64,000 nt of DNA from Candidatus Latescibacterota bacterium (lineage in GTDB: Bacteria; Latescibacterota; UBA2968; GCA-2709665). Numbering within the stretch: the stretch's first letter is position 1; each line of letters starts with the position of its first letter. The notes under the pieces are model-generated. The model did no database searches and was not told the origin of the DNA. It saw nothing but the letters and a program-made list of their open reading frames with translations. Both the position numbers and the translations under genes were made by a program. Below, one piece after another: positions 1 through 64,000 of this stretch. The stretch is taken from positions 5,152,001 to 5,216,000 of the forward strand of contig OZ241917.1 of the NCBI GenBank assembly GCA_965203805.1, read 5' to 3'.

Positions 1-182
1 TCCATCTGCCACGGGGTCGTGGAACTGCCGGGGTAGAAGAAATGCCAGGAAATATTCACCTTCAGGGCGGTGTCGAGCTTCCTGTCCAGCACGTCCTGGT
101 ACCCTGCCAGGTTCATCAGCCGGTGATAGTCTCTCAAGACCGTGTCAGGTCTGGTTTTCAGGACGGCAACCCGGCTCTGCAT
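1..182 (-). CDS. DUF362-family protein, 5' part only (runs off the window edge)
   Basis: Hand translation from ATG at 182: MQSRVAVLKTRPDTVLRDYHRLMNLAGYQDVLDRKLDTALKVNISWHFFYPGSSTTPWQ, resembling DUF362 N-termini; not in the ORF track because it is truncated. Confidence 0.6.
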   Translation of the reverse strand, partial: MQSRVAVLKTRPDTVLRDYHRLMNLAGYQDVLDRKLDTALKVNISWHFFYPGSSTTPWQM

Positions 183-244
183 AACGAGTGCCTTCAAACG
201 GTGGCGATGGTGAGGTAAGACCCTTAACGGTCGAGCGGAACGGC

Positions 245-1114
245 TTACTTGAAATAGAGCAGGCCGATAACGGCGAGAAACCAGAGGCCGCCGTTGATCA
301 GCAGCGACGGATCGCCCAGAATGGTTGAGGACGGATTGCCGCCTTCGTTCCTGGCGTAGACCAGATAGAGGTAGCGCAGCAGTCCGTAGATCACGAAGGG
401 TATGGTGAGATTGAGATGGGGCGTTCCGAGTTTCAGGACGACGTCGGGTGACATCGTGTAAAGCGCGTATGAAACGAGTGCGCCCGCGGTGACCACGGCG
501 ATCATCTGGTCCAGGAACCGCGGCGTGTATTCATCCAGAATGCGGCGATGTCCGGCCGCGCCGGCTTCCAGGAGGATCAACTCCTGCCGGCGCTTGACGA
601 ATCCCATGAAGAGCGCCAGCAGGACGGTGCACAGAATCAGCCAGGAGGAGATTTCCACGCTGATGACCAGCGCGCCGGCGATGGCCCGGAACAGGTATCC
701 CGAGGCGACGATCATCACGTCCAGGATCACGATATGTTTCAGATAGAGTGAATAGGCGACGTTCATCAGCCCGTAGGCGAGGAGTACACACCCGAAGGGG
801 ACGCTCAACAGAAAGGCCGGCGGAAGGACGAGCAGCGTGATGGCGATCGAGGCGGTCGCCGCTGCGGCGAGGCCAAGCCGGCCCGATGCGACCGGCCGGT
901 TGCGCTTATCGGGGTGCCGGCGGTCGGATTCGACGTCCCGGACGTCGTTCAGAAGGTAGACCGCGCTCGACATGAAGCAGAAGAGGACGAACGCGACGCC
1001 GCTGCGCAGCAGGTAGCGACCATCGAGCAGGTGTTCCGAGAAGACCAGCGGGGCCAGCACGAACACGCTCTTGATCCACTGGTGCGGCCGCAGGGACTGG
1101 ATGAGTGGACGCAT
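245..1114 (-). CDS. UbiA-family prenyltransferase (decaprenyl-phosphate phosphoribosyltransferase-like)
   Basis: LRPHQWIKS, YLLNDVRDVESDRRHPDKRNRPVASG, YSLYLKHIVILDV and KRRQEL motifs; many TM segments. Confidence 0.85.
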   Translation of the reverse strand: MRPLIQSLRPHQWIKSVFVLAPLVFSEHLLDGRYLLRSGVAFVLFCFMSSAVYLLNDVRDVESDRRHPDKRNRPVASGRLGLAAAATASIAITLLVLPPAFLLSVPFGCVLLAYGLMNVAYSLYLKHIVILDVMIVASGYLFRAIAGALVISVEISSWLILCTVLLALFMGFVKRRQELILLEAGAAGHRRILDEYTPRFLDQMIAVVTAGALVSYALYTMSPDVVLKLGTPHLNLTIPFVIYGLLRYLYLVYARNEGGNPSSTILGDPSLLINGGLWFLAVIGLLYFK

Positions 1115-1190
1115 AGGCGGGAGGGTTCGGGCGTTGGAAGACCGGGGTCGGAATTCCGGCGGATCAGTTCCGGCCTCCGCAATGCAGCTT

Positions 1191-4100
1191 TCAGATCGTC
1201 AGGCCGAAGTAGATGCGGTTGTTGTCGATGTCCCGGCCCTGAATGCTGTCGCGGGTGGGGAAGGCAATCTGGAAATAACCGTAGAGGGGAATCCGGTAGT
1301 GCGTGAACATTTGCATGCGAAGCTCGAAGCCCCAGTCGGTCAGAAAGGCCGATCGTTTGAACCTGTCGTCTGAATCGAGCAGGGCCCGCAGGCTCTCGAA
1401 ATTGCCCGTGGCGCCGGTCTCCACGAAGAAAGTGCCGTAGATTTTATCGAAGAAGTATGGCGGCAGTTCCTTCGCGGCGTTCTTGAAGATCGGAAAGGTC
1501 AGACTGGCCCTCGCGAGCAGGGCTTTGCCCCCGGACGTGGAGAAATAAGGATATCCCCTGAGGGTGCCAAGACCGCCCAGATAGTACCGGAGAGGATAGT
1601 AGAATACGCCTTCGGCCGACGAGGTGTTCTCCTGTACGTCCTTTATGGGTTTGTCCTTGTAGGCGAGGAAGGCCTGGAGGGCGAGCGTCGATCGGCCGCC
1701 AAGTCCGATGAATTCATTCCAGGACACGACGTATTCATTAATGCCCAACTTTGTCGGATCCGACAGGAAGGTCGGGGCGGCAACGCCGTCCTGGTTCACC
1801 TGGGACCGAAACAGCGAATCGGTAACGGAGGCGTTGATGCGCCGGTACCTTAGAGTAATCGCCCTGCCGCGGGACGGGTTCACGAACATATCCTTTGCCG
1901 GCTGGAAATTGAAATACCGCCAGCCGACCGTGAGGTCGTTGCTCTTGAAAAAGCTGAGATCACGATACAGGAAATCGTCGAAAACGACCTCATCTTCGCC
2001 CAGACCGGGGATCTGATCCGTGATGTCGGTAATGACGCCGCTTCTGTTCTGGACCAGCCTCGTGCTGTCCAGGATGACCTGTTTCGCATGGGAGCTCTCC
2101 TTGTACCCCCTCCGGCCGTACGTCATGGACAGCACCTGGCGCCTGCCGATGCTGGTTTCAATGCCCACTACGAAATCACTGAACAGGTTCTTGTACCTGT
2201 CTTCCTGGGTGAGGGAGAGGTTCGTGAAACTGGTGACTCCTGGCACCAGCCGCAGGGTGTCGTCGACCACGATCTGCAGTGTGCCCGACGTGGTGTCCCG
2301 GCGGGCGTCCACAATGCCCCGGTCGATCTGGCTGTTGATGGTCTGCTGGCTGGCGCCGACAAAAATCCTGGGCGCGTACGTCCGGTCTTCGGTGTGAACC
2401 GCCGGCAGGCCCCTCGTATAGAACGCGGAGAAATTGGAGTTCAGGTCCACGTCCTTTTTCAGGTTCTTGCCAACCGTGAAGCCGGTGTAGATATTGTCGC
2501 TTCCCAGGAGGTCGCCCCACGCGGCTTCGGCGCCCACGCTCAGCTGATCCAGGCCGAACCGGTTACCGATAAAGGTCGGTCCCAGCGAAAGAATTGGCAC
2601 GACGCCGATGGAAGACAGGCGTGGCGCATACCTGCCGGTATTGAACAGGTCGCCGATTTTCTTGCCCTTGTAGATGCTGCTGTAGTCCCGCACCAGGGAA
2701 TCGGCCGGCGCGGCCGCCACGGCGCCGGACTTCCGGATGCGGTAGATGTTGTAATTCGCGGCATGGTATCCCGAGTAGAGGATTTCGTCACCATCGGGCG
2801 AAACCGAGGGCGAAAAAGCGCCGCCGATGACGTTGGAGAGCTGTTCCTGCCTTCCCGTGGTGAGGTCGAGGGCGTAGATGTTGAAGATGCCGGTCCGGTC
2901 GGAGGCGTACACGATACCGCTGCCGCCGGGAAGCCAGACCGCGTCACGTTCATCGGCTCTGGTATTGATGATTACCTCGAAGCCAGCGTTGTGGGCGTAG
3001 GCCAGGCTGTCGGGGAAGGCGACCATGCTGTCTCGGCTGGCGGCTTCAGCCAGCGCGAGGCTGTCGGCCTCCGCCTGGACGCTGTCCATCCCGGATTCGG
3101 CTTTCTTCCTTTCGGCGATACGCTCGGCCAACTCCTGCTTTTCGGTCTTCTTCTTGTCGGTTTTCTTCGGCCGCGGCGTGGCATCCGCGCTGATGACGGC
3201 AATGTCCCGATCTTCCCCCCGGAAAATGCTGAAAAGGAGCATGTTTCCGTCTTCCGACCACCGGGGCGTGTAGTATTGCGTGCCGTTGTTGTTGTTGGTC
3301 AGATAACGGACCTCCGTGCCATCGATGTTTACGATGCCCAGGTTGGAGGTCCCGTCCCGATTGCCCACGAACGCAATTTTCGCCCCGTCGGGAGACACCG
3401 CAGGGTCTCTTCCTCGCAGGCCGACGGTGACGCGCCGCTCCTTGCGCGTGATGAGATCGTAGATGAAGATGTCCCAGTTGCCCCCGACGGATTTACTGTA
3501 CACCAGGGCGTTGCCGTCGGGCATCCATGAAAAGGGAAGGTTAACGTATTTCCCGTATTTCCGGCTTCTGGCCACCTTTGTCAGCTTTCGCGTGGTCAGA
3601 TCCATCACGAGCATCTCCATGATGGCGTAGTCGCTTCCCTCGTTGCTGATGAACGCCATTTTCGTGCCGTCGGGCGAGTAGGTGGGGAAGTGTTCCACGT
3701 CACCCCGATCCGAGAGCAGTTCGCCCTCCCGCTCTCCCGACGCGCGGATGGAGTCCGCGAGGTCGCCATATTTGCGATCGAGATGTGCCGTCCATTCGTC
3801 GTAGAGTTCAGGAGCGGATCTGCCGGTGCTTTTCTTGACCGCGGATTTGAAGTTGACAATCGGCCGGTGCCTGGACATCGCCCGTACGGAGTCCTGGCCG
3901 TAGGTCTCGGCCAGGTAATTCAGGAAGGCATAGCCCTGGTTGTATACCTGTTCCGATTTGAATCCGTCTTTGCCGAACACGCCCATGTTCGTATAGGAAA
4001 GCAGGTCGTCTTCAAGCGTCGCCATCCGCAGGATCATATCCCGGTGGGTGTCCCAGAGGTCTCCCCCGTACTTTTTGGACTCAAACTGGGCGATCCCTTC

Positions 4101-4757
4101 CGCGTACCAGTTCGGCATCGCGGAGTGGTAAAGCGGGAGAAAGAAGCCGAAGTCCGGATTCCGGTTGGAGCGGCGGCTGCCGAGCAGGCCGAAGACAAAG
4201 GGCATGCTGTTGTGAGAAGATTTGAGCGTGATGTGGTGGGTGAGTTCGTGGGTGAATACGTCGAGCACCCAGTCGTGAGTGCCTCGAGAGTCCCAGTTGA
4301 GGGGTGTGGCCCCGAAGAATATCAGATTTCCCAGGTAGGCCGAGTAGGCGTTTCCCAGAATGTCGATGTCGGAAACGATCACGTGAACCGGGGCGTAGCG
4401 ATCTATGGAACCCGGGTAGTGACGGGATATCTTTTCGAAGGTGTCGTCGGCAATTTCGGCGATGCGGCGGGCCGTGTTTTCCGCTTCCGCGTAGTAGATG
4501 GCGAAATACTTTGTGCGGATTGCCCGTGCGCCCGGCACGTGGAGGCCGAGCAGGGCGGGAAAGAAATGACGCTCGTGCCGATCCCAGGTGTAATCGGGCA
4601 TGGTGCGGTTCAACGGGACGTCGGCGATGTCTACCGTGGGACCGAATTTGTATTTTCTGGGAATCTGCTGGGCGTCTGACGGGATCGTCGCGCCGGACGA
4701 AAGTGTGATCAGAACGGCGGTGAAGACGCCGATGGATAGAATCGCGGATCGGTTCAC
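1191..4757 (-). CDS. Large exported protein: zinc-peptidase-like domain, TolB/PD40 beta-propeller and C-terminal Omp85-like beta-barrel
   Basis: Start re-called at GTG 4757 after AGGAG; signal peptide; HELTH plus downstream WYAEGIA (gluzincin-like); PTYSPDG, PAVSPDG and PSVSPDG repeats; YLGGLGTLRGYP motif and C-terminal IYFGLTI. Confidence 0.7.
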   Translation of the reverse strand: MNRSAILSIGVFTAVLITLSSGATIPSDAQQIPRKYKFGPTVDIADVPLNRTMPDYTWDRHERHFFPALLGLHVPGARAIRTKYFAIYYAEAENTARRIAEIADDTFEKISRHYPGSIDRYAPVHVIVSDIDILGNAYSAYLGNLIFFGATPLNWDSRGTHDWVLDVFTHELTHHITLKSSHNSMPFVFGLLGSRRSNRNPDFGFFLPLYHSAMPNWYAEGIAQFESKKYGGDLWDTHRDMILRMATLEDDLLSYTNMGVFGKDGFKSEQVYNQGYAFLNYLAETYGQDSVRAMSRHRPIVNFKSAVKKSTGRSAPELYDEWTAHLDRKYGDLADSIRASGEREGELLSDRGDVEHFPTYSPDGTKMAFISNEGSDYAIMEMLVMDLTTRKLTKVARSRKYGKYVNLPFSWMPDGNALVYSKSVGGNWDIFIYDLITRKERRVTVGLRGRDPAVSPDGAKIAFVGNRDGTSNLGIVNIDGTEVRYLTNNNNGTQYYTPRWSEDGNMLLFSIFRGEDRDIAVISADATPRPKKTDKKKTEKQELAERIAERKKAESGMDSVQAEADSLALAEAASRDSMVAFPDSLAYAHNAGFEVIINTRADERDAVWLPGGSGIVYASDRTGIFNIYALDLTTGRQEQLSNVIGGAFSPSVSPDGDEILYSGYHAANYNIYRIRKSGAVAAAPADSLVRDYSSIYKGKKIGDLFNTGRYAPRLSSIGVVPILSLGPTFIGNRFGLDQLSVGAEAAWGDLLGSDNIYTGFTVGKNLKKDVDLNSNFSAFYTRGLPAVHTEDRTYAPRIFVGASQQTINSQIDRGIVDARRDTTSGTLQIVVDDTLRLVPGVTSFTNLSLTQEDRYKNLFSDFVVGIETSIGRRQVLSMTYGRRGYKESSHAKQVILDSTRLVQNRSGVITDITDQIPGLGEDEVVFDDFLYRDLSFFKSNDLTVGWRYFNFQPAKDMFVNPSRGRAITLRYRRINASVTDSLFRSQVNQDGVAAPTFLSDPTKLGINEYVVSWNEFIGLGGRSTLALQAFLAYKDKPIKDVQENTSSAEGVFYYPLRYYLGGLGTLRGYPYFSTSGGKALLARASLTFPIFKNAAKELPPYFFDKIYGTFFVETGATGNFESLRALLDSDDRFKRSAFLTDWGFELRMQMFTHYRIPLYGYFQIAFPTRDSIQGRDIDNNRIYFGLTI

Positions 4758-4891
4758 GTGCTTCTCCTGGACTTCAATGGATGGATTGGGGTGGATTGGA
4801 CGGCCGACGGGAAGTTGCACGACGCGCTTTCGCGCCGGTCGGCTATAAAAGTAAACAATTAGACCTCCAAAGACAACGAACGGTTCCAATT

Positions 4892-5881
4892 TCAGTCCGT
4901 CGGGAGGTGTTGCCGGGTGCGCAGAATACACGCGACGCTGTGGTTCCCGCCGATTTCAAGCAACTCCGGCACGATTTTCGTGCATGCGTCTTCCCGTTCG
5001 GGGCAGCGCGGATGAAAGGGACAGCCGTGAGGGATGTTGGCGGGACTGGGGACGTCTCCGGTCAGTACGGTGCGCTGCTTTTTGATGCGCGGGTCCGGTA
5101 CGGGGACGGCCGAAAGCAGGGCGCGGGTGTAAGGGTGTTGCGGAGCGTCGCACAGGGTGTGGCTTTCCGCGATTTCCACGATGCGTCCCAGGTACATCAC
5201 CGCGATGCGGTTGGAGATGTGTCTGACAACGCTCAGGTCGTGCGCCACAAAGAGGAAGGTGAGGCCGAACCGGCCCTGAAGATCCTGAAGCAGATTGATG
5301 ATCTGGGCCTGGATCGACACGTCCAGGGCCGAAACGGGTTCGTCCGCAACGATGAATTCCGGATTCACGGCCAGAGCGCGGGAAATGCCGATGCGCTGGC
5401 GCTGCCCGCCGCTGAATTCGTGGGGATACCGGCGGGCATGGTCCGGTCGGAGGCCCACGGTGTCCAGGAGCTCTGCCACCCGTTCCCGTGTATCGCTTCC
5501 ATCGGTCAGTTTGTGGATTTTCAACGCTTCGGCCAACATCCCCCCGACCGTCATACGGGGATTCAGCGAACTGTAGGGGTCCTGGAAAATGATCTGCATC
5601 CGGCGCCGTACGCCGCGAAGCTCCGAGCGGTTCAGGCCGAAGACGTCGGCGCCGTTAAACAGCACGCGCCCCTCCGTGGCTTCGATGAGCCGCAAAATGG
5701 TCCTCCCCGCCGTCGTCTTGCCGCATCCGGATTCTCCGACCAGACCCAGGGTTTCCCCCCGCTGGACGGAGAAGGAGACGCCGTCTACGGCCTTGACGTA
5801 GCCGACGGTCCGGGAGAAAACCCCGCGGGTTATCGGGAAATGCTTCTTGAGGCCGTGGACTTCGAGCAGGGGCTTCGACAT
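4892..5881 (-). CDS. Oligopeptide/dipeptide ABC transporter ATP-binding subunit (OppF/DppF-like)
   Basis: GESGCGKTT Walker [26 protein letters not shown]-terminal GCPFHPRC. Confidence 0.93.
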
Positions 5882-5882
5882 A

Positions 5883-6884
5883 TCAATCCGATCGCGTCGC
5901 GGGAGAGGGATAATCTTCGACCATCCAGCAGGCCACGTGGCGGCTGCCGGCGGTCGGTTCCAGGCGCGGTTCGTCCGTTACACACACGTCTTCCGCCAGG
6001 GAACACCGGGGCGCAAACCGGCATCCGTCGGGAAAACGGGTCGCGTCGGGCACCGTGCCCGGGATCACGGACAGCCGGTTCTTCTCTTCGCTGAGCGTGG
6101 GTATGGATTCCAGCAAGCCCCTCGTGTAGGGGTGCTGAGGGCTTGCGAAGATCTCGTCCACCGTTCCGGTCTCCACGATCTTCCCGGCGTACATGACCGC
6201 CACGCGGTCCGCAACTTCAGCGATGACTCCCAGGTCGTGGGTGATCATCAGGACGGCCATTCCCAATTCCTTCTGAAGCCGGTCCAGAAGTTCCAGAATC
6301 TGTGCCTGAATGGTCACGTCTAGCGCCGTTGTGGGCTCGTCGGCGATCAGCAGTTCCGGGTTGCACGAAAGGGCCATGGCAATCATCACCCGCTGGCGCA
6401 TGCCTCCGGAGAGCTGGTGAGGGTACTCGTTTGCCCGTTGTCCGGGATCCGGAATGCCCACCAGATTGAGCATGTCCACGGTTTTGGCCCGGGCGGCGTC
6501 CCTGGCGAGGCGCTGGTGGAGCATGACGGCTTCGTCAATCTGGTCTCCACAGGTAAACACAGGGTTGAGGCTGGTCATCGGCTCCTGGAAAATCATCGCG
6601 ATGTCGTTGCCCCTGACGCCCTGGAATGCGGCTTCATCCAGACTCAGCAGATTCCGTCCGTTGAATCGGATCTCGCCCTGGACGATTTCACCCGGCGGTT
6701 CCGGTAACAGACGCATGACGGACAGCGACGTAACGCTCTTTCCGCATCCGGATTCTCCCACCAGGCCCAGGGTTTCGCCCTTGTCCAGGGTGAAGGAGAC
6801 GCCATCCACGGCTTTGGCGATGCCGCCGTCCGTATGGAAGTGCGTCTTCAGGTCTTCGACGGTCAGAAGGGGCTCCGACATCAT
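5883..6884 (-). CDS. Oligopeptide/dipeptide ABC transporter ATP-binding subunit (OppD/DppD-like)
   Basis: [32 protein letters not shown]. Confidence 0.93.
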
Positions 6885-6970
6885 GCCGACCCTGTATTAA
6901 ACGTGCGCCAATTGCGGATGCGCCGGTTCGAAAAGCACACCATGGATCGATAGACAATCGCTCCGCCGGG

Positions 6971-7714
6971 TCAGAAAAGCGGCGGGTTCAGATGCAGCCA
7001 GTCTTCAAGCAGGAAATCCACGCGGCCGATGAGCAGGGAGATACGCGCCATGACGGTATAACCGAACGAAGCGCCGAACGAGACCATCAGGAAATAGATG
7101 CCCACCCTGGAGATGCCGCCCACAACCCCTTTATGTTCGACGGAGAAATAAAAGTAGATGAGTACGCTCACCACGCCGATCAGGATGATCGCCGGGTTCA
7201 GTACGGCCCATCCGAAGTCCGCCGACGCCAGAGAAAACGGGCTTATTGTGGGTTCGATCTGTTCGATGATGAACGAGGCCACGCGGCGGGGGATGGCCAG
7301 GCCCGCGCCGAGCCCCACGAAGAAAGCGAAGGAGATGCGGCTGAGCCACACCCCTCTGCCGAAAAAGCGGGTCATCAGGAAAAGGCCGAGACATGCCGGA
7401 ACGAGCACCAGCCATTTGACGCCCGTGTCGGCCGGTGGACGGAAGAGAGGATTCACCACGTCCACCAGGATGCTCTGGTACCAGACCAGCGCCAGCTCGT
7501 ATGCGGCAACAACGCCCACGTAGAGGTGCTCGGCCAGCTTGAAGAGCGGATTGTCCCTGTAGAGGAAGCTGTACAACGCGAGTGTGATCCCGGCGGCGAG
7601 GATAATCCCGAACCCCGACCAGTCTGCCTGCAGATCGCCGGCGGCCAGCAGATACCCGTTTACGACCGCAAAGAGCAGAATGAAAACCGGGAAGACGATG
7701 TTTTCTCTATTCAT
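6971..7714 (-). CDS. Uncharacterised multi-pass membrane protein of the GlmL-associated module
   Basis: About 7 hydrophobic segments; YSFLYRDNPLFKLAEH and FGASFGYTVMARISLL motifs; 4-nt overlap with the upstream gene. Confidence 0.7.
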   Translation of the reverse strand: MNRENIVFPVFILLFAVVNGYLLAAGDLQADWSGFGIILAAGITLALYSFLYRDNPLFKLAEHLYVGVVAAYELALVWYQSILVDVVNPLFRPPADTGVKWLVLVPACLGLFLMTRFFGRGVWLSRISFAFFVGLGAGLAIPRRVASFIIEQIEPTISPFSLASADFGWAVLNPAIILIGVVSVLIYFYFSVEHKGVVGGISRVGIYFLMVSFGASFGYTVMARISLLIGRVDFLLEDWLHLNPPLF

Positions 7715-8550
7715 GCCGCTGTTCCTTTACGAACGGCGCTTCGGTGCAGAAAGTAGACGACGTTTCCCAGCAGGATAAACCCGATGATGACCATATGTGC
7801 GACGGATTGCGGACGCATGCCGCTGACCGCCACGTCTCTCTTGCCCACCAGGGCTTCGTATTCCGCGGCGCCGGCGAGCCCGCCGATGAGGCCGTCGAGC
7901 TGCCGGGACTGAAGGAAGGGGAAGAAATCAGGCGCCATCACGGCGGTACATCCGGCCCCCAGGGGGAACCGGTATCGTTCCTGCCCGTACGCGATCCATT
8001 CGTCGACGCCGGGAAAGCCGGCGGCCAGGTCGATCACGTAATCGAAGTCTTTCAGCGACCGCAGATTGCGGGTGAGAGACATTTCGGAAGTGGCGACGCC
8101 CCGGCTGTCTTCGGGGAACGCGCCGCGCAGGTCCTGGCCCATATTCAGGATCAGTATCGGGCCGCCGGCCTTGAACCCGAGGAACGCGTAGTCCGTGCCG
8201 TTCACGCGCCCGTATTCCTCTCCCACCGTCTCAAACGCCTGCATGGCAAGCCCCACGGCTTCGGCGATGAGCGTCACGCCCACCACGCGGATATTCCGGC
8301 TGAAGCAGTGGCGAAGAATGGCCAGAGCCATGGGCTGGAGTTCCGGCTGCGAACTGGGGCCGTAGTCGAAGGAGATGAGCACGACGGCATCGGGATTTCC
8401 GGACAGGCTTTCTATCGAATCGTAGACCGCGCGCACGTTGGGCGTGGCCTTGATGGGCAGTTCGAAGCCGATGAGCAGAGGGATGCATACTGCGAGAAAA
8501 ACGGCCAGGTAGACGATGCGACGGTCGATGTTCAGAAGGCGTTCGATCAT
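7711..8550 (-). CDS. Uncharacterised membrane-anchored alpha/beta protein of the GlmL-associated module
   Basis: True start is MIERLLNIDRR at 8550 (overlap with previous stop, GGAGAGGAAGG upstream); N- and C-terminal TM helices; GLIGGLAGAAEYE motif. Confidence 0.7.
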   Translation of the reverse strand: MIERLLNIDRRIVYLAVFLAVCIPLLIGFELPIKATPNVRAVYDSIESLSGNPDAVVLISFDYGPSSQPELQPMALAILRHCFSRNIRVVGVTLIAEAVGLAMQAFETVGEEYGRVNGTDYAFLGFKAGGPILILNMGQDLRGAFPEDSRGVATSEMSLTRNLRSLKDFDYVIDLAAGFPGVDEWIAYGQERYRFPLGAGCTAVMAPDFFPFLQSRQLDGLIGGLAGAAEYEALVGKRDVAVSGMRPQSVAHMVIIGFILLGNVVYFLHRSAVRKGTAA

Positions 8551-9203
8551 TGTCCTTCCTCTCCGAGATAGGATCGCTCGATGCCGAAGATGATTCGCAG
8601 GGCCGTGGCGATCGCACCGAGGCTCACGCCCAGCAGGATGCCGCGCCGGGCGGCCAGGTTGGGGGTGGCCATCAGCCACTGGGACACGGCGGGCAGGTGT
8701 TCCGAGATGAGCGCGCCGATGGGTACCCGGCCGAGCATGACCAGCAGGGCGGCAAGAAGGAGCACAACGGCTTCGGCGGAACGGGCGCGGAACGTGCGGT
8801 AGGCGGCGGAAGCGATAAAGAAGGCAAGCAGAGAGAACATGGTGGCGCCGCCGGCCACGTTGATATGCGTATACATCCAGTTCAGATCCAGCCCGTCTCC
8901 CGGCGCGAGCGGTTGAAGCGGACCGCTGCCATTGTTGTAGACAGCCAGTGCGATCGTGACGATGAATCCGATGTACACCACGGCGCTGAACGCCCATCCG
9001 GCCTGTTTGCGTCTGATCCGGTGCCAGTGCATATGCAGCAGGCTGTGGATACCCAGAAACAGGGCGAAGGCGGCGATGATCCGGTACCAGGTTGAGGTTG
9101 TGATCTCCACCGGTTGGGCAACCGGAATATAGTAGGTGAAGATGCCGATGACACCGGCTGCGAAAGCCACGAGCAACGGCAGGGTGCGCTGCAGGAAATA
9201 CAT
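8547..9203 (-). CDS. Uncharacterised multi-pass membrane protein of the GlmL-associated module
   Basis: About 6 TM helices; FFIASAAYRTFRARS and LRIIFGIERSYLG motifs. Confidence 0.7.
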   Translation of the reverse strand: MYFLQRTLPLLVAFAAGVIGIFTYYIPVAQPVEITTSTWYRIIAAFALFLGIHSLLHMHWHRIRRKQAGWAFSAVVYIGFIVTIALAVYNNGSGPLQPLAPGDGLDLNWMYTHINVAGGATMFSLLAFFIASAAYRTFRARSAEAVVLLLAALLVMLGRVPIGALISEHLPAVSQWLMATPNLAARRGILLGVSLGAIATALRIIFGIERSYLGEEGQ

Positions 9204-9249
9204 TCGATTTTCTCCGGAAGACGTGAACGTGGATGACTTGCCTGCGCCG

Positions 9250-10524
9250 TCAGCCCGGCAACGACAAGAAGCCGATACCGGCCAGTATCGTACCCAGCAT
9301 CAGCATCAGAATGATGACTCCCTTCCCGAGGTCCTGTCCTTTCAGGCTTCCCAGAAGCTTTGGATCCCTCGAGAGATAGGCGCTGGCGGCGTAGAGTTCC
9401 TCCCCCATCAGCGTGTAGTCACAGGTCGTGATGAAGAATGGAAGCTGCGTATAGGCATCGGTTGCCGCGATCTGGATGGCGCCGGTTGTGGAGCCGGTTT
9501 CCGCCAGGAGCAGGGATTCGGCATAGAAATATCCCATCAGGAGATTGGCCGCCGGTTTCTCCCGAACCATCAGGCCCTCGAGCGCGGCCGCGTAGCTGAA
9601 CTGGTCCGCGGCCGCCAGAAAGACGTTGTCCGGATTGAACGCGTCCGGTCGTCCGGCTTCGATGCAGGATTCCTTCACCACCTCCTGGCTTACGGACATG
9701 ACAATCGGATCCCGGTTACCCACCTTGAGCTGGGTATCGTACTCCGCGGTTCGTTTTGCGACCTGACCGAGGATGTTCACGGCGGCAATGGTCGAGGGGC
9801 TGCCCATGTCCTGCAGGCCGTGTACGAAAAGCACCGGCTTTCCCATTTCGGTTGCCCTGCCAAGGGCCTCGTCAAGGGCGTCCAGGCCGGCCAGCCGTCG
9901 GATATAGAGGTCCTTGCGCCGGGCAAGCCGAATGTAAACGAGGATGAGAACGGAGAAGAGCCCCGCCAACGCGAAATTTCCCAGCTTGCTCGTGTTGAAA
10001 TAATTGCCGCGGGCCCGGGCCTCGACAACCGTTTGGCCCGCGCCGTGGACTCCGATGCGAATGAAATATGCCTTGCCGTTCTCGATCCTGATCCGGTCCG
10101 GTCCTTCAGGATCCCGGTAGGACTCGATGAGGGCGAAGTGACGATTGCGGTTCTCCTCCCCGGTACCGAACGTGGCGGGCTCATCGGCCATCGTCGGCGT
10201 TGTTTTCGGATCCAGTTCCGCAACGTGATAAAACGGGCCTTCCGCCCGTTCGGAGATGCCGATGCAGTAGCGCACGCTGTCCGGCAGGACATCGTACCGC
10301 CGCCAGGTGAGCGTGATGCTGCGTCCCTGGTCGGCCGGCGTGTCGAAGGCCCGGACGTCGGCCGGCGCCGTTTCGGCGCCGTCGGCAGGCGCGGCTGCGA
10401 TGACAAGAGCAAGAAGGAGCAAGAGATGAGCCATTTCGGGTCTCCTGGCGGTCCGATTCCGGCGCGCCGGATTTGCCGGTAGAGCGAAGGAACCCGCGCG
10501 CTGGCGGTTGTGTTCCGGTTGCAT
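9250..10524 (-). CDS. DUF6754-like membrane protein with N-terminal FnIII-like extracytoplasmic domain (start may be 10434, MAHLLL)
   Basis: Signal-like MAHLLLLLAL; PADVRAFDTPADQGRSITLTW FnIII-like strand; IRRLAGLDALDEALGRATEMGKP and GEELYAASAYLS motifs. Confidence 0.65.
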   Translation of the reverse strand: MQPEHNRQRAGSFALPANPARRNRTARRPEMAHLLLLLALVIAAAPADGAETAPADVRAFDTPADQGRSITLTWRRYDVLPDSVRYCIGISERAEGPFYHVAELDPKTTPTMADEPATFGTGEENRNRHFALIESYRDPEGPDRIRIENGKAYFIRIGVHGAGQTVVEARARGNYFNTSKLGNFALAGLFSVLILVYIRLARRKDLYIRRLAGLDALDEALGRATEMGKPVLFVHGLQDMGSPSTIAAVNILGQVAKRTAEYDTQLKVGNRDPIVMSVSQEVVKESCIEAGRPDAFNPDNVFLAAADQFSYAAALEGLMVREKPAANLLMGYFYAESLLLAETGSTTGAIQIAATDAYTQLPFFITTCDYTLMGEELYAASAYLSRDPKLLGSLKGQDLGKGVIILMLMLGTILAGIGFLSLPG

Positions 10525-11645
10525 TACGATTCGATCCTTTCGGCGTTTGCGCGGGGTATCACGGCGCGTTGTCCGTTTTCGAACTGAACTTCCAGCACGC
10601 GTACCCTGATTTCCGATTCCACGGGCGCCAGTTCGGAAGGCAGCGAAGTGACGACGCCGGTCTTTCCGAAGTAGGGCGCGCGTATCGTACGGATCGGATC
10701 TCCAACGGAGAGGCCTTCGCGCGCCACGGATGCCTCGGCGACGGTTGAGCGGCCCGTGTCCGGTACGATGATTTCTGGACGAAGCACGCCCGCCCGGATC
10801 TGGGTTGCCCCCGACATCGAGGCTTCGTCTCCGTTTCTTTCGTTCAGAATGTCGAATGTCTTTCGTGCCATGGCGATGTCGCCGAATCCTTCCGTGACCA
10901 CAACGGTAAGGTCGATTTCCTCGGCGCCGGTAATGGCCACGCCGAGGTCATAACCCAGCAGGCTCCGCAGGTCGTGGTCGCGGATACCCCCCCCAATGAG
11001 ACCGGCCGCGCCGATTTCCCGCGCCTTCCGGATCAGATCCAGGGTGATCATCCCGCCGGCGATGAGAATCTTTCCGGTACACGAGGCGTCGATCCGGTCT
11101 TCCGGAAGCCGCTCGCCGGGGCTTGTGACAAGCATATGGATCGCACCCCAGCTCTCGCCGCCGATTCCGAAAATGCCCTGTAGAAAAGCGCCGACGGTTT
11201 CAACCACGACCCCTTCGCCCGGTATGGACTCCACAACGGCGCCGTCCACGTAGGCTTTCACCTGCACGGGACGGGGCGGACCGCGCAGAATGACCTGGCC
11301 GGTAACCGGAGAAACGCTTTCCACCGTTCCGGTGACCGGCGACTCAACCGTGGTCTTGAACCACCTGATGAACGGCCGGGTTTCGGCGAGAGGTTCCCCG
11401 GACTCGACCGGCTCCCCCTCGCTCTTGAGCATTAAGGTCGGCAGTTCGTCGGGGGTGACGCCCAGCCTGTTGACCAGGTTCAGGGTGGTCACGTCGCCGG
11501 GCAGTTCGGTCCGGGCGACCACCCGGTCGCGCTGCACGGATTCTCCCTCTGATACCAGCACCTCACCGGTGAGTGGGAGTTGCCGTCTCTTTCGTATGGT
11601 TGCCCTGCGGGTGACCCGCAGTCCGGGGGTGTACGTATGCGCCAT
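10524..11645 (-). CDS. Conserved hypothetical protein with barrel-sandwich-hybrid-like repeats and C-terminal KOW-like motif
   Basis: MAHTYTPGLRV start; VSEGESV, SEGEPVESGEPLA and SPVTGTVESV repeats; SGATQIRAGVLRPEII; VGDPIRTIRAPYFGKTGVV. Confidence 0.7.
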   Translation of the reverse strand: MAHTYTPGLRVTRRATIRKRRQLPLTGEVLVSEGESVQRDRVVARTELPGDVTTLNLVNRLGVTPDELPTLMLKSEGEPVESGEPLAETRPFIRWFKTTVESPVTGTVESVSPVTGQVILRGPPRPVQVKAYVDGAVVESIPGEGVVVETVGAFLQGIFGIGGESWGAIHMLVTSPGERLPEDRIDASCTGKILIAGGMITLDLIRKAREIGAAGLIGGGIRDHDLRSLLGYDLGVAITGAEEIDLTVVVTEGFGDIAMARKTFDILNERNGDEASMSGATQIRAGVLRPEIIVPDTGRSTVAEASVAREGLSVGDPIRTIRAPYFGKTGVVTSLPSELAPVESEIRVRVLEVQFENGQRAVIPRANAERIES

Positions 11646-11709
11646 GGGTCAGGGTTCCGCAACCGTCTTGTCGTGCCCCTGCGGAGACAATGGTCGGGCG
11701 GTGCCGTCC

Positions 11710-12780
11710 TCAGACTTTCATCTTCGGATCCAGTGCGTCTCGCAGGCCGTCGCCCAGCAGATTGTACAGGGTGACGGTGATAAAGATCGCGAACCCGGGT
11801 ACGATCACCAGCCACCACGCCGAAATATTGTTCCGGGCGCCCGCGAGTATCGCGCCCCAGGTGATGGCCTCGGCGGGTACCCCAATGCCCAGAAAGCTGA
11901 GGCCGGATTCGGCCAGGATGGCGCCCGCCACGCCGAACGCCGCCGGAATGAGTACGGGCGCGATTGCGTTTGGCAGAATGTGGATGAACATGATCCGGCC
12001 GCTGGAGTATCCCAGGCTCTTGGCCGCGGAAACAAAGTCGTAACTCCTCACCTGCAGAAACTGCGACCGGGTGAGACGCGCGATCCCGACCCAGCCCGTA
12101 AAGCCGAGAATGATCATCACGAAGAAGAGGCTGGGCGGGAAAAACGCGGCGACCGTGATAATCAGAAAGAGGGCGGGGATGGCGGCCCAGAGCTCGAAAA
12201 CACGGGAGAGAATCAGATCGGTCCAGCCCCCGAAATAACCGGCCAGCGCGCCGAGGGCGACGCCGATGATCATTGAGATCGCCACGGAGACCAGTCCGAT
12301 GGTGAGCGCGTAACGGGTTCCGTGGATCAGCCCCGAAAGTACGTCCCGGCCCAGCCGATCCGTACCCAGAAAATGCGCCGCGCCGGGGGGCATGTATTTG
12401 TCGCCGAGATGAACGTCGCTGGGACCGTAGGGAACGGGCGGGAATATCGCCGATTCGGACCTCAGGCGTTTGAAGTTCTTCCTTCTTCTTAGCGGCGCCG
12501 GCCAGTCGGCCAGCCCGAGATAGACGGCGTACTGGCGAAAGGCGGGGAAATAGGTCTTGCCCCTGTACTTCATATAGTACGGTTTGTTGCCCGCAAGAAA
12601 ATCCGCGAAGACCGCCGTGAACGCGAGGACGCCGATCGCCGCCAGGCTGACGAGCGCCGGACGGTTTTTCCTGAACTGCCGCCAGACCAGCTTCGAATAG
12701 GTCTGGCTCTCCTGATCAGTCCCGGAGTCAGTCGATGCAGCGTCCGTTTCGGCGATTTCGCTGGATTCAGCGGTTAGCAT
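11710..12780 (-). CDS. Peptide ABC transporter permease (OppC/DppC-like)
   Basis: HFLGTDRLGRDV, FVSAAKSLG (EAA loop), HILPN, LGDGLRDALDPK; start re-called at ATG 12780. Confidence 0.92.
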   Translation of the reverse strand: MLTAESSEIAETDAASTDSGTDQESQTYSKLVWRQFRKNRPALVSLAAIGVLAFTAVFADFLAGNKPYYMKYRGKTYFPAFRQYAVYLGLADWPAPLRRRKNFKRLRSESAIFPPVPYGPSDVHLGDKYMPPGAAHFLGTDRLGRDVLSGLIHGTRYALTIGLVSVAISMIIGVALGALAGYFGGWTDLILSRVFELWAAIPALFLIITVAAFFPPSLFFVMIILGFTGWVGIARLTRSQFLQVRSYDFVSAAKSLGYSSGRIMFIHILPNAIAPVLIPAAFGVAGAILAESGLSFLGIGVPAEAITWGAILAGARNNISAWWLVIVPGFAIFITVTLYNLLGDGLRDALDPKMKV

Positions 12781-12784
12781 GGGT

Positions 12785-14086
12785 CTATCCCTGCAGACGG
12801 GAAAACTCGATTCGCGGATCCACAACTTTCAGGAGGATATCGGCAAGCAGAATGCCAAGCAGCGAAAGGAACGAACCGATGGTCAGAATGGCCATGACCA
12901 TGGGATAGTCGCGCACGAGCACGGATTGCACGCCCAGATATCCGAGGCCCGGAATGGTGAATATGGTCTCGATAAAGACCGAACCTGCGATGATGGCCGG
13001 AAGCAGATTCGCCAGGATCGTTACGATGGGGATCAGAGAGTTGCGGAAGACGTGCCTCAGAACCACGACTTTCTCAGGCAGCCCCTTCGCTCTGGCGGTA
13101 CGTACGTAGTCCAGCCTGAGGTTCTCCAGCATGCTGGTGCGCATGAAACGGGAAAGGCCGGCGAAGCTTGCGTAGCTGGAGGCCAGGACCGGCATGGCCA
13201 GGTGGTGTGCGTGGTCGGTGAGCAGGCGCCAGAAGCCCCAGTCGGATGAGGCGTCGAGAGACTGGATGCCCGAGGCGGGAAACCAGTACAGAAAATCCTT
13301 GTTGCAGAGAAAGACGATCAGCAGCATGCCAACCCAGAATGAAGGCATCGACCACAGGATGAAGGTTCCGGTGGTGAGCGTGCGGTCGGTCCGGGTGTCC
13401 TGTTTCACGGCCAGCCAGATACCGAGTGGAAGTCCGATGGCATAGGCGATGATCAGGCTGATGACGTTGATTTCAATCGTGATGGGCACGCGCGCCAGGA
13501 TATGGGAGATGACCGGCTGCTGGTCTTTGAAGGAACGTCCGAAATTGAGTGTGACAAAGCGCCGGTCGAAGCAATGGAAGAGCAGCAGGCCGGCGCCGGT
13601 ATACTCGTAGTTGTTGTCGAGCTTGACGGTCTTGCTCTCCCAGAAAGAGGAAAGGACGAGCGCCTTCGCCTCGTCCGGGTGACGTTCCTCGAAACTGCGA
13701 AGGAACCGGGCTTTACGCGCCTCGTATTCCAGTGAGGCCAACTCGCTTCTTTCCGAGGTGTCCAGTTTCGAGAGATAGATGTCGACGCGGCGGCCCATGC
13801 GTTCGAAGTTGCTGAGCGGCTCCACGTGAAGAACCAGGCTTGACAGCCAGTTCAGGTACTGAACGTGCAGCGGCCTGTCCAGGCCGAGCTGTCGGCGAAG
13901 GTCCTCGCGCGTTTTTTCGAAATCGGACTGCCGATCCGTGGAAATGCCCTCCTCCCCCGCCATGCCGCCGAGAAAGAAGTCGACCGGGTCGCCGGGGGCG
14001 AGATGCATCACCAGGAAGGAAATCAGGGTGATGCCGATCATCGTCGGGATCATCAGCAGGCTGCGCTGCAGGATGTACTGGATCAT
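12785..14086 (-). CDS. Peptide ABC transporter permease (OppB/DppB-like) with enlarged periplasmic loop
   Basis: APGDP, GLDRPLHVQY, YVRTARAKGL, HVFRNSLIP, DPRI. Confidence 0.92.
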   Translation of the reverse strand: MIQYILQRSLLMIPTMIGITLISFLVMHLAPGDPVDFFLGGMAGEEGISTDRQSDFEKTREDLRRQLGLDRPLHVQYLNWLSSLVLHVEPLSNFERMGRRVDIYLSKLDTSERSELASLEYEARKARFLRSFEERHPDEAKALVLSSFWESKTVKLDNNYEYTGAGLLLFHCFDRRFVTLNFGRSFKDQQPVISHILARVPITIEINVISLIIAYAIGLPLGIWLAVKQDTRTDRTLTTGTFILWSMPSFWVGMLLIVFLCNKDFLYWFPASGIQSLDASSDWGFWRLLTDHAHHLAMPVLASSYASFAGLSRFMRTSMLENLRLDYVRTARAKGLPEKVVVLRHVFRNSLIPIVTILANLLPAIIAGSVFIETIFTIPGLGYLGVQSVLVRDYPMVMAILTIGSFLSLLGILLADILLKVVDPRIEFSRLQG

Positions 14087-14165
14087 CTGACTTCAGGCCT
14101 CTCCGTGCCGTCGTCTGTTCATTCGTGATTGCAACAGGATCCGGTCGTCTCCCCTGCCCCAGTCC

Positions 14166-14331
14166 TATCAGCCCGTTGATAAAGTCCATCCGGTCTGCGT
14201 CCGGCCTTTGTGGCCGAATTACTGCGTTGCGCTCCCTCCCCGAATCCAGGGATTCGCGTCGGTCGCGCGCCTTGTCTTCGGCCACAATGACTCGGCCTCG
14301 CCTGCAGAGCGACTTTTTCAACGGACTGTTA
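14166..14331. mobile_element. MITE-like non-autonomous element between oppA and oppB
   Basis: Terminal inverted repeats TATCAGCCCGTTGATAAAGTC (14166-14186) and GACTTTTTCAACGGACTGTTA (14311-14331), 18/21 match; internal stem TTGTGGCCGAA...TTCGGCCACAA; no ORF. Confidence 0.6.
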
Positions 14332-16173
14332 TTGGTACAACCGGTTCGAGGCGCCTACCCACCATTCCTGGGTATTCGCGCCGAAGGCATACCAGTTGTC
14401 ACCCGCGAAACGCCTGCTGTAAGATGTGGCGGTGCGGGACTTCCACAGAAACGTATACGGTTGCTCGTCGTGCAGGATTTCCTGGAAACGCCGGTAAAGC
14501 TGAATTCGCTTGTCCATATCGAACTCCCTCCGGTAGGATTCCAGGATGCGGTCGACCTCCTCGTTCTTGAAGCCGATGTAATTCGACCCCTGCCCCTCGG
14601 ACTGCGAGGAGTGCCAGATCTGATAGGAATCCGGCGGCGTACGCAGGCTGCCGGTCCATCCCAGCGTGCAGGCGGCGAAGTCCTTCTTGCGAACCACCCG
14701 GTCCAGAAAGATGGTCCAGTCCAGTTCGCGCACCTCGCAGACGATTCCGATGTCCTGAAGTTCATACTGCAGCGTCAGGGCGATGTCTTTGCGGAGCTGG
14801 TTGCCGGAGTTGACCAGGAACTCGAACTTGAAGGGGCGTTTCCTGCCGTCGATGACCTTGTCCAGGATGCCGTCGTTGTCGCTGTCGGCCCAGCCGGCCT
14901 CCTCCAGAAGGTCAAGCGCTCTGTCGGGATCGTAGGCATGGGGCTCCAGGCTGTGATTGTATTCGGGCCGGAATTTGTGGATGGGGCTCTCAACGGCTTC
15001 CGCCAGACCGAACATGAGGTTCACCACCATGCTCTCACGGTCGGTGAGATACGTCATCGCTCTGCGCACGCGCTTGTCGCGAAAGATGGGGTGCGCATTG
15101 TTCCAGCCGATGTACACGTACCCCGAAGAATAGATTACGCTCTTCTTGAATCGCTTGATAAAATCCGGAGACCAGCTCTTGTCCTTGAACTGAAGAGGCC
15201 TGAGCCCGAAATAGTCGATATTGCCGTTCGTGAGCTCGATAAACGCGGCCTCCTCATCGTTCACGATCTTGAAGACGATCTTTTCCACGTAGCCCTTGGG
15301 CATCAGATCGGTCCGGTCCCCTCCCCAGTAGTTGGGATTGCGTGTCAGTATCACCCTCTGCCCGGTGACCACGTCTTCGTCCCAGTCTGCCACGAGGTAC
15401 GGCCCGGAACCGAGCATCTTCCGGTGGAATCCGGTGTTGAATCTCTCGGCGAACTGCTGTACACGCTCCGCGTGGGGGCCGCTTTCCCAGGAACCGTCGA
15501 TGAGACTTCCGATGTCGACGGGATCCATCAGGCCGTCGGGGTCGTAGAAGTGCTTGGGAAGAATCTCCATGCTGCCCAGGGAGATATTGTTTCTGAAATA
15601 GGGTTCCCGGCAGACGAAACTGATTCGGTATTTGCCCTCCTGTTCGACGTCGCTGATGGCCGCGAAATAGTTCCGGCGAGAAGCTGCCAGAACTTTCGGG
15701 TTCTTGATGACCTTGATGCTGAAGAGGACGTCGTCCGCCGAGAGCGGCTTGCCGTCTGCGAAGTGGACGTCCTCGCGAAGGTCGAACGTGTAGATGAGCT
15801 TGTCTTCCGATACCGCCGGGGGCCCTTTCGCGACCAATCCTCTGAGATTGTAAGGCGATTCGTTCTCGATGTCCAGCAGCGACTCGAAGATGTACTGGTG
15901 TACCGTGGAAGCGCCTCTGTCGTTGGAAATGTACGGATTGAAATTCTCCGGATCCGAAAGAAAGTGCTGAACCATCCAGTCGCCGAATTGCGGCTCGTCG
16001 TCGCCGGAGTACATGGCGGGCGCTCTTTCCGTGCCATCCAGTACGATTGCCGGAGCTTCCTTCGTATCCAATAGCGTTCTTTGAACCTTCTGCCAGGAGG
16101 TTTCGTCCTTGCCTGCAGCCGCAGAGACGAAAAACAACCCGAGGATCGCCAGTGCGCACACTTTTGCCATCAT
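14329..16173 (-). CDS. Peptide ABC transporter substrate-binding protein (OppA/AppA-like, SBP family 5)
   Basis: Signal peptide; DPENFNP, FDLREDVHFADGKPLSADDV, GSGPY, FRDKRVRRAM, YDPDRALDLLEEAGW. Confidence 0.92.
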   Translation of the reverse strand: MMAKVCALAILGLFFVSAAAGKDETSWQKVQRTLLDTKEAPAIVLDGTERAPAMYSGDDEPQFGDWMVQHFLSDPENFNPYISNDRGASTVHQYIFESLLDIENESPYNLRGLVAKGPPAVSEDKLIYTFDLREDVHFADGKPLSADDVLFSIKVIKNPKVLAASRRNYFAAISDVEQEGKYRISFVCREPYFRNNISLGSMEILPKHFYDPDGLMDPVDIGSLIDGSWESGPHAERVQQFAERFNTGFHRKMLGSGPYLVADWDEDVVTGQRVILTRNPNYWGGDRTDLMPKGYVEKIVFKIVNDEEAAFIELTNGNIDYFGLRPLQFKDKSWSPDFIKRFKKSVIYSSGYVYIGWNNAHPIFRDKRVRRAMTYLTDRESMVVNLMFGLAEAVESPIHKFRPEYNHSLEPHAYDPDRALDLLEEAGWADSDNDGILDKVIDGRKRPFKFEFLVNSGNQLRKDIALTLQYELQDIGIVCEVRELDWTIFLDRVVRKKDFAACTLGWTGSLRTPPDSYQIWHSSQSEGQGSNYIGFKNEEVDRILESYRREFDMDKRIQLYRRFQEILHDEQPYTFLWKSRTATSYSRRFAGDNWYAFGANTQEWWVGASNRLYQ

Positions 16174-17975
16174 TTGCCTCCTTGTGACGCCTGTTGACGT
16201 GGATAAAGGTCCAATGCCCGGTTCCAGGCGGCAACCCGGCCGGCCGGATCCGCGTCCGGAAACGGAAGCGGTCGGCCGCGGCCGTCCATTATCAGGCCGG
16301 CCACGCCGCCCTGGACGGTCCGGCGAATCGTCTGACCGGGCCCGGCGCCCGCGTCCCAGCCCGACTCGGGATGCAGGCTGACATCGGCCTCCTGACCGGG
16401 GCCCAAGTCGAACATGTGGATGTTTCCGACTTTCAGATCGCCTGAACCGGACCCGTCGGCCCTGGCGATTTCGTAAGTGGCGCAGACTTCACCTGGTTTG
16501 CCATCGCCGGACGGCGCAACGCACGTTCCCAGATCCACAAGACAGTCCCGTTCGAATACCTCGGCGGCGGCCTGTTCATTGACGCTTGTGAGCACACCCA
16601 GATGGGGCATCATGAAGATGCTGTCGACCGCCAGCCGGGTAAATCCCTGAGGCTGGAAGGCGTCGATCAGCATGGCCGCCGACTGCGCCCGCCGGGGCGC
16701 GTGTGAAAGAACGCCGCCGCTTCCCACCAGGAGGTTCAGGTCCGGCATGTGAATCAGGCTTTCGCCCCCGCCGGTCTGGTCGAATGCATCGGAGAGGGTG
16801 CGTTCCGTCTGCACGCCCTTGAGGCCCACGGCCAGGGCGCGGTGCTGGTCGAACGCCAGGCGCAGTGCCTCGCGGGCGATGGCCTGCTCGAGTTGCAGTT
16901 CCTCCAGGGTCTGGGGTACGGTCGTCGGACGGATCATCTTGTTCTTGACGCGGTCCCTGAGGTCGGCCTCATCGATTTCAAAAGGCACCCAGCGCATCAC
17001 GTTTGCCAGACCGGCCTCGGCCAGCACGTTGGAGATGCTGTATGACATGCCCAGGTTGGCGCTTACGGTCCGGTTAAACGTCCCATCGAATACACTGAAG
17101 ACATCGGTGGTCGCGCCGCCGATGTCAACGCCGACGACGTTGATGTTCCGGCGGCGGGCGACCGTCTCGATAAGCAGGCCGACCGCTCCGGGTGTGGGCA
17201 TGATGGGCGCACCGGCCCATTCCATCAGCTTCCTGTACCCGGGCGCCTGCGCCATCACGTGTTCCAGGAAGAGGTCGTGGATCACCTGCCGCGCCGGACC
17301 GAGGTTTTCGCGTTCCAGCAGGGGGCGGATGTTGTCCGTGAGTGTCAGCGCGGTTTTTTCGCCCAGAACCTCGCGAACGTTCTCTCTCGCTTCCCTGTTT
17401 CCGGCATAGATCACGGGAAGCCGGAAACCGGCGCCGAACCGGGGCCTTGGGTCTGCCGCGGCGATGAACTCGGCGAGTTCCACAACGTGGCTCACGGTGC
17501 CGCCGTCCGTTCCCCCCGAGAGAAGCACCATGTCCGGTCGCAGATGGCGGATGCGTTCGATCTTCTGGTGTGGCAGGCGGCCGTCGTTGGACGCGAGGAC
17601 GTCCATCACGATGGCGCCCGCGCCGAGGGCCGCCCGCTGGGCGCTTTCTCCGGTCATCGCCTGGACAACCCCGCCCACCATCATCTGGAGGCCGCCTCCT
17701 GCGCTGCTCGTGGACACATAGATGTCGACGCCGCGGCGGCCATTTGCGGGCGTGAGAATGCGTTCGCCTTCCAGGATGGCGCGCCCGGAGAGTTCTTCAA
17801 CCTCCTGGATGGCGTTGAGGACGCCTCTGGTGACGTCTTCGAACGGAGCCTCGACCGTTGTGGGCGCCTCACCGCGGCAGGTCTGCCGGTAGCATTCTCC
17901 CTCTTTTTCTATAAGGATGGCCTTGGTGGTCGTGCTGCCGCAGTCCGTGGCGATGATGACGTCCGGCTTATCCAT
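16170..17975 (-). CDS. Glutamate mutase L (GlmL/MutL)-like ASKHA-superfamily ATPase
   Basis: DCGSTTTKA (phosphate 1), SSAGGGL, LLSGGTDGG, VDIGGATTDVFS (phosphate 2), GSGGVLSHAP. Confidence 0.85.
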   Translation of the reverse strand: MDKPDVIIATDCGSTTTKAILIEKEGECYRQTCRGEAPTTVEAPFEDVTRGVLNAIQEVEELSGRAILEGERILTPANGRRGVDIYVSTSSAGGGLQMMVGGVVQAMTGESAQRAALGAGAIVMDVLASNDGRLPHQKIERIRHLRPDMVLLSGGTDGGTVSHVVELAEFIAAADPRPRFGAGFRLPVIYAGNREARENVREVLGEKTALTLTDNIRPLLERENLGPARQVIHDLFLEHVMAQAPGYRKLMEWAGAPIMPTPGAVGLLIETVARRRNINVVGVDIGGATTDVFSVFDGTFNRTVSANLGMSYSISNVLAEAGLANVMRWVPFEIDEADLRDRVKNKMIRPTTVPQTLEELQLEQAIAREALRLAFDQHRALAVGLKGVQTERTLSDAFDQTGGGESLIHMPDLNLLVGSGGVLSHAPRRAQSAAMLIDAFQPQGFTRLAVDSIFMMPHLGVLTSVNEQAAAEVFERDCLVDLGTCVAPSGDGKPGEVCATYEIARADGSGSGDLKVGNIHMFDLGPGQEADVSLHPESGWDAGAGPGQTIRRTVQGGVAGLIMDGRGRPLPFPDADPAGRVAAWNRALDLYPRQQASQGGK

Positions 17976-18315
17976 TCAGTCGGTTTTCCGCCTCCACAAG
18001 AGAATCGATCAGTGTCTGCACACTCCGGCGCTTCTCCAGAAAACGCACGAATCGACTGTATTCCTCGCCTGAGAAGATAAGGTTGACAAAGGGCGAAAGA
18101 AAAGTCAAAAACTGACTGCCTATAAAGTTGAACGGCCGTCCGGCCTCGAGTACCATCAGGGCGGGAGTGGTCATTTGCCGGCGAACCACGAACGCCGCCA
18201 TTTTCGCCGCGAGTGCCCGCTCTTCCTCCGTGATGCGGTCATCCGGCGGGTCGACGGCGAAAGCGTGTTCGAACCAGACCCTAAGGCGCTGAATTCGCGA
18301 GGCGGGCTTCGACAT
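17968..18315 (-). CDS. Small conserved hypothetical protein of the GlmL-associated module
   Basis: Start MSKPASR at 18315; VVRRQMTTPALMVLEAGRPFNFIGSQFL motif; stop overlaps the GlmL-like start. Confidence 0.6.
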   Translation of the reverse strand: MSKPASRIQRLRVWFEHAFAVDPPDDRITEEERALAAKMAAFVVRRQMTTPALMVLEAGRPFNFIGSQFLTFLSPFVNLIFSGEEYSRFVRFLEKRRSVQTLIDSLVEAENRLNG

Positions 18316-18721
18316 ACGCGATGACCTCGTCACGATTGTCGCGAAACCGCAGGAAACAGCCCCGAAACGGATCGAGCCGGTGCGGGCGGGCGAAAGGGCT
18401 GAGGAAGACGCCGTCCGGCAGAACCGCACGCCGGCGTATCCGGTCCCAGGGGGTTGTCCGCCGCGCGCCCAGGTGGGCGATCAGGACGTGCTCCTGGAGG
18501 AGTGCGTATCGTGTGGGAGCAAAGTAGCGGGACATCGAGGCCGCAAGCAGTACGGCCGCCAGGAAACCGAACGCGGTCGTCTCGAAGGCGAGGGCCACCA
18601 GCACCGGCGCCACGAGGATGATCAGGACGAGCAGGGCCGTCTTCACGGGCGGCTCATGCCGGAGGGGATGGACGGTCCAGTGGAGTTCGGGGGCGGTTGG
18701 AGGGGTTCCCGGTCTGTCCAT
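18281..18721 (-). CDS. Small membrane protein (2 TM helices plus PH-like soluble domain)
   Basis: LHWTVHP, two TM helices, YFAPTRY, DGVFLSPF..RLDPFRG; start re-called at ATG 18721. Confidence 0.6.
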   Translation of the reverse strand: MDRPGTPPTAPELHWTVHPLRHEPPVKTALLVLIILVAPVLVALAFETTAFGFLAAVLLAASMSRYFAPTRYALLQEHVLIAHLGARRTTPWDRIRRRAVLPDGVFLSPFARPHRLDPFRGCFLRFRDNRDEVIAYVEARLANSAP

Positions 18722-18803
18722 GCGTGCAGGAAATCGAGGGTATTGAGACGGAGAGCCGGCCTGGGAGAGACGCCGGCGTGGGATCGTCCGCCGAAACAGT
18801 GTC

Positions 18804-19679
18804 TCAGATAATACGCCGGACGATCCGGGATTCCTGTGTCGCGTCGCCCAGGTTCCAGGCATCCGTACCGTACTTTGTTTCGACAAGGTGCTCCGCGTCG
18901 ATCTTTTCCTCCGCGGTCAAGCATGATTCAGTCAGTGCGATGCCCAGGGTCATCTCAAAGCCTTCACGCAGGGCGCAAGCGACCGCGTTGAATCCTGCGG
19001 GTCGATCGGCTTCCGCAAGTGAGATGGTGTGTCGGTCCAATTCCCGGCGGAAGCGTTCTTTCAGGGGCTGACCGCGGTCCGGCATCAGATCGATGAGTCG
19101 CTTGTGTTCCGGGCCCAGCAGCAGCGAGCCGTGCTGAAGGAGCACGTCGCCGAGGCGTCGCTGGGCGCTGCCGATGATCTTTCTGCCGTCGAGGGTCACC
19201 TCGTACTGCGTGGTACTCGAAAAACAGGGAGACGTCAGGCCCTCACCCCGCGGCGACGCGGCGGGAGCGCGGCGGGGCTCGAACTCGGCTGCGACGCCGA
19301 GGAGTTTCAGCCCCGCAACCAGACAGGCGCTGATCTTCCGGTACGACTCCTGAATGGATCCGCCCAACAGCGGATCGTCGGCCCGGCACAGTACGCTGTA
19401 GGTGAGTTCATTCCAGTGGAGTACGGCGCGTCCGCCGCTCGGTCGGCGCACCAGATGGATTCCGCGATTTCGGCATCGATCCGCATCGACTTCGCGACCG
19501 ATCCGCTGGGCATAGCCGAACGATACGGCCGGCGGCGTCCAGCCGAAAGTCCGGACCGTGGGCGGCGAGCCACCGACCGCAATGCCTCGCACAATGGTTT
19601 CGTCTACGGCCATATTGAAAAAGGCGTTTCCCGATCCGGTGTTCAGGAAACGCCACGGACGTAATCCGGTGTCCGGCAT
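18804..19679 (-). CDS. Lipoate-protein ligase family (LipM/LplA-like octanoyltransferase)
   Basis: NMAVDE, RRPSGGRAVLH, ELTYS, PCF, KIIGSAQRR, LQHGSL. Confidence 0.88.
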   Translation of the reverse strand: MPDTGLRPWRFLNTGSGNAFFNMAVDETIVRGIAVGGSPPTVRTFGWTPPAVSFGYAQRIGREVDADRCRNRGIHLVRRPSGGRAVLHWNELTYSVLCRADDPLLGGSIQESYRKISACLVAGLKLLGVAAEFEPRRAPAASPRGEGLTSPCFSSTTQYEVTLDGRKIIGSAQRRLGDVLLQHGSLLLGPEHKRLIDLMPDRGQPLKERFRRELDRHTISLAEADRPAGFNAVACALREGFEMTLGIALTESCLTAEEKIDAEHLVETKYGTDAWNLGDATQESRIVRRII

Positions 19680-19682
19680 GTC

Positions 19683-20390
19683 TCAGGAAACTCCCAGCTT
19701 CGCCAGCGCCTCTTTCGCCGCCATCTGCTGTGCTTGCTTCTTGCTGCGGCCTTTTCCGAAGCCCATTCGTTCACCGCCGATCAGCACCTCGACACTGAAC
19801 ATCTTGTGATGGTCCGGTCCGTCTTCCGAACTGACCATATAACGGGGGTGACCCCGGCCTTCGCCCTGCGTATGTTCCAGAAGGGCGCTCTTGAAATTGA
19901 GGTAGCTGTTGTTGGCGACAATTGCATCGATATTGCACAAGAGGTGGCGCTGTACGAAGGCATCCGCCGACTTCAGGCCGCCGTCGAGATAGACCGCGCC
20001 GAGAATGGCTTCAAACGTATCACCGATGATCGAGGTCCGGTCCCGACCTCCCGCGAGGTCCTCTTCCTTGCTGAGCAGGATGTGGTGACCGAGTCCGATG
20101 GCGCGGCCCCGTTGCGCAAGAATGACCTTGCTGACGAGTACGGACTTGATCTGTGTGAGATCGCCTTCGCGTTTATTCTGAAATCTCCGATACAGGTTTT
20201 CGGTTACCAGGAGGTCCAATACGGCGTCGCCCAGAAACTCCAGACGTTCGTTCGAAGCGATGCTTCCTTCGTCCAGGGCGTAGGCGTAGGATCGGTGCTT
20301 GATCGCCTGCACGAGGAGATCGGGGTCCGAAAAACGATAGCCGAGCCTGTCCTGGAGTTCTTCCGGGGAATACACTGCCCGTTCGCGCAC
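19683..20390 (-). CDS. rnc: Ribonuclease III
   Basis: NERLEFLGDAVL signature, FEAILGAVYLDGG, C-terminal dsRBD GKGRSKKQAQQMAA. Confidence 0.96.
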   Translation of the reverse strand: MRERAVYSPEELQDRLGYRFSDPDLLVQAIKHRSYAYALDEGSIASNERLEFLGDAVLDLLVTENLYRRFQNKREGDLTQIKSVLVSKVILAQRGRAIGLGHHILLSKEEDLAGGRDRTSIIGDTFEAILGAVYLDGGLKSADAFVQRHLLCNIDAIVANNSYLNFKSALLEHTQGEGRGHPRYMVSSEDGPDHHKMFSVEVLIGGERMGFGKGRSKKQAQQMAAKEALAKLGVS

Positions 20391-20642
20391 GAGCCAGCGC
20401 GCGAACGCGCGTTTTATTCTGACGAATCCGATACGCTCCGCCCTCCGGGGGCCGCCTTCTGTTCGCTGTCACGAATGTGTGAAAGGACATCCGCGCGGAT
20501 GTCCTTGACGGGACCCTATTCTCCAGATCCGTCCGGCAAGTCTTGCGTGACGTGCGCGACCGGCGCCGATGGCGTCCACTTCACTGAACCGACACTGCCA
20601 CAGTTGCGTCGCGGCGTCAGACTGGATTTCCGTTTCCGCGTT

Positions 20643-21896
20643 CTACCGGCCGTCGTATTTGCACATGGCGAGCACCGCGTTGTGCCCGCCGAAGCCGAAG
20701 GAGTTGTTCATAGCCACCCGGACCGGCATTTCACGGGCCGCGTTCGGCACGTAGTCGAGGTCGCACTCCGGGTCCGGATGTTCGTAGTTAATGGTGGGAG
20801 GGACCCGGCCTTGATGGATGGCCAGGAGGCAGGCGATGCTCTCGATTGCGCCGGAGGCCCCCAGCAGGTGGCCCGTCATGGATTTGGTGGAACTGACCGC
20901 GGCGTGTTTCGCGTGATCGCCCAGGACCGACTTGATGGCCGCGGTTTCGGTCCGGTCGCCGATCGGAGTGGAGGTGCCGTGCGCATTGATATAATCCACG
21001 TCGTCCGGGTTCAGCCCGGCCTGGTCCAACGCGATTTTCATCGCCCTGGCGCCGCCCTCGCCGCCCGGCGCCATATCGGTTACGTGATACGCGTCGGCAG
21101 TGAACCCCGCGCCGGCGATCTCGGCGTAGATCCGCGCACCCCGGCGACGCGCGTGTTCCAGCTCTTCCAGTATGACCGTGCCCGCCCCCTCCCCGAGCAC
21201 GAATCCGTCGCGTTCCACGTCGAAGGGCCGACTGGCCGCCTGCGGATCTTCGTTGCGCGTGGACAGCGCCTTCATGGAGGCGAAGCCACCCACCGACATC
21301 GCGCTTACGGCCGCTTCGGCGCCGCCGGTGACCATCACGTCGGCCTCGTTATGCCGGATCTCCCTGAACGCGCTTCCGATGGCGTGCGCCGCGGAGGAAC
21401 ACGCCGATACCGTCGTGTAGTTCGGCCCTCGCGCGCCGAGCAGGATGGAAACCTGCCCGGAAGTCATATCGGGAATCATCATGGGAATGAAAAAGGGGCT
21501 GATCCGTCGCGCGCCTTTCTCCATGAGGACGGTATGCTGTTCTTCGAAGGTCCAGATGCCGCCGATGCCGGAACCGATGATCACACCCATGCGGTCCGGG
21601 TTCACGGCGTCCACGTCCAGGTCCGCGTCCGCTACGGCCATCTGCGCGCAGCAGACGGCGTACTGGGTGCACAGGTCATTTCGCCGAACCAGTCTCCGGT
21701 CGAGGCCGAACCGGTTCGGGTCGAAATCCTTCAATTCACCCGCGAACGTGACCCGGAACCCGGCCGGATCGAAACGTCTGATGCGATCGACCCCGCTTTC
21801 TCCGTTAAGCAACGCGTCCCAGTAGGCGTCGGTGTTCAGTCCGTTCGGCGCGAGGACGCCGAGGCCGGTCACCACAACCCTTCGGTTTCCGTTCAA
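20643..21896 (-). CDS. fabF: 3-oxoacyl-ACP synthase II
   Basis: RRVVVTGLG, SACSS (catalytic Cys), NAHGTST, KSMTGHLLGA, NSFGFGGHN. Confidence 0.96.
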   Translation of the reverse strand: MNGNRRVVVTGLGVLAPNGLNTDAYWDALLNGESGVDRIRRFDPAGFRVTFAGELKDFDPNRFGLDRRLVRRNDLCTQYAVCCAQMAVADADLDVDAVNPDRMGVIIGSGIGGIWTFEEQHTVLMEKGARRISPFFIPMMIPDMTSGQVSILLGARGPNYTTVSACSSAAHAIGSAFREIRHNEADVMVTGGAEAAVSAMSVGGFASMKALSTRNEDPQAASRPFDVERDGFVLGEGAGTVILEELEHARRRGARIYAEIAGAGFTADAYHVTDMAPGGEGGARAMKIALDQAGLNPDDVDYINAHGTSTPIGDRTETAAIKSVLGDHAKHAAVSSTKSMTGHLLGASGAIESIACLLAIHQGRVPPTINYEHPDPECDLDYVPNAAREMPVRVAMNNSFGFGGHNAVLAMCKYDGR

Positions 21897-22046
21897 GGGT
21901 ACCTTCTCTCAGATGCCAATGTTCGCGTCGGCGCGGAATCCCGGAGAATCCGGTCCCGACGCTGCGGTCGCGCCGCCGCTCGTACGGCCGGCGCTCCCGT
22001 TCCGATTGCCGTCACGACGTGACATGGCAGCCACCGGAGCGGCAGC

Positions 22047-22289
22047 CTATTCGTTAAGGCGTTGTTTCAGATAATCCGTGACGTCGCTGACTGTTTCCAG
22101 CTTTTCGGCGTCTTCATCCGGAACTTCCATATCGAATTCCTCTTCGAAGGCCATCACAAGTTCCACCGTGTCGAGTGAATCCGCGCCCAGATCATCTATG
22201 AAATGAGCTTCCGGAGTGACGCTGTCTGCGTCAACGCCCAACTGGTCTACGATAAGATCGACGACTTTCTGCTGAATATCTTCGGCCAT
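22047..22289 (-). CDS. acpP: Acyl carrier protein
   Basis: [20 protein letters not shown]; start MAEDIQQK at 22289 after AGGAGGGAG. Confidence 0.96.
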
Positions 22290-22407
22290 GGCAATGATCT
22301 CCCTCCTTTGTGGCGAACGGCCAACCCCGCGTACAAGCCGGCGCGACTTTCCGTTCGCCTCTGTCGCCAGACGGTTCACGTTTGAGTTACGGATCCGTGA
22401 CAGTACA

Positions 22408-23154
22408 CTACATCACCATCCCGCCGTCCACGACCAGGACCTGCCCGGTGACATATGCGGCGTCGCCCGATGCCAGAAATGCGACCGCCGCCGCGATATC
22501 TTCGGGTTTTCCCGGCGTGCCCAGCGGAACCTGTTCAAGTATCTTTTCTTTCAGACTATCGGGGAGTTTTTCCGTCATTTCGGTTGGAATATATCCAGGC
22601 GCAACCACGTTGGCGGTAATTCCCCTGCCGGCCAGTTCCTTCGCGGCCGTCTTCGTCAGGCCGATGAGTCCGGACTTTGCCGCCGTATAACCGGCCTGTC
22701 CGGGGTTGCCCATGAGTCCCGTGACGGACGAGATATTGATGATTCGCCCGGACCGGGCCCTCATCATCGGCCGCACGGCCGCCTGCATGCACAGGAACGC
22801 CCCCTTAAGATTGACGTCGAGAACGGCGTCCCAGTCGTCGGGTTTGAGTCGCATCAGCAACCCGTCGCGGGCAATTCCGGCATTGTTGACCAGAATGTCC
22901 AGGGCGCCCCAGCGATCCAGAACGCTCTTGAAGAGGGCTTTGACGTGGGCCGGGTTCGAAACATCCGCCTGCAGGGCGAGCGCGCTGCCGCCGCGCCCTT
23001 CGATGCCTCGGGCGACAGCCTCCGCGCGGTCGAGGCTCCGGCTGGCGCAGACCGCCACCCTGGCGCCTTCGTCCGCAAGCCGGTTGGCAATGGCTTCGCC
23101 GATCCCGCGGGACCCGCCGGTGACGATTGCGGTCCTGTCCTTCAGGCGATTCAT
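22408..23154 (-). CDS. fabG: 3-oxoacyl-ACP reductase
   Basis: [35 protein letters not shown]; fab operon context. Confidence 0.95.
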
Positions 23155-24071
23155 ATCGTAAGACTTTCAAGGTCGGGAAGGGTTCCGACCGACGAGACGG
23201 CGACGCGCTTGTCGATGCGTCGCATCAGGGCCTTCAGCGTGTTCCCCGGTCCGGCTTCAATCGCCCGGTCCACGCCTTCCGAAACCAGCCGCGCCATGGA
23301 TTCCGTCCATCGGACGGGCGAAATCACCTGTCTGATAAGAAGGTCTTTGAGCAAGTCCGGATCGGTCGTGGGTTCGGCCGTCGTGTTCGGCACAACGGGG
23401 ATTCGCGCCGGCGAGAACGGCACGTTCGCGAGCGCGCCCTCCAGCGTACCCAGGGCGGATTGCATGAGCCCCGAGTGAAAAGCGCCGCTGACCTGGAGTT
23501 CCACGACCCGCCGGGCGCCTTCGTCCGACGCCCTCTGCATCACCCGTTTCACGGCGGTCGGTTCTCCCGATATGACGACCTGGCCCGGACAGTTAAAGTT
23601 GGCGGGCACGACCACGACATTGGGACCCAGCGATTTGCAGAGTTCCACGACCGCGCTGTCGCTCTGACCGATGATGGCCGCCATTGTGCCGGGATGCATC
23701 TTCCCCGCGGCGTGCATGGCCCGCCCCCGGAGTCCGACGATCCGGACGCCGTCTTCCAGAGACATCACGCCGGCGGCGACCAGCGCCGACAACTCGCCCA
23801 CGCTGTGTCCCGCTACGAAGTCGGGTTGAATGCCCCGATCCTTCAGGATTTCAAATACCGAGATGCTGTGCGCGAAGATGGCCGGCTGCGTGATGGCCGT
23901 TTGTTTCAGGGACTCTTCCGGGCCGTCAAAACAGAATGTCTTCAGCCCAGTCTCGGAGATCCGGTCCGTCAGATTGAACACGTACTGGGCGATCGGGGAG
24001 GCATTGTAAAGATCATTGGCCATCCCCACGTATTGCGCACCCTGGCCGGGAAATAAAAAGGCTAAGGACAT
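23151..24071 (-). CDS. fabD: Malonyl-CoA:ACP transacylase
   Basis: FLFPGQGAQ, TQPAI, GHSVGE, SGAFHS; start re-called at MSLAFL 24071. Confidence 0.95.
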   Translation of the reverse strand: MSLAFLFPGQGAQYVGMANDLYNASPIAQYVFNLTDRISETGLKTFCFDGPEESLKQTAITQPAIFAHSISVFEILKDRGIQPDFVAGHSVGELSALVAAGVMSLEDGVRIVGLRGRAMHAAGKMHPGTMAAIIGQSDSAVVELCKSLGPNVVVVPANFNCPGQVVISGEPTAVKRVMQRASDEGARRVVELQVSGAFHSGLMQSALGTLEGALANVPFSPARIPVVPNTTAEPTTDPDLLKDLLIRQVISPVRWTESMARLVSEGVDRAIEAGPGNTLKALMRRIDKRVAVSSVGTLPDLESLTI

Positions 24072-24129
24072 AATGGCCCGACAACGTGTCTTCGCATAGG
24101 TACGGGCCACCGGCTCCGGAATAACAGCA

Positions 24130-25131
24130 TCAATAAGCCCATTTCACGAGTGCGCTGCCCCAGGTGTACCCGGCGCCGGCGCTGGCCAGTACGATATAGT
24201 CGCCCTGTTTGATGCGGTTCTGTTCGACCGCTTCAGAAAGGGCGATGGGGATGGTGCCGCAGGTGGTGTTCGCATAACGATCGATGTTGATCAGGACGCG
24301 TTCCGGCGCCAGCTTCATCCGGCGTGCCGTGGCATCGATGATTCGTTTATTTGCCTGGTGAGGCACGAGAAGGGCGATATCGTCGCCGCTGAGCCCGTTC
24401 CGGTTCAGCAGGTCGGCCGATACCGCGGCCATGCTGCTGCTGGCGAACTTGAGAACGCGCGGTCCGTCCTGGTGAACGTAGTGCATCTTCTTGTCCACCG
24501 TTTCGTGGCTGGCCGGACGAAGGCTGCCGCCGGCCGGCTGGCAGAGGTATTGGCCGCCCGACCCGTCCACACTCATGATAAAGTCCCTGATGCCGGACCC
24601 GGAATCGTCGGGTTCCAGGAGGACGGCACCCGCGCCGTCTCCAAACAGGACGCAGGTTTCCCGGTTCGTGTAGTCGACGACCGAGCTCATCTTGTCGGAG
24701 CCGATGACAACCACCTTGCTGTGGGCTCCGCTTTCGATGAACTGACCGCCGACGATCAGCGCGTACAGGAACCCGCAGCATGCGGCGGAAAGGTCGAACC
24801 CCCACGCGTTTTCGGCCCCCACCTCGTGCTGCACCAGACACGCGGTGGCGGGATAAATCATGTCCGGGGTAACCGTTGCGACGATAATCAGATCGATTTC
24901 ACTTGCATCCAGGCCCTTCTCCTCGAGCAGCGCCTCCATCGCCCGGGTGGCCATATGTGAGGCGCCCAGGCCGTCGTCGAGGATGCGACGTTCTACGATA
25001 CCCGTTCGTGTACGAATCCATTCGTCCGTGGTATCTACCATTTCTTCAAGTTCGGCATTCGTCAGCCGGCGTTCGGGGAGAAAGCGGGAGACGCCGGTGA
25101 CGGCAGCATTGACTTTTTTATTCATAGGCAA
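24130..25131 (-). CDS. fabH: 3-oxoacyl-ACP synthase III
   Basis: DEWIRTRTGI, AACCGF, LFGDGAGA, PHQANKRII. Confidence 0.95.
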   Translation of the reverse strand: MPMNKKVNAAVTGVSRFLPERRLTNAELEEMVDTTDEWIRTRTGIVERRILDDGLGASHMATRAMEALLEEKGLDASEIDLIIVATVTPDMIYPATACLVQHEVGAENAWGFDLSAACCGFLYALIVGGQFIESGAHSKVVVIGSDKMSSVVDYTNRETCVLFGDGAGAVLLEPDDSGSGIRDFIMSVDGSGGQYLCQPAGGSLRPASHETVDKKMHYVHQDGPRVLKFASSSMAAVSADLLNRNGLSGDDIALLVPHQANKRIIDATARRMKLAPERVLINIDRYANTTCGTIPIALSEAVEQNRIKQGDYIVLASAGAGYTWGSALVKWAY

Positions 25132-25180
25132 GGGTGACGATTCAGGGAATGGCAGACGGGTGGCGCGGCCGGGCCGGCAA

Positions 25181-25363
25181 TCAGACGGTTTCGCCTTCGG
25201 TGACTTCGCGGCCGTTGTATTGTCCGCAGTTGGCGCAGACCCTGTGAGGTCTGCGCGGCTGCCCGCAGTTGGGACAGAGGGAGAAAGCGGGTCTCCTCAG
25301 CTTCCAGTGCGTACGCCGCTTACCGGTCCTGGAATTGGAACTTCTGCGTTTGGGGTGCGCCAT
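25181..25363 (-). CDS. rpmF: 50S ribosomal protein L32 (zinc-ribbon C+ type)
   Basis: [22 protein letters not shown]...CPNCG...[11 protein letters not shown]; start 25363. Confidence 0.95.
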
Positions 25364-25386
25364 TTCAATGTGCTCCTTCAGGATTG

Positions 25387-25890
25387 TTACTTGAGTGCCC
25401 TCAGGGCCTCCCAACGGGGATCGGTTTGGGTTGAGGTGCAGTTGCACTGGGTAAGGTTGAGGTTTTCACCGCATGTTGGACATAGCCCCTCGCAGGACGA
25501 CTTGCACAGGGGATTCAGCGGCATCTCGAGCAGGATATAGTCCTTGATCTCCTCGCCAAGGTCCACCTTGTCTCCGGACTCATCCAGAAAGATGAGCGTT
25601 TCGTCTTCGTCGTCCTTCATGGCTTCCGGCCGGTTTTTCTGAAACACGAACCTGAAGTCGCAGGCGAGTGAGAACGAGACGGGCTCCAGGCACCGCACGC
25701 ACTCGAGGCGAAGGTCGGCGTGGGTCTCGCCGCTTGCGGAAATGGACTCGCCCATTTTGACGAATTCGATGCGCGTCCTGATGGGGCCGACGAATTGCAG
25801 GTGCTCATCCTGAATATGCAGTTCGTCGGGTGTCTCCTCCCAGTCGAGACTGGCCGTGCCGTCCTCGAGTTCGTTGAGCGCGACGATCAT
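25387..25890 (-). CDS. yceD: YceD/DUF177 family protein
   Basis: [33 protein letters not shown]; directly upstream of rpmF. Confidence 0.9.
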
Positions 25891-25924
25891 TCAGAAGATC
25901 CCGTAGGACTTCGAGGTGCCGTTC

Positions 25925-26335
25925 CTAGCCATCTTCTCCGAAGAAAAACGCGATTTCCTCGGACGCGGTTTCGGCTGAATCCGATGCGTGCACGGCGTTT
26001 CGCTGTACGTTGGTTCCGAAATCTCTTCGAATGGTGCCCTCGGCGGCCGCGGCCGAATCGGTGACGCCCACGATCTCCCGCAGGAGCGGGACAGCGTTAT
26101 CCCGTTCCAGCGCGACCGGCACCACCGGGCCGGACGTCATGAAATCAATCAGGCCGTCAAAGAAGGGTTGTCCCTCGTGAACGGCGTAAAACCGGGTCGC
26201 TCCCTCATGCGTGAACCGCGTCGATTTCAGGCGCCGGATCCTGAACCCTCTGTCTTCCACGCGTTTGAGTATGGCGCCGGTGGCGTTCCTGGAAACCGCG
26301 TCGGGTTTGATAATCAACAATGTGCGTTCCGGCAT
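25925..26335 (-). CDS. ndk: Nucleoside diphosphate kinase
   Basis: ERTLLIIKPDAV, FMTSGPVV, GTIR, NAVHASDS (catalytic His). Confidence 0.96.
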   Translation of the reverse strand: MPERTLLIIKPDAVSRNATGAILKRVEDRGFRIRRLKSTRFTHEGATRFYAVHEGQPFFDGLIDFMTSGPVVPVALERDNAVPLLREIVGVTDSAAAAEGTIRRDFGTNVQRNAVHASDSAETASEEIAFFFGEDG

Positions 26336-26398
26336 CGGCGCTGGTGCTTTCCATCCGCGTTCGGGTGGTCGGGTTCGCGTATCACGCTGAAGATGAAG

Positions 26399-26427
26399 AA
26401 GATAGATTTTCTCGCAAGCTTTGTCAA
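26399..26427 (-). promoter_or_regulatory. Putative sigma70 promoter upstream of the ndk-fab operon
   Basis: Minus strand TTGACA-17 nt-TATCTT, about 65 nt upstream of ndk. Confidence 0.55.
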
Positions 26428-26443
26428 TATCAAACTTCGAATT

Positions 26444-26477
26444 ATAGCTGTCGGCTGTCAGCCTTCAGCCATCAGCT
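26444..26477. repeat. Degenerate 7-bp tandem repeat (AGCyrTC type)
   Basis: AGCTGTC GGCTGTC AGCCTTC AGCCATC AGCT; same family at 26921 and 29609. Confidence 0.65.
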
Positions 26478-26570
26478 AAAGAGCGGCGATGTCAATTTTT
26501 CAAAGTCTGCGCGGAAGGTACAATTGTAGGGGCGACGCTTGTGGTCGCTCGCCTTATTGGCGTCCCGGTG

Positions 26571-26915
26571 TCACGACTTCTTCAGCAGTGATCTTAGAGA
26601 AAATCCCGCCACCGCGGCGAGCGCACCGACAAGACCGCCGATCAGCCCGGTGAGTACGACCAGCGCTGATGGATACGAAAGACCGGCGATTCCCGCGATC
26701 TTCACGGTGAGAATGCCACCGGATTGAAGATGGATGTAGCCCGCGGCGGCAAGCCAGAGGGCGCCGGCGCCGGCGAAACCGGCGCCCAGCGCTTTCCAGG
26801 CCGACGGCGCTTTCCAAAAACCCGCCGCGCATCCTGCAAGGCCGATTCCCCACCATGGCAGCGTCAAGCTGGCGACCAGGCCTAGTATAAGGACGTATAA
26901 AGCGGTTGAAATCAT
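26571..26915 (-). CDS. Small hypothetical membrane protein
   Basis: Gly/Ala-rich hydrophobic helices, LPWWG motif. Confidence 0.6.
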   Translation of the reverse strand: MISTALYVLILGLVASLTLPWWGIGLAGCAAGFWKAPSAWKALGAGFAGAGALWLAAAGYIHLQSGGILTVKIAGIAGLSYPSALVVLTGLIGGLVGALAAVAGFSLRSLLKKS

Positions 26916-26920
26916 AAAGG

Positions 26921-26972
26921 TAGCTATCAGCCGTCGGCTATCAGCAATCAGCTTGAAGCAAAAGCGAAAATC
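26921..26972. repeat. 7-bp tandem repeat plus TTGAAGC tail, abutting a start codon
   Basis: AGCTATC AGCCGTC GGCTATC AGCAATC AGCTTGAAGC. Confidence 0.65.
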
Positions 26973-27184
26973 ACAAATGCAAACCCGTCGATATCCGCGT
27001 CGTCACGTCGTAAATCCGGACGGTACGCAGACCTCTCCCCAGACCCCCTCTCCTAAAGGAAAGGGGAGGAAAACCACGGGTTGGTCCACATTAATCATCC
27101 AATCCCAACGCTGGTGCCTCAATTGTACGGGCGACCCTGGCGGTCGCCCGCCTGTCACCGAGGAAACCTCTCACCTCCTACTTC

Positions 27185-29605
27185 TCATGGCATCCCGGTT
27201 AGAATCAGTCGTTCCTCGATACGTCCCCTGCCATCGTCCGGCGTTTGCATGAACAGCAGTTCGTCCAGTTCTCCCCGCACCCATGTATCCACAAATGAGT
27301 CGTAGTGCCGGCTGCCCGGGTTACCGGATTGGCCTCCCGGGTAGATCCCCCACGCACGCACCCTGGGGCCCAGTTCGACGACCATGCGCCAGCACGGTCC
27401 GTGGCCGCGGTTCGATGCGTTGACGACGTCGCGGCCCCCGCCGACGAACAGGTTCATGCGCGAGAATTCGGGAATCCTCAGCAGATGTCTGACTTCAGCG
27501 CCTTTGTAGCGCCCCCACTTCCAGGCGTCGCCCACCGGTCCCAGCCTGCCGGTCAACTCAGCGCACGTTGCCGCGAACGTGTCGCGGGCGAGACCTGCGA
27601 GCGTCTCGACCTGTTCCGTTTGCACGTTGTCATACCACCTGGCGTCGGGTTCGCGAAGTATCAAGTTCGCCGTCCGATCGCCTGATGGGAGCTGCAGACC
27701 CGGCCCCGGTCCGCCGAATTCATCGACCCAGATTGCCCGGTAAAGCTTGCCCCACCACGCGTTGAATACGGTTGGGGCGATCTTCCTGGCATCCGCGAAA
27801 TAGTCCCAGTGCTTAAGTGTCCGGAAGACGGCCGCCTCTTCGGGACTGAGGGAACGGGGTTCGACGTACGCCAATAGCGCCGGCAGCACGGACTGTGCCC
27901 TGACATGCTTCGTGTCCAGCTGCAGGGTCCGGACGCGGTCGGGTGTGACCTCCTTCATTTCGGAGAGGCGTTCGTTGATTCGCCGCGCACGCATCGGGGA
28001 CGAATAGCCCGGTTTCAGCCAATACGGATAGGACGTGTCCGCGGGACGCTGGTTGGCGGAACTCACAAACCCGCGCGCGGGATTCCTGATATGCGGCTTG
28101 TGGGCGTGCGGTATCCAGTCCTGCCAGTCGTGAAGGGGGTCCGAACCGTCGGCAATGAAGGCGCCCTGGCCCTCCCATTTCACCGGAAATTTCCCGTTGT
28201 GCCAGACCGCGATGTTTCCCTCAACGTCGGCGTAGGCGAAATTCTGGGCCGGCGCGCTCAGGTGGACGATCGCGTCGACAAATTCGTCGTAGTTGCCGGA
28301 TCTGTTGAGTCGATGAACGGTAAGCCATTCGTTGCTGCCGTCGTGGCCCGCCCACCTGAGCGCGTGATGTTCGGGTACCCTCGAGTCGGATGGCGTATAG
28401 CGTGAATCCCGTACGATGGGTCCGTGATGGGTGTAGCGAACCGTATCCCAGAGTGTTTCACGGTCGCGCACTCTGATTTCTTCCACAACCGTTTCCACGG
28501 CGCGCCAGGCGTTCCCGTGCCGATATTCCCGCAGCGTATCGTCCCGGAACGTGATCTTGTACCAATCCGAAACATCCGATCCGGCGTTGGTAAATCCCCA
28601 CGCGATATTCCGGTTGAAACCGATGACGACACCCGGACCTCCGGGTAGTGAAACGCCGTACACGTTGACCGTGGGGCTGACGAGTTGAATCTCGTACCAC
28701 AGCGACGGGAGCGAGAGCCCGAGGTGCGGGTCGTTCGCGAGTATGGGATACCCGCTTTTTGTCTTGGCGCCAGATACCGCCCAGTTGTTGCTGCCGTTGG
28801 CCGCCCCGGTATCCGCGCCGTACGACCCTCGCTTGAACGGCACATCCGGCCGGATGACTTTGCGTGGTTCGAAATTCCAGGGGGTTCCACCGGGTATCAC
28901 GGTATCCGCGCCGACCACGTCCGATGCGAACAGGTCCCTTACAACGGCCTCGCCGAACCGGTCGAGCGTGTTGGTCATCCCGAGATCCGAATTCCGGCCG
29001 CTCAGCATCCATGCCATGGACTTGATCAGGATCGCACACTTCAATGGCGTCCAGGTTTCCGGCCCATAGCCCAGGAGTTTGTATTCCACGGGGAAGTCTC
29101 TTGGGCGCAGGCCGGAGATGTACGCGTTGACGCCCTCCGTGAACGCCGTGACGGAGAGCCTTGTCCGGGGTTCAGCCATGACTTCCTTGAGCGTGTTTCT
29201 GGCGCCGTACACGAGTCCCGCACGCCTCTGATGCCGGTCGCGCTCCAGTGCGCCGGGTCCCAGGATTTCCGCCAGGCGCCCGGCGGTCGCGGCCGTCTGA
29301 AACTCCATCTGCCAGAGCCGATCAATCGCCGTCACGTATCCCTGGGCGAAAAACAGGTCGCGGTCGTTCTGCGCGAAGACATGCGGCACGCGGCGGTGGT
29401 CGTAGAGAACGGTTACAGGCTCGCGGAGACCCTTGAGCCGCAGTTTTCGCTCTGCGGCAGGATCGCCTGTCTCGGCATTCTGCCAGAACCCGTGAAAGGG
29501 ACTCAGGAATCTCCCCGTCGCCGGAAATCCCCCTATGCGGGTATCCAGGACAATTACGACGACGAGGGTCGCAGCGGCCGATATGAGGAATTTGATTAAG
29601 GGCAT
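27185..29605 (-). CDS. Penicillin acylase family (peptidase S45) Ntn-hydrolase
   Basis: VPHVFA, AQGYVTAIDRLWQM, GSNNWAVSG (N-terminal Ser nucleophile), ANDPHL, PGGQSGNPGSRHYD. Confidence 0.92.
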   Translation of the reverse strand: MPLIKFLISAAATLVVVIVLDTRIGGFPATGRFLSPFHGFWQNAETGDPAAERKLRLKGLREPVTVLYDHRRVPHVFAQNDRDLFFAQGYVTAIDRLWQMEFQTAATAGRLAEILGPGALERDRHQRRAGLVYGARNTLKEVMAEPRTRLSVTAFTEGVNAYISGLRPRDFPVEYKLLGYGPETWTPLKCAILIKSMAWMLSGRNSDLGMTNTLDRFGEAVVRDLFASDVVGADTVIPGGTPWNFEPRKVIRPDVPFKRGSYGADTGAANGSNNWAVSGAKTKSGYPILANDPHLGLSLPSLWYEIQLVSPTVNVYGVSLPGGPGVVIGFNRNIAWGFTNAGSDVSDWYKITFRDDTLREYRHGNAWRAVETVVEEIRVRDRETLWDTVRYTHHGPIVRDSRYTPSDSRVPEHHALRWAGHDGSNEWLTVHRLNRSGNYDEFVDAIVHLSAPAQNFAYADVEGNIAVWHNGKFPVKWEGQGAFIADGSDPLHDWQDWIPHAHKPHIRNPARGFVSSANQRPADTSYPYWLKPGYSSPMRARRINERLSEMKEVTPDRVRTLQLDTKHVRAQSVLPALLAYVEPRSLSPEEAAVFRTLKHWDYFADARKIAPTVFNAWWGKLYRAIWVDEFGGPGPGLQLPSGDRTANLILREPDARWYDNVQTEQVETLAGLARDTFAATCAELTGRLGPVGDAWKWGRYKGAEVRHLLRIPEFSRMNLFVGGGRDVVNASNRGHGPCWRMVVELGPRVRAWGIYPGGQSGNPGSRHYDSFVDTWVRGELDELLFMQTPDDGRGRIEERLILTGMP

Positions 29606-29608
29606 AAA

Positions 29609-29810
29609 GCAGCCGTCAGCCGTCAGCCATCAGCCGTCGGCGGTCAGATTGAAGCGAAAAATCAATCGGTCGACGTGCGCGCCGTTAAGCGTCAGGACAA
29701 TAAGAGGCGCAGACCTCTCCCCCCGGCCTTCGAACAACAGCTGTCAGCAGTCAGCGTTCAGCTTGAAGCGAAAAATCAATCGGTCGACATCAGGGCGTGA
29801 CGGGTTAAGC
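29609..29810. repeat. Two copies of a heptamer array followed by a 26-bp direct repeat
   Basis: TTGAAGCGAAAAATCAATCGGTCGAC at 29649-29674 and 29763-29788, each preceded by AGCnnTC heptamers. Confidence 0.75.
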
Positions 29811-29883
29811 AAGAGGTCTGGCGACATCAATTGACAGCGAATCCATCGATATGAAGGGGCGGTTCGCGAACCGCCCGATGTGC

Positions 29884-30342
29884 TTACCCATTCGCCCGGC
29901 TGTCCTTGACCTCAATCCCCTTCGCCTCCGCGAATGCGTTCGCCGCGGCAATGATTTCGGGTTTGATCATCCGGTTGTCGTTATAGCTCATCGCAGTGAA
30001 GTCGATCTTTACTGACTTGCCGCTATCGAGCCGGAACTCGAGCTTCATCAGTTGGATGTGAATCTCGGAGATTGACGACCAGGGGATTCTTCGGCGTATG
30101 AACAACCCTTTGTCAATCTCCAGATTCCCATCTCTGAATGCGATGATGTATTTGTTAATTCGGTGCAGGAGACCCATAAAGGGCAGGGTAATCAGCCCGA
30201 ACGCCAACTCGAGGGTTCCCAGGAACGGGTTGTCCTTTATGGTCAGAACACCAAGAATAATCAACAACACGCCATACGTGATCCAAAGCGATCGAAATAA
30301 ACTGGTTACTGGTACAGAAAGATCAAAAGTCCGCTCTTCCAT
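29884..30342 (-). CDS. Small membrane protein (2 TM helices plus PH-like domain), paralog of 32453..32905
   Basis: Start MEERTFDLSVPV after GAGGAGG; IPWSSISEI motif shared with the paralog. Confidence 0.65.
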   Translation of the reverse strand: MEERTFDLSVPVTSLFRSLWITYGVLLIILGVLTIKDNPFLGTLELAFGLITLPFMGLLHRINKYIIAFRDGNLEIDKGLFIRRRIPWSSISEIHIQLMKLEFRLDSGKSVKIDFTAMSYNDNRMIKPEIIAAANAFAEAKGIEVKDSRANG

Positions 30343-30757
30343 CGCGGTACCCTCCTCATTAATCGCCCGGTGAGTAATCGCGGCTCGCCTGACGGAAAAG
30401 TACTTTGGCGATGCCATGACACTTCAAGACATTGTTTGGATCAAGCTGATGCGCATTGGATGCAGGCTACGGGTTAATATACGACTACGGCTGAAAAAGT
30501 GAGAACCAAAGATAAACTGGCCGCGGTTTCAGATAGTCCGTGCAGCACGAGTTGTCTTTCTCGATCGACCCATCATGCCTATATTGACTGAGCGACGCAA
30601 CGTACCGAAACAATGGTCGATCGGCAGGGACGCTCGGACCCGGGCAGTGGCGCATCCGTAGCAGAATCTGTTAGATATCGGTTCTACATACTCAATGCAT
30701 TTACCCGGACCATGTTCGGGGAAATCAGCTGGCGGTTTTGCGGAGAGTAACGAGGCG

Positions 30758-31525
30758 ATGCGGATCCTGATTGTCGATGGCTGGACCCTTGAAGGGAACC
30801 GGACGCACGCGCTTGCGGGGGTCGAGGAGCAGACGCGGGTGTTCGAGTCGCTCGTTCGAGAATTCCAGCCTGAAGCAGACATCCGGATCGTCCATACGTA
30901 CGGCGACGCCGGACAGGAAGATCCGGAGCTCAGCCAATGCGATGCCGCGGTCTGGACGGGCGGGGGCGGAAATATCTACGAGAATAACGCATTCAACCGG
31001 CGCCAACTCAGGCTGGGCGAACGCGTCCTTGAGGAGGTACCGCACGTATGGGGCAGTTGCTGGGGGTTTCAGGTCATCACGACCGTCTGCGGCGGGGAGG
31101 TGGCGCCCGCCCGCGCGCCGGAAATCGGCATCGCAACCGGCATCACGGTTCGACCGCTGGATTTCGCGGAAACCATGTATCGCGAAAAGCCGCACACATT
31201 CGACGCGCCTGCCCATCACTTCGACGAGACCGCGCGACTGCCCGCCGGGTTTGACATCGTCGCCGAAAATGCGACGACGCTTCAGGCCGTCGTATCGAAT
31301 GACCGGCGCATCACCTGCACGCAATACCATCCAGAACTGCCCTACGACTACATCGGAAGGCTGATGATGCACTGGGCGCCGAATTACAGGTCGATGTTCA
31401 CGGAGGAGGCGTTTCAGAATCTGCTGGCGAGGCTGAAGGAAAAAGAAAAGGAAGAAAGAGACCTGAGGAAGGTCGAATTCAGGAACTGGCTGGAATTCGT
31501 TGGGAAGGAGACAGGGCCTTATTGA
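30758..31525 (+). CDS. Type 1 glutamine amidotransferase-like protein
   Basis: WTGGG, GSCWGFQ nucleophile elbow, QYHPE; start MRILIVDG 30758. Confidence 0.8.
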   Translation: MRILIVDGWTLEGNRTHALAGVEEQTRVFESLVREFQPEADIRIVHTYGDAGQEDPELSQCDAAVWTGGGGNIYENNAFNRRQLRLGERVLEEVPHVWGSCWGFQVITTVCGGEVAPARAPEIGIATGITVRPLDFAETMYREKPHTFDAPAHHFDETARLPAGFDIVAENATTLQAVVSNDRRITCTQYHPELPYDYIGRLMMHWAPNYRSMFTEEAFQNLLARLKEKEKEERDLRKVEFRNWLEFVGKETGPY

Positions 31526-31551
31526 TTCAGAAACAGGTGATCCACCCCACC

Positions 31552-32320
31552 GTCATTCTGAGCGCAGCGAAGAATCTCCCGTCTGTTCGGCTGTCTTTGG
31601 TGCCAAATGCGCGCCGATCACATTTGCGCGGACACATCGCCGGCGTGGCGCGATGCAGGCAGACAGGAATGTCTGCCCCACCCTCACTTCGACGACCGCT
31701 ATTGCAAAGCCTGTCATTCTGAGCGCAGTCGAAGAATCTCCCGTCTTCCCGGCTCGACGCGCAACGGAAGCCTTCACCAACCCATATGCGCGGAGGCCTG
31801 GTTTACCAGCGGCTTCCTCAGGATGACAGTCGAATGAACGTGTGACGGAACCATTTCGCCGCTCAATGACGTTCATTGAACATTTCCATACGTGGTCATT
31901 GCCTACGTTGAGCCTGTCGAAACGGCTTGTCGAAATGCCCGTTTTCAGGCAGCCCGTAAGCCACTCACGCTCCCTTCGCCGGCCCTTCGACCCTTCGACA
32001 AGCTCAGGGCGCCGCATGCTCAGGGATCGGCTCAGGGGTCGCAAGCTCCAGGCACCGCCAGTGACCGACGCCTGGGTATCAACCGACGCCGCAGTAGATC
32101 CTTCGTCAGCCGGCCTTCCGATGAATCGCTGGCAGGCCGGACGCTTCCTCAGGATGACCTGTTGGGCGAGGGCGTAACGGATGCCTTTCGTGGATGAGGA
32201 TCGACACACATGTCATTAACTGAAGGACGTCGAAAATCCCTGTTAACAACGTGGTCATTGAGCTTGTCGAAATGCCCGTATATCGGAAACCCCTCGACAG
32301 CCCTTCGTTAAGTTCAAGGC
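31552..32320. repeat. Cluster of REP-like palindromic repeats
   Basis: GTCATTCTGAGCGCAG(T)CGAAGAATCTCCC twice (about 31552 and 31713); CTTCCTCAGGATGAC twice; GCAGACAGGAATGTCTGC; TTGAGC(C/T)TGTCGAAA with CCCTTCGACAAGCTCAGG. Confidence 0.65.
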
Positions 32321-32452
32321 GTTGACCAGAACGCTAACGGCAGTCCGCGAATGCTGCCTTCTGAGTTGGGACGGGCGTGCTACTTGACGGGCATCGGCGA
32401 ACGACAGAAGGGGACAACATCCGATGACACCTGGGTATGCGGCGCGGTGTCA

Positions 32453-32905
32453 TCAGCTTCGACTGTCTCTGACTGGAATCCCCTTCGCCGCCGCGAACTC
32501 ATTCAGCGTCTCGATGATTTGCGGTTTGACGATCTGGTTGTCAACATAGCTCAAATTGAACCTCCATTTCACGCGCTTTCCCTCCTTGAGCCCGATTTCC
32601 ACTTTCATCAATTGTACTTGAACTTCAGAGATCGTCTCCCAAGGAATCGTGCGCTTCCTGTACAAACTCCCGTCAATTTCCAGGTGCGCGTCGTGAAACG
32701 TAACGACATATCGGTGTACACGCTCCGTCAATGCAACAAATAGCAGGAAGATCAAACCGAAGGCAAATTGCACACCGCCGAAAACACCATCGCCCCTCAG
32801 TGTGCTGAAGTAACCGCCAGCGATCTCGATAACGCCAAAAATGGTCCAAGTCACGATCATTAAACGGGATACAGGGACCGAGAGATCGAAAGTTCGTGTA
32901 TCCAT
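32453..32905 (-). CDS. Small membrane protein (2 TM helices plus PH-like domain), paralog of 29884..30342
   Basis: MDTRTFDLSVPV, IPWETISEVQVQLMK, FAAAKGIPVRDSR. Confidence 0.65.
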   Translation of the reverse strand: MDTRTFDLSVPVSRLMIVTWTIFGVIEIAGGYFSTLRGDGVFGGVQFAFGLIFLLFVALTERVHRYVVTFHDAHLEIDGSLYRKRTIPWETISEVQVQLMKVEIGLKEGKRVKWRFNLSYVDNQIVKPQIIETLNEFAAAKGIPVRDSRS

Positions 32906-33008
32906 GGGTATATTGTCTTACTCTGCGATGGGTAATTTGACTCAGGAACGTGCCGGCTTGGAATGAGTCTTATTTTTAAAAAATCCAACACACACATCCG
33001 CAAGAATG

Positions 33009-34835
33009 TCAGGCCCAGATGATCTTCACAATTTCGAATAATAGGCGATGTCTAATCTCGAGCTCCTCGGATCCGAACCGATCCATCGGCTTTAACTCAA
33101 GATCGTACCTGTCCCGAAAGGCATAAAAGTCGAGATTGGATTTATATGTATCGGGCAGCAAAGTCTCGTTCCAATAAAGAGTGTTAGCGTACGTCTTGAG
33201 TTTATCTTGGAAGGACTCGTTGCCACTTGAAATATTGTCCTTGCCCTTCAATAGGAGAATACCCCCGAGTCGGTTTCGTTCCTGTTCAAAAAGCTCCTCA
33301 TTCTGTTCGAAAAGTGCGAGATTTGCGTCATTACGGGACAAGATATGTTCTACATGGAATCCAGTCTTGGCACCTGTCCGCGTTACAAGATCCCTAATGG
33401 CGTGTCTTGGACAGAGATTCATGTTTTTTGCAAGGAACTCTTCAATTCTCCCGAAGAAGTACCGAATGAAGCGGGAGTTTAGGTTTGCGCTGGTCTGCTT
33501 AAAGGCCAAATAACTGAGAGGAATAGGGTCTGGAAGGTTCCGGCTCTTGGCGATTGCTTCGCGAAGTTGCGAATCGAAGATTTCCCGATAACATTCTGGG
33601 GCTCTTTCGCGTATATCCGCCGATATCAAATATAGGGAATCGTTGAAGCTGTTGCTGTCGTAGGAATTTTGAAGCTGCAGCAGCGTATAGTAACGGTCAA
33701 TCTCCCGTGCGATGGTCCTAATCTTCGCATCTTCATCCGAGTCGCGAAGTCGGCACGCGGAGAGAATCAGAAAAAACGGCGCGTCTAAGTCGAGTAATTT
33801 GCTGTAATACACGCATTCGAGCCCATCAGTTCTGGTTTCAGACGCATCAAGGAGCTTCTTGTATAAACTTCCATAATACGAAAGGCTATCCCTGAGGAAT
33901 GTCTTGACGCCTGACGGGTCGTGGTCCAATTGGAGCCTCTGGTTTACATCCTCCGCAAACATAGTTCTGTGGTACTCACCGTCAAATCGTTGTCCTTCAC
34001 TACGGGTCTCGGCGAACTTGGCCTTCAAGAAGAACCTGAAGAATTCATCGAATTCATCCTCATTATGTGCGTTTATTGACGCAGCCTGTTTCTCCCAGAG
34101 TTCCAGGTATCCTTCTTGATCCAGTTCGTCTTTATCGATCTGTCCGAGAAGCTTTCCTTTAAGTATCTCATAGGGTCGAAGGCGAATTCCACGGTCGTTT
34201 ATAACCTCGAAGACCATTGGAACATCAGTTTGCTCAACCCCTAAGTTGACCATTACCACACGATGAAGCAGGAAAAAAACAAACGTCTCAAATCTGTGTT
34301 GGTTTTGCAATTCACCATCTAGATATTCGCTGATCGTTACATAATTCTGCTTCATATTTATCGCCGTGACGTGAGTTTCCTCGGTAACGTCAGAATCACC
34401 TTTGAACAGAGCATTTTGTGTTGCTTTGTGGTCGACATGGTTCATCCAGAACACTTTGTCTCGGCCGGACTGACCGGCAATCTTCAATTCAATCCATCCT
34501 CGCAATTCCGAATTGTGCGCCTTGGCCATTTGAAACAGCTTCATCAGCATAAGGGATAGCGTTGTCAAACGCTGTTGGCCGTCCACCACGAAGACTCGTC
34601 CATCTACGGTGTTGGTTACGTACGTGTTTAAATAATACCACGGGTATTTCGACACACTCTTGGCGTTCGCGTCAAGATGGGAGTTGTAGTGCTCATTGAA
34701 CTTGTAAAACAAATCATCGAGAAGACGGAAAACGGGTTCATCCGTCCATCGATAGTGGCGCTGATAAAAATCAACGAAATATTGCGTCTTCGAAAAGACG
34801 CTATCTATATTTTGCTTTTCAGGTGCGATTTCCAT
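33009..34835 (-). CDS. DUF262 + DUF1524 (HNH) protein, GmrSD-like modification-dependent restriction enzyme
   Basis: YQRHYRW, VVDGQQRLTT, FEVINDRG (DUF262); VEHIL...RLGGILLL...N (HNH-type); start MEIAPEKQ 34835. Confidence 0.85.
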   Translation of the reverse strand: MEIAPEKQNIDSVFSKTQYFVDFYQRHYRWTDEPVFRLLDDLFYKFNEHYNSHLDANAKSVSKYPWYYLNTYVTNTVDGRVFVVDGQQRLTTLSLMLMKLFQMAKAHNSELRGWIELKIAGQSGRDKVFWMNHVDHKATQNALFKGDSDVTEETHVTAINMKQNYVTISEYLDGELQNQHRFETFVFFLLHRVVMVNLGVEQTDVPMVFEVINDRGIRLRPYEILKGKLLGQIDKDELDQEGYLELWEKQAASINAHNEDEFDEFFRFFLKAKFAETRSEGQRFDGEYHRTMFAEDVNQRLQLDHDPSGVKTFLRDSLSYYGSLYKKLLDASETRTDGLECVYYSKLLDLDAPFFLILSACRLRDSDEDAKIRTIAREIDRYYTLLQLQNSYDSNSFNDSLYLISADIRERAPECYREIFDSQLREAIAKSRNLPDPIPLSYLAFKQTSANLNSRFIRYFFGRIEEFLAKNMNLCPRHAIRDLVTRTGAKTGFHVEHILSRNDANLALFEQNEELFEQERNRLGGILLLKGKDNISSGNESFQDKLKTYANTLYWNETLLPDTYKSNLDFYAFRDRYDLELKPMDRFGSEELEIRHRLLFEIVKIIWA

Positions 34836-35057
34836 GCGATTACCTCTTCCGCTGCTTGGAGTTGCGTAACACGTCAGGGCTGGGACTTTTCCTTGTTTGG
34901 ACCATCTCCAATAACGGCAGAAATTCGCGCACTGAGACTCTGGCGCAAATCCTGGGGATCTTTCCATACTATGTGATTATACTGGCGTGTGTCAAAATGA
35001 ACTTTGTCTAATACGTCAGTTCGGCACGAGAAAATGACTGGTATGCCTAGTACTTAC

Positions 35058-35086
35058 TTGACAAAAAAAGCGAAATAATATATCTT
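35058..35086 (+). promoter_or_regulatory. Putative sigma70 promoter of the IS630 transposase
   Basis: TTGACA-17 nt-TATCTT inside the left IS end. Confidence 0.5.
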
Positions 35087-35135
35087 GTGCTCATAGGGAA
35101 TCGATCTCAGTTCAACTGTGGAGAGGAGACCGCCT

Positions 35136-36203
35136 ATGAGCCGCCCCGCCGTGTTGATCACGTTGCGTGACGAGGAAAAAGAGACGCTGTTGAGTTGGAC
35201 ACGTTCAGGCAAGACGCAACACCGTTATGTGCTGCGCGCCCGGATTGTTCTTTCAGCGTCCCAGGGCGATGCGAACCGGGACATCGCCAGGGATCTGGGA
35301 ACGCGCGAGGCCACGGTGTGCAAGTGGCGCCGGCGCTTTCACGAGTCGGGTCTTTCCGGGTTGCAGGACAAGGCGAGATCGGGCAAGCCTGCCAAGTACG
35401 ACCAGTCAAGCGAAAAGCGCATTTTGGAGGCCTTGGACGATGCCCCGCCCAAGGGCTATGGAAACTGGACCGGTCCGTTGTTGGCCGACAAGCTGGGAAT
35501 TTCTGTCCACTATGTCTGGCAGGTCTTGCGCAACCACGGCATTTCGCTGGCCAGAAGGCGCAGCTGGTGTATCAGCACCGATCCGGAATTTGCCACCAAG
35601 GCCGCAGCCATCGTGGGGTTGTATCTGGAACCTCCCAAAAATGCGATTGTCTTGTGCGTCGACGAAAAGCCCGCGATTCAGGCGTTGGAAAGGGTACAGG
35701 GATGGCTCAAGCTGCCCAACGGCAAGGCCGTAACCGGCTTTAACCACGAATACAAGAGAAACGGCACCACCACGTTATTCGCTGCATTGAACGTCGCCAC
35801 CGGCCTCGTCAAGGCCGGGCATTACAAAAGGCGCAAACGACGCCAGTTTCTGAGCTTTATGAACGAACTTGTCGCCGAATACCCCGATCAGGAACTCCAC
35901 ATCATCCTCGACAACCTGAACACCCACAAGCCCAAGAATGACCGCTGGCTGCCACGCCATCCCAATGTCCACTTCTACTACACCCCCACCCACGCATCCT
36001 GGCTCAACCAGATCGAAATCTGGTTCAGCATCCTGTGGAGAAGCGCGCTCAAAGGCGGCTCCTTCACCTCGATTCGAGACTTACGCACCGCCATCAATCA
36101 CTTCATTGACGCCTACAACGAGAACGCACATCCCTTCGAGTGGAAATCCACAAAAGTCCGACCCAAAGCCCTTGAAGAAAAATACTCTAATTTAACCAAT
36201 TAA
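35136..36203 (+). CDS. IS630-family transposase
   Basis: HTH N-terminus (KWRRRF), CVDEKPAIQAL, ILDNLNTHK, SWLNQIEIWF. Confidence 0.95.
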   Translation: MSRPAVLITLRDEEKETLLSWTRSGKTQHRYVLRARIVLSASQGDANRDIARDLGTREATVCKWRRRFHESGLSGLQDKARSGKPAKYDQSSEKRILEALDDAPPKGYGNWTGPLLADKLGISVHYVWQVLRNHGISLARRRSWCISTDPEFATKAAAIVGLYLEPPKNAIVLCVDEKPAIQALERVQGWLKLPNGKAVTGFNHEYKRNGTTTLFAALNVATGLVKAGHYKRRKRRQFLSFMNELVAEYPDQELHIILDNLNTHKPKNDRWLPRHPNVHFYYTPTHASWLNQIEIWFSILWRSALKGGSFTSIRDLRTAINHFIDAYNENAHPFEWKSTKVRPKALEEKYSNLTN

Positions 36204-37149
36204 GTACTAGTCCATGAGCGAATCCCGCTTCGTAGTAGACGCCACCACGAGCGCCGTCGTCTCCTTGTGTGAAATCCGCGACAACAAACCTAGATCGCCT
36301 TATTTCGGCGATGATCTCATCATCTATTTTGTTGAGATGTTCTTTCTGATCTATGCGAACTGCCATGTAACCCGAATCTTCAATGCCGGTTCTAATGCCG
36401 TGTTCCCATGCGTCTTCCAAGGTCGGTTCGAACCACATCGCGACGAATCCTTGTGACGAATCTGTCGTGGACGTCATTTTGAGATCCGCAAGCCTAGCGT
36501 ATCCGTCAACGGTCAGTACGTACGAAGTTCTCGATATAGAGGACACGCCTTCTTCTATCCAACCCCGCACTTCCAAATAACGTAAAAGAAATTTCATCTC
36601 CTCGTCTTCGGTTGATTCCGACCATGCCAATGCCATCAATGTCGTCGCGTCGCTCGTTTGGAACGTCACATCACTACCTATTGTCGCGGTTCGATACCCG
36701 ATAAATTGGAGAAGCCGATCGCCACGGAGGTATACCGGTGAGTCCTCACGTTGCTCGGCCATTGTGAGCGTGGATTCATCTAATTCTGGACATTCCACTC
36801 CCAATCGCCGTTGATCAACCAACCAGGAAGTCAGACGTGCTCGTACGCGTTCGTCGGCACGTGCCATACACGAATTGGCCGTTCGTGCGATAAAATACCG
36901 GCCGCCCGCCCGCCGCGAATCCACGTATACTCCGTCGCGACCATTGGAGTAATTCTCTACAGCAGGAGTGCCCCATATCGGGCAGCGCGAATCTTGATCC
37001 ATACTCTACTCCGAGGGTTTAGATTTCTACCGTCTGCGTCGATTGTCGCGAACTACAACAAGCCCGTGTCCGTTTGTACAGCTAAGCCAATAATCCAACC
37101 GAAGCCCTTGAATTACTACGAGATCAAGAGTACAGTGTCTCATTGTGCA

Positions 37150-37290
37150 TAGCTATTTCACACCCCAAGAACACCTTTAGCCGCTCCCTGAGCGTTTCAA
37201 TTTTCTTCAATTCACATTACCAAATTATCAGGATCTCCCAACCGAGTTCGCGAAGATGTTCTCTCTTGGGGAAAATATCGCGTTTCAAAT
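37150..37290 (-). pseudogene. vsr: Remnant of very-short-patch repair endonuclease (Vsr C-terminus)
   Basis: REHLRELGWEILIIW-TAA-CELKKIETLRERLKVFL; matches Vsr LGWxVxxIWECE with Glu codon replaced by a stop; N-terminus not recognisable. Confidence 0.5.
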
Positions 37291-38910
37291 CGCGGATAAA
37301 CAGAAACCAATATAATTCATCGCGGCGACCAATACAAGATTCGCGCCTGCCATACGCCTGTTCGAGGATCGGCTTAAGGCATCGGTGGTAATGCTTGTGA
37401 TTTGCGCGAATTTTCGCATTGAGCTTTCGCCTTCGTGATTTGGATTCCCGCCGGTTTGGTCCTGACTGGGCAATGCAGCTGGACGTACCTGCCACATTGA
37501 GCGTCCAGTCTGAACTTCCTGACAGTGATCGAGAATCCACGCCGACTATTCGATAGTATTCTGCCTGGGGTCATTGAACCAACCAGGTCCAGTTTCTCTC
37601 AATGCAACCAGCATTGGGACTTACCGAGGTTTCAGGTTGCGCTTGTCGCAAATTGCGCCTATCCCTATAATACCGAATATGTGGCGTCTTGTCGCGTCAT
37701 TTGACTTTTTTCGTTGAATCGTCATCCGCGTGACACTCGACATAATGCGTAAACCGTTGCATTAGGTGAGGTAAGTGCCGCAATGAAAACCACAATTTAC
37801 AAGGCTTTACAAAAGTTCTCGGCGTCGGTTACGGCTAAGTCTACACCTACCACTCTGGGTGAGCCCGAAGAGCAACTTCGCCATCCCTTCGAGACCTTCA
37901 TGGAGGATGCCGCCCAAGCACTCGGATGGAAAGTAGTCTGCAAGGGCGAATCACCCTTGCCGGGTCGTATGGGTCGACCGGATTACGCCGTGTTAATAAA
38001 CCAGCTTCCCGCAGGATACGTCGAATTAAAAGCACCGGGCGTCGGTGCAGATAACGAGCATTTCACGGGTCACAATCTCGATCAATTTGAACGTTTCTCT
38101 GCCGTACCCAATATTCTTTACTCAGATGGCATCGAATGGGCGCTGTATCGTGACGGCAAACGGGTGAAAGACATCGTTCGACTAAAAGGCAACGTAGCTG
38201 CTGATGGCAAGAAGGCAGCAAAAATGCAGGATGCGCGCGCCGTGGAAAACCTGTTACGTGAATTCCTATTGTGGAAACCGAGCATACCTCTCGGGCGGAA
38301 CGACAGGATAGATTTGAAGGGATTCGCGACGCTCTTGGCACCTTTGTGTCGACTGTTGCGTGACGAGGTCAAGGACGCGCTGGATAATCCGTCTTCACCG
38401 TTGGTGAGAATTAGAGAAGACTGGCGGAAACTTCTCTTCCCTGATGCCTCGAACGAACAGTTCGCCGACGCTTACGCCCAGACGGTTACATTCGCTCTAT
38501 TGTTGGGTCGCAGCGAAGGGGCTGAGCCGCTCACCTGCCAGAGCGCACATGACTCCCTTACCGCTCAACACAGTCTACTGTCGAAGGCCCTGCTGATTCT
38601 TACGGATGCCGGTGTGTATTCCGAAATATTAGCTCCTGTCGAGTTACTTCGGCGTGTGATTGGTTCCGTACCACCGACCACGCTTACCGGGTCAGACGAT
38701 CCATGGCTTTATTTCTACGAAGACTTCCTGGAGGTATACGACCCCGATTTACGGAGAAACGTGGGTGCTTATTACACACCGGTCGAAGTGGTTCGCGCTC
38801 AGGTGCGACTGATTGACGAGCTACTTGTGCGGCGCCTTGGAAAACCGCTAGGATTCGCCAATTCGGGGGTTTTTACGCTCGATCCCGCCGTCGGAACAGG
38901 AACCTATCTC

Positions 38911-40075
38911 CTAGTGTTTCGTCCCAGGAGTAACTTGCAAAAATAGTTCACTTGCCATAGATTCCCTATAGCGAAAGGAGGAATCTATGGCCAGGGGACG
39001 TCCGTTAGCGCCACTGAGTATTGGGGATGAGGTTCGTGCGCAACTGGAAACCATTTCCCGTTCAAGAAGCATGTCGCACAGTCTTGTGTGCCGGGCGAAG
39101 ATCGTTCTGATGAGTGATCAAGGGCTGTCGAATCAGCAGATCGGACGACAGCTTGGTCTGTCGGGAGCCACAGTCGGGAAGTGGCGCCGTCGGTTTTTAG
39201 AACAAGGTCTGATGGGGCTTTATGATGAATTGCGCCCCGGGGGGCCCCGCTCGATCAGCGATGAGCGCATCGCCTCGCTGATTCATGCAACGCTCAAAGA
39301 CAAGCCGTCGGGAGCCACCCACTGGACCTGCCGCTCTCTGGCAGCCCAGACGCAACTGTCCAAGTCCACGGTTCAGCGCGTGTGGAAAGCGTTTGGTCTA
39401 CAGCCGCACCGGCAAAAACACTTCAAGCTGTCCAATGATCCGTTCTTTGTCGAGAAGGTACGTGACATTGTCGGACTGTATCTGAACCCTCCCGACAACG
39501 CGATGGTATTATGCGTTGACGAAAAGAGTCAGATCCAGGCATTGGAGCGAACGCAGCCGATATTGCCTTTGGGGTTGGGCTATGTGGAAGGGGTCACCCA
39601 CAATTATATCCGGCACGGCACCACGACCTTGTTCGCCGCGCTGGAGGTCGCTTCCGGCAAGGTGCTGGCCCAATGCAAACCCCGACATCGACACCAGGAA
39701 TTTTTACAATTCCTCAAATATATCGACCAAAACGTCCCGAAGGACCTTGACATTCATCTCGTCGTCGACAACTACGCCACGCACAAGCACGAAAAAATCA
39801 AACGCTGGATCGCAGCCAGGCCCCGATACCACGTTCACTATACACCGACCTATGCGTCCTGGCTCAACCAGGTCGAGATCTGGTTCGGCATCATTACCCA
39901 GAAAGCCATCCGACGCGGGACCTTCAAAAAGGTGAAAGACCTCATCGCCAACATTCAGGATTTCACCAACCATTATAACGCCAACTCACGACCGTTCGTC
40001 TGGACCGCCACCGCAGAATCGATCCTTGACAAGATCACCAGACTTTTTGAACTAATTCATGGGACAAGACACTAG
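38911..40075 (+). mobile_element. IS630-family insertion sequence (type B, copy 1)
   Basis: Ends CTAGTGTTTCGTCCCAGG and CATGGGACAAGACACTAG; CTAG target. Confidence 0.95.
38987..40075 (+). CDS. IS630-family transposase
   Basis: CVDEKSQIQAL, VVDNYATHK, SWLNQVEIWF; stop TAG lies in the terminal CTAG. Confidence 0.95.
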   Translation: MARGRPLAPLSIGDEVRAQLETISRSRSMSHSLVCRAKIVLMSDQGLSNQQIGRQLGLSGATVGKWRRRFLEQGLMGLYDELRPGGPRSISDERIASLIHATLKDKPSGATHWTCRSLAAQTQLSKSTVQRVWKAFGLQPHRQKHFKLSNDPFFVEKVRDIVGLYLNPPDNAMVLCVDEKSQIQALERTQPILPLGLGYVEGVTHNYIRHGTTTLFAALEVASGKVLAQCKPRHRHQEFLQFLKYIDQNVPKDLDIHLVVDNYATHKHEKIKRWIAARPRYHVHYTPTYASWLNQVEIWFGIITQKAIRRGTFKKVKDLIANIQDFTNHYNANSRPFVWTATAESILDKITRLFELIHGTRH

Positions 40076-42480
40076 GAGTGATCGAACACGCTCTCGGTCG
40101 GGTTAAATTAGAGCAGGGTGCGGGTGCCGTTCCGGGTCAGGCCACCACGTTAGCTGAGAATCTGCATGCCTTTGAACTAATGGTAGGCCCGTACGCGGTG
40201 AGCGAACTACGAGTGAACCGGGCACTACGTGATTACGGCGCAACACTTTCTAGCGCCGGTACGAAGATTTATTTGACTAACACCCTTGAGAGTCCGCGTG
40301 CGGAACCACCCCAAGTGCCGATGTTCTTCGAGCCTATCGCGGAGCAGCATGCAAAGGCGCTCAAAGTAAAAAAGAATACCCGGGTCATTGTTTGCCTAGG
40401 GAATCCCCCCTATGACCGCCACGACGCAGTCGATACCCAACGTGAGGAAAATCTCTCGCGATATGGGGGTTGGGTCCGCTTTGGCGAACCGCTACCTGGT
40501 AATTTTGTGACAGATAAGAGGGGTAGAAAAAGAGAACTGAAGACTGTTAAGGCAAGGCTTGTGAGGAGACAAGAATTCGCTATACTTCGGGATTTCCTCG
40601 ATCCTGCTATTGCTGCGGGACACGGCGGTCACGTAAAAAACCTATACAATCACTACGTATATTTCTGGCGTTGGGCGCTATGGAAGGTGTTCGAAAACAA
40701 AACCGCTGAAGGTCCCGGCATCGTAAGCTATATTACCGCATCGAGCTACCTAAACGGCGACGCTTTTTGTGGAATGCGGGAACTCATGCGTCGATTCTGT
40801 GACGAAATTTGGATTCTCGATTTAGGTGGTGAAGGGCGTGGCGCTCGGCAGACAGAGAATGTATTCGCGATACGTACCCCTGTGGCAGTCGCAATTGCCC
40901 TACGTTCGAAGAAACCCGAACCCGATAAGCCTGCGAGAGTGCGCTATTCTCACATAAATGGATCGCGTAAGGAGAAACTTGCGATGCTCAACAGAGTGAA
41001 GAGCCTTGCGGATCCAAGCTTGAAATGGCAAGATTGCGCCGAGGACTGGCACGCTCCGTTCTGTCCTGTTGGAGTAGGAAATTACTTCACTTGGCCGTTA
41101 CTAACGGATCTCATGCCTTGGCAGCAATCCGGTGTGCAAGCAGGACGTACATGGGTGATTGCACCTGAAAGTGATACGCTGAAGGAATGTTGGCGTACCT
41201 TGTTGAAGTCTGAGAGCGAAGAACGCAGAAAGCTCTTTAAGGACTCGTCGACGGGGCGCAAAGTACATGATCAAGTTCGCTATCTGCCTCGATCCTCTGA
41301 CACGACCATGAGTTCTATTTCAGACCTAGCAATGGACAGTCCCGCTCCGGATAGCGTTAGATTTTCCTATAGATCATTCGACAGACAGATGATCTTCCGT
41401 GATGGCCGGTTGCTAGATCGACCAAGTCCGTCATTATGGTACGCCCACGGCCGGAAGCAGGTGTATTTGACGACGCTGCTGAACCACCGTCTAGGTAACG
41501 GTCCAGCCGTGACTTCCTGTGCCCATATCCCTGACAGGGATCATTTTTCAGGACGTGGGGGGAAGGATACGATCCCACTCTATCGCACAAATGACGCCAA
41601 GACGGCAAACATTACGCCCTGCCTACTTGATGTACTTGGTCGGCACTACGAGCGCGTTGTCTTGCCAGAAGATTTCCTCTCATACGTTTATGGCGTTCTG
41701 GCACACACGGAATTTACTGCAATGTTTAGAGAGGAGTTGGGCAAAAGCCAGCCACGGGTTCCACTCACAAAGGATGCATTATTGTTCGAGAGAGTCCGTG
41801 CGGAAGGCGAGCGGTTGGTATGGCTACATACATATGGGGAGCGGTTCATTCCTGAGGATCAGACCGTCGGCCAAATCCCGCGCGGTAAAGCAAAGTGCGT
41901 AAAGAGTGTTTCCGGTGGCTCGGAAATGTACCCGGAGAAGTATAGCTATTGCGACCTGACCGAAGCACTCCACGTAGGAGACGGTGAATTTAAGCCGGTC
42001 CGGCTCAACGTCTTCGAGTTTGAGGTATCAGGGCTTAAGGTCGTACAGTCTTGGCTGAAATATCGCATGAAGAAAAGGGCCGGAAGGAAGTCGTCGCCCT
42101 TGGACGATATTCGTCCCGAGCGCTGGACGAGCCAATTCACCACGGAGCTCCTTGATTTGCTCTGGGTGCTGGAGGCGACCGTAAAGACGTACCCCGAACA
42201 GGCGCGGCTGCTTGAGGCGGTCATCGAAGGCGATTGCTTCCGCGCGGACGATTTTCCGCCGGTACCTGCCGAGATGCGCAGACCGCCAAAAGTGCAAAAA
42301 ACGACTGGCGATCTATTTTACGACGCAAAAGGGTGATTGAGGCGTCAAATTGTCTATTGAAATTGCTCGATCATTGCAGGAGTCGACTCGGGTGAGCTGG
42401 TTTCGATCTGACGGTTTTCAACGACATTTGTCTCGCTGAGACCATATTGACCGCGGATAACACAAGAAAAGCGCAGTGAA

Positions 42481-43533
42481 ATGAATGACTCTACCAAGGA
42501 TGACCAGAAAGACGGTACAAATCTGAACGAGCAAGAATTGCAGGCCTTGGAGACGATCTTGAGGCGTACCGTTGCCTTCGAACAATATCGAAGTTTCGCT
42601 CAAAAACTTGAGCGTATTTCGCAAACCAAGAAGTCCAGTAAGAACCAGCGACGCTTGTCCGACCTCGAAGCCGAAGCGAAAGTGTGGCTCGATACTGTTA
42701 AATCCGCCGAAGCAGCCGGAGTCTTACACCCGAGCTATCGGTTTTTACTTACGTTGTACCCGATTGAACGTGTTCACGATGAACGTTGGGTCTGCGGCTG
42801 GTACGAGTCCGACCTTTGCGACATCAAGGCGGGGCTAGACGCCATACGTGAGATAAAGGGCCTTGGTGATGACGAGGACTGCACCATAGGGGAGAGGCCG
42901 GAGGATTGGGAGGAATTGGAACAGCAATACTCAGAAGTCTTAGACAGAAAGTTTGAAGAGGCGCTTCGGGAATTCGGTCTACACGAAATCGCTGATCTAT
43001 ACCACACGGACCGAGACGCATTCGACGCGCAACGTGAGCAAGGGCGTCGGCTCGCACTTGGGGAAATTTCCGATACGGAACAGATCGATGCCGCCGAGAA
43101 ACTGCTCGAAATTGAGGCCGAAGAATGTGCCAAAGCGGGAGCATATTACGCTGCAACGGTCATGATCGGGTCCGCATTGGAGGCTGCTCTCTTATTTGCC
43201 TGCCTGAAGCGCCTTGACGAAGCATTATCTGCCCGGAATCGATTGCCGAAATCTGAGCGACCCGATCGAGAGAATCCGAAGCGCTGGCGATTCGTGGAAC
43301 TGGCACGCATTGCAAATGAGGCGGGATGGCTACCGGATTTTGTAGTAGGGGATCGTAGGGTGTGCTCTCGATCGCTCATGGAAACTTTGCGGAGGCTGCG
43401 GAACCTGGCGCATCCGTCCCGTCACCTGACCGACGCGATAAATCGCGACATAAAAAGTGAGTATGCAAATGCGCGAGCCGCGTACAATCTGCTGAAGCGG
43501 CATTTGGCTGAACCTGGCGGCGATGCTCCGTAA
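42481..43533 (+). CDS. Hypothetical protein with C-terminal HEPN-like domain
   Basis: AYYAATVMIGSALEAALL helix followed by LRRLRNLAHP (R-x3/4-H HEPN-like motif); defence-island context. Confidence 0.55.
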   Translation: MNDSTKDDQKDGTNLNEQELQALETILRRTVAFEQYRSFAQKLERISQTKKSSKNQRRLSDLEAEAKVWLDTVKSAEAAGVLHPSYRFLLTLYPIERVHDERWVCGWYESDLCDIKAGLDAIREIKGLGDDEDCTIGERPEDWEELEQQYSEVLDRKFEEALREFGLHEIADLYHTDRDAFDAQREQGRRLALGEISDTEQIDAAEKLLEIEAEECAKAGAYYAATVMIGSALEAALLFACLKRLDEALSARNRLPKSERPDRENPKRWRFVELARIANEAGWLPDFVVGDRRVCSRSLMETLRRLRNLAHPSRHLTDAINRDIKSEYANARAAYNLLKRHLAEPGGDAP

Positions 43534-44154
43534 CTGTTAGAGTTATCAAGCGACTGATTTATTACACAACGCAGTCTCCGATCTCCCCTCAAAGTTGTGT
43601 GATGGGATGGATGTTTTTCGTTTTTCTCTTGTATCGTTGGTCGTGAAAACCTACCACGCGTATAAGTTAATTTTTTTTGTGGAAAAATAATGAGCCAAGG
43701 TCAAATTTGTAAACTTTGTGGGTGTGTCAGTAAACTTCAAAACTCTCATATATTGCCAGAGTTTCTATATAAATACTGTTATGATCCGATGCACCGGGCG
43801 ATCAAATTTAATACTCAGGAAATATCACGAATCATCGTACAAAAGGGAATTCGCGAACCTCTGTTATGTGTGAAGTGTGAGCGACATTTGAGCAAGATTG
43901 AGGGACGTTTTAAAACTGATTGGTATGATCGGGGTCGGTTGCCGGTACAATTTACGAAAGAATATTGGAGATTAGAAGGGTTTGATTATACTATGTTTAA
44001 GTTGTTTCATTTAAGCGTTCTTTGGCGTTGTTCGGTATCTAAAAACAAAGCATTCGCTACTGTTAGTTTAGGGCCTCACGAGCGACGCATCGCTCAACTG
44101 ATTCTCAGTGAAAATGCTGGCGAAGAACATGAGTATTCGATTATTGGCCAGCTT

Positions 44155-45319
44155 CTAGTGTTTCGTCCCAGGAATAACTTGCAAAAATAGTTCACTTGTC
44201 ATAGATTCCCTATAGCGAAAGGAGGAATCTATGGCCAGGGGACGTCCGTTAGCGCCACTGAGTATTGGGGATGAGGTTCGTGCGCAACTGGAAACCATTT
44301 CCCGTTCAAGAAGCATGTCGCACAGTCTTGTGTGCCGGGCGAAGATCGTTCTGATGAGTGATCAAGGGCTGTCGAATCAGCAGATCGGACGACAGCTTGG
44401 TCTGTCGGGAGCCACAGTCGGGAAGTGGCGCCGTCGGTTTTTAGAACAAGGTCTGATGGGGCTTTATGATGAATTGCGCCCCGGGGGGCCCCGCTCGATC
44501 AGCGATGAGCGCATCGCCTCGCTGATTCATGCAACGCTCAAAGACAAGCCGTCGGGAGCCACCCACTGGACCTGCCGCTCTCTGGCAGCCCAGACGCAAC
44601 TGTCCAAGTCCACGGTTCAGCGCGTGTGGAAAGCGTTTGGTCTACAGCCGCACCGGCAAAAACACTTCAAGCTGTCCAATGATCCGTTCTTTGTCGAGAA
44701 GGTACGTGACATTGTCGGACTGTATCTGAACCCTCCCGACAACGCGATGGTATTATGCGTTGACGAAAAGAGTCAGATCCAGGCATTGGAGCGAACGCAG
44801 CCGATATTGCCTTTGGGGTTGGGCTATGTGGAAGGGGTCACCCACAATTATATCCGGCACGGCACCACGACCTTGTTCGCCGCGCTGGAGGTCGCTTCCG
44901 GCAAGGTGCTGGCCCAATGCAAACCCCGACATCGACACCAGGAATTTTTACAATTCCTCAAATATATCGACCAAAACGTCCCGAAGGACCTTGACATTCA
45001 TCTCGTCGTCGACAACTACGCCACGCACAAGCACGAAAAAATCAAACGCTGGATCGCAGCCAGGCCCCGATACCACGTTCACTATACACCGACCTATGCG
45101 TCCTGGCTCAACCAGGTCGAGATCTGGTTCGGCATCATTACCCAGAAAGCCATCCGACGCGGGACCTTCAAAAAGGTGAAAGACCTCATCGCCAACATTC
45201 AGGATTTCACCAACCATTATAACGCCAACTCACGACCGTTCGTCTGGACCGCCACCGCAGAATCGATCCTTGACAAGATCACCAGACTTTTTGAACTAAT
45301 TCATGGGACAAGACACTAG
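44155..45319 (+). mobile_element. IS630-family insertion sequence (type B, copy 2)
   Basis: Same ends as copy 1; identical transposase protein; two visible substitutions in the left non-coding end. Confidence 0.95.
44231..45319 (+). CDS. IS630-family transposase
   Basis: Protein identical to 38987..40075. Confidence 0.95.
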   Translation: MARGRPLAPLSIGDEVRAQLETISRSRSMSHSLVCRAKIVLMSDQGLSNQQIGRQLGLSGATVGKWRRRFLEQGLMGLYDELRPGGPRSISDERIASLIHATLKDKPSGATHWTCRSLAAQTQLSKSTVQRVWKAFGLQPHRQKHFKLSNDPFFVEKVRDIVGLYLNPPDNAMVLCVDEKSQIQALERTQPILPLGLGYVEGVTHNYIRHGTTTLFAALEVASGKVLAQCKPRHRHQEFLQFLKYIDQNVPKDLDIHLVVDNYATHKHEKIKRWIAARPRYHVHYTPTYASWLNQVEIWFGIITQKAIRRGTFKKVKDLIANIQDFTNHYNANSRPFVWTATAESILDKITRLFELIHGTRH

Positions 45320-45819
45320 TCCACAATGATGCTATTGTTCACAGTCTTGTATCTCCGGCGTTTAGGCTTAGATTAGACGGTTTGCATGTATATCTATTGG
45401 CTTACGGAGGCTGTGAGTGGTTCCTCCATGTTTCACGACATAATAAGACCGAAGTTAAAGAATTAGGGTTTGGAAAAGACGGAAGTCTAATTCTTATACG
45501 ACAGTCGTTCTTAGAATCAATTACTGCAAGGCTTATGGATGTAGAATTGCGGACAAAAGCAGGTCAGGATTTCGTGCAGGCGTATAAGAAACTAAGGAAG
45601 AAGTATGAGTGTCTCGAATCACAATAGTTGAGTTTTAAATACTGATGATATTATCGCAGAACTGCAAATGGACTACATCGGTCTTGCGGCGAGAATAATC
45701 GACGTCCCTTTGTCCGGTGCAGTTACAAGTATGGCTTCTGACGGACTACTACTTGTAGAAGATTCAGTTACCGGAACTTAGTGCCAAACAATCCGCCACA
45801 TATCGCGGCCGAGAGACAG

Positions 45820-46020
45820 ATGAACATCGCGACCAGTTTTCCGGACGGTTGGGACGAGAAACGTGTCCGCCGGCTCTTGGACCATTATGAATCACAGACC
45901 GAGGACGAGGCAGTGGCGGAAGACGATGGGGTACTGGAAGACAAAACACAAACGCTGATGGCAATTCCCAATGCGTTGGTTCCGGCCGTGAAGGCGCTTC
46001 TTTCGCGACACGCCAGATGA
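45820..46020 (+). CDS. Small acidic hypothetical protein (possible orphan antitoxin-like)
   Basis: FPDGWDEKRVRRLLDHYESQTEDEAVAED...IPNALVPAVKALL; ATG at 45820. Confidence 0.5.
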   Translation: MNIATSFPDGWDEKRVRRLLDHYESQTEDEAVAEDDGVLEDKTQTLMAIPNALVPAVKALLSRHAR

Positions 46021-46750
46021 ACCCTTGGCTTGCTCGCGACCCTGGCGTATCCCACCCATCAACTCCCCGCACCATCCGACAACCGCTCTTTGTATCTGAT
46101 TAAATCCTTGCGAGTTATGGCCTCCGGCGGCACCAATTGGTATTGTCTCTCCGAGACGATTCGGATGTCGTCTCCATCCGTCTCGAATTCCAGCAGGGCA
46201 ATCACATTCTCACGCAAGATTTGTGCGCCTATGGGTCGGCAAATCAGGTCCGGCAATTTGTCGGCACAAAGCGCGATGTCCTGCTCGATCTGAATTCTGT
46301 TCAGTCTATCGCTGCCGCCCTTTGCCTGGACGGGTATCACATAGTGCGAGCCGCTCTTGTCGACACCCACGTAGATTTCGTCGGTCTCGACCTGACCCAT
46401 ATTTGGCACTGTCGTTCGGAGATGGTTCTGTAACGAATAGCACGCGATGCCAAGGAAGATGTCAATCAGGCGATTGTATCGAACCCGGGCCAAAACCGCC
46501 TGTTCATCATTGAACGCATATTTTGCGATGATTCCCGGAGTAGAGTCCGGCACCTTTGTCACCGAAAGATTCGGATTGGGCGTGAGCGGTATGTCGCTTA
46601 CCAATACAAACCTGTATTTGCCAGTTCCGGCAGGCCGAATAATCCATGTTTCGCCATCGGGTGCCTTGTCAAGAATACTCCTTGGAAGCGTCCTCCTGTA
46701 GCGAAACGTGTAGATCAAGTCACCCAGATTCTTCGGCAAGTCAACGTTGA

Positions 46751-48569
46751 GTCCACTCCGAAAAGTCGCATTTACTTATGCTGGTGAAAGTACTAAATTC
46801 GAAGTGTGAAAAGTCAGCAAGGATGAAGTATTGAGAATTACAATTGTAGAGAGCGTGGGAGAGGACAGATGTATAAGCCGAGTGCGTCGTGCAGTCAACC
46901 GGATCTGTTTTCGAATTTCGAGTCGCATTTCACACAGCGGAAGCAGGCGCAGTTGAATGATCCGAAGTCGTGGCATAATCTGTTTTACCAGCACATCACG
47001 TCAGAGATCGACGAGGATGTGTTTTCCGTGTTGTTTGATCCCGACATAGGCCGTCCCAATGCCCCGATTCGTCAGTTGGCGGCGATGATGGTCTTGAAGG
47101 AGGGCTTCGGGTGGAGCGATGCACAACTGTTCGAGCAATGTCGGTTCAATATCCTGGCGATGCGGGCATTGGGGTTGATGAATCTGTCTGATGAGGCGCC
47201 TGTGGAGTCGACGTATTATCTGTTCAAACAGTCCTTGTATGCGTATCAACTGAAAACCGGTCGGGATCTGGTTGGCGAGACCTTTAGCAGCTTAACGAAG
47301 ACGCAGGCCGACGCCTTTGGTGTGCTGGGTCAGCAAATCCGAATGGACAGTAAGTTAATCGGCTCGAACATTGCGCTATGTTGTCGGTTGCAGTTGGTGG
47401 TGGGTTGTTTACAACGGTTCTGGGGATCGTTGGACGAGGCCCGGAAGCGGCGATTATCAGGAAAACACCGGCAGGTTCTGGACGGAATGCTCAAGGTGAA
47501 GCCCCATCAGGTTGTCTACCGTCTCACCCGTGCTGAAAAAGGTGAGAAGCTACAGGAATACGGTGTGTTATTGAGCAGGCTTCAAGCGATCTATACCGAG
47601 AAAGACAGCGATCACTATGGTGTGATGGCGCGTGTTTTTGGAGACCAGTATTCGGTTTTATCCTCCTCCAAACAGGTGCTTCCCAAGCCGCCTGATGAGA
47701 TCTCCGCATCCTCCTTGCAGTCCCCCGATGACGAAGATGCGGCCTTTCGTAAGAAAGGGGAAGCGAAGGTGAAAGGATACAGTGTGAACCTCACCGAGAC
47801 CTGCGGTGAGGAGGGCCTCAATTTGATCACGGACATTGACGTCAAATCCGCGACAGCGCCCGACAACGCGTTTGTGCAAGCGGCCGTAGGGCGCACACAG
47901 CACGTGGTAGGGCAGGTTCGAGACGTGTCGATGGATGGGGCCTATAATGATCAATCCAACGCCGAGTACGCAAACGAACACGACAAGCAATTCTATTACA
48001 GTGGCCTGCAAGGAACCCCAGGGCGTTTCATTTATCGACGAACAAGAGAAGGCGTCGAAGTCATGGATCGAAATACCCAAGCCGTGCAGCTTGCCCAAGA
48101 ATACAAACCGGGGAAATACAAACTCATCATGGATGGCAAACCCCGATACTTTAAAGAACAGGCCATCGACAACTACATCAAACGCAAACAGAGTGAAGCC
48201 CTGCCTGAACACATCAGAAACCGACGCAATAACGTCGAAGCCAGCCTCTTCCAGTTGAGCTATTACACCCGAAACGGCAAAACTCGCTATCGTGGATTGA
48301 TGCCACATCAGCTGTGGGCGCACTGTCGTGGCTTATGGGTCAATCTCGTTCGGATCCAGAATTACCTCACCTCACCCACGATGCTCCCCGCATAAGATGC
48401 GACTTTTTTATGCATATCCTTGCCCCAAAACCACGCGAGCAACCTCGTAAACCGCCTCTGTGTTGATGGGCCGCAACCCGATGCACTTTCACCACGCAAC
48501 GCGACCTCTCAATACACAACACTGACACCTACACACGAAATCTTCCTGAACCCCCTTCTCGGAGGGGAC
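46751..48569 (+). mobile_element. DDE insertion sequence (IS1182/IS5/IS4-like, family uncertain)
   Basis: IRs GTCCACTCCGAAAAG and CTTCTCGGAGGGGAC (13/15); flanking direct repeat TCAACGTTGA at 46741-46750 and 48570-48579. Confidence 0.88.
46869..48395 (+). CDS. DDE transposase
   Basis: GRPNAP...GWSDAQL N-terminus, RMDSKLI, MDGAY, RNNVEAS, KTRYRG. Confidence 0.85.
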   Translation: MYKPSASCSQPDLFSNFESHFTQRKQAQLNDPKSWHNLFYQHITSEIDEDVFSVLFDPDIGRPNAPIRQLAAMMVLKEGFGWSDAQLFEQCRFNILAMRALGLMNLSDEAPVESTYYLFKQSLYAYQLKTGRDLVGETFSSLTKTQADAFGVLGQQIRMDSKLIGSNIALCCRLQLVVGCLQRFWGSLDEARKRRLSGKHRQVLDGMLKVKPHQVVYRLTRAEKGEKLQEYGVLLSRLQAIYTEKDSDHYGVMARVFGDQYSVLSSSKQVLPKPPDEISASSLQSPDDEDAAFRKKGEAKVKGYSVNLTETCGEEGLNLITDIDVKSATAPDNAFVQAAVGRTQHVVGQVRDVSMDGAYNDQSNAEYANEHDKQFYYSGLQGTPGRFIYRRTREGVEVMDRNTQAVQLAQEYKPGKYKLIMDGKPRYFKEQAIDNYIKRKQSEALPEHIRNRRNNVEASLFQLSYYTRNGKTRYRGLMPHQLWAHCRGLWVNLVRIQNYLTSPTMLPA

Positions 48570-48717
48570 TCAACGTTGAGTTCAGAGGCAAACGTAACGA
48601 TGTCCTGCCTAACAAAATTAACTTCACGTTGGCCCGATTGAAACCCGGCTTGGAAAATCGCTTCTATGATGGCGGAATAGCGATCAGTCGTGGAAATGTC
48701 GTGCTCCTCTCCAATAG

Positions 48718-50022
48718 TCAACGGCCGGGCCATTCGAGTGTCACGACTTCCTCCCTGAGCTGTTCCCCGGTTACCGTGGAAAGTCGGGTTCGAAAGAGAT
48801 CGATGCCGGTAACAGTATAGCCCAGGGATTTGGCGACACCGGCCAACAGTTCGCCGGTTCGGATCATGACCCGTAGATAGGATGCCTGATCACCCACCAC
48901 ATAGGCGAGCTTGGCACCGGGTCTGAGTGCCGGCCGCAATGACGCGAGATGCTTCGCCATCCCCCCGAAGTACAGGAGTGTGACACGCGAATACTGCCGC
49001 TCGAAACCTGATGTCTTGCCCATTGCAATGCGTCGATTCTCAATCTCATTCGCAAGTCTGCGTATTTCTATATTGTCCGCGATTTCGCTGTCGTCGGTAT
49101 CAGCTTTGTACACACCGCGAGTGTTCGACCTGACCAGGTTCTGCTTCAGCATCCTCAGTTCGTGTCGGTTCTTTATGAGGCCAAGGACGACGGATTCCAG
49201 GCGTGTCGTTCTCGTGTAGTCCTTCTCGTTGGGATACGGCGGAGAAGTAATCACAACGTCGACGGAGCCCGGTTCAAGGATGCCTTCCACGCTGCGAGCG
49301 TCGGCATTAATGATGTGACTGGCCGTGCTTGCCAGACCAACGTAACGGTGAACGTCCCTGACAGCAGTCCGTATACATTCAAGCCAGGCGTCCACGACCG
49401 GTGCATCGTATTTGATCTTCCCGACCCCGACCTCCGGCCCGAACTTCAGATTGCTGATACGGTGTACCAGTGCATTGGCAAGGCAAAGGCGACCGTAACG
49501 CTGTAACTGACGATTACCGTGCCGGTCGATAGCGTCCAAGAGTACGAGCGCCTTGTGGAGAGGGCGGGGGCTGATCGAATCCTTTAAAAGTATATGCGAT
49601 CGCTCAGCAGGCAGCTCCTTAAGCGTGGCCGTCGGATTTCCATTTGCAGCGAACAGTGGAAGATCCTTCCATTCGTCCAATCCCTGTTCTTTCAGCGTCT
49701 TCTTCGTGGACTGCGCAACCTTTTCCGCGTAGTCGAGCAACGCTTCGTGGCATACACCCCAGTCGACCTTCACCGAACTTGCGAAATACGCCATCGGATT
49801 CGGCTCGATCCCGATGCTGCCAATGCCGAGTTTCTTGCACTCAACGGTCGTGGTCCCGGTCCCGCAGAATGGATCCAGCACGGTGTGAGAAGGTCGCACG
49901 TCGAACCGGTCAAGATACTTGCGGACCAGATGAGGAGGGTACGACAGGACAAACCGGTACCAGTCATGAACTTCCCGGTCTTCCGGCCGCAGCTTGTTCA
50001 ATTCCTTCATCTTCGTAGCCAT
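48718..50022 (-). CDS. DNA amino-methyltransferase (probably N4-cytosine), intact
   Basis: VLDPFCGTGTT (motif I) precedes VITSPPY (motif IV). Confidence 0.88.
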   Translation of the reverse strand: MATKMKELNKLRPEDREVHDWYRFVLSYPPHLVRKYLDRFDVRPSHTVLDPFCGTGTTTVECKKLGIGSIGIEPNPMAYFASSVKVDWGVCHEALLDYAEKVAQSTKKTLKEQGLDEWKDLPLFAANGNPTATLKELPAERSHILLKDSISPRPLHKALVLLDAIDRHGNRQLQRYGRLCLANALVHRISNLKFGPEVGVGKIKYDAPVVDAWLECIRTAVRDVHRYVGLASTASHIINADARSVEGILEPGSVDVVITSPPYPNEKDYTRTTRLESVVLGLIKNRHELRMLKQNLVRSNTRGVYKADTDDSEIADNIEIRRLANEIENRRIAMGKTSGFERQYSRVTLLYFGGMAKHLASLRPALRPGAKLAYVVGDQASYLRVMIRTGELLAGVAKSLGYTVTGIDLFRTRLSTVTGEQLREEVVTLEWPGR

Positions 50023-50476
50023 TCGATCGATCTGTGTGAGATATAACTTATTATATTTAAATAGAATATTGGAATTAACGGCCGAGGAATCGGATTCGAA
50101 ACCGGGCGTGAATTCCGGTGTCTGCCGGTAATATAGTCAGTAACACAATGGATTGCAAGATTCCGAAGGGTTTCTAGAGGATCCGGATATGTGGCCTTGT
50201 GTTGTGTTGCTGCAACGTCGGCATCAGGGGGCAGCGCTGATTTTAGATTTCCCTTGACTCGAAGCGGATCTTGGATTTCCTTCTTTGTCTGGCGAATGAA
50301 TCTGGTTGCTGCGGTTTGCGGGTGGTGTTGGGGTTTGTGAATTCGCGAAATTGAGTCGTCCCGTTCACTCGACCTCCGGGCGCGAGGAATGAAGAACAGA
50401 GCCGGATGTTCTTCATCATTCGCGCGCGCTCACCTCGGGGTCCAGGAGACGGGTTTTTTGTCCACATTGGGATGGT

Positions 50477-52111
50477 ATGCGGTCCATATCAGAGTTTCTG
50501 AGCGGCAAGACGCTGTTTGTGACGGGCGCAACGGGGTTTCTGGCGAAGGGATTCGTGGAGAAGATCCTGTTTTCGTCCCCTGAAGTGGCGCGGATCTATC
50601 TCCTGATCCGCCCCCGGTTGCGTTCCAACGGAAGACTGGTTTCTGAAACGGAACGGCTGGAGACCGAAGTTCTTCAGTCTCGCGCGTTCGGGAGGCTTCG
50701 AGAGAAGTGGGGCGCGGCGTTTCCGTCGGTGATGGCCGAGAAGATCCAGCCGGTTGCCGGCGATCTGACCGAAGACGGACTGGGGATTGCCTCCGGCCAG
50801 CACGAGCGTCTTGTTGACGAAGTCGATTTCGTCGTCAACTTTGCGGGTACCGTGGTCTTCGACGAGCCCATCGACAGCGCGCTCGAGCAGAACACGATGG
50901 GCGCCGCGCGGGTCGTGGCTTTCGCGAAGGCCTGCCGGCAAGCCGCGCTCGTACACGTGTCGACGGCGTACGTGAGCGGACAGCGGACCGGGCGGATTCA
51001 GGAAACCCCTTTTCCCCAGGACCGGAGCGTAACGGACCTCATCAACGGAAGCGCGGCCGGATTCGACCTTCAGGGCGAGATTGACGCCATTCGGTCCTTT
51101 GCGAAGAAGGTGAGGGAGGCGTCCAATGAGCCCGAATTGGAGGCGGCATTCCTGAAGCAGCTCCGGCGCAAGGACCGCGGCAAACGCGTGACCGACTACC
51201 GGAAGGCGCACCAGGTCGAGGCCCTCCGCCAGCGCTGGATCCGGAAGCAACTGGTGGATGAAGGGATGCGGCGGGCCAGGCGCTTCGGATGGAACGACAG
51301 CTATACGCTCACGAAGGCGATGGGTGAGCAGTTGATCGTAAAGTCGCACGGCGATCTGCCAATGGCCATCGTCCGGCCGGCGATCGTGGAAAGCAGCCTC
51401 GAGGACCCGGAGCCGGGATGGGTCGAAGACCTGAAAGTCGCCGATCCGCTGATCGTCCACTACGGCAAGGGCCGGCTGTCGAATTTTCCGATCGATCCCG
51501 GAATCGTCCTGGACATTGTACCCGTGGATGTGCTGAACAACGCCGTCGCGGCGGTACTCCCGCAGGTACACGGGTCGCATGAGATGAAGGTCTACCACGT
51601 GGCGTCGGGCTCGCAGAATCCGGTGCGTGCGAGTGAAGTGGTGGAACACGTTTACGGGTACTTCAAGACCTCGCCCTTACGCGACCGGAAAGGGCAGCCC
51701 ATCGAAGTCCGGCCCTGGCAGTTCATCGGCAGACGGCGGTTCTCATGGATTGTCCTTCTGAAATACAAGCTTCCGCTGCGCTTCCTGAAGGCGGCCGTAG
51801 ACTATTTGCCAACCCGGTGGGTTTCCCGTTACAGGCGCCGGGTGATGGCTTTGGAAGCCATACTGGTCAGGCTCGAGTCCCTGCTCGACATTTATTGCGG
51901 GTACACCCATCTGGACTGTGAATTCGAGACGGAGAATACGCGCCGGTTGTTCCAGGGGCTGAATCCTGAGGACCAGAGGGTGTTCAATTTCGACGTGACG
52001 CGCATCAACTGGCGGGAATACTTCCAGGAGATCCACATTCCGGGATTGAAACACCACGTGTTGAAAGAAGGGGACGGGGCGGTTTCCACGCTGACCGCCG
52101 GGGCCGATTGA
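50477..52111 (+). CDS. Fatty acyl-CoA reductase (alcohol-forming FAR; NAD_binding_4 plus Sterile domain)
   Basis: FVTGATGFLAK, HVSTAYV, YTLTKAMGEQL, IVRPAIVES, EPGWVE, DIVPVD, C-terminal FNFDVTRINWREYF..IHIPGL typical of plant/animal-type FARs. Confidence 0.88.
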   Translation: MRSISEFLSGKTLFVTGATGFLAKGFVEKILFSSPEVARIYLLIRPRLRSNGRLVSETERLETEVLQSRAFGRLREKWGAAFPSVMAEKIQPVAGDLTEDGLGIASGQHERLVDEVDFVVNFAGTVVFDEPIDSALEQNTMGAARVVAFAKACRQAALVHVSTAYVSGQRTGRIQETPFPQDRSVTDLINGSAAGFDLQGEIDAIRSFAKKVREASNEPELEAAFLKQLRRKDRGKRVTDYRKAHQVEALRQRWIRKQLVDEGMRRARRFGWNDSYTLTKAMGEQLIVKSHGDLPMAIVRPAIVESSLEDPEPGWVEDLKVADPLIVHYGKGRLSNFPIDPGIVLDIVPVDVLNNAVAAVLPQVHGSHEMKVYHVASGSQNPVRASEVVEHVYGYFKTSPLRDRKGQPIEVRPWQFIGRRRFSWIVLLKYKLPLRFLKAAVDYLPTRWVSRYRRRVMALEAILVRLESLLDIYCGYTHLDCEFETENTRRLFQGLNPEDQRVFNFDVTRINWREYFQEIHIPGLKHHVLKEGDGAVSTLTAGAD

Positions 52112-52132
52112 CCGGCTTGCGGGTTTTTACGA

Positions 52133-54073
52133 ATGAATCGAAACATTAAAGCGCCCGTGCACAGAATGTTGTTGCAGGATCCTGCCCGTCTGGTGGCCGC
52201 TTACGATCAGGCGGCCTCGGAACTGATCGTCGCCGTTCAGCCCGAAGGCTATTTCAAGGGGTGGACGGCCGAGGATCTGGCGTGGCCGGCCGGCGGCGCC
52301 GACGACGTCGGCCTCGAGGGTCTGCGCAAACGGGCGCGGATTGTGGACGCGATCTGCCGGGGTGTACCCGGTCTGCGGGACAACCGGCTGAAGGAGGCGC
52401 ACGACCATTTCGTCGAACTGACGCCGGCTTACCACGAAGGGAACCGGATCTACCTTCGGCTTCGGGATGAATTCATTGAAGCGGGCGCCGGAACAGGCCC
52501 GGACTTTCTGAAACTGTATCAGTCCCTCTACGTGGAGGCGCTCGCAAAAGGAGATGATTTCTCGCCCGACCCGGCAGAAACCGCACTGGCGCGAGCCCGG
52601 ATCTCCCGGGTACCGCTGTCGCACGCCAGGGCGGTTGCGGAAGCGCTGCCCAGCGTGACCACGGACGACGATCCGCGCTGGAGTGTGGAATACGCCTGCA
52701 CGGTGAGTGGCGAGACCTGGAGCGGAACCCTCCGGGAACTCCTGGAAGACGTGGCGCAGCGGACCCTGCACTACATCGCGGCCGGAGAGCTTCTCGCCAC
52801 GCGCTACAACACCTACAATAACCTGGGCTGGTTCGGCAGTTCGGTGTGGAAGGTAGTCGCGGAAGCCGATGTGCGCCTGTATCGGATGGAGGGATCGGAT
52901 CCCGCGCGCTCGGAGATGCTGAAGGCCGACGTAGACCTGGCACGCGGCATGCTCGTGGAGTTCCTGGCGGCGCACCGGGAGGATCCCGCCCGGCTCAGGC
53001 CGGAGAACTACTGGTACGGGCAGCCGTACAGCTATCTGACGCGGGACATGATCGACCTGAGCGTCCGGATCGCGGACGGCTTGAATTCGGCGGCAAGGGA
53101 ACTGGACGGGGTGACCGAAATGGCACTCCCGCCCCTGCTGGCGGGCGCCCGCACGGGCCGGTTTCTGGACTACGCCCACGTGGGCGTGACCGAGGAACAG
53201 ACGTCATTCCAGAGGAAAATCAGGATGTTGCGCTGGGCGAGACGGTGCTGGCGGGTGGGGAAACGCAGGCGCCGGATCGCGGAGGAGGACCTCACGCCGT
53301 CCCAGAGGCACGAACGCGCGTGGGAGGTCTGGCTGGATTGGTCCCGGGACACAATGAAAGCATTCGGCATCCGGCTGGACGTCACAATCGCCCCGATGTT
53401 CCGGACACTCGTCCGGGAAATGGACCTTGCGGCCGGCGGCCGGCGGATCCTGTTCCTGCCCTCGCACCAGAGCATGCTCGAGCATTTCGTGGTGTTTTCC
53501 GTATTCAACGATCCGGTCTTTCTGGATGCGATGGGTTGGGATCGGTCCCGGCCTGTCGTACAACTCGCCCGAACGGGCCTGGCGAAGTCAACGTCGGTGA
53601 AGATCGGGTCCCGAGAAATCAGTATCTTCGGGATGTCTCCGGACAGGTTCGACCGGATGTTCGAGACCGTCGACGGTTTCATCACCCGGGACAGCGTGGA
53701 CATCTCTTCGCATACGATTCCGCGAATCCTGCAGGAGATGGAGCGGCGTCCGGGTGTGATTTATCCGATGGGCACGACGGCTTCCTTCGACGTGCAGTTG
53801 TTCCCGCTGCAACACGCGCTTTTCGCGAAACTGCCCCAGGACGTCGTGATGGTCCCGATCGTGTTTCGGGGCAGCCATGCGCTATGGCCCAAGTGTCCGG
53901 CGCGCAATCTGAATATCAATCCCGGCGTGATCGAGGCGGTGATCCTGCCCCCGATGCCGGGTGAGACCACGCTGCTGCCGCGCCGCCGGTCCCTGCGCAT
54001 CCAGCTGGAGGCCGCCAATCTGCTTCAGGCGGTGCATATTTCGAATCTGCTGAATCCGGAACCCTCGCGATGA
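52133..54073 (+). CDS. Unknown N-terminal domain plus PlsC/LPLAT-like acyltransferase domain (candidate DHAP acyltransferase)
   Basis: LFLPSHQSMLE (HxxxxD variant), IYPMGT (FPEGT variant), MVPIVFRGSHALWPK; sits between FAR and AGPS. Confidence 0.6.
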   Translation: MNRNIKAPVHRMLLQDPARLVAAYDQAASELIVAVQPEGYFKGWTAEDLAWPAGGADDVGLEGLRKRARIVDAICRGVPGLRDNRLKEAHDHFVELTPAYHEGNRIYLRLRDEFIEAGAGTGPDFLKLYQSLYVEALAKGDDFSPDPAETALARARISRVPLSHARAVAEALPSVTTDDDPRWSVEYACTVSGETWSGTLRELLEDVAQRTLHYIAAGELLATRYNTYNNLGWFGSSVWKVVAEADVRLYRMEGSDPARSEMLKADVDLARGMLVEFLAAHREDPARLRPENYWYGQPYSYLTRDMIDLSVRIADGLNSAARELDGVTEMALPPLLAGARTGRFLDYAHVGVTEEQTSFQRKIRMLRWARRCWRVGKRRRRIAEEDLTPSQRHERAWEVWLDWSRDTMKAFGIRLDVTIAPMFRTLVREMDLAAGGRRILFLPSHQSMLEHFVVFSVFNDPVFLDAMGWDRSRPVVQLARTGLAKSTSVKIGSREISIFGMSPDRFDRMFETVDGFITRDSVDISSHTIPRILQEMERRPGVIYPMGTTASFDVQLFPLQHALFAKLPQDVVMVPIVFRGSHALWPKCPARNLNINPGVIEAVILPPMPGETTLLPRRRSLRIQLEAANLLQAVHISNLLNPEPSR

Positions 54074-54113
54074 GAAACCGGATCCGGCCGATTGTTGTCA
54101 TCGGGAGTACGTA

Positions 54114-55961
54114 ATGCCTGAGTGGGGAATCGCAGCGGTTGTCGCCGCGACAATTCTGCTGATCGCGCTTCTGCCCAGACGGAGGGGCGCCGGAAGCGAA
54201 CCGGACGAATTCTTCGATCATTCCGAAGCGGAACGGTTTCCCCACAAGTGGGGATACACGGACACGCGGTTCGAGTTTGTGGACGATCGCACGCTGAAGG
54301 TGACCGGCAACAGGTACCCCATCTCGGGATACCGCATGCCGTTTCTGATCGACTTTGTGGAGGACGTGCTGGGCATTGCGATCCGGAAGGAAGACGCGTT
54401 TGCCGAGCGCGACGAAATTGAAGCGACGGAACCGAACGTGGACGCGGCGTTCGGGAACGCGGTGAAGGAGCGGTTCGGAGACGGGCAGGTTTCCTTGGAT
54501 CCGCAAGCCAGGCTGGTGCACAGCCACGGACAGCTGAGCGTGGAGGAAGTGTATCGCGTGATGTATGGCGATTCGCTACCCAGGCTGGTCGACCTGGTGT
54601 TCTATCCCGAAGAGGAGGCCGACGTCAAGGCCATGATCGACCTCGCCAACGAGCATAACGTGTGCCTGGTGCCCTATGGCGGCGGGACGAACGTGAGCGG
54701 TGCGCTGGCGTGTCCGGCCGACGAGCGGCGCACGATCGTTTCGGTGGATATGCGCCGGATGGACCGGGTGATGTGGATTGACGAGGCCAATCTTCAGGCC
54801 GGCGTCGAGGCGGGGATTTCGGGCAAGGCGATGGAGAGAGCGCTTGGAGAGCGGGGGTACACCTCGGGACACGATCCCGATAGCGTGGAATTGTCCACCA
54901 TGGGCGGCTGGATCTCGACCAATGCGAGCGGGATGAAGAAGAACCGGTACGGCAATATCGAAGACATCGTGCTCGAAGCGACGCTGGTGACGCCTACCGG
55001 CGAAATCGCAACCCGCCAGGTCACGCCCAGAAACTCCACGGGCGTCCAGCCGCGGGGTCTGCTGTTCGGAAGCGAAGGCAATTTCGGTATTATCACCACG
55101 GCGGTGATCAAGATTCATCCGATCCCCGAGGCGCGCAAGTACGGGGCGCTCGTCTTCCCTGCTTTCGAGAAGGGCGTTTCTTATCTGAAGGCGCTCCGGC
55201 AGACCGGCATGCTGCCCGCGAGCATCCGCCTGGTCAACAACAACGAATTCCGGTTCGGACAGGCCCTGAAAGGGGAACCGACGTTCCTGAAAGGCGTCAA
55301 GGAAAAGGTTCAGAAATTCGTCCTGTTGAAGGTGATGGGTTTCGATCCGATGAAGATGGGCGCGTGTACCATCGTGATGGAGGGCACGCATGACGAAGTG
55401 CGCCAGCAGGAACGCACGATCTTCAGCCTGGCGAAGAAATACGGCGCCAAGAGCGCGGGCGCCAGCAACGGCAAGCGAGGCTATTCGCTGACGTTCGGCA
55501 TCGCCTACATTCGTGATTTCCTGAATCAATACGGCATCCTGGGCGAAACCTTCGAGACGTCTGTTCCCTGGGACCGGATCCACCAGGTTTGCGATGCGGT
55601 ATCGAAGGAACTGGTGACGCAGGCCACGATGCACAACGTGCCGGGGAAACCCTATCTCTCGTACCGGGTGACCCAGACCTACCATACGGGCGTCTGTATC
55701 TATTTCACCATGGGCATTTACGGCAAGGGCCTGGAAGCGCCGGGCCGGACGTTTCACGTGATCGAACACCGGCTTCGGCAGGTGATCCTGGACAACGGAG
55801 GGTCTTTGTCGCACCACCACGGCGTTGGAAAGGTAAGAAAGGACTTCCTGCCGCAGATTCAGAGCGATAACAGTATCCAGGTCATGCGTCAGGCCAAGAA
55901 CGCGATGGATCCGAACAACATCTTCGGGATCAGAAATGGTGTTTTCGGGGAGATTGAGTGA
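54114..55961 (+). CDS. agps: Alkyl-dihydroxyacetonephosphate synthase (AGPS/ADAS), FAD-linked, with N-terminal membrane anchor
   Basis: WGYTDT, PYGGGTNV, GHDPDS.E.STMGGWISTNASGMKKNRYGNIED, ASIRL, RVTQTY, GGSLSHHHGVGK. Confidence 0.88.
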   Translation: MPEWGIAAVVAATILLIALLPRRRGAGSEPDEFFDHSEAERFPHKWGYTDTRFEFVDDRTLKVTGNRYPISGYRMPFLIDFVEDVLGIAIRKEDAFAERDEIEATEPNVDAAFGNAVKERFGDGQVSLDPQARLVHSHGQLSVEEVYRVMYGDSLPRLVDLVFYPEEEADVKAMIDLANEHNVCLVPYGGGTNVSGALACPADERRTIVSVDMRRMDRVMWIDEANLQAGVEAGISGKAMERALGERGYTSGHDPDSVELSTMGGWISTNASGMKKNRYGNIEDIVLEATLVTPTGEIATRQVTPRNSTGVQPRGLLFGSEGNFGIITTAVIKIHPIPEARKYGALVFPAFEKGVSYLKALRQTGMLPASIRLVNNNEFRFGQALKGEPTFLKGVKEKVQKFVLLKVMGFDPMKMGACTIVMEGTHDEVRQQERTIFSLAKKYGAKSAGASNGKRGYSLTFGIAYIRDFLNQYGILGETFETSVPWDRIHQVCDAVSKELVTQATMHNVPGKPYLSYRVTQTYHTGVCIYFTMGIYGKGLEAPGRTFHVIEHRLRQVILDNGGSLSHHHGVGKVRKDFLPQIQSDNSIQVMRQAKNAMDPNNIFGIRNGVFGEIE

Positions 55962-55980
55962 CGGCTGATGGGCCTCTCGA

Positions 55981-56010
55981 GGTGGGGGCGCCCGGCCGGT
56001 CGCCCCGACA
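55981..56010. repeat. REP-like hairpin between AGPS and the SDR
   Basis: GGGGCGCCCGGCCGGTCGCCCC imperfect palindrome; similar hairpins near 26527, 27126 and 29856. Confidence 0.45.
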
Positions 56011-56036
56011 ATGCCGAATCGCAGGGAAGGCAAATC

Positions 56037-56843
56037 ATGTTCAACGGTAAAGTGGTCGCGATAACCGGGGCGTCGTCGGGTCTGGGCGCAACGCTGGCTC
56101 TGGCGTTCGCGGAGGAAGGGGCGGACCTGGCCCTTTTCGCCCTGGACGACGGCGTCCACGAAACGGCGGCTGACTGCAGGGAGCGCGGCAGCCGCGTGAC
56201 CACGGAAACGGGTGACGTCGGAAATCCGGCGGACTGCGAGGCCTGGATCGACGCCGCGGTATCCGGACTGGGAGGCGTGGACTACCTGGTTGCCTGCGCG
56301 GGAATCAGCATGTGGGCGCGGTTCGACGAGGTGGAGGACCTGACGATTTTTCGCAGGTTGATGGAAACGAACTATCTGGGCATCGTGCATTGCGTATACT
56401 ACGCATTGCCCCACTTAAAGGCGCGCGACGGGATGGTGGTGGCGATTTCCTCCATCCAGGGCAAGATCGGCGTGCCCCTGCATACGGGTTACGTGGCGTC
56501 CAAGCACGCCGTTCAGGGCTTCTTCGAGTCGCTGCGGACGGAACTTCTGGACACGGGCGTGGACGTGCTGACGGTACTGCCCCACTGGCTGCGCGGGACC
56601 AATCTGCGCAAGGCGGCTTTCGGAAAGGATGGCGGGGCTCTCGGCGGGTCGAGCCGCAAGCACAGCAGGGAGTCGATATCCCTGGACGACGCAAGCACGG
56701 CCATCATCGAAGCGATGAAGAAGAGGAAGCGGGAACTGATCATCCCGTTCAAGCTGAGATTTCTGCCCTGGCTGCACCTGATCAATCCGAAGATCGTCGA
56801 ATATCTGGTCACGCGCGGGGTGGCGAAACAGGAAAAAGGGTAG
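56037..56843 (+). CDS. SDR oxidoreductase, DHRS7B-like (candidate acyl/alkyl-DHAP reductase)
   Basis: ITGASSGLG, METNYLG, VAISSIQGK, YVASKHAVQGFFESLRTEL; start MFNGKVV 56037. Confidence 0.75.
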   Translation: MFNGKVVAITGASSGLGATLALAFAEEGADLALFALDDGVHETAADCRERGSRVTTETGDVGNPADCEAWIDAAVSGLGGVDYLVACAGISMWARFDEVEDLTIFRRLMETNYLGIVHCVYYALPHLKARDGMVVAISSIQGKIGVPLHTGYVASKHAVQGFFESLRTELLDTGVDVLTVLPHWLRGTNLRKAAFGKDGGALGGSSRKHSRESISLDDASTAIIEAMKKRKRELIIPFKLRFLPWLHLINPKIVEYLVTRGVAKQEKG

Positions 56844-56882
56844 CGGCTCGTCGGTTCGGCGGGTTGCGGCGCGAGGCCGGAT

Positions 56883-57572
56883 TCAGGAAAAGACCCCGTC
56901 CACATCCAGGTGTTCTTCAATCAGTTCGGGCATGCGTCCGAGATGCCCGGCATCCACGTCCACGCCCGGATCGAATGGCACGATGCCCAGTGACGCGGCC
57001 CCGGTCAGGCGCGTGACCACCTCCGGACTGCTGCGGGCGGCCCTCGGGTCGCCGGGTCCGGTCGTATTGTAGACGACGCCCCGAATTTCCAGGTTGCGCG
57101 TCTTCGCGGCCTCGAGCGTGAGCATCGTGTGGTTGATGGCGCCCAGCGCGGCACGCGCGACCAACAGCAGTGGCAGGTCAAGACGGTCGGCGAGGTCCGC
57201 GACCAGGAAGTCATCACGGATCGGAACCAGCAGGCCGCCCACACCCTCGACCAGTACGGTTTCATGCAGGCGGATCAGGCGGTTAAACGCATCCACGATG
57301 GGTTCCAGCGGAACCCGGCGGCCCTCCAGTTCGGCGGCCACGTTCGGCGACAACGGCGCGGCGAGCCGGACGGGATTGACGAGTTCGAGCCCATCTGAGA
57401 CGCCCGCCGCCTTCACCAGGAATCGCGCATCCGCCGCGCCGCCCGACGACACGGGCTTGAACACACCCACGTCCACGCCGCGTCCCCGAAGAACGGCGGC
57501 AATTCCGGCGGTCACGGCGGTTTTGCCCGCGCCGGTGTCCGTGGCGGTAACGAAGACTCCCCTGGATTGCAT
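56883..57572 (-). CDS. bioD: Dethiobiotin synthase
   Basis: FVTATDTGAGKT, FKPVSSG, VEGVGGLLVP, LGAINHTML; start MQSRG 57572. Confidence 0.93.
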   Translation of the reverse strand: MQSRGVFVTATDTGAGKTAVTAGIAAVLRGRGVDVGVFKPVSSGGAADARFLVKAAGVSDGLELVNPVRLAAPLSPNVAAELEGRRVPLEPIVDAFNRLIRLHETVLVEGVGGLLVPIRDDFLVADLADRLDLPLLLVARAALGAINHTMLTLEAAKTRNLEIRGVVYNTTGPGDPRAARSSPEVVTRLTGAASLGIVPFDPGVDVDAGHLGRMPELIEEHLDVDGVFS

Positions 57573-57592
57573 GGTCGTATTGCCCCCGGAAG

Positions 57593-58963
57593 TCAGGCCG
57601 CGTTCGTCACGGCGCGGATGGACTCGCAGGCGATATCCAGCAGCTCTTCGAGATCGCGGTCGGAAATGGCCAGGGGCGGCATGAGGACAATCGTGTCTCC
57701 CAGCGGGCGGATGAGCAGACCCCGTTTCCGGGCCTCGCCGCAGACGCGGTTGCCGACTCTCTCCGACGTCGGATACGGCCGTCCGCCAGCGCTGTCGGCA
57801 ACCAGTTCGATGCCGGCGATGAAACCGCACCGGCGAACGTCCCCCACATGCGGGAGGGTCCTGAAGCGCTTGAGTCCGCGAGCGAGACGCTCGATCCTGG
57901 GTTGCAGCGACGCCAGTACGTTGCGGCTCTCGAATCGTTCGATGGCTGCCAGCGCCGCGGCGCAGCCGAGCGGATTGCCTGTATACGTGTGGCCGTGGAA
58001 GAACGTCTTGCCTTCGCTGTCTTCGCCCAGAAACGCATCGAAGATCCCGCCGGTGGTCAGCGTGGCGGCCACAGGCAGGTATCCGCCCGTGAGTCCCTTG
58101 CCCAGGCAGAGAATGTCGGGCGCGACCCCTTCTTTCTCGCAGGCGAACATGGCGCCGGTGCGACCGAAGCCGGTGGCGATCTCGTCGGCGATGAGCAGCA
58201 CGTCGTGCGCCCTGCAGAGGTCGGCGACTCCCTTCAGATAGCCCTCGGGATGGACCAGCATCCCACCGGCGCCCTGGATCAGCGGCTCAATGATGAAGGC
58301 GGCGATGCGGTGGGCGTTTTGTTTCAGGATTTCTTCGACCGCCCTCAAACAGCCCTGGTTGCACGCGCTTGCGCGGGCGCAGAACGCGCAGCGATACGGA
58401 TGGGGCGACGGCGCATTCAGCGACGGAAAGAGGAGCGGGCCGTACGCCTTGTGGAAAGTGTCGATATTCCCAACGCTCATGGCGCCGACGGTGTCGCCGT
58501 GATAGCTCCGCTCGAGGCTCAGAAAGCTGGTCTTGCCGGGTCGCGGGTCCGGTCTCTGCCGCCAGTACTGGAAGGCGATCTTGAGCGCGATCTCAACGGC
58601 GCAGGCGCCCGTGTCCGAATAGAACACGTGGTCCAGACCATCCGGTGTGATCGCCACCAGTTTTTCGGCCAGCCGGATCGCGGGTACGTTGGAAAGGCCC
58701 AGCAGCGTGCTGTGCGCTACCTGGTCCAGTTGTTCGCGGATGGCGGTGTCGATTTCCCCGGCGCGGTGGCCGTGTACGTTGCACCACATCGAGGAGTATC
58801 CGTCCAGATACCGGTTACCGTCGATGTCCTCCAGATAGACGCCGTCCGCACGAGCGATGACGATGGGGTCTTCGCTCGCATACGTGCGCATCTGGGTGAA
58901 CGGGTGCCACACGAGGCGCCGGTCGAGGTCTTTCAGGCGGGCCTTGTCGTCCGGGGACATCAT
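57593..58963 (-). CDS. bioA: Adenosylmethionine-8-amino-7-oxononanoate aminotransferase
   Basis: [49 protein letters not shown]; adjacent to bioD. Confidence 0.93.
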
Positions 58964-59003
58964 CGTATGGATGGGGATTCGGTACGGGCGGCGAATGGTC
59001 TGG

Positions 59004-59939
59004 TTACCGCCTGCTTGCGCCGATGCTCTCAAGGATGTCAATGGGCATTTTGCAGACCATGGTGTACGCGGGGTCGTAGACGTTGCCCACGTCGTACTCC
59101 ACGGCCTGGCCCATGAGGATGTGTATGGACCGGGTATCCAGGCCGTAGTCTTCCTGGAGGAACCGGATCAATTCGGTGGTGGCGTGTTGGGTTGCCTGGT
59201 CCAGCGGGCGGGCGTTGCCCACGGCCATCACGTGGGTTTCGTTGATCGCCCTGGGCCAGTGGATGGTTTTGCCCTTCAGCAGGCGCAGCGTAAAGGTGAC
59301 GTCGAAGGAGATTTCGATGCCCGTGCCCGCGATTTCGCCGTCGCCCTGAACCGCGTGGCCGTCGCCGATGTGGAACAGCCCGCCCTCGACGAAGACGGGG
59401 AAGTACACGGTGACGCCCTGGACGAATTCCCGGTAGTCCATGTTGCCGCCGTGGGTATCGGATGTGGCGGTGGAGATGGCTTGGCCGCGGGGCGGCGCCA
59501 CGCCGAAGCAGCCCACCATCGGCTTCAGAGGGATCCGGAGCCTGCCGATGGGGAGGTCATCGAAGCCGATGGGCGTGGCCGTGTTGTTGTCGAAGTCGAT
59601 TTCCCAATCCAGGAGGCGGCCGCGGTCGTCGTCGAATTCGGGCGTGTACCCGAAATCCAGCACGTTGGCGGCGACAATGCCCGACGTGTATCCGACGTTG
59701 CGGTTGGGCGCCAGTTTGTCGAAGGTTACGGCCAGCGTATCGCCCGGTTCCGCGCCCTCGAGGTAGAAGGGTCCGGTCTGGGGATTGCCCGCCGGCGTGA
59801 TCGGTTGGCCCGAGGCGTCGCTTCCGCCGGCGTCGACGGTGGTGGTTGAGATGGTGTCGCCGCTGGCGACGTGCAGCACCGGGTCGTGCGCGCCCATGGC
59901 AGTGTGATAGGTTTCAGGGACGAATTGGTGGTGGGCCAT
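59004..59939 (-). CDS. Acetamidase/formamidase family protein
   Basis: NPQTGPFY.EGAEPGDTL, HGGNMD, GDGHAVQGDGE; start MAHHQF after AAGAGGAG. Confidence 0.88.
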   Translation of the reverse strand: MAHHQFVPETYHTAMGAHDPVLHVASGDTISTTTVDAGGSDASGQPITPAGNPQTGPFYLEGAEPGDTLAVTFDKLAPNRNVGYTSGIVAANVLDFGYTPEFDDDRGRLLDWEIDFDNNTATPIGFDDLPIGRLRIPLKPMVGCFGVAPPRGQAISTATSDTHGGNMDYREFVQGVTVYFPVFVEGGLFHIGDGHAVQGDGEIAGTGIEISFDVTFTLRLLKGKTIHWPRAINETHVMAVGNARPLDQATQHATTELIRFLQEDYGLDTRSIHILMGQAVEYDVGNVYDPAYTMVCKMPIDILESIGASRR

Positions 59940-60030
59940 GGATACTCCTCTTAAGAAAGTACGGGTGCGAGAGCGGGGCGATCGACGGTTCCCGGGGCCC
60001 GCTGGAGGGCGCCCGGTTTCGGTGGTCTCG

Positions 60031-60954
60031 TTACTGGGGAACCGCAATCATGCGGATGTTCGAGGGCGCTTTCCACGCTGATGTCCAGGAAAGGCCTCGA
60101 TCCTGGCTGCCGAACAGGGTATCGCCAACTGCCGACCAGGCGCGGCCGTCGGGCGTGAAGCCAATGTGAAAGGTGTCGATGTTGCCCGCTGTGGTTTCGG
60201 GAAAGCCGTCGGTGACGTGCGACCAGTCGCGCCCGCCGTTATCGGTACGGTAGAGCTGACCCTGGGCGTCTCCGTGGGGCCCCGTGCTGACCGAGGCAAG
60301 AAGGCATTCCGGTTCGTCAGGGTGCACGGCGATGGCCCTGCCGTAGAAATAGGGAAAGCCGTCGGACCGGTGCAGCCAGGATCTCCCGCGGTCGTTGCTG
60401 AGGTAAACGGCACGGGCCGTGTTTGCGTACACCCGTTCGTCTTCCATGGACGACGTGGCAACCTGATGCACGTCCTGGTGCAGGTCCGGCGTGACGGGTT
60501 CCCAGGTGCGGCCCCGGTCGGGCGAACGCATGATGCTGCCCACGTGGATGTCGGCGTAGACCCAGCCGTCCCGTGTGGAGGCCATGCTGCGGACGGCCGC
60601 GGGGCCGCCCCATGGCGTGTACCAGTCGTCGCGGCATTCGAGGGCGTCGAAGGCGTCAAGACGCTCGGTCCCGCCGTCCGTCACGGCGTAAATGTGGGGA
60701 GCCTCCACGCCAACGAGGAAGCGCAGCGGTTCTTCTTCCAGAATGAGAAGGCATTCGATGGGGTCATCAATGCCGGTGGCGAGGGTTCGGGCGCCGGTTT
60801 GCGAAAGCACGGCGACCGCCCCGTCATCCCGGGCCGCCAGGCCGTGGGACCGCCCTTCCGCAATCGCCTGGACGTGGCCGCCATTCAGTACGGCCTGCGG
60901 TTCGGCCTGTTTCCCGTTCAGGGAATATACGGTGTCGCGGGTGGCGATTAACAT
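60031..60954 (-). CDS. BNR/Asp-box repeat beta-propeller protein
   Basis: SPDRGRTW, SNDRGRSW, TDNGGRDW and SQDRGLSW repeats; start MLIATRD after GAGAGGAG. Confidence 0.75.
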   Translation of the reverse strand: MLIATRDTVYSLNGKQAEPQAVLNGGHVQAIAEGRSHGLAARDDGAVAVLSQTGARTLATGIDDPIECLLILEEEPLRFLVGVEAPHIYAVTDGGTERLDAFDALECRDDWYTPWGGPAAVRSMASTRDGWVYADIHVGSIMRSPDRGRTWEPVTPDLHQDVHQVATSSMEDERVYANTARAVYLSNDRGRSWLHRSDGFPYFYGRAIAVHPDEPECLLASVSTGPHGDAQGQLYRTDNGGRDWSHVTDGFPETTAGNIDTFHIGFTPDGRAWSAVGDTLFGSQDRGLSWTSAWKAPSNIRMIAVPQ

Positions 60955-61216
60955 AGGTACTCCTCTCAAGTGTCCTGTCCCAAAAATACCTCACCATTCT
61001 TCCGCCGATTCATCCCGTCTCGCAGCGTTGCCTTCGCTCGCCGACCTGGCCAGGTCGCCTGCGCTCTGGCGCTGGGTCCAGAGCCTGTCGAAGGATGCGA
61101 GCCGGGCGACTCGACGGCCGAATTCAGGCAACTTATTTCCGGGACAGAACACCAGCAACGGATCGGCCGGCCGCCGTCCGCGACGGGATTTCATGGTCTG
61201 GCTGCGAGGCAGGGCC

Positions 61217-62332
61217 TCAAAAGTAGCGGACGTCCCGGCCGCCGTCCGGCAACGGCAGGTCGACCGCCCGGTGTTCGTCCGCGGCGCGATTCCAGGCCAG
61301 GCAGAGTTCCAGCACGTTGCGGGCGTGTTCCGGGGTCACGTCGAGAGGATGACTGTCGCGGACGGAGCGGACGAAGCGTTCGACCGCGGCGTCGATGGTG
61401 TCGTTCTGAGCGCGGTAGAACACGCGGGGAGCGCCGTCGTCGTCTTTGTGCCAGACAATGCCTTCCATCACATCCAGATGCGCACGGGCAACACCATCGG
61501 TGCCGACCACTTCCATCTCCCATGCCGGGGCGCCGCAGGAAACGTTGAAGATGATGTCCATGGATCCCATTCGCCCGTCTTCGAACCGGACGGTGCCCTT
61601 GCCGGTATCCATCCAGATGCTGTGAGGCGTGGCCAGGTTGTCGTATTCGGCATAGGCGCGCACGGCGGGTGAATCGATGAGCCAGAGTAGCAGGTCCGCG
61701 GCGTAGACGCCCAGAGAAAGCCCGATGCCGCCCTGTCCGGGGCCGAATTCACCGCTGCCTTCGAAAACCGTTCCCGGTCCGAAGCAGCCGTGTTGAATCC
61801 ATGCCCTCGACGAGATGACGCGTCCGACAGCCCCGTCCCGCACCCGGGTGGCCATCGCGCGGATGGCGCCGTCTTCCCGTCCGGGCAGCAGGGCGGACAG
61901 CAGCACGTTGTTTCGGCGGGCCGCGGCGACCATGGCGTCCGCGCCATCGAGGGTCATACACATCGGTTTGCTGATAAAGGCGTGGGCGCCCGCGTCCGCC
62001 GCGCTGGCTGCGTGCCGCGGCTTCAGCCTGTCCTCGCACGTCACGAAAACGAGGTCGAGCGACTCGGCGCGGACCATCTCCGGCACGGAGGCATACGCCC
62101 GGATGCCGTATTGGGCGCCGAACCCCTCCCTGGACCGCATGCCGAGTCTGCCGAGGGTTTCGTCGCTCTGGTCCAGATGCGCGAACGCCGCCAGGTCGAT
62201 GTCCGGATTTCGCATCGCGGTCCGGGCAAACGCGTTCGAATAGTAGGATCCGATGCCGCACACGCCGGCTCTAAGCGCCATGGGTACGATCTCCCCGTTC
62301 CTGGTGACGAGCGGCGCCGAATCGCGGATCAA
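61217..62332 (-). CDS. Gfo/Idh/MocA family oxidoreductase (start may be 62281)
   Basis: AGVCGIG Rossmann start, LDLVFV, HAFISKPM (EKP variant), typical C-terminal alpha/beta domain. Confidence 0.75.
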   Translation of the reverse strand: MIRDSAPLVTRNGEIVPMALRAGVCGIGSYYSNAFARTAMRNPDIDLAAFAHLDQSDETLGRLGMRSREGFGAQYGIRAYASVPEMVRAESLDLVFVTCEDRLKPRHAASAADAGAHAFISKPMCMTLDGADAMVAAARRNNVLLSALLPGREDGAIRAMATRVRDGAVGRVISSRAWIQHGCFGPGTVFEGSGEFGPGQGGIGLSLGVYAADLLLWLIDSPAVRAYAEYDNLATPHSIWMDTGKGTVRFEDGRMGSMDIIFNVSCGAPAWEMEVVGTDGVARAHLDVMEGIVWHKDDDGAPRVFYRAQNDTIDAAVERFVRSVRDSHPLDVTPEHARNVLELCLAWNRAADEHRAVDLPLPDGGRDVRYF

Positions 62333-62530
62333 CCCGCCGGTCGTCCCGTCCGTGACCGCACATCCACACGGCCGTTCGCGCGGGTATTCACGTTAAAATC
62401 AGCGGTATTGTCAAGCGCAATCGTTCACGCATGCGGTCTGGCGCGGGCGCGTGCCGCACCTGAATGGGACGGCGCCATGCTGTCGGGAAATGAAGGAGTT
62501 CCGTCCGGTAAACCGGTGACAGGAGGCTGA

Positions 62531-63973
62531 ATGAACGAAGCTGGAACGGGGATTCGACTGGAGACGGCGGATGACGCGCGGTTGCGCGCGGACCCATCGC
62601 CGGCCGGCAGCGACATTGACGAACGACTGTGTGAGATCCGGGAGCTCTTTTCGCAGGAGGCGTCCCTCTCCACGGATACCCTGTCGCGGTACGGACGCGC
62701 CTGGACGCGCAGCCACCTGCAGGTCGGGGATCTCAAACGGACGGTGGGACTCGCGAATCGGGCGCGGGACGAATTCGCCGCGCTGGTCACGGTGGGCGTC
62801 GGTGGATCCGACCTGAGCGCGCGGGTCTTCCACGACGTGCTCAACCCCGCATACCACAATCTCCTGGCCGTTGATGAAAGGGGCGGCGCGCCGGAAGTCT
62901 ACTTCGCGGGGGATACGTTCGATCCGCGACGGCTGGGGGCTCTGCTGGGGATGCTGGACCGGCGCGGGGTACTGGAACGCACCCTGTTTAACGTGATCAG
63001 CAAATCCGGGCGTACGGACGAGACCGTCAGCGCGCTGATGGTGGTGCGGGAATGGCTGTTGCGGCGCGCCCCCGGGAGCAGGAAAGACTGGCGTGGCTGC
63101 ATTGTGGCGACAACGGGGTCGGACGCAGGGAGCGCGCTGTATGTATTGCACAGGCAACGTCCGTTCTACGGCGACACGTTGCTGCCCGTGCCCGATGGGG
63201 TGGGAGGCAGGTTTTCGGCATTCTCGCCCGTGGGGACGTTCTTCCTGGCGATGACAGCCGGAAACGGGACGTCACCCGGTTCGCGCGTAAGGGACCTGCT
63301 CGGCGGCGTCGCGTGGGCGGACGCGCGATGGGGCCTTCCCCGGCAGGACGAGCGAAACATCGCCTTTCGCCTTGCCCGGTGGCTGCATCTCCACGAGCGG
63401 TATGGCCGGATGCGTGCGCTGGTGTTCTACAATTTCGCGGACAACCGGCGCCTGGGAGACTGGTTCCAGCAGCTGTACGACGAATCGCTGCAGGAACGGG
63501 GCGGCGGCCTCCACGTCGTTCCCGTCGTCGGACCGGCCGGCAGCCACTCCGTTCTGAACGGGATCGTCGGCGGCCCTGCGAACCGGGCGGTTCTCTTCGT
63601 TCACTGGGAGGACCTGGGGCGGGATCTGCAGATTCCGGACGGATCGGAAATCGGGAGCGAGACGGCGGCGTTCGCCGGGCTGCGTATGAGCCAGGCGCAG
63701 TCGGCCTCGTACCTCGGAACGTGCCGGGATTTTACCGCAAGGGGGATTCCGAACGCGACGCTGCACGTGGGACGGCGGGACGAGAGACACCTTGGCGCCC
63801 TGATGCGCGTACTGATGGATACCGTCGCGGTGAAGGGGCGCCTGCAGGGCCTGCACGTCAACGACGCGGGCGAAGTGGATCCCGCCGCCGATCTCACGTA
63901 TTCGCAGGTCGGGGTGGAAGGATATAAACAACGAACCCGCGATCAGTTCCTTCAATTGAAATCCGGGCGCTGA
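62531..63973 (+). CDS. pgi: Glucose-6-phosphate isomerase-like protein (divergent)
   Basis: GVGGSDL, VISKSGRTDET, VGGRFSAFSPVG, QLYDES, Q.GVEGYK. Confidence 0.7.
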   Translation: MNEAGTGIRLETADDARLRADPSPAGSDIDERLCEIRELFSQEASLSTDTLSRYGRAWTRSHLQVGDLKRTVGLANRARDEFAALVTVGVGGSDLSARVFHDVLNPAYHNLLAVDERGGAPEVYFAGDTFDPRRLGALLGMLDRRGVLERTLFNVISKSGRTDETVSALMVVREWLLRRAPGSRKDWRGCIVATTGSDAGSALYVLHRQRPFYGDTLLPVPDGVGGRFSAFSPVGTFFLAMTAGNGTSPGSRVRDLLGGVAWADARWGLPRQDERNIAFRLARWLHLHERYGRMRALVFYNFADNRRLGDWFQQLYDESLQERGGGLHVVPVVGPAGSHSVLNGIVGGPANRAVLFVHWEDLGRDLQIPDGSEIGSETAAFAGLRMSQAQSASYLGTCRDFTARGIPNATLHVGRRDERHLGALMRVLMDTVAVKGRLQGLHVNDAGEVDPAADLTYSQVGVEGYKQRTRDQFLQLKSGR

Positions 63974-64000
63974 CCCGGCGCCGCGGACCGGGATGGGTTT

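Follow-up and report, generated by a model that had tools for sequence, protein, structure and literature searches.

Eight genes in a contig of Candidatus Latescibacterota bacterium (OZ241917.1) belong to a conserved module, whose six core genes co-occur in the same order in many phyla, usually accompanied by smB and often by smA. The favoured reading, to which we give a little less than an even chance, is that the module encodes an undescribed membrane-associated ATPase system acting as an ATP-driven trans-membrane machine and not a reactivase of a B12-dependent mutase. No function is assigned to the module in Pfam, NCBIfam or the searched literature, which makes no mention of it, as the first-pass annotation had suggested. 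Six of the eight module proteins have no curated family match. The genes concerned and their neighbours in the window (the whole stretch of 64,000 nucleotides that was analysed) are as follows.

18804–19679, minus strand: LplA-like lipoate/biotin ligase family gene (PF21948, E 1.3e-33)
18281–18721, minus strand: smA, membrane protein of ~146 aa with an ATG at 18721; accessory module member
17968–18315, minus strand: smB, ~115 aa, alignment motif PA..FLES.RP.NFLGSQ; near-core member
16170–17975, minus strand: GlmL-like ASKHA ATPase, 601 aa (PF13941)
14329–16173, minus strand: OppA-like substrate-binding protein (PF00496, E 2e-75); lineage-specific insertion, outside the conserved module
12785–14086, minus strand: OppB-like permease (BPD_transp_1, E 1.7e-38); lineage-specific
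11710–12825, minus strand: OppC-like permease (BPD_transp_1 and OppC_N), starting at a TTG at 12825 or an ATG at 12780; lineage-specific
10524–11645, minus strand: P373 (MAHTYTPGL...), barrel-sandwich, central alpha/beta and KOW-like domains; ATPase partner
9250–10524, minus strand: DUF6754 membrane protein (PF20539, E 3e-113)
8547–9203, minus strand: TM218, polytopic membrane protein with ~5 hydrophobic segments
7711–8550, minus strand: P281, starting MIERLL; TM helix, domain of ~225 aa, TM helix
6971–7714, minus strand: TM247, polytopic membrane protein with ~5 hydrophobic segments at the threshold used
5883–6884, minus strand: OppD (ABC_tran and oligo_HPY); lineage-specific neighbour
4892–5881, minus strand: OppF (ABC_tran and oligo_HPY); lineage-specific neighbour

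The membrane topologies given here derive from a crude hydropathy scan. The interval 6971–18721 holds eleven genes, namely the eight of the module and three of an Opp/Dpp-type ABC importer (11710–16173). The first-pass annotation had described eight co-oriented, partly overlapping genes; all eight do lie on the minus strand, but the three Opp genes in the interval had been overlooked. Starts and stops overlap at six junctions: smA/smB (35 nt), smB/ATPase (8 nt), ATPase/oppA (4 nt), P373/DUF6754 (1 nt), TM218/P281 (4 nt) and P281/TM247 (4 nt). The interval is part of a run of 15 co-oriented genes from rnc (20390) to oppF (4892), spaced by at most 242 nt. The GC content of the module (0.60–0.64) is like that of most of the window outside the 32–50 kb island (0.56–0.66).

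A search seeded with P373 confirmed at least 593 relatives among the 600 candidate stretches listed, the best 80 of which were kept as loci, each visible for 10 kb on either side of the seed. These best 80 loci span at least 14 named phylum-level groups and share the order (smA)-smB-GlmL-like ATPase-P373-DUF6754-TM218-P281-TM247. Forty-nine loci have flanks of at least 3200 nt upstream and 4500 nt downstream, and 41 of them contain the complete six-gene core, from the ATPase to TM247. The first-pass annotation had suggested such a neighbourhood survey, naming absent co-occurrence as evidence against the module; the genes do co-occur, and its suggestion that the set recurs in many uncultured bacteria is borne out. 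Where at least 2500 nt of upstream sequence is available (66 loci), the ATPase was found in 61, on the same strand as P373 and less than 1 kb from it in 56; the median gap between the two genes in the surveyed loci is 90 nt. Homologues of smB were found in 49, and those of smA in 25, of the 63 loci with enough upstream flank (at least 3200 nt); no smA occupies its usual position in Nitrospirota and Scalindua loci. Clustering of ORFs from the 80 loci and the window recovered TM218 in 55, P281 in 52 and TM247 in 50 of the 81 sources. Some core genes are missing nearby in eight of the 49 well-flanked loci. Locus L002 is incomplete only because its contig stops inside the Opp genes. P373 is solitary in L035, L048, L057 and L059, while L017, L038 and L080 contain the ATPase and P373 without membrane genes, so the membrane part is not always adjacent.

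The clustering of the module genes is far beyond chance. The same unbiased clustering of ORFs recovered no other neighbour conserved beyond single phyla; neighbours vary by phylum, with a Memo-like gene in Nitrospirota, gcvP in Eisenbacteria and WOR-3, and Opp genes in Latescibacterota, and tolQR adjoins the module in two loci. The LplA-like gene clustered in 12 of the 81 sources, upstream of the module in Latescibacterota and downstream of TM247 in L054, L066 and L068, and is probably a recurrent neighbour, not a part of the module. In a quick tree of the ATPase, the Latescibacterota (17 rows, support 95) and the Nitrospirota (19 rows, support 99) each grouped together, which indicates mostly vertical inheritance of the module. 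No archaeal record occurs among the sequences retrieved. One Atlas cluster is labelled ‘Bacteria 93%’, which is at most a hint of archaeal members.

The 601-aa ATPase is an ASKHA-fold protein, as the first-pass annotation had proposed: its MutL domain (PF13941, E 1e-128) covers residues 7–478 and scores 430.4 bits against a gathering cut-off of 27, and its nucleotide-binding loops are intact. Mean column identity is 67% among 43 sequences from many phyla, all of which retain D11-G13-S14-T15-T17-K18, D284-G286-G287-T289-T290-D291 and S419-G420-G421. The blocks D11–K18, D284–D291 and S419–G421 are taken here to be the phosphate-1, phosphate-2 and adenosine motifs, and their invariance suggests that the protein uses ATP.

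P373 has more than 8000 homologues, 50–70% identical across phyla, and a mean column identity of 59%. The first-pass description of a barrel-sandwich/KOW protein holds, with an N-terminal barrel-sandwich and a C-terminal KOW-like domain; the AF2 model has a pLDDT of 83.7, and Foldseek returned domain-level matches only. Its N-terminal motif is H-x-Y-T-P-G-L. All 129 sequences compared share P7-G8-L9, T251-E252 and T281-Q282-I283-R284, and the invariant loops read TEGFG, GATQIRAG and LGYDLGVAITG. Within the N-terminal motif, Y5 is replaced by F in three of the 129 sequences and T6 by A in four, which makes the motif unlikely as a universal phospho-acceptor. A role as a lipoyl or biotinyl carrier, raised by the LplA-like neighbour, was rejected. 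The sole candidate lysine, K97, is not strictly conserved (K in 117 of 129 sequences, R in 7, other residues in 5) and lies 9 residues from the next conserved G, where the canonical lysine-to-G spacing of such carriers is 11.

Adjacency, fusions and predicted binding mark the ATPase and P373 as the two parts of a single unit. ATPase-P373 fusions make up about 50 protein clusters of roughly 990–1005 aa and a divergent set of 943–978 aa. Structure prediction of the pair, as proposed in the first-pass annotation, gave a confident complex with an ipSAE of 0.80 (0.79–0.81 between runs), against 0.00 for the best of three controls; the runs share at least 86% of contacts, and the pLDDT of each partner is at least 85. 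Of 157 solved complexes, 116 reached the same value, as did 2 of 215 mismatched pairs; these counts apply only roughly here, as own alignments were used. The PDB contains no sequence relative of either protein, so it is unlikely that the predictor merely reproduced a solved complex. In the predicted complex, the invariant loops of P373 lie over the ATP cleft of the ATPase, whose side of the interface includes S14 in the DCGSTTTK loop, A288 in the DIGGATTD loop and segment 340–360, which carries NKMIRPTT. Invariant residues make up 26 of the 49 predicted interface residues of P373, compared with 102 of 373 overall (Fisher p = 3.6e-5), although the predictor draws on the alignments that also define conservation and the two lines are not independent. 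Invariant positions are not enriched on the ATPase side (19 of 49 vs. 188 of 601, p = 0.15).

The DUF6754 protein comprises an N-terminal hydrophobic helix, an FnIII-like ectodomain as previously annotated, a TM helix, the DUF6754 domain (PF20539, residues 173–418, 377.7 bits against a cut-off of 27) and a C-terminal TM helix. Its AF2 model has a pLDDT of 68.8 and falls below 50 at residues 307–373, so the structure gives no clue to this most conserved stretch of the protein. Long relatives of 743–1475 aa combine a constant C-terminal domain with variable N-terminal regions of fn3, PQQ beta-propeller or HEAT type. A P373-DUF6754 fusion was seen in one truncated sequence (P0121) and may be a read-through artefact. 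No Pfam family matched TM218 (37 members) or TM247 (35 members) even at E ≤ 1; P281 had no match in Pfam, the PDB or the Atlas, and smB had none in Pfam or NCBIfam. The smA protein has one strong hydrophobic segment, with weak, sub-threshold bPH matches in 4 of 22 members. None of the eight module proteins matched the anti-phage families of PADLOC-DB at E ≤ 0.001.

In architecture, P373 is akin to NqrA and RnfC, peripheral subunits of the Na+-NQR and Rnf membrane complexes, in that a barrel-sandwich hybrid is followed by an alpha/beta and a small beta domain. Foldseek matches to NqrA (8acy_A, E 4.8e-4) and RnfC (8ahx_C, E 0.013) span most of P373, with TM-scores of only 0.12–0.13, and some P373 homologues carry precomputed RnfC_N and NQRA_N matches. 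By analogy with NqrA, small polytopic membrane proteins would carry P373 as a soluble subunit. An Rnf or Na+-NQR complex was nevertheless rejected, as the membrane subunits lack homology and P373 is alike over the barrel-sandwich only. In hhalign, the alignment of E. coli RsxC with P373 was confined to the barrel-sandwich motif (33 columns, probability 15%), and TM218 and TM247 showed no similarity to RsxA and RsxE (0.7% and 0.2%). No Rnf-Nqr Pfam match was found at E ≤ 1 among the 37 TM218 and 35 TM247 members. Cysteines among the invariant residues reported for the core proteins are limited to the ATPase (C12 and C478) and the DUF6754 protein (C368); there are none in P373, TM218, P281 or TM247, and no cluster-type cysteine motif is evident.

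Public records call the ATPase ‘glutamate mutase L’, and MutL/GlmL is described, in a passage of PMC4682846, as a chaperone in the reactivation of glutamate mutase. Together with the PF13941 domain and the ASKHA phosphate loops, which are common to the module ATPase and clostridial and enterobacterial GlmL/MutL (e.g. ECs_0763 of E. coli O157:H7 Sakai), this would fit a classical reactivase for an adenosylcobalamin enzyme encoded elsewhere, with the membrane genes as unrelated neighbours. Such a role is very improbable. The ATPase scores below the cut-offs of the GlmL equivalog NF040745 (232.7 bits, cut-off 475), of Or-4 NF040744 (215.1, cut-off 600) and of the GlmL subfamily model TIGR01319 (169.8, cut-off 204.05), and none of 11 sampled representatives of its subfamily reaches the GlmL-family cut-offs. 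Its identity to E. coli O157 GlmL is 29% over residues 7–378, and it differs from genuine GlmL by a C-terminal extension of 123 aa past the MutL domain, by the NKMIRPTT segment, invariant in module ATPases and not conserved in genuine GlmL, and by its regular pairing with or fusion to P373; its association with P373 and the membrane genes persists from phylum to phylum. No B12 mutase was found by Pfam among 15 and 37 window ORFs (at least 100 aa, and excluding some minus-strand ORFs at 22–24 kb), in line with the first-pass annotation. Likewise, tblastn searches with the E. coli O157 proteins GlmE, GlmS and methylaspartase found no matches in the window and 80 loci (1.32 Mb), while the GlmL query matched 66 of these 81 sequences; the module is thus without a neighbouring glutamate mutase in all 81 places, as had been claimed for the window, and GlmL proper was rejected on both the cut-offs and the absence of adjacent glmS/glmE. 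An EutA-type cobalamin-enzyme reactivase was also rejected, since no partner B12 enzyme lies nearby and E. coli EutA aligns over 43 columns at the phosphate-2 loop only (hhalign probability 5%). The idea that the module serves the interleaved Opp/Dpp peptide importer is, if anything, more improbable still. The window does encode a complete set (an SBP_bac_5 binding protein, two BPD_transp_1 permeases and two ABC_tran and oligo_HPY ATPases), with oppABC between the ATPase and P373, oppDF after TM247 and the oppA start overlapping the ATPase stop; none of these genes reaches an NCBIfam equivalog cut-off, the Opp/Nik permease matches also lying below theirs. Opp components adjoin the module in other Latescibacterota as well, namely oppDF alone in L003, L005, L007 and L008 and oppA alone in L006, L010, L014, L015, L016 and L019. 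However, the placement of oppA between the ATPase and P373 is confined to the window and loci L001, L002, L004, L012 and L020, oppDF follows TM247 in Latescibacterota loci only, and no Nitrospirota, Planctomycetota, Zixibacteriota, Eisenbacteria or WOR-3 locus has interleaved Opp genes. Outside loci titled Latescibacterota or Gemmatimonadota there are a few weak, non-adjacent Opp-like matches only. The interleaved form is a single four-row branch inside Latescibacterota (support 90 in the quick ATPase tree). Opp interleaving is limited to this subclade and is not part of the conserved module; the importer, co-transcribed with the module in the window lineage, would reflect a late, local rearrangement.

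Two further explanations accept the module as a unit. It could be a membrane-tethered small-molecule enzyme, in which a composite ATPase-P373 site phosphorylates or ATP-activates a metabolite and the membrane proteins deliver or remove the substrate, as in group translocation. The ATPase has a further match to Hydantoinase_A (E 4.1e-7), and hydantoinase/oxoprolinase-type ASKHA enzymes act in this manner; the P373 loops over the ATP cleft and the column identities of both proteins, typical of tight active sites, point the same way. We consider this explanation unlikely, as no metabolic gene is conserved beside the module, and the variable DUF6754 ectodomains and PilZ fusions suit an envelope machine better. 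Those same ectodomains, being of ligand-binding type, and the PilZ fusions could also speak for a membrane-anchored scaffold or sensor, with the actin-fold ATPase as a nucleotide- or ligand-controlled switch resembling ROK-type regulators or FtsA/PilM-type platforms. N-terminal HTH domains are rarely fused to the ATPase (GntR in P0361, XRE in P0387); such fusions would agree with this, but each is a single cluster that could be a gene-calling merge, the invariant ATP-binding loops fit catalysis, and no other signalling output domain, such as a kinase or cyclase, is conserved nearby. A scaffold or sensor is rather improbable.

Under the favoured reading of a trans-membrane machine, the ATPase-P373 heterodimer would be the cytoplasmic motor, with the invariant loops and N-terminal HxYTPGL peptide of P373 capping the nucleotide cleft. 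ATP binding, hydrolysis or phosphoryl transfer would reshape P373, whose barrel-sandwich and KOW-like domains would couple the motor to a complex of four inner-membrane proteins; a contact of P373 with the membrane proteins is suggested by gene order and translational coupling. The membrane complex would pass work outward through the variable DUF6754 ectodomain and possibly the P281 domain, the output being substrate movement or a conformational change in the envelope. A role in transport, export or group transfer, as the first-pass annotation had proposed, or in force transmission, is a conjecture for membrane proteins that have no homologue of known function. In mechanotransmission systems such as FtsEX/MacB, membrane proteins are driven by an ATPase on the cytoplasmic side and act through their outward-facing domains. 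The logic proposed here is similar, as a working analogy without homology: the module ATPase is of the actin fold, not ABC, and its membrane proteins have no FtsX or MacB match. A PilZ domain occurs in a minority of P373 proteins and in three clusters is fused directly ahead of the HAYTPGL motif, where c-di-GMP might gate the motor. Alg44 and BcsA are PilZ-gated envelope machines, and the N-terminal PilZ on the barrel-sandwich P373 suggests comparable c-di-GMP control; unlike in those systems, genes for glycosyltransferases or polysaccharide export are not conserved near the module.

It is possible, and proposed here only tentatively, that the module represents a new class of primary membrane machine, in which an actin-fold ATPase and a barrel-sandwich/KOW partner power four membrane proteins of new families, with c-di-GMP gating in some lineages. 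If so, the GlmL/hydantoinase-type ATPase family would gain its first membrane motor, one that occurs in Nitrospira, anammox bacteria, Latescibacterota and many candidate phyla but is missing from standard model organisms.

The module lies in a run of 15 co-oriented minus-strand genes, of which rnc (start 20390) is the first and oppF (end 4892) the last; no gap exceeds 242 nt. Family assignments from Pfam and NCBIfam are given below in transcription order.

Genes of the rnc–oppF run in the window
19683–20390, minus strand: RNase III (rnc), first in transcription order
18804–19679, minus strand: LplA-like ligase
18281–18721, minus strand: smA, small protein
17968–18315, minus strand: smB, small protein
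16170–17975, minus strand: GlmL/MutL-family ATPase, 601 aa
14329–16173, minus strand: OppA-like
12785–14086, minus strand: OppB-like
11710–12825, minus strand: OppC-like
10524–11645, minus strand: P373, 373-aa protein with an N-terminal HxYTPGL motif
9250–10524, minus strand: DUF6754 membrane protein
8547–9203, minus strand: TM218, membrane protein
7711–8550, minus strand: P281, membrane protein
6971–7714, minus strand: TM247, membrane protein
5883–6884, minus strand: OppD
4892–5881, minus strand: OppF, last in transcription order

At six junctions (smA/smB, smB/ATPase, ATPase/oppA, P373/DUF6754, TM218/P281, and P281/TM247), the start of one gene overlaps the stop of the gene before it. The eight co-oriented genes described by the first-pass annotation are all present and correctly described, but the three ABC-importer genes interleaved with them had gone unmentioned, and the importer's two ATPases lie just past the lower edge of that interval. 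Between 4500 and 20500, promoter-like sites occur at the same level as in shuffled sequence. Terminator-like sites are more frequent (24 vs. an expected 13.0 in shuffles); most are short stems within coding sequence, and they give no usable operon boundary. Upstream (20643–25887) is the common yceD ... fabH ... fabF-rnc arrangement.

Relatives of P373 number more than 8000 in the searched length band and are still 50–70% identical across phyla. A scan of 185,579 species genomes (one genome per species), seeded with an alignment of 28 P373 relatives (A1), found a relative encoded in at least 593 of them (593 of 600 candidate stretches). The best 80 of these, flanks of up to 10 kb per side included, were taken as loci L001–L080. 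By record titles, these best 80 comprise at least 14 phylum-level groups: Latescibacterota, Gemmatimonadota, Nitrospirota (including Nitrospira lenta), Planctomycetota (Scalindua, Brocadiia), Zixibacteriota, Eisenbacteria, WOR-3, Stahlbacteria, Hydrothermota, Ignavibacteriaceae, Bdellovibrionales, Poribacteria, Dormiibacterota, and Synergistia. The list is skewed towards the window's relatives because only the best 80 were kept. Carriers include nitrite-oxidising Nitrospira and anammox Scalindua/Brocadiia.

When the window's 15 proteins were compared with the 80 loci by tblastn, the order (smA)-smB-ATPase-P373-DUF6754-TM218-P281-TM247 recurred. Among loci whose flanks reach at least 3200 nt upstream and at least 4500 nt downstream, 41 of 49 have all six genes from the ATPase to TM247, and the earlier expectation that the gene set recurs across genomes is borne out by this neighbourhood survey. 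Of the eight exceptions, L002 is cut off by a contig end within Opp genes; the ATPase–P373 pair of L017, L038, and L080 has no membrane genes nearby; and L035, L048, L057, and L059 have P373 alone. Where at least 2500 nt is available upstream, the ATPase is found in 61/66 loci, on the same strand and within 1 kb in 56/66, with a median ATPase–P373 gap of 90 nt; where the upstream flank is at least 3200 nt, smB is present in 49/63 loci and smA in 25/63. Mean column identity of the ATPase across phyla is 67%. The module is large, strongly conserved, and widespread. Its inheritance looks mostly vertical: in a quick maximum-likelihood tree of 59 ATPase rows (sequences below 580 aa dropped; L001 and L002 absent), the Nitrospirota ATPases form one group of 19 rows with a support of 99.

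With 430 bits over residues 7–478, the ATPase is a match to Pfam MutL, and its ATP-binding loops are intact. It scores under every curated NCBIfam cut-off (GlmL, 232.7 vs. 475; Or-4, 215.1 vs. 600; TIGR01319, 169.8 vs. 204.05), and none of 11 sampled ATPase-family representatives reaches the GlmL cut-offs. Genuine GlmL was represented by that of E. coli O157:H7 Sakai; PMC4682846 describes the glmS-glmL-glmE cluster of this strain, which is also annotated in the RefSeq record. The window's ATPase shares 29% identity with Sakai GlmL, over residues 7–378 only. As a tblastn query, Sakai GlmL found matches in 66 of 81 sequences (the 80 loci and the window) at 26–31% identity. GlmE, GlmS, and methylaspartase gave no tblastn match in the window or in the 80 loci (1.32 Mb), in agreement with the initial remark that the window holds no glutamate mutase subunits. 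The ATPase is a Pfam MutL member that fails the tests for GlmL proper, and the lack of a nearby mutase gene, together with the sub-cut-off GlmL scores, argues that the module is not a glutamate-mutase helper. Kinship with EutA-type reactivases was rejected, as just one ATP-binding loop aligns.

An exhaustive search of 1.84 billion representatives (clusters at 50% identity) turned up 786 clusters of ATPase relatives with E ≤ 1e-30, out of 3045 with E ≤ 1e-3. Most of the top 150 measure ~600 aa or ~960–1050 aa; the others are shorter sequences that seem to be partial and a small number of longer fusions. Subfamily members, including fusions of the ATPase to P373, are labelled “glutamate mutase L” or “TIGR01319 family” in NCBI and JGI records; the former name is arguably misleading for this subfamily, given the findings above. 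Rare N-terminal additions, each in a single cluster, are a GntR helix-turn-helix (HTH; P0361), an XRE HTH in an HTH-ATPase-P373 fusion (P0387), a peptidase M1 domain (P0314), and a TSP3 repeat (P0308). All of these could be gene-calling merges.

The ATPase and P373 are one unit, on the basis of their adjacency, fusion, predicted complex, and interface conservation. About 50 of the 66 longer P373 relatives are ATPase-P373 fusions of ~990–1005 aa (Planctomycetota, Neomarinimicrobiota), several clusters of which hold 70–223 member sequences, and a divergent set of 943–978 aa is found in Aegiribacteria and Fermentibacteria. In the fusion P0123, a ~25-residue linker is followed by “...KAHSYTPGLRV”. 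Prediction of the ATPase with the 373-aa protein, a check proposed by the first-pass annotation, yielded an ipSAE of 0.80 (runs 0.79, 0.80, and 0.81) against 0.00 for the best of three controls, consistent with a complex. The ipSAE mark is reached by 116/157 solved complexes and 2/215 mismatched pairs, a yardstick that applies only approximately here since own alignments were the input. The runs share at least 86% of contacts, with a partner pLDDT of at least 85. Memory of a solved complex is unlikely because single-sequence or profile searches of the PDB gave no sequence relative of either protein.

The predicted P373 interface comprises T6, I158-F159, D233 to A237, G253 to G255, and T281 to A285, and is enriched in invariant residues (26/49 vs. 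102/373 overall, p = 3.6e-5); enrichment on the ATPase side is not significant (19/49 vs. 188/601, p = 0.15). The latter side involves S14 and A288 (in the invariant DCGSTTTK and DIGGATTD loops), H425 to R428, and segment 340–360, which contains the invariant N345-K346-M347-x-R349-P350-T351-T352; residues of genuine GlmL are unrelated there. Across 129 P373 sequences (the window, 79 loci, 46 fusions, and three PilZ forms), P7-G8-L9, T251-E252, and T281-Q282-I283-R284 are invariant. A universal phospho-acceptor role for Y5 or T6 is unlikely, as these residues are F in 3/129 and A in 4/129 sequences, respectively.

The AlphaFold model of P373 (pLDDT 83.7, pTM 0.68) has an N-terminal beta domain, a central alpha/beta domain (~residues 190–295), and a C-terminal small barrel. 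Confidence is low at the invariant N-terminus and in loops 235–241 and 283–286, as would be expected of parts that take up an ordered form only when a partner is bound. Foldseek searches of the PDB matched the C-terminus to the KOW domains of Spt5/NusG (probability about 1.0) and the centre to RraA, LdcA/MccF, and PA domains, at the domain level only. RraA presumably represents the “swivelling beta/beta/alpha” fold common to mobile phosphoryl-carrier domains. NqrA and RnfC match most of the length of P373 with TM-scores of just 0.12–0.13, and P373 homologues carry precomputed matches to Biotin_lipoyl, RnfC_N, NQRA_N, and related barrel-sandwich families. Homology to Rnf/NQR was rejected, since profiles compared with E. 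coli RsxA, RsxE, and RsxC gave nothing past the barrel-sandwich motif, and the likeness is an architectural analogy only. For P373, the ESM Atlas returned only the protein's own family. Three clusters of P373 relatives (473–475 aa) have a PilZ domain directly before HAYTPGL, and this placement suggests possible c-di-GMP control of the segment predicted to reach the ATPase.

The DUF6754 protein has an N-terminal hydrophobic helix and an FnIII-like domain; a second transmembrane (TM) helix, followed by an Arg/Lys run, then precedes the DUF6754 domain of 250 residues and a final TM helix. Its AF2 model has a pLDDT of 68.8, falling below 50 in the most conserved stretch (residues 307–373), and Foldseek found nothing but FnIII matches, for the ectodomain. 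An FnIII match was likewise the sole PDB hit among sequence and profile searches with P373, the ATPase, DUF6754, and P281. In relatives of 743–1475 aa the C-terminal domain is constant, while the N-terminal region is swapped or extended with fn3, PQQ-type beta-propellers, or HEAT repeats, a variability that would be typical of outward-facing parts. P281 has a ~225-residue domain between two TM helices, and TM218 and TM247 are polytopic. These three have no Pfam, NCBIfam, PDB, or Atlas match (no named Atlas cluster for P281), and their profiles do not resemble RsxA or RsxE. When every family member was scanned against Pfam at lenient thresholds, nothing consistent emerged for these three, and smA gave weak bPH matches in 4/22 members. 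Paralogy of DUF6754 with P281, or of TM218 with TM247, was rejected after BLASTP and hhalign found nothing significant. The case for linking the membrane proteins to ATPase-P373 comes from gene order and from overlaps between start and stop codons. The single P373-DUF6754 “fusion” (P0121) is one truncated sequence and may be a read-through.

No further neighbour is conserved beyond one phylum in an all-against-all clustering of 4041 ORFs. A Memo-like gene lies downstream in 18 Nitrospirota loci. An LplA-like gene is found in 12/81 clustered sources, upstream of the module in Latescibacterota (window 18804–19679) and downstream of TM247 in three Eisenbacteria-like loci (L054, 14548–15129; L066, 12148–12687; L068, 14546–15217). 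Glycine-cleavage P-protein (gcvP) genes precede smA or smB in eight loci (e.g., L054, 3995–7305). These neighbours prompted the idea that P373 is a lipoyl carrier, which was rejected: K97, the sole candidate lysine of its lipoyl-like domain, is not invariant, and the link therefore probably reflects shared ancestry of gene order and not function. In six clustered Zixibacteriota-like and Ignavibacteriaceae loci, the genes for the ATPase and P373 flank one for a ~260-aa protein without a Pfam match, which may be a lineage-specific subunit.

Loci with the ~260-aa extra gene
L074: 2657–3451
L042: 6030–6833
L025: 6773–7552
Also L049, L073, and L077

In 2/80 loci, tolQ and tolR directly follow P373 (L025, 9202–12376, also with tolB; L078, 3080–4218), a possible hint at an envelope connection. 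Downstream of oppF, at 1191–4931, the window encodes a protein of 1245 aa that has PD40 (TolB-like) beta-propeller repeats, and a PD40-repeat protein is kept beside the module in 9/81 clustered sources. In L035, a small protein resembling V-type ATPase subunit F (11125–11448; PF01990, E 3e-14) is encoded after the lone P373, and a TMEM260-like O-mannosyltransferase with TPR repeats precedes the lone P373 in L035 and L057. Elsewhere in the window, GC content falls from ~0.60 to ~0.50 across 32000–50000, a region that looks like an acquired mobile defence island.

Features of window region 32000–50000
33009–34964: GmrSD-type restriction enzyme
35118–36200: DDE_3 transposase ORF
38987–40072: DDE_3 transposase ORF
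40078–42333: Type ISP restriction C-terminal domain protein
44231–45316: DDE_3 transposase ORF, Pfam scores identical to those of 38987–40072
46869–48392: DUF772 transposase
48718–50019: DNA methylase

Among the 80 loci and the window, oppABC separates the ATPase gene from that of P373 in just six cases: the window, L001, L002, L004, L012, and L020. In other Latescibacterota loci, oppDF alone is downstream of the module (L003, L005, L007, L008) or oppA alone is upstream (L006, L010, L014, L015, L016, L019). Within the ATPase tree, four Opp-interleaved rows fall on one side of a branch with a support of 90, inside a 17-row Latescibacterota group with a support of 95. This placement, and the restriction of interleaving to loci titled Latescibacterota or Gemmatimonadota among the 80, indicate a late, local event. 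The same restriction speaks against the module being an accessory of the Opp importer with which it is interleaved here, the least probable of the readings considered. A role as a B12 reactivase, the function implied by kinship with GlmL, is scarcely more credible, no mutase having been found near the module by tblastn in any of the 81 places.

The explanation we favour, tentatively and at somewhat less than even confidence, is that the ATPase and P373 form a cytoplasmic motor in which the nucleotide cycle would reshape P373. P373 would dock on a complex of the four membrane proteins, which would pass the work across the membrane, as transport or as a conformational change of envelope-facing domains. 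The main rival, a membrane-tethered ATP-dependent small-molecule enzyme or group-translocation system, is an appreciable but unlikely alternative to such a motor, and a scaffold or sensor is improbable. A defence system was rejected, as PADLOC gave no match.

Six of the eight module proteins have no curated family, the seventh (DUF6754) belongs to a named family without a function, and the eighth is recorded as “glutamate mutase L”. The module was not found among 8.1 million PMC papers and 0.36 million preprints, subscription journals being outside that search, and no mention of DUF6754, PF20539, PF13941, or TIGR01319 was found in the same sources. As a system the module appears to be new, though it could yet prove to perform a familiar function with a new set of parts. 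Its carriers include organisms central to the nitrogen cycle, and the predicted ATPase–P373 interface, the natural fusions, and the PilZ variants offer experimental handles. Knowing what the module does would allow thousands of genes to be annotated and a systematic mis-annotation to be put right, and could reveal a new coupling of ATP to the bacterial envelope.

Follow-up and report, generated by a model that had tools for sequence, protein, structure and literature searches.

The window analyzed here is a 64,000-nucleotide stretch of the genome of a Candidatus Latescibacterota bacterium (GenBank assembly GCA_965203805.1, contig OZ241917.1, positions 5,152,001 to 5,216,000, forward strand), an uncultured, sponge-associated organism. 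A preliminary description had placed four tightly spaced, co-directional genes at 50477-56843. Exactly four plus-strand open reading frames were found there, separated by intergenic gaps of 21, 40, and 6 nt (open reading frame list of the window). The genes and their domains are listed below with the basis of each assignment.

50477-52111, plus strand: FAR, alcohol-forming fatty acyl-CoA reductase, 544 aa (P0001); Pfam and solved FAR 7eoz
52133-54073, plus strand: acyltransferase (AT), whole gene, 646 aa (P0002); fold and motifs
52133-53197, plus strand: AT N-terminal helical domain, residues 1-355 of P0002, no function assigned; predicted model
53198-54073, plus strand: AT LPLAT/PlsC-fold catalytic domain, residues 356-646 of P0002, proposed DHAP (sn-1) acyltransferase; fold and motifs
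54114-55961, plus strand: AGPS, alkyl-dihydroxyacetonephosphate synthase, 615 aa (P0003), hydrophobic at its N terminus (residues 1-23); matches to 4bby and 2uuu
55968-56843, plus strand: classical SDR, 291 aa (P0004), proposed acyl/alkyl-DHAP reductase; adh_short and NCBIfam

The FAR, AGPS, and SDR calls of the preliminary description were borne out by profile and structure-database searches. FAR matched Pfam NAD_binding_4 (E value, 4.7e-63), Sterile (9.7e-16), and the solved FAR 7eoz (2.3e-89); its GxxGxxG and YxxxK motifs were present, with T16-G17, T19-G20-F21, Y276, and K280 unchanged across 25 homologues. AGPS, found in one copy in the genome, matched Pfam FAD_binding_4 (7.4e-38) and FAD-oxidase_C (6.2e-36). 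Guinea-pig AGPS (4bby) matched it end to end, including the AGPS-specific N-terminal extension (4.7e-150; query residues 44-608 on chain residues 94-656), and Dictyostelium AGPS (2uuu) matched at 1.3e-82, with the best non-AGPS oxidase match at just 2.5e-25. In the 4bby alignment, SHHHGVGK, which contains the HHH loop, is conserved in the window enzyme, as are the residues facing R419, T568, and Y578 of the guinea-pig protein; in that protein, all of these belong to the active site, the Tyr being catalytic and the Arg and Thr being sites of disease mutations. The hydrophobic segment at residues 1-23 (Kyte-Doolittle mean, 2.05) probably anchors AGPS in the membrane. SDR matched Pfam adh_short (1.2e-42) and NCBIfam PRK06181 (279.9 bits against a cut-off of 215) and carried the cofactor and catalytic motifs TGASSGLG and YVASK; its nearest solved relatives were clavulanate dehydrogenase (5.5e-26) and 11-beta-HSD1 (about 1e-23).

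FAR and AT share a reading frame in the window, but fusion or read-through was rejected, given a TGA at 52109-52111 and a new ATG at 52133; because the frame relation varies between loci elsewhere, the common frame was treated as coincidence. A promoter and terminator scan returned no more sites than were found in shuffled sequence. Metatranscriptome contigs (three libraries from two studies) covered parts of all four genes at 90 to 99% likeness, weakly suggesting that the operon is transcribed, since DNA carry-over is possible; stretches of the operon that no contig covered carry no meaning.

The AT was the divergent member of the set. The window protein had no Pfam, NCBIfam, or PDB sequence match, solved GPATs included, and PF01553 gave none even at E<=10; the same profile matched 14 of 33 AT homologues weakly at E<=1 (best, 1.3e-4), the window protein not among them. 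A profile built from the AT family retrieved 66 matches from 1.84 billion proteins, all of them the AT family itself, and alignment with ElbD-type acyltransferase domains (hhalign) gave 72.6% probability, spanning motifs III and IV. One homologue carries the JGI name 1-acyl-sn-glycerol-3-phosphate acyltransferase.

The LPLAT-like acyltransferase domain that had been named for this gene was right at the level of fold and motifs. In the AlphaFold model (pLDDT, 88.4), the C-terminal half was superimposed on PlsC 5kym with a Z score of 16.1 (rmsd, 3.5; 232 of 241 residues aligned), and a search independent of Foldseek gave a Z score of 15.4 to the same structure (rmsd, 2.9; 220 aligned). The best Foldseek matches were PlsC, plastid GPATs, and human GPAT1. 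In the two Z-scored comparisons, human GPAT1 reached only 9.0 to 9.2 against 15 to 16 for PlsC; with solved GPATs as references, neither sequence nor structure revealed a specific kinship with GNPAT, GPAT1, or PlsB-type enzymes. The HX4(D/E) motif lies at a helix start, with H445 in 33/33 homologues and position 450 as D in 24 and E in 9 (E in the window), and R480, Y544, T548, R579, G580, and H582 were invariant across the 33. As modeled, the AT thus has a PlsC-like LPLAT alpha/beta fold with its catalytic motifs. The N-terminal domain was predicted to be all helical with one hairpin, both in the full model and when folded alone (pLDDT, 84.9), and has many invariant residues; a comparison with 48,161 chains returned generic helical bundles only (best Z score, 9.8).

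Out of 79 related loci, 39 carried FAR-AT-AGPS-SDR in the same order and on the same strand, almost all from records titled as Latescibacterota metagenome-assembled genomes (MAGs). The arrangement is therefore not a chance one, and the conserved synteny that had been anticipated was found. Four further loci had FAR-AT-AGPS without SDR, three of them ended by a contig edge. FAR lay immediately upstream of AT in all 51 loci that had a FAR, and among the 40 loci in which no contig end truncates AGPS, SDR came after it in 39. In one family (f4), the AT lies megabases away from AGPS, yet both are retained, and AGPS and SDR are adjacent in 4/4 loci; the neighbors of the unlinked AT and AGPS there (M81 peptidase, NfeD, SPFH, PPIase, TPR, Hsp70, and others) are not lipid related. 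The FAR-AT pair stood without AGPS in five untruncated loci. In AGPS-less relatives, it lay beside a HAD hydrolase, a Zn-dehydrogenase, and a Lar_N protein, with an acyl-CoA synthetase upstream in one locus; the Zn-dependent dehydrogenase adjoined FAR-AT in two such loci. The closest records are titled Candidatus Latescibacterota, in agreement with the non-myxobacterial origin proposed earlier, and every related record is a MAG.

Across 168 species genomes of the phylum, AGPS was present in 125 (threshold, E<=1e-60), AT in 132, FAR in 131, and SDR in 120, with AGPS and AT together in 123. The SDR orthologue tracked AGPS over these genomes. The AT is not dependent on AGPS, given that nine genomes had an AT and no AGPS at this threshold. 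These AGPS-less genomes also lacked the SDR orthologue, which therefore cannot serve as partner to every AT.

The complete genome containing the window (one contig, 99.8% complete) had CdsA and one Pfam-detectable LPLAT, a PlsC-like 254-aa frame, and none of PlsX, PlsY, PlsB, or GpsA. PF01210 gave weak, generic Rossmann matches only. PlsY occurred in 29/168 genomes and together with AT in a single one; the two were mutually exclusive in 159 of the 168, with one genome having both and eight having neither. GpsA was likewise found in 29/168 genomes, limited to PlsY-bearing families, and was absent from 133/133 genomes of AT-bearing families. Judged from these gene searches, the AT lineage lacks GpsA, PlsX, PlsY, and PlsB. 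Glycerol kinase GlpK was present in 68 of the same 133 genomes and missing from 65; the GlpK of the window's own genome is bona fide (675.8 bits against a cut-off of 590).

Each of the four enzyme types corresponds to one step of the DHAP ether-lipid pathway, as the preliminary description had recognized, and the operon probably encodes this route to 1-O-alkyl-glycerol-3-phosphate in this Latescibacterota bacterium. FAR would turn an acyl thioester into a fatty alcohol, and the divergent LPLAT-fold AT would provide 1-acyl-DHAP. AGPS, on its likely membrane anchor, would then form alkyl-DHAP by replacing the acyl group with the alcohol, and SDR would reduce the keto group of this intermediate to yield 1-alkyl-G3P. 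This product would enter phospholipids via the genome's single PlsC-like enzyme and CdsA. We infer the substrates throughout, chiefly DHAP as the acceptor of the AT and acyl/alkyl-DHAP for SDR. For the AT, DHAP is suggested by the need of AGPS for acyl-DHAP, the lack of GpsA in the lineage, and the lack of GlpK in 65/133 genomes. Because AGPS needs acyl-DHAP and the genome has one Pfam-detectable LPLAT, the operon AT is the only other candidate to supply it. The best structural match of the AT, the sn-2 acyltransferase PlsC, speaks against a DHAP role. PF10520, the profile for PEDS1/CarF, had no match in the genome and matched no control genome either, which weakly suggests that this desaturase is absent; the expected products would then be alkyl (plasmanyl) lipids and not plasmalogens.

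The missing canonical lipid-start genes change the probable meaning of the AT for the cell. In the class of the window genome, with GpsA, PlsX/PlsY, and PlsB gone, the P0002-type AT may be the only sn-1 acyltransferase, acting on DHAP; a reductase (the operon SDR or, in AGPS-less relatives, the Zn-dehydrogenase) would form lyso-PA, and all ester and ether glycerolipids would be made via acyl-DHAP. We put this wider proposal forward tentatively, being slightly more doubtful than convinced of it.

Of the alternatives, the one that survives best, although we think it unlikely, is that the AT is a new G3P (sn-1) acyltransferase that replaces PlsX/PlsY and yields acyl-DHAP for AGPS only through a secondary activity, in the manner of dual-specificity GPATs, and that SDR belongs to the ether branch only. 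The exclusion between AT and PlsY in 159/168 genomes (one with both, eight with neither) fits such an enzyme, as does an SDR that follows AGPS and not AT, and the window's own genome can make G3P from glycerol with its GlpK, an enzyme shared by 68/133 genomes. However, with GpsA absent in 133/133 and GlpK also absent in 65, no known source of free G3P is left in those 65, and the Zn-dependent dehydrogenase next to FAR-AT in two AGPS-less loci is expected if the AT product needs reduction.

It is considerably less probable that the AT acts later or elsewhere, by sn-2 acylation of 1-alkyl-G3P (as an AGPAT) or by acylating fatty alcohols to wax esters, with acyl-DHAP coming from an unrecognized enzyme. 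Its closest structure is the AGPAT PlsC, the JGI name of one homologue points the same way, and the five untruncated FAR-AT loci without AGPS fit alcohol acylation, but the genome would then hold two sn-2-type enzymes and no known sn-1 acyltransferase despite its CdsA, and mutual exclusion with PlsY is what an sn-1 enzyme would be expected to show. Least probable of all, and in our view barely credible, is that the cluster does not serve membrane lipids and instead takes ether lipids and fatty alcohols from a host (e.g., a sponge) for remodeling or salvage, or makes a minor signaling or storage lipid: the window sequence was found in runs labeled sponge and marine metagenomes, sponges are rich in ether lipids (bioRxiv 10.64898/2026.06.23.733905, available text), and the AGPS route is minor in Myxococcus xanthus (PMC9131029, available text), but the genes are retained in 120 to 132 of 168 species genomes, including lake-titled records (Baikal-deep MAGs), FAR is a biosynthetic enzyme, and the loss of canonical lipid-start genes argues for a central role.

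To our knowledge, Latescibacterota have no cultured member. AGPS occurs in 125/168 species genomes, and an AGPS route this widespread would make Latescibacterota candidate producers of non-isoprenoid alkyl glycerol ethers, in sponges as well as in sediments and lakes. If acyl-DHAP is the only entry to glycerolipids, phospholipid synthesis in bacteria would have a third starting route, an unrecognized solution to an essential step of membrane synthesis, and this would explain why GNPAT-based genome surveys miss a complete ether-lipid pathway in Latescibacterota. Our literature search found no paper tying Latescibacteria to PlsY loss and, among the titles listed, none on an acyl-DHAP route in place of PlsY/GpsA in bacteria.

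The operon type itself was already known; new here are the missing lipid-start genes of the AT lineage. The suggestion that the operon is an undescribed source of ether lipids was thus overstated. As far as the available portions of the sources go, it is preceded by the M. xanthus operon, by agps matches reported in Latescibacterota sponge MAGs (2026 preprint, bioRxiv 10.64898/2026.06.23.733905), whose standalone elbD matches may correspond to the FAR described here, and by a GTDB pathway survey in PNAS, in which 61 of the 73 genomes with all four enzymes were Myxococcota and the others belonged to five further phyla (PMC13012113). Neither GNPAT- nor Pfam-based searches detect the AT, and surveys with a GNPAT match as a requirement, such as the latter as far as its available text describes it, probably under-count complete pathways, which bears on the claim that eukaryotes acquired the pathway from Myxococcota.

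The M. xanthus operon comprises three genes, MXAN_1676 (AGPS), MXAN_1675 (a FAR and GNPAT-like fusion, "FARAT"), and MXAN_1674 (NAD-dependent epimerase/dehydratase), according to the available text of PMC9131029 and bioRxiv 10.1101/2025.10.10.681575. Both operons cluster an animal-like AGPS with FAR, an acyltransferase, and an NAD(P)-dependent reductase, and FAR precedes the acyltransferase in the window's relatives as it does in known FAR-GNPAT fusions (bioRxiv 10.1101/2025.10.10.681575). By the published description of MXAN_1674-1676, the window operon differs in gene order and in having FAR and AT as separate genes, in an AT that is not GNPAT-like in sequence and has an extra helical domain of 355 aa that matches no particular fold, and in a reductase that is a classical and not an extended SDR. 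Unlike the M. xanthus host, the window genome has no CarF/PEDS1 match and belongs to a lineage without GpsA, PlsX, and PlsY. Loss of AGPS in M. xanthus lowered ether lipids only slightly (PMC9131029, available text); such an operon can therefore be a minor contributor to the lipid pool.

The window operon is proposed to supply the same set of four activities as the animal peroxisomal pathway (FAR1, GNPAT, AGPS, and DHRS7B/PexRAP). As in Holozoa, FAR is not joined to the acyltransferase in one protein; as in the animal FAR1 set, the window FAR carries the Sterile C-terminal domain, and the window AGPS is close to the guinea-pig enzyme. Unlike in animals, the genes form one operon, the AT is no recognizable GNPAT, and AGPS has a predicted N-terminal hydrophobic anchor where animal AGPS has a targeting region. 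The window FAR shares 42 to 51% identity with the FAR module found in multidomain, ElbD-like proteins of the elb cluster (Myxococcus, Acidobacteriota, and Poribacteria), and the FAR-AT neighborhood of AGPS-less relatives is an elb-like set; unlike elb systems, the window genome has no multidomain ElbD and would use AGPS for the ether bond.

The AT has its fold in common with Thermotoga maritima PlsC (5kym) and the LPLAT superfamily (PF01553), together with HX4(D/E), one invariant Arg, and recognizable motifs III and IV. It differs from T. maritima PlsC in being only about 10% identical, in falling below Pfam detection in the window, in its additional 355-aa N-terminal domain, and in its proposed acceptor, DHAP at sn-1 and not lyso-PA at sn-2. 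In phylogenetic profile, the AT fills the same place as PlsX/PlsY and GpsA, the canonical bacterial phospholipid start, in that lineages have either one or the other; it is, however, an unrelated protein that probably uses another acceptor (DHAP, followed by reduction) and another acyl donor.

Four co-directional plus-strand open reading frames (ORFs), with intergenic gaps of 21, 40, and 6 nt, make up the operon (50477-56843), exactly where the preliminary description had placed them. The stretch on its 5′ side is a low-GC island (GC of about 0.50 at positions 32000-50100, compared with about 0.60-0.65 elsewhere in the window), rich in restriction/defence, transposase, and mobile genes. The features are as follows.

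Features of the operon and its surroundings (window coordinates)
33009-34967, minus strand: GmrSD (low-GC island)
37783-38946 and 40078-42336: pieces of a Type ISP restriction-modification gene, flanking a transposase at 38987-40075
46869-48395: IS1182-like transposase (low-GC island)
48718-50022, minus strand: DNA-methylase-like gene (low-GC island)
50477-52111, plus strand: gene 1, fatty acyl-CoA reductase (FAR), 544 aa
52133-54073, plus strand: gene 2, putative acyltransferase (AT), 646 aa
54114-55961, plus strand: gene 3, alkyl-DHAP synthase (AGPS), 615 aa
55968-56843, plus strand: gene 4, classical SDR, 291 aa
56883-57830, minus strand: dethiobiotin synthase bioD, convergent, 3′ of the operon

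The Type ISP gene has apparently been split by the DDE_3 transposase at 38987-40075, one of three DDE_3 transposases in the island. The insertion sequence occurs twice (38956-40075 and 44200-45319), identical over 1,120 nt (31 nt of upstream sequence and the 1,089-nt transposase gene); a divergent third copy lies at 35118-36203 (148 of about 362 residues identical). The BioD ORF carries about 90 additional N-terminal residues ahead of its AAA_26 domain and may have been called from a wrong upstream start. The TGA stop of FAR lies 7 codons ahead of the AT start and in frame with it (52109-52135), which gives the look of a split fusion, but the frame relation varies among related loci and the match is treated as coincidental. 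In a simple scan, promoter and terminator sites were no more numerous than in shuffled sequences.

Gene 1 encodes a fatty acyl-CoA reductase (Pfam NAD_binding_4, 4.7e-63; C-terminal "Sterile" domain, 9.7e-16; solved FAR 7eoz, E 2.3e-89), with the nucleotide-binding glycines and Y276/K280 invariant in 25 homologues. Its nearest relatives among longer proteins (42-51% identity) are FAR modules of two multidomain types, one ElbD-like (FAR, AMP-binding, ACP, and PF01553; about 1,400-1,480 aa) and one combining AMP-binding, FAR, and HAD (about 1,200 aa). Gene 3 encodes, beyond reasonable doubt on sequence comparison, an alkyl-DHAP synthase (guinea-pig AGPS 4bby, E 4.7e-150, residues 44-608; Dictyostelium AGPS, E 1.3e-82; next flavoenzyme, only 2.5e-25). 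In pairwise alignment, it conserves the HHH loop and the residues matching guinea-pig R419, T568, and Y578, which have catalytic or disease roles. A strongly hydrophobic stretch at residues 1-23, with RRR after it, suggests a membrane anchor. Gene 4 encodes a classical SDR (adh_short, 1.2e-42; NCBIfam PRK06181 over the cut-off); among solved proteins, clavulanate dehydrogenase and 11-beta-HSD1 come nearest to it. All three assignments agree with those first proposed. A few genomes have another, divergent type of AGPS-like protein, which shares 45-47% identity with the AGPS of the window (locus L024; genomes G038, G151, and G094); at L024 (7959-9662), it lies directly behind FAR-AT, with no SDR after it. 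In P0313, a metagenomic protein of 1,060 aa, an AGPS with 67% identity is linked to domains of aminotransferase type (PF00155, PF01212, and PF01053), which may reflect either a fusion or faulty gene calling.

Neither the AT itself nor a profile of 33 sequences matched anything in NCBIfam, PDB sequences, or Pfam, the last even at E ≤ 10; a profile search against 1.84 billion representatives found only 66 proteins, all of the AT's own family (about seven full-length, the remainder fragments). Nonetheless, it is no true orphan: 14 of 33 homologues have a weak PF01553 match (Pfam scan of family members; best E 1.3e-4), hhalign (72.6%) places its YPxGTT and VVxxP segments on motifs III and IV of the acyltransferase domains in ElbD-type proteins, 23 of 30 neighbours in a protein-language-model search fall within PF01553 clusters, and one homologue carries the JGI name AGPAT. 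In a confident AlphaFold model (pLDDT 88.4, pTM 0.91), residues 356-646 superpose on Thermotoga PlsC (Z 16.1, rmsd 3.5, 232/241 residues; Z 15.4 in a Foldseek-independent structure search), with plastid GPATs and human GPAT1 reaching a Z of only about 9. All 33 sequences have H445; at position 450, 24 carry Asp and 9 carry Glu, the residue found in the window's protein. At the level of fold and motif, this bears out the LPLAT-like domain proposed earlier. Residues 1-355 are modelled as a conserved helical domain; structure searches with it, also when folded alone, matched generic bundles only.

With each species represented by a single genome, a scan gave 164 AT-encoding loci, of which the best 79 were analysed by tblastn (nearly all titled Latescibacterota MAGs, some labelled Gemmatimonadota or other). 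The FAR-AT-AGPS-SDR synteny, for which the preliminary description had proposed a survey, was kept in order and strand in 39 of these best 79; 4 loci had FAR-AT-AGPS only (three ending at a contig edge, one whose AGPS is divergent at 46% identity), 8 had FAR-AT only (three ending at a contig edge), and 28 had AT alone. FAR stood directly upstream of AT in 51/51 of the loci having FAR. In family f4, AT lies megabases away from AGPS, FAR is mostly inside ElbD-like frames (about 1,400 aa), and AGPS and SDR were adjacent in 4/4 loci inspected, their other neighbours being unrelated. The FAR-AT pairing and the f4 AGPS-SDR adjacency thus define two modules; in the family of the window's genome and in the sister families, they form a single operon. 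The four-gene feature is real and conserved, and it is very likely an ether-lipid operon.

Out of 168 genomes of the phylum, 132 had AT, 131 FAR, 125 AGPS, and 120 the SDR orthologue; AT and AGPS occurred together in 123, AT without AGPS in 9, and AGPS without AT in 2, both <80% complete. AGPS homologues at 63-70% identity were labelled Poribacteria, Marinimicrobia, and Gammaproteobacteria, several with the JGI name alkyldihydroxyacetonephosphate synthase.

The window's genome (single contig, 5.87 Mb, 99.8% complete) has CdsA and one Pfam-detectable LPLAT, a 254-aa PlsC-like frame. Searches of it found no PlsY (control positive in 8 genomes), PlsX (control positive in 9), GpsA C-terminal domain (control positive in all 10 bacteria), or PlsB, which was absent from all 168 phylum genomes; PlsY and GpsA ORFs of two sister-lineage genomes had no tblastn match in it. 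Elsewhere in this genome (C1:840421-843421), the orthologues of the genes that flank plsY-gpsA in a sister lineage (locus L096) adjoin each other with plsY and gpsA missing, which has the appearance of a clean deletion and not of a gap in the assembly. PlsY and GpsA were each found in 29/168 genomes, only in families f5-f7, f9-f12, and f14; PlsX was over the cut-off in 34/168, all from those families except for one f4 genome, which has it on a separate contig. AT is the mirror image, present in 131/133 genomes of f1-f4 and f8 and elsewhere only in G034 (f14). By genome, 131 had AT only, 28 PlsY only, 1 both, and 8 neither (2 of these 8, G031 and G022, >90% complete), counts of limited weight because the genomes are related and a single ancestral event accounts for most of the signal. 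Independent AT-positive, PlsY-negative cases are few (f8 and 3/5 carriers outside the phylum set), and AT alongside PlsY in G034, G168, and G170 shows that the two can coexist. G031 (family f13, 96% complete) lacks AT, PlsY, PlsX, and GpsA and has an ElbD-like frame of 1,449 aa. Our literature search found no paper on PlsY or GpsA loss in Latescibacterota.

The safest reading, and probably the right one, retains the proposal of the preliminary description: the operon would encode the DHAP route to 1-alkyl-G3P, with AT as the predicted acyl-DHAP-forming enzyme. The AT, PlsY, and GpsA profiles further suggest that AT could be the lineage's only sn-1 acyltransferase, taking DHAP and not G3P as acceptor, with ester lipids also made via acyl-DHAP; 65/133 AT-lineage genomes, many single-contig, have neither GpsA nor GlpK (glycerol kinase). 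We hold this extension tentatively, at slightly under even chances, as GlpK is present in the other half (68/133, the window's genome included), AT's closest likeness is an sn-2 enzyme, and the SDR orthologue tracks AGPS, not AT, being absent from the nine AT-positive, AGPS-negative genomes and from G038 (divergent AGPS only). Moreover, FAR-AT in two AT-positive, AGPS-negative genomes sits in an elb-like set that includes a reductase of its own. The divergent AT and its mutual exclusion with canonical lipid-start genes are what the operon adds, giving a sharp, testable hypothesis.

At these two AGPS-less loci (L099:3603-12717 and L098:8060-17085), the genes behind FAR-AT (of the same AT family) encode a HAD hydrolase and a Zn-dependent dehydrogenase, making an elb-like cluster; L099 additionally has an AMP-binding acyl-CoA synthetase upstream and a Lar_N-domain protein downstream.

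Among the matches listed, the window stretch was found in 20 runs from 7 studies, with labels of sponge or marine metagenome or coded. Contigs of three metatranscriptome libraries (two studies) match segments of each of the four genes at 90-99% likeness; since DNA carry-over is possible, they hint only weakly at transcription.

The AGPS-type ether-lipid operon as such is already known from M. xanthus, and the window's operon is a variant. Two reports (PMC9131029; bioRxiv 10.1101/2025.10.10.681575) describe MXAN_1676 (AGPS, about 42% identical to human), MXAN_1675 (FAR1-like plus GNPAT-like), and MXAN_1674 (NAD-dependent epimerase/dehydratase), with disruption of MXAN_1676 reducing ether lipids only slightly. 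In a GTDB survey with eukaryotic queries (PMC13012113, PNAS), all four enzymes, including PEDS1 (plasmalogen desaturase, CarF), occurred in 73 genomes, 61 of Myxococcota and 12 across five other phyla, and distant agps homologues in other bacteria are mentioned in PMC13159169 (Sci Adv). Sponge Latescibacterota MAGs are reported to have agps and "standalone elbD" matches (bioRxiv 10.64898/2026.06.23.733905), a preprint whose available text does not describe the operon or its acyltransferase.

Follow-up and report, generated by a model that had tools for sequence, protein, structure and literature searches.

A candidate first-step glycerolipid acyltransferase in an ether lipid operon of the Latescibacterota

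An operon of Candidatus Latescibacterota bacterium that encodes a fatty acyl-CoA/ACP reductase (FAR) and an alkyl-DHAP synthase (AGPS) also carries, between the two, a gene for a 646 aa protein, P0001, which structure modelling indicates to be an acyltransferase of the PlsC/GPAT (LPLAT) fold, highly divergent and extended by a helical domain at its N-terminus. We give about an even chance to the reading that P0001 is the first-step glycerolipid acyltransferase of its clade, making acyl-DHAP for AGPS and probably for the bulk lipids too. The broader proposal, held more tentatively and at somewhat short of an even chance, is that a class-level lineage of Latescibacterota has dropped GpsA, PlsX and PlsY, has no PlsB, and makes ether and perhaps ester glycerolipids by a peroxisome-like acyl-DHAP route, with the P0001 family as an unrecognised DHAP acyltransferase and its novel N-terminal domain as part of the enzyme. 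A DHAP acyltransferase was also what the initial annotation of this DNA had put forward; the role now appears to be wider since the clade is without plsX, plsY and gpsA.

Surveys of bacterial ether lipids search for homologues of agps and elbD, and report matches in Latescibacterota, apparently without asking where the acyl-DHAP would come from (PMC11868695; bioRxiv 10.64898/2026.06.23.733905). The P0001 family has been missed because it is invisible to Pfam and NCBIfam. Were the proposed function to hold, the missing acyl-DHAP enzyme would be named, as a new branch of the acyltransferase superfamily, and a bacterial clade without the textbook GpsA/PlsX/PlsY module would be revealed, with implications for the evolutionary replacement of lipid pathways and for the bacterial origins of ether lipid synthesis in eukaryotes.

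The gene, its family and its operon

All coordinates are positions in the window, the whole 64,000 nt stretch of contig OZ241917.1 (GCA_965203805.1, Candidatus Latescibacterota bacterium) that was analysed. The operon consists of four genes:

50477..52111, + strand: FAR, fatty acyl-CoA/ACP reductase, 544 aa, the first gene of the operon (Pfam NAD_binding_4, E 4.7e-63; Sterile, E 9.7e-16)
52133..54073, + strand: P0001, two-domain protein, 646 aa (AlphaFold model pLDDT 89.1, pTM 0.91)
54114..55961, + strand: AGPS, alkyl-DHAP synthase, 615 aa (phmmer match to PDB 4bby, E 4.7e-150, residues 44-608; Pfam FAD_binding_4 and FAD-oxidase_C)
55968..56843, + strand: SDR, short-chain dehydrogenase, 291 aa (Pfam adh_short, E 1.2e-42; NCBIfam PRK06181, 279.9 bits, cut-off 215), a candidate acyl/alkyl-DHAP reductase

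The order FAR - X - AGPS - SDR, where X is the P0001 gene, runs with gaps of 21, 40 and 6 bases, and no signal above chance emerged when the operon was scanned for promoters and terminators. The structure matched by AGPS, 4bby, is the peroxisomal alkyl-DHAP synthase, and AGPS itself begins with a hydrophobic segment (residues 2-21, hydropathy 2.05). By analogy, the P0001 gene would stand where GNPAT has its place in the eukaryotic pathway. Contigs from RNA libraries of relatives (90-99% alike; three runs from two studies) include parts of each of the four genes, and one spans the FAR/X junction, although DNA carry-over is possible and the contigs do not prove a single transcript.

The reading frame translates to 646 aa as first annotated, and the stretches that had been quoted from it were all located, HQSMLE at residues 445-450, YPMGT at 544-548, RYNTYNNLGWFGSSVWKV at 224-241 and PENYWYGQPYSYLTRDM at 290-306. 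The gene is considered real because 96 homologues were found, with lengths of ~626-685 aa, and the family is present in 132 of the 168 genomes of the phylum. It is unannotated and almost entirely restricted to Latescibacterota, and the literature searched, outside its supplementary tables, yielded no description of the family or of plsY loss in Latescibacterota. The remark that the N-terminus matches nothing recognisable is true, at the sequence level, of the full-length protein: P0001 falls below the PF01553 gathering threshold with no Pfam family reported even at E<=10, there are no NCBIfam matches, and phmmer finds no PDB chain. A profile of the family reached only two PDB chains, at chance level (E 0.44 and 1.7), and among 1.84 billion representative proteins it gave 65 matches, seven of at least 600 aa and the remainder fragments, with no HMMER tie to any other family. 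ESM Atlas returned PF01553 clusters for P0001 (score 0.91), a lead only, as just 97-98 features are shared.

Across 80 family loci FAR lies directly upstream in 43, AGPS downstream in 36 and SDR in 33, and 37 loci have neither FAR nor AGPS nearby. FAR is the most constant neighbour and is still present in seven loci that are without AGPS, and where the family gene is located elsewhere SDR nonetheless adjoins AGPS (4/4 genomes).

An acyltransferase fold seen by structure

The regions of P0001 that are needed for what follows are:

52133..53200, + strand: N-terminal helical domain, residues 1-356 (separate domain model, pLDDT 85.6)
53201..53365, + strand: two basic helices, residues 357-411 (helices 358-384 and 389-411 in the AlphaFold model)
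53366..54073, + strand: acyltransferase core, residues 412-646 and the stop codon (structure comparison, hhalign)
53465..53482, + strand: Motif I, HQSMLE (H445...E450), the presumed catalytic His and its acidic partner, aligned by hhalign to HxSxxD of PlsC
53762..53776, + strand: degenerate Motif III, YPMGT (Y544...T548), replacing FPEGT(R), aligned by hhalign to FPEGTR of PlsC

The C-terminal part is predicted to have the core alpha/beta fold of LPLAT/AGPAT proteins, and its best structural match is PlsC of Thermotoga maritima (5kym), 5 Z units over the next matches. The model aligns with 5kym_A at Z 15.9 (rmsd 3.5, 231/241 residues) and, in a search independent of Foldseek, with 5kym_B at Z 15.1 (rmsd 3.0, 222/232 residues); Foldseek itself places the core at E 5.6e-4. 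GPATs, GPAT1 and PatA also match structurally, and the GPATs rank after PlsC (1iuq Z 8.9, 8e4y Z 8.9, 8e50 Z 9.3, 8ia1 Z 8.8). The likeness extends over the whole PlsC chain, including its N-terminal two-helix motif, on which the basic helices of P0001 superpose (starting at residue 357 of the model and residue 2 of the chain), and comprises the His and acidic residue of Motif I and the order of motifs I-IV. It is not matched in sequence: identity is only 9-11%, and an hhalign comparison of the family with 30 PlsC sequences of the phylum gave E 0.0022 at a probability of 13%, with the motifs collinear. The annotated resemblance of ~230 C-terminal residues to PlsC/LPLAT is real, then, and visible only by structure, with a span of ~290 aa (357-646); the confident model of these residues on PlsC explains why an acyltransferase was seen in the first place. 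Hydropathy indicates no transmembrane segment in P0001 (maximum 1.13), and the basic helices, with 17 K/R within residues 355-415, probably mediate peripheral membrane binding.

That the nearest match among solved structures is an sn-2 acyltransferase, and not a GPAT or GNPAT, counts against a first-step role (GPAT1 reaches Z 8.9-9.3 against 15-16 for PlsC, and no solved GNPAT was among the matches listed). Together with the position of the gene next to those for AGPS and SDR, it would suit an enzyme that acylates the sn-2 position of 1-alkyl-G3P, or of 1-acyl-G3P, in a PlsC-like step after AGPS and SDR. We nevertheless consider this rather improbable, as the genome of the window and all the relatives checked retain a canonical PlsC whose HX4D and PEGTR motifs are intact, and assigning P0001 to the second step would leave the clade without any first-step enzyme. 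In eukaryotes the sn-2 acylation of 1-alkyl-G3P relies, moreover, on shared AGPATs. In the genome of the window the single PF01553 gene encodes this PlsC, a 247 aa protein beside cmk with the motifs NHASFAD and PEGTR, so P0001 is not the housekeeping LPAAT gene; exactly one PF01553 match was likewise found in each of the eight f2 genomes checked.

Motifs I and III

H445 is invariant in 44 family sequences. Of 97 family proteins 80 match the search pattern, and without exception these pair the His with an acidic residue, D in 61 proteins and E in 19, the latter being the form of P0001 itself; the other 17 fall outside the pattern. Canonical HX4D is what the family consensus shows, HxxxxE being confined to a subclade. 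The initial annotation had read the Glu as a sign of altered acceptor specificity, a reading that we rejected because D and E forms both occur within FAR+AGPS operons (22 D, 14 E).

Motif III fares no better as an argument for specificity. The canonical FPEGT(R) is absent from P0001, and whilst P540, Y544 and T548 are invariant in the family (YPMGT in 31 proteins, YPMAT in 24, YPAGT in 12, and others), the position of the Glu varies between M, A, T, Q and E, Thr stands in place of the Arg, and in ~30 of the 86 proteins that match the motif pattern the Gly has given way to another residue, often Ala or Leu. In known members of the superfamily this motif binds the phosphorylated acceptor, and acceptor binding in P0001 is unreadable from the known rules because the Glu and Arg of FPEGTR are lacking.

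Such a degenerate motif might point to an acceptor other than a glycerol phosphate, either the fatty alcohol made by FAR, giving a wax ester, or an intermediate of some unknown lipid, and the constancy of FAR as a neighbour, even without AGPS, is in line with this. We think it very unlikely, as it would leave both the supply of acyl-DHAP and the first acylation step unexplained and 37 of the 80 loci have no FAR nearby; the known bacterial wax synthases are also, to our knowledge, of another fold than LPLAT. Less probable still, and hardly to be expected, is that P0001 is a catalytically dead relative of acyltransferases with a structural or regulatory role. Its escape from Pfam PF01553 and the state of Motif III would fit this, but the constancy of H445 and its acidic partner does not, nor does the invariance of R480, D507, D514, R579 and H582 in the core.

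Distribution of the family and of first-step genes

Across the 168 genomes of the phylum, 123 have both the family and AGPS, nine the family only, one AGPS only (a genome 78% complete) and 35 neither. As would be expected of a GNPAT, the family is found beside AGPS and FAR and is inherited together with them (36 and 43 of 80 loci, respectively; 123 of the 132 family-bearing genomes have AGPS). The same 132 genomes are without plsY and gpsA, with one exception, and without plsX, with two exceptions, and no PlsB-like gene was found in those checked. Lineages of the phylum that are without the family keep plsX, plsY and gpsA: plsY is present in 29 genomes, 28 of which do not have the family, gpsA is present in 29, none of them in families f1-f4 or f8, and plsX is above the cut-off in 34, only one of them in f1-f4 or f8. 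Few independent events lie behind this complementary pattern, namely one class together with f8 and a single f14 genome. The PlsY model gave no signal in a Bacteroides control, yet reached ~E 1e-50 within the phylum.

The genome of the window, a single contig that is 99.8% complete, conforms to this pattern, as searches of it found no PlsY, PlsX or GpsA; CdsA is present, as is a glycerol kinase (675.8 bits, cut-off 590), which makes G3P available as an alternative acceptor. A search of this genome for CarF/PEDS1 (PF10520) gave no match and was uninformative, as the control gave none either. Five family-bearing genomes are labelled as other phyla, and four of these, of uncertain completeness, had no PlsY.

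The hole in the pathway and the complementary distribution would fit equally well if P0001 were a first-step enzyme acting on sn-glycerol-3-phosphate, that is a GPAT that replaces PlsX/PlsY, with acyl-DHAP made by another enzyme or through a side activity. The glycerol kinase is in keeping with this, as are the persistence of the family in genomes that have neither AGPS nor its SDR and the 37 of 80 loci at which it is unlinked to AGPS. It seems unlikely all the same. GpsA is the usual biosynthetic source of G3P, and its gene was lost along with plsX and plsY across the clade. The f1 and f2 genomes hold no other candidate for the acyl-DHAP that their well conserved AGPS needs, and the only genome with both systems, G039, keeps plsX, plsY and gpsA, yet has X in a FAR-X-AGPS-SDR cassette (on a 7.1 kb contig, so mis-binning is possible).

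The preferred reading, with DHAP as the acceptor, can be set out as a route. P0001 would add the first acyl chain to the glycerol backbone, taking it probably from acyl-CoA and placing it on DHAP to give 1-acyl-DHAP; His445, positioned by Glu450 (Asp in most relatives), would serve as the general base. FAR would make the fatty alcohol, for which AGPS would swap the acyl group of acyl-DHAP; SDR would then reduce the ketone, yielding 1-alkyl-G3P and possibly 1-acyl-G3P as well, and the ordinary PlsC and CdsA would complete the lipid. In a housekeeping role the acyl-DHAP route would also feed the bulk membrane lipid, because the clade is without plsX, plsY, gpsA and any PlsB-like gene. Where AGPS is absent the SDR orthologue was absent too (five family-bearing genomes checked), so the acyl-DHAP reductase there would be another protein. 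What endures of the original proposal of acyl-DHAP supply is that the acyltransferase fold, the conserved His, the position and the phyletic pattern fit a supply to AGPS; the argument from motifs is not supported, and neither is that from a scaffold, as described below.

The N-terminal domain

The AlphaFold model bears out the description of the N-terminus as helical, with long helices at residues 56-116 and 200-252 and a single beta hairpin (186-199). It carries an invariant block, W294 Y295 G296 Y299 Y301 L302 T303 R304 D305 D308. Foldseek against the PDB found nothing at E<=0.001, ESM Atlas gave no usable match, and a VIA wide search returned an undifferentiated list of generic helical bundles whose best entry reached Z 10.0 over 100 residues, which is below the meaningful level for helical proteins. 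Structure searches found no solved relative, then, and the domain may still have a known fold. A degenerate FAR was considered and rejected, the domain being all-helical in the model. It had also been suggested that the domain scaffolds, or channels substrate to, AGPS, which the data do not favour: its invariant residues are kept in the 37 loci without FAR or AGPS nearby, and also in near-complete genomes without any AGPS (of the nine genomes that have the family but not AGPS, two are 96% and 99% complete).

Relation to known acyltransferase systems

Compared with PlsC, P0001 differs in its Motif III and in having 356 additional N-terminal residues. PlsB/GPAT1 and PlsX/PlsY carry out the first acylation for which P0001 is proposed as an equivalent; only the core fold is common to P0001 and PlsB or GPAT1 (Z ~9), and PlsY, which sits in the membrane as an integral protein and takes acyl-phosphate as its donor (PMC5700162), is unrelated to it.

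The AGPS operon of Myxococcus xanthus carries a FAR-GNPAT fusion, MXAN_1675 (PMC13012113). GNPAT/DHAPAT and such fusions (FARAT) resemble P0001 in that the acyltransferase is encoded with FAR and AGPS at the same place in the pathway (PMC13012113). There is, however, no detectable sequence relation between them, P0001 resembles PlsC more closely in structure than it does GPAT1, and it is not fused to FAR, its all-helical N-terminal domain not being a FAR Rossmann domain.

The ElbD-type enzymes (FAR-ACS-ACP-AT) of bacterial ether lipid clusters offer a further parallel. Two family-bearing genomes, G042 and G013, have the order ACS - FAR - X - HAD - ZnADH - LarA-like - DAGK, and G036, which is without the family, has FAR-ACS-ACP-AT(PF01553) - HAD - ZnADH - LarA-like - DAGK, which makes X positionally equivalent to the PF01553 acyltransferase domain. 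P0001 differs from these enzymes in being stand-alone, with another N-terminal domain and no carrier-protein domain. In f4-type genomes a FAR-ACS-AT(PF01553) fusion is present, which could itself supply AGPS, and the family gene stands alone, apart from AGPS-SDR. A weak sequence trace over motifs III-IV also links P0001 to this group, with YPMGT aligned to FPEGTR of a FAR-ACS-AT fusion (BLASTP E 0.004).

A conserved gene without sequence relatives

The 646-residue protein P0001 (52133..54073, plus strand) belongs to a conserved family; 96 homologues, almost every one 626-685 aa long, were retrieved by a word-indexed search, and those that are named are hypothetical proteins, except for one JGI record of a 1-acyl-sn-glycerol-3-phosphate acyltransferase. 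The records related to the window are almost all MAGs of Candidatus Latescibacterota. When P0001 is aligned with 43 of these hits, picked for diversity, the columns average 56% identity, and residues that never vary lie in the N- and C-terminal halves alike. The initial annotation, which proposed a novel DHAP acyltransferase, described an N-terminus that matches nothing; the strings it quoted are all present in the translated frame, and its description holds and extends to the whole of P0001. None of the 96 homologues has a precomputed Pfam domain, scans of P0001 give zero families in Pfam, even at E<=10, and zero in NCBIfam, phmmer finds no chain among PDB sequences and the family profile finds two only, both at chance level. 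Searched against 1.84 billion representative proteins the profile gives 65 matches at E<=0.001, all of the same family, 7 of them at least 600 aa long and the remainder fragments. In sequence space the family thus stands alone.

The ether-lipid operon

The genome is a single contig (5.87 Mb, 99.8% complete), in which four genes follow one another closely on the same strand, the second of them encoding P0001.

Features of the operon and its surroundings
44231-45319: DDE_3 transposase, in a low-GC island
46869-48395: DUF772 transposase, in the same island
48718-50022, minus: DNA methyltransferase, in the same island
Operon gene 1: fatty acyl-CoA/ACP reductase, FAR (Pfam NAD_binding_4 and Sterile)
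Operon gene 2: P0001
Operon gene 3: alkyl-DHAP synthase, AGPS (E 4.7e-150 to the peroxisomal enzyme 4bby)
Operon gene 4: short-chain dehydrogenase, SDR (Pfam/NCBIfam assignments)
56883-59041, minus: bioD-like (AAA_26) and bioA-like (Aminotran_3) genes, converging on the operon end

The ether-lipid gene set of eukaryotes is completed by an SDR-type acyl/alkyl-DHAP reductase. The dedicated enzymes of the set are FAR, GNPAT and AGPS, and the AGPS operon of Myxococcus xanthus encodes a FAR-GNPAT fusion (PMC13012113); compared with both, the P0001 gene stands in the GNPAT slot. The bioD-like and bioA-like genes and the operon appear unrelated. The low-GC island (window 30000-50000, ~0.50 against 0.60-0.65) stops just upstream of the operon. 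Residues 2-21 of AGPS (window 54114-54180) are hydrophobic (hydropathy 2.05) and the PDB match starts only at residue 44; judged from its composition this segment could be a membrane anchor.

An acyltransferase fold with an additional domain

The AlphaFold2 model of P0001 built from the 44-sequence alignment has a mean pLDDT of 89.1 and a pTM of 0.91. Among its PDB matches Foldseek ranks Thermotoga maritima PlsC first (5kym_A, E 5.6e-4), ahead of GPATs from plants and algae, the human enzyme GPAT1 and PatA. On re-alignment of the top chains 5kym_A covers model residues 357-646 (Z 15.9, rmsd 3.5 A, 231/241 residues). A search independent of Foldseek over 48,161 representative chains again places PlsC first (5kym_B, Z 15.1, rmsd 3.0, 222/232 residues), five Z units over the next rows, with GPAT1 (8e50) at 9.3 and squash GPAT (1iuq) at 8.9. 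The acyltransferase resemblance noted in the initial annotation is thus borne out by structure prediction. Two helices rich in basic residues span 357-411 (17 K/R within 355-415) and superpose on the N-terminal two-helix motif of PlsC, and hydropathy finds no transmembrane segment in P0001.

A local hhalign comparison of the C-terminal alignment columns with 30 PlsC sequences from within the phylum gives a weak but collinear match (E 0.0022, probability 13%), pairing HQSxx(D/E) with HxSxxD, LARTGL with AKxELF, YPMGT with FPEGT and VVIIPxxFRG with PVVPvxIsG, the N-terminal columns giving E 0.33 as control; one single BLASTP comparison with a canonical fusion of FAR, acyl-CoA synthetase-like (ACS) and acyltransferase (AT) domains aligns the motif III-IV region at E 0.004. 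P0001 is a variant of a known enzyme fold, new and invisible to sequence searches, with a novel extra domain.

In motif I H445 is invariant; of 97 family proteins, 61 pair it with Asp and 19 with Glu as the acidic residue, and 17 fall outside the pattern used. HxxxxE had been read as a mark of altered specificity, which does not stand because operons with FAR and AGPS hold both forms (22 D, 14 E, among 80 related loci); it is a conservative substitution of one subclade. Motif III, whose Glu aids G3P binding in known enzymes such as E. coli PlsB, is degenerate family-wide (YPMGT 31, YPMAT 24, YPAGT 12 and others). That P0001 is a non-enzyme seems very improbable in a family with a conserved catalytic pair.

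Residues 1-356, modelled alone with 34 homologous segments (pLDDT 85.6), form long helices and one hairpin. Foldseek finds no match for them at E<=0.001, an ESM Atlas search with the domain gives no usable match, and a wide structural search with VIA returns generic helical bundles with no stand-out match, the best at Z 10.0 over 100 residues, which is under the level VIA deems meaningful for helical proteins. The domain holds some of the best-conserved residues of the family (W294 Y295 G296 Y299 Y301 L302 T303 R304 D305 D308), and the pTM of the full model implies that it would be packed in a fixed manner against the catalytic domain.

Gene order in related loci

Of 80 loci from among 164 relatives, a few of them cut by contig ends, 43 have FAR directly upstream of the family gene, 36 have AGPS downstream and 33 have SDR. 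The remaining 37 (42-46% identity) have neither FAR nor AGPS within 6 kb and lie among differing genes, such as those for a hybrid histidine kinase or PhyH. All five tested genomes with an unlinked family gene carry AGPS elsewhere, still paired with SDR in 4/4 examined, and FAR within an open frame of ~1400-1450 aa, which in four of the five also contains a PF01553 domain. The one frame scanned (L132 5314-9603, genome G001, 1429 aa) reads FAR - AMP-binding (ACS) - acyltransferase (PF01553), resembling ElbD with a different domain order. It adjoins lgt and a DAGK/YegS gene, and frames in G002-G005 are alike.

Nine genomes carry the family without AGPS. When five of these, two of them assembled into two contigs each at 96% and 99% completeness, were re-searched for AGPS at a loose threshold only generic FAD oxidases (26-31% identity) were found, and the SDR orthologue is likewise missing. 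The link between the family and AGPS is not obligatory, and the family's occurrence in these genomes argues against the proposal that the N-terminal domain is a scaffold docking AGPS. The locus order in such carriers is ACS - FAR - family gene - HAD - Zn-ADH - LarA-like - DAGK; genome G036 has a FAR-ACS-ACP-AT (PF01553) fusion followed by the same four genes.

Loci with the HAD - Zn-ADH - LarA-like - DAGK/YegS module
L091 (genome G042): 2531-12717
L092 (genome G013): 5560-16169
L144 (genome G036): 1507-10415
Also present in L076 and L040

The module stands after FAR and an acyltransferase; its Zn-ADH has 397-410 aa and its LarA-like Lar_N protein 515-538 aa. Since these downstream genes are shared, the P0001 family and a canonical acyltransferase domain are positionally equivalent. 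The LarA-like protein occurs in 8/168 genomes, seven AGPS-less family carriers and G036, and the module is therefore mutually exclusive with AGPS-SDR; it may represent an AGPS-independent lipid route, perhaps to ether lipids.

Phyletic pattern and an apparent gap at the first acylation

Across 168 genomes of the phylum (AGPS at E<=1e-100, plsY as PF02660, gpsA as PF07479, plsX over cut-off) the family is present in 132 and AGPS in 124: both in 123, the family alone in 9, AGPS alone in 1 (78% complete) and neither in 35. The family-level groups f1-f4 and f8 hold 131 of the 132 carriers. plsY is found in 29 genomes, 28 of them without the family, gpsA in 29 and plsX in 34; within the class-level clade of f1-f4 and f8 (133 genomes, including that of the window) plsY and gpsA occur in none and plsX in one.

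The genome of the window lacks plsX, plsY and gpsA and keeps plsC and CdsA, its one PF01553 gene encoding a canonical 247-aa PlsC adjoining cmk; a single PF01553 gene was likewise found in 8/8 f2 genomes sampled. Lysophosphatidate or an alkyl analogue must therefore be needed, yet there is no recognised first-acylation enzyme and no GpsA. P0001 is the one conserved protein there that combines an acyltransferase fold with a suitable distribution, and the lipid pathway of its lineage appears rewired. Neither the family nor PlsY is found in 8/168 genomes, of which five keep PlsX (57-93% complete), two are f4 genomes (75% and 78% complete) and the eighth is G036 (96% complete). Only G039 has the family together with plsX, plsY and gpsA; its family gene is inside a complete FAR-P0001 homologue-AGPS-SDR cassette (L143, contig of 7133 bases), which is either an ether-lipid cassette capable of transfer or an artefact of binning.

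The acyl acceptor

From the observed fold, conserved catalytic pair, operon and phyletic data we infer, with the balance close to even, that P0001 is an active first-step acyltransferase that would use DHAP and feed bulk lipids; the interpretation in the initial annotation is partly right, on grounds other than its own. DHAP is favoured because AGPS requires acyl-DHAP, because f1 and f2 genomes offer no other candidate to make it, because the loss of gpsA accompanied that of plsX and plsY, and because G039, the one genome that keeps the standard module, has its family gene inside the cassette. Against this, glycerol kinase in the genome makes G3P available, and a first-step enzyme specific for G3P is an unlikely alternative. 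The closest structure solved belongs to an sn-2 acyltransferase, so that an sn-2 role for P0001 has to be weighed too, and we think it a little less probable again. Use of yet another acceptor seems improbable. Further points against DHAP are that AGPS-less genomes also lack SDR, that AGPS could be supplied by the other acyltransferase in f4 genomes, that the phyletic pattern reflects few independent evolutionary events, and that the 7.1-kb contig of G039 may be mis-binned.

Homologues of agps and elbD in Latescibacterota are listed by surveys of ether-lipid genes (PMC11868695; bioRxiv 10.64898/2026.06.23.733905), which in the passages covered mention neither P0001 nor a source of acyl-DHAP. 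In the main text of papers, a full-text literature search turned up neither the family nor any account of plsY loss in the phylum.

Environmental occurrence

DNA runs containing the stretch at window 50000-57200 are mostly sponge metagenomes. Metatranscriptome contigs from three libraries (two studies), 90-99% alike, cover parts of all four operon genes.
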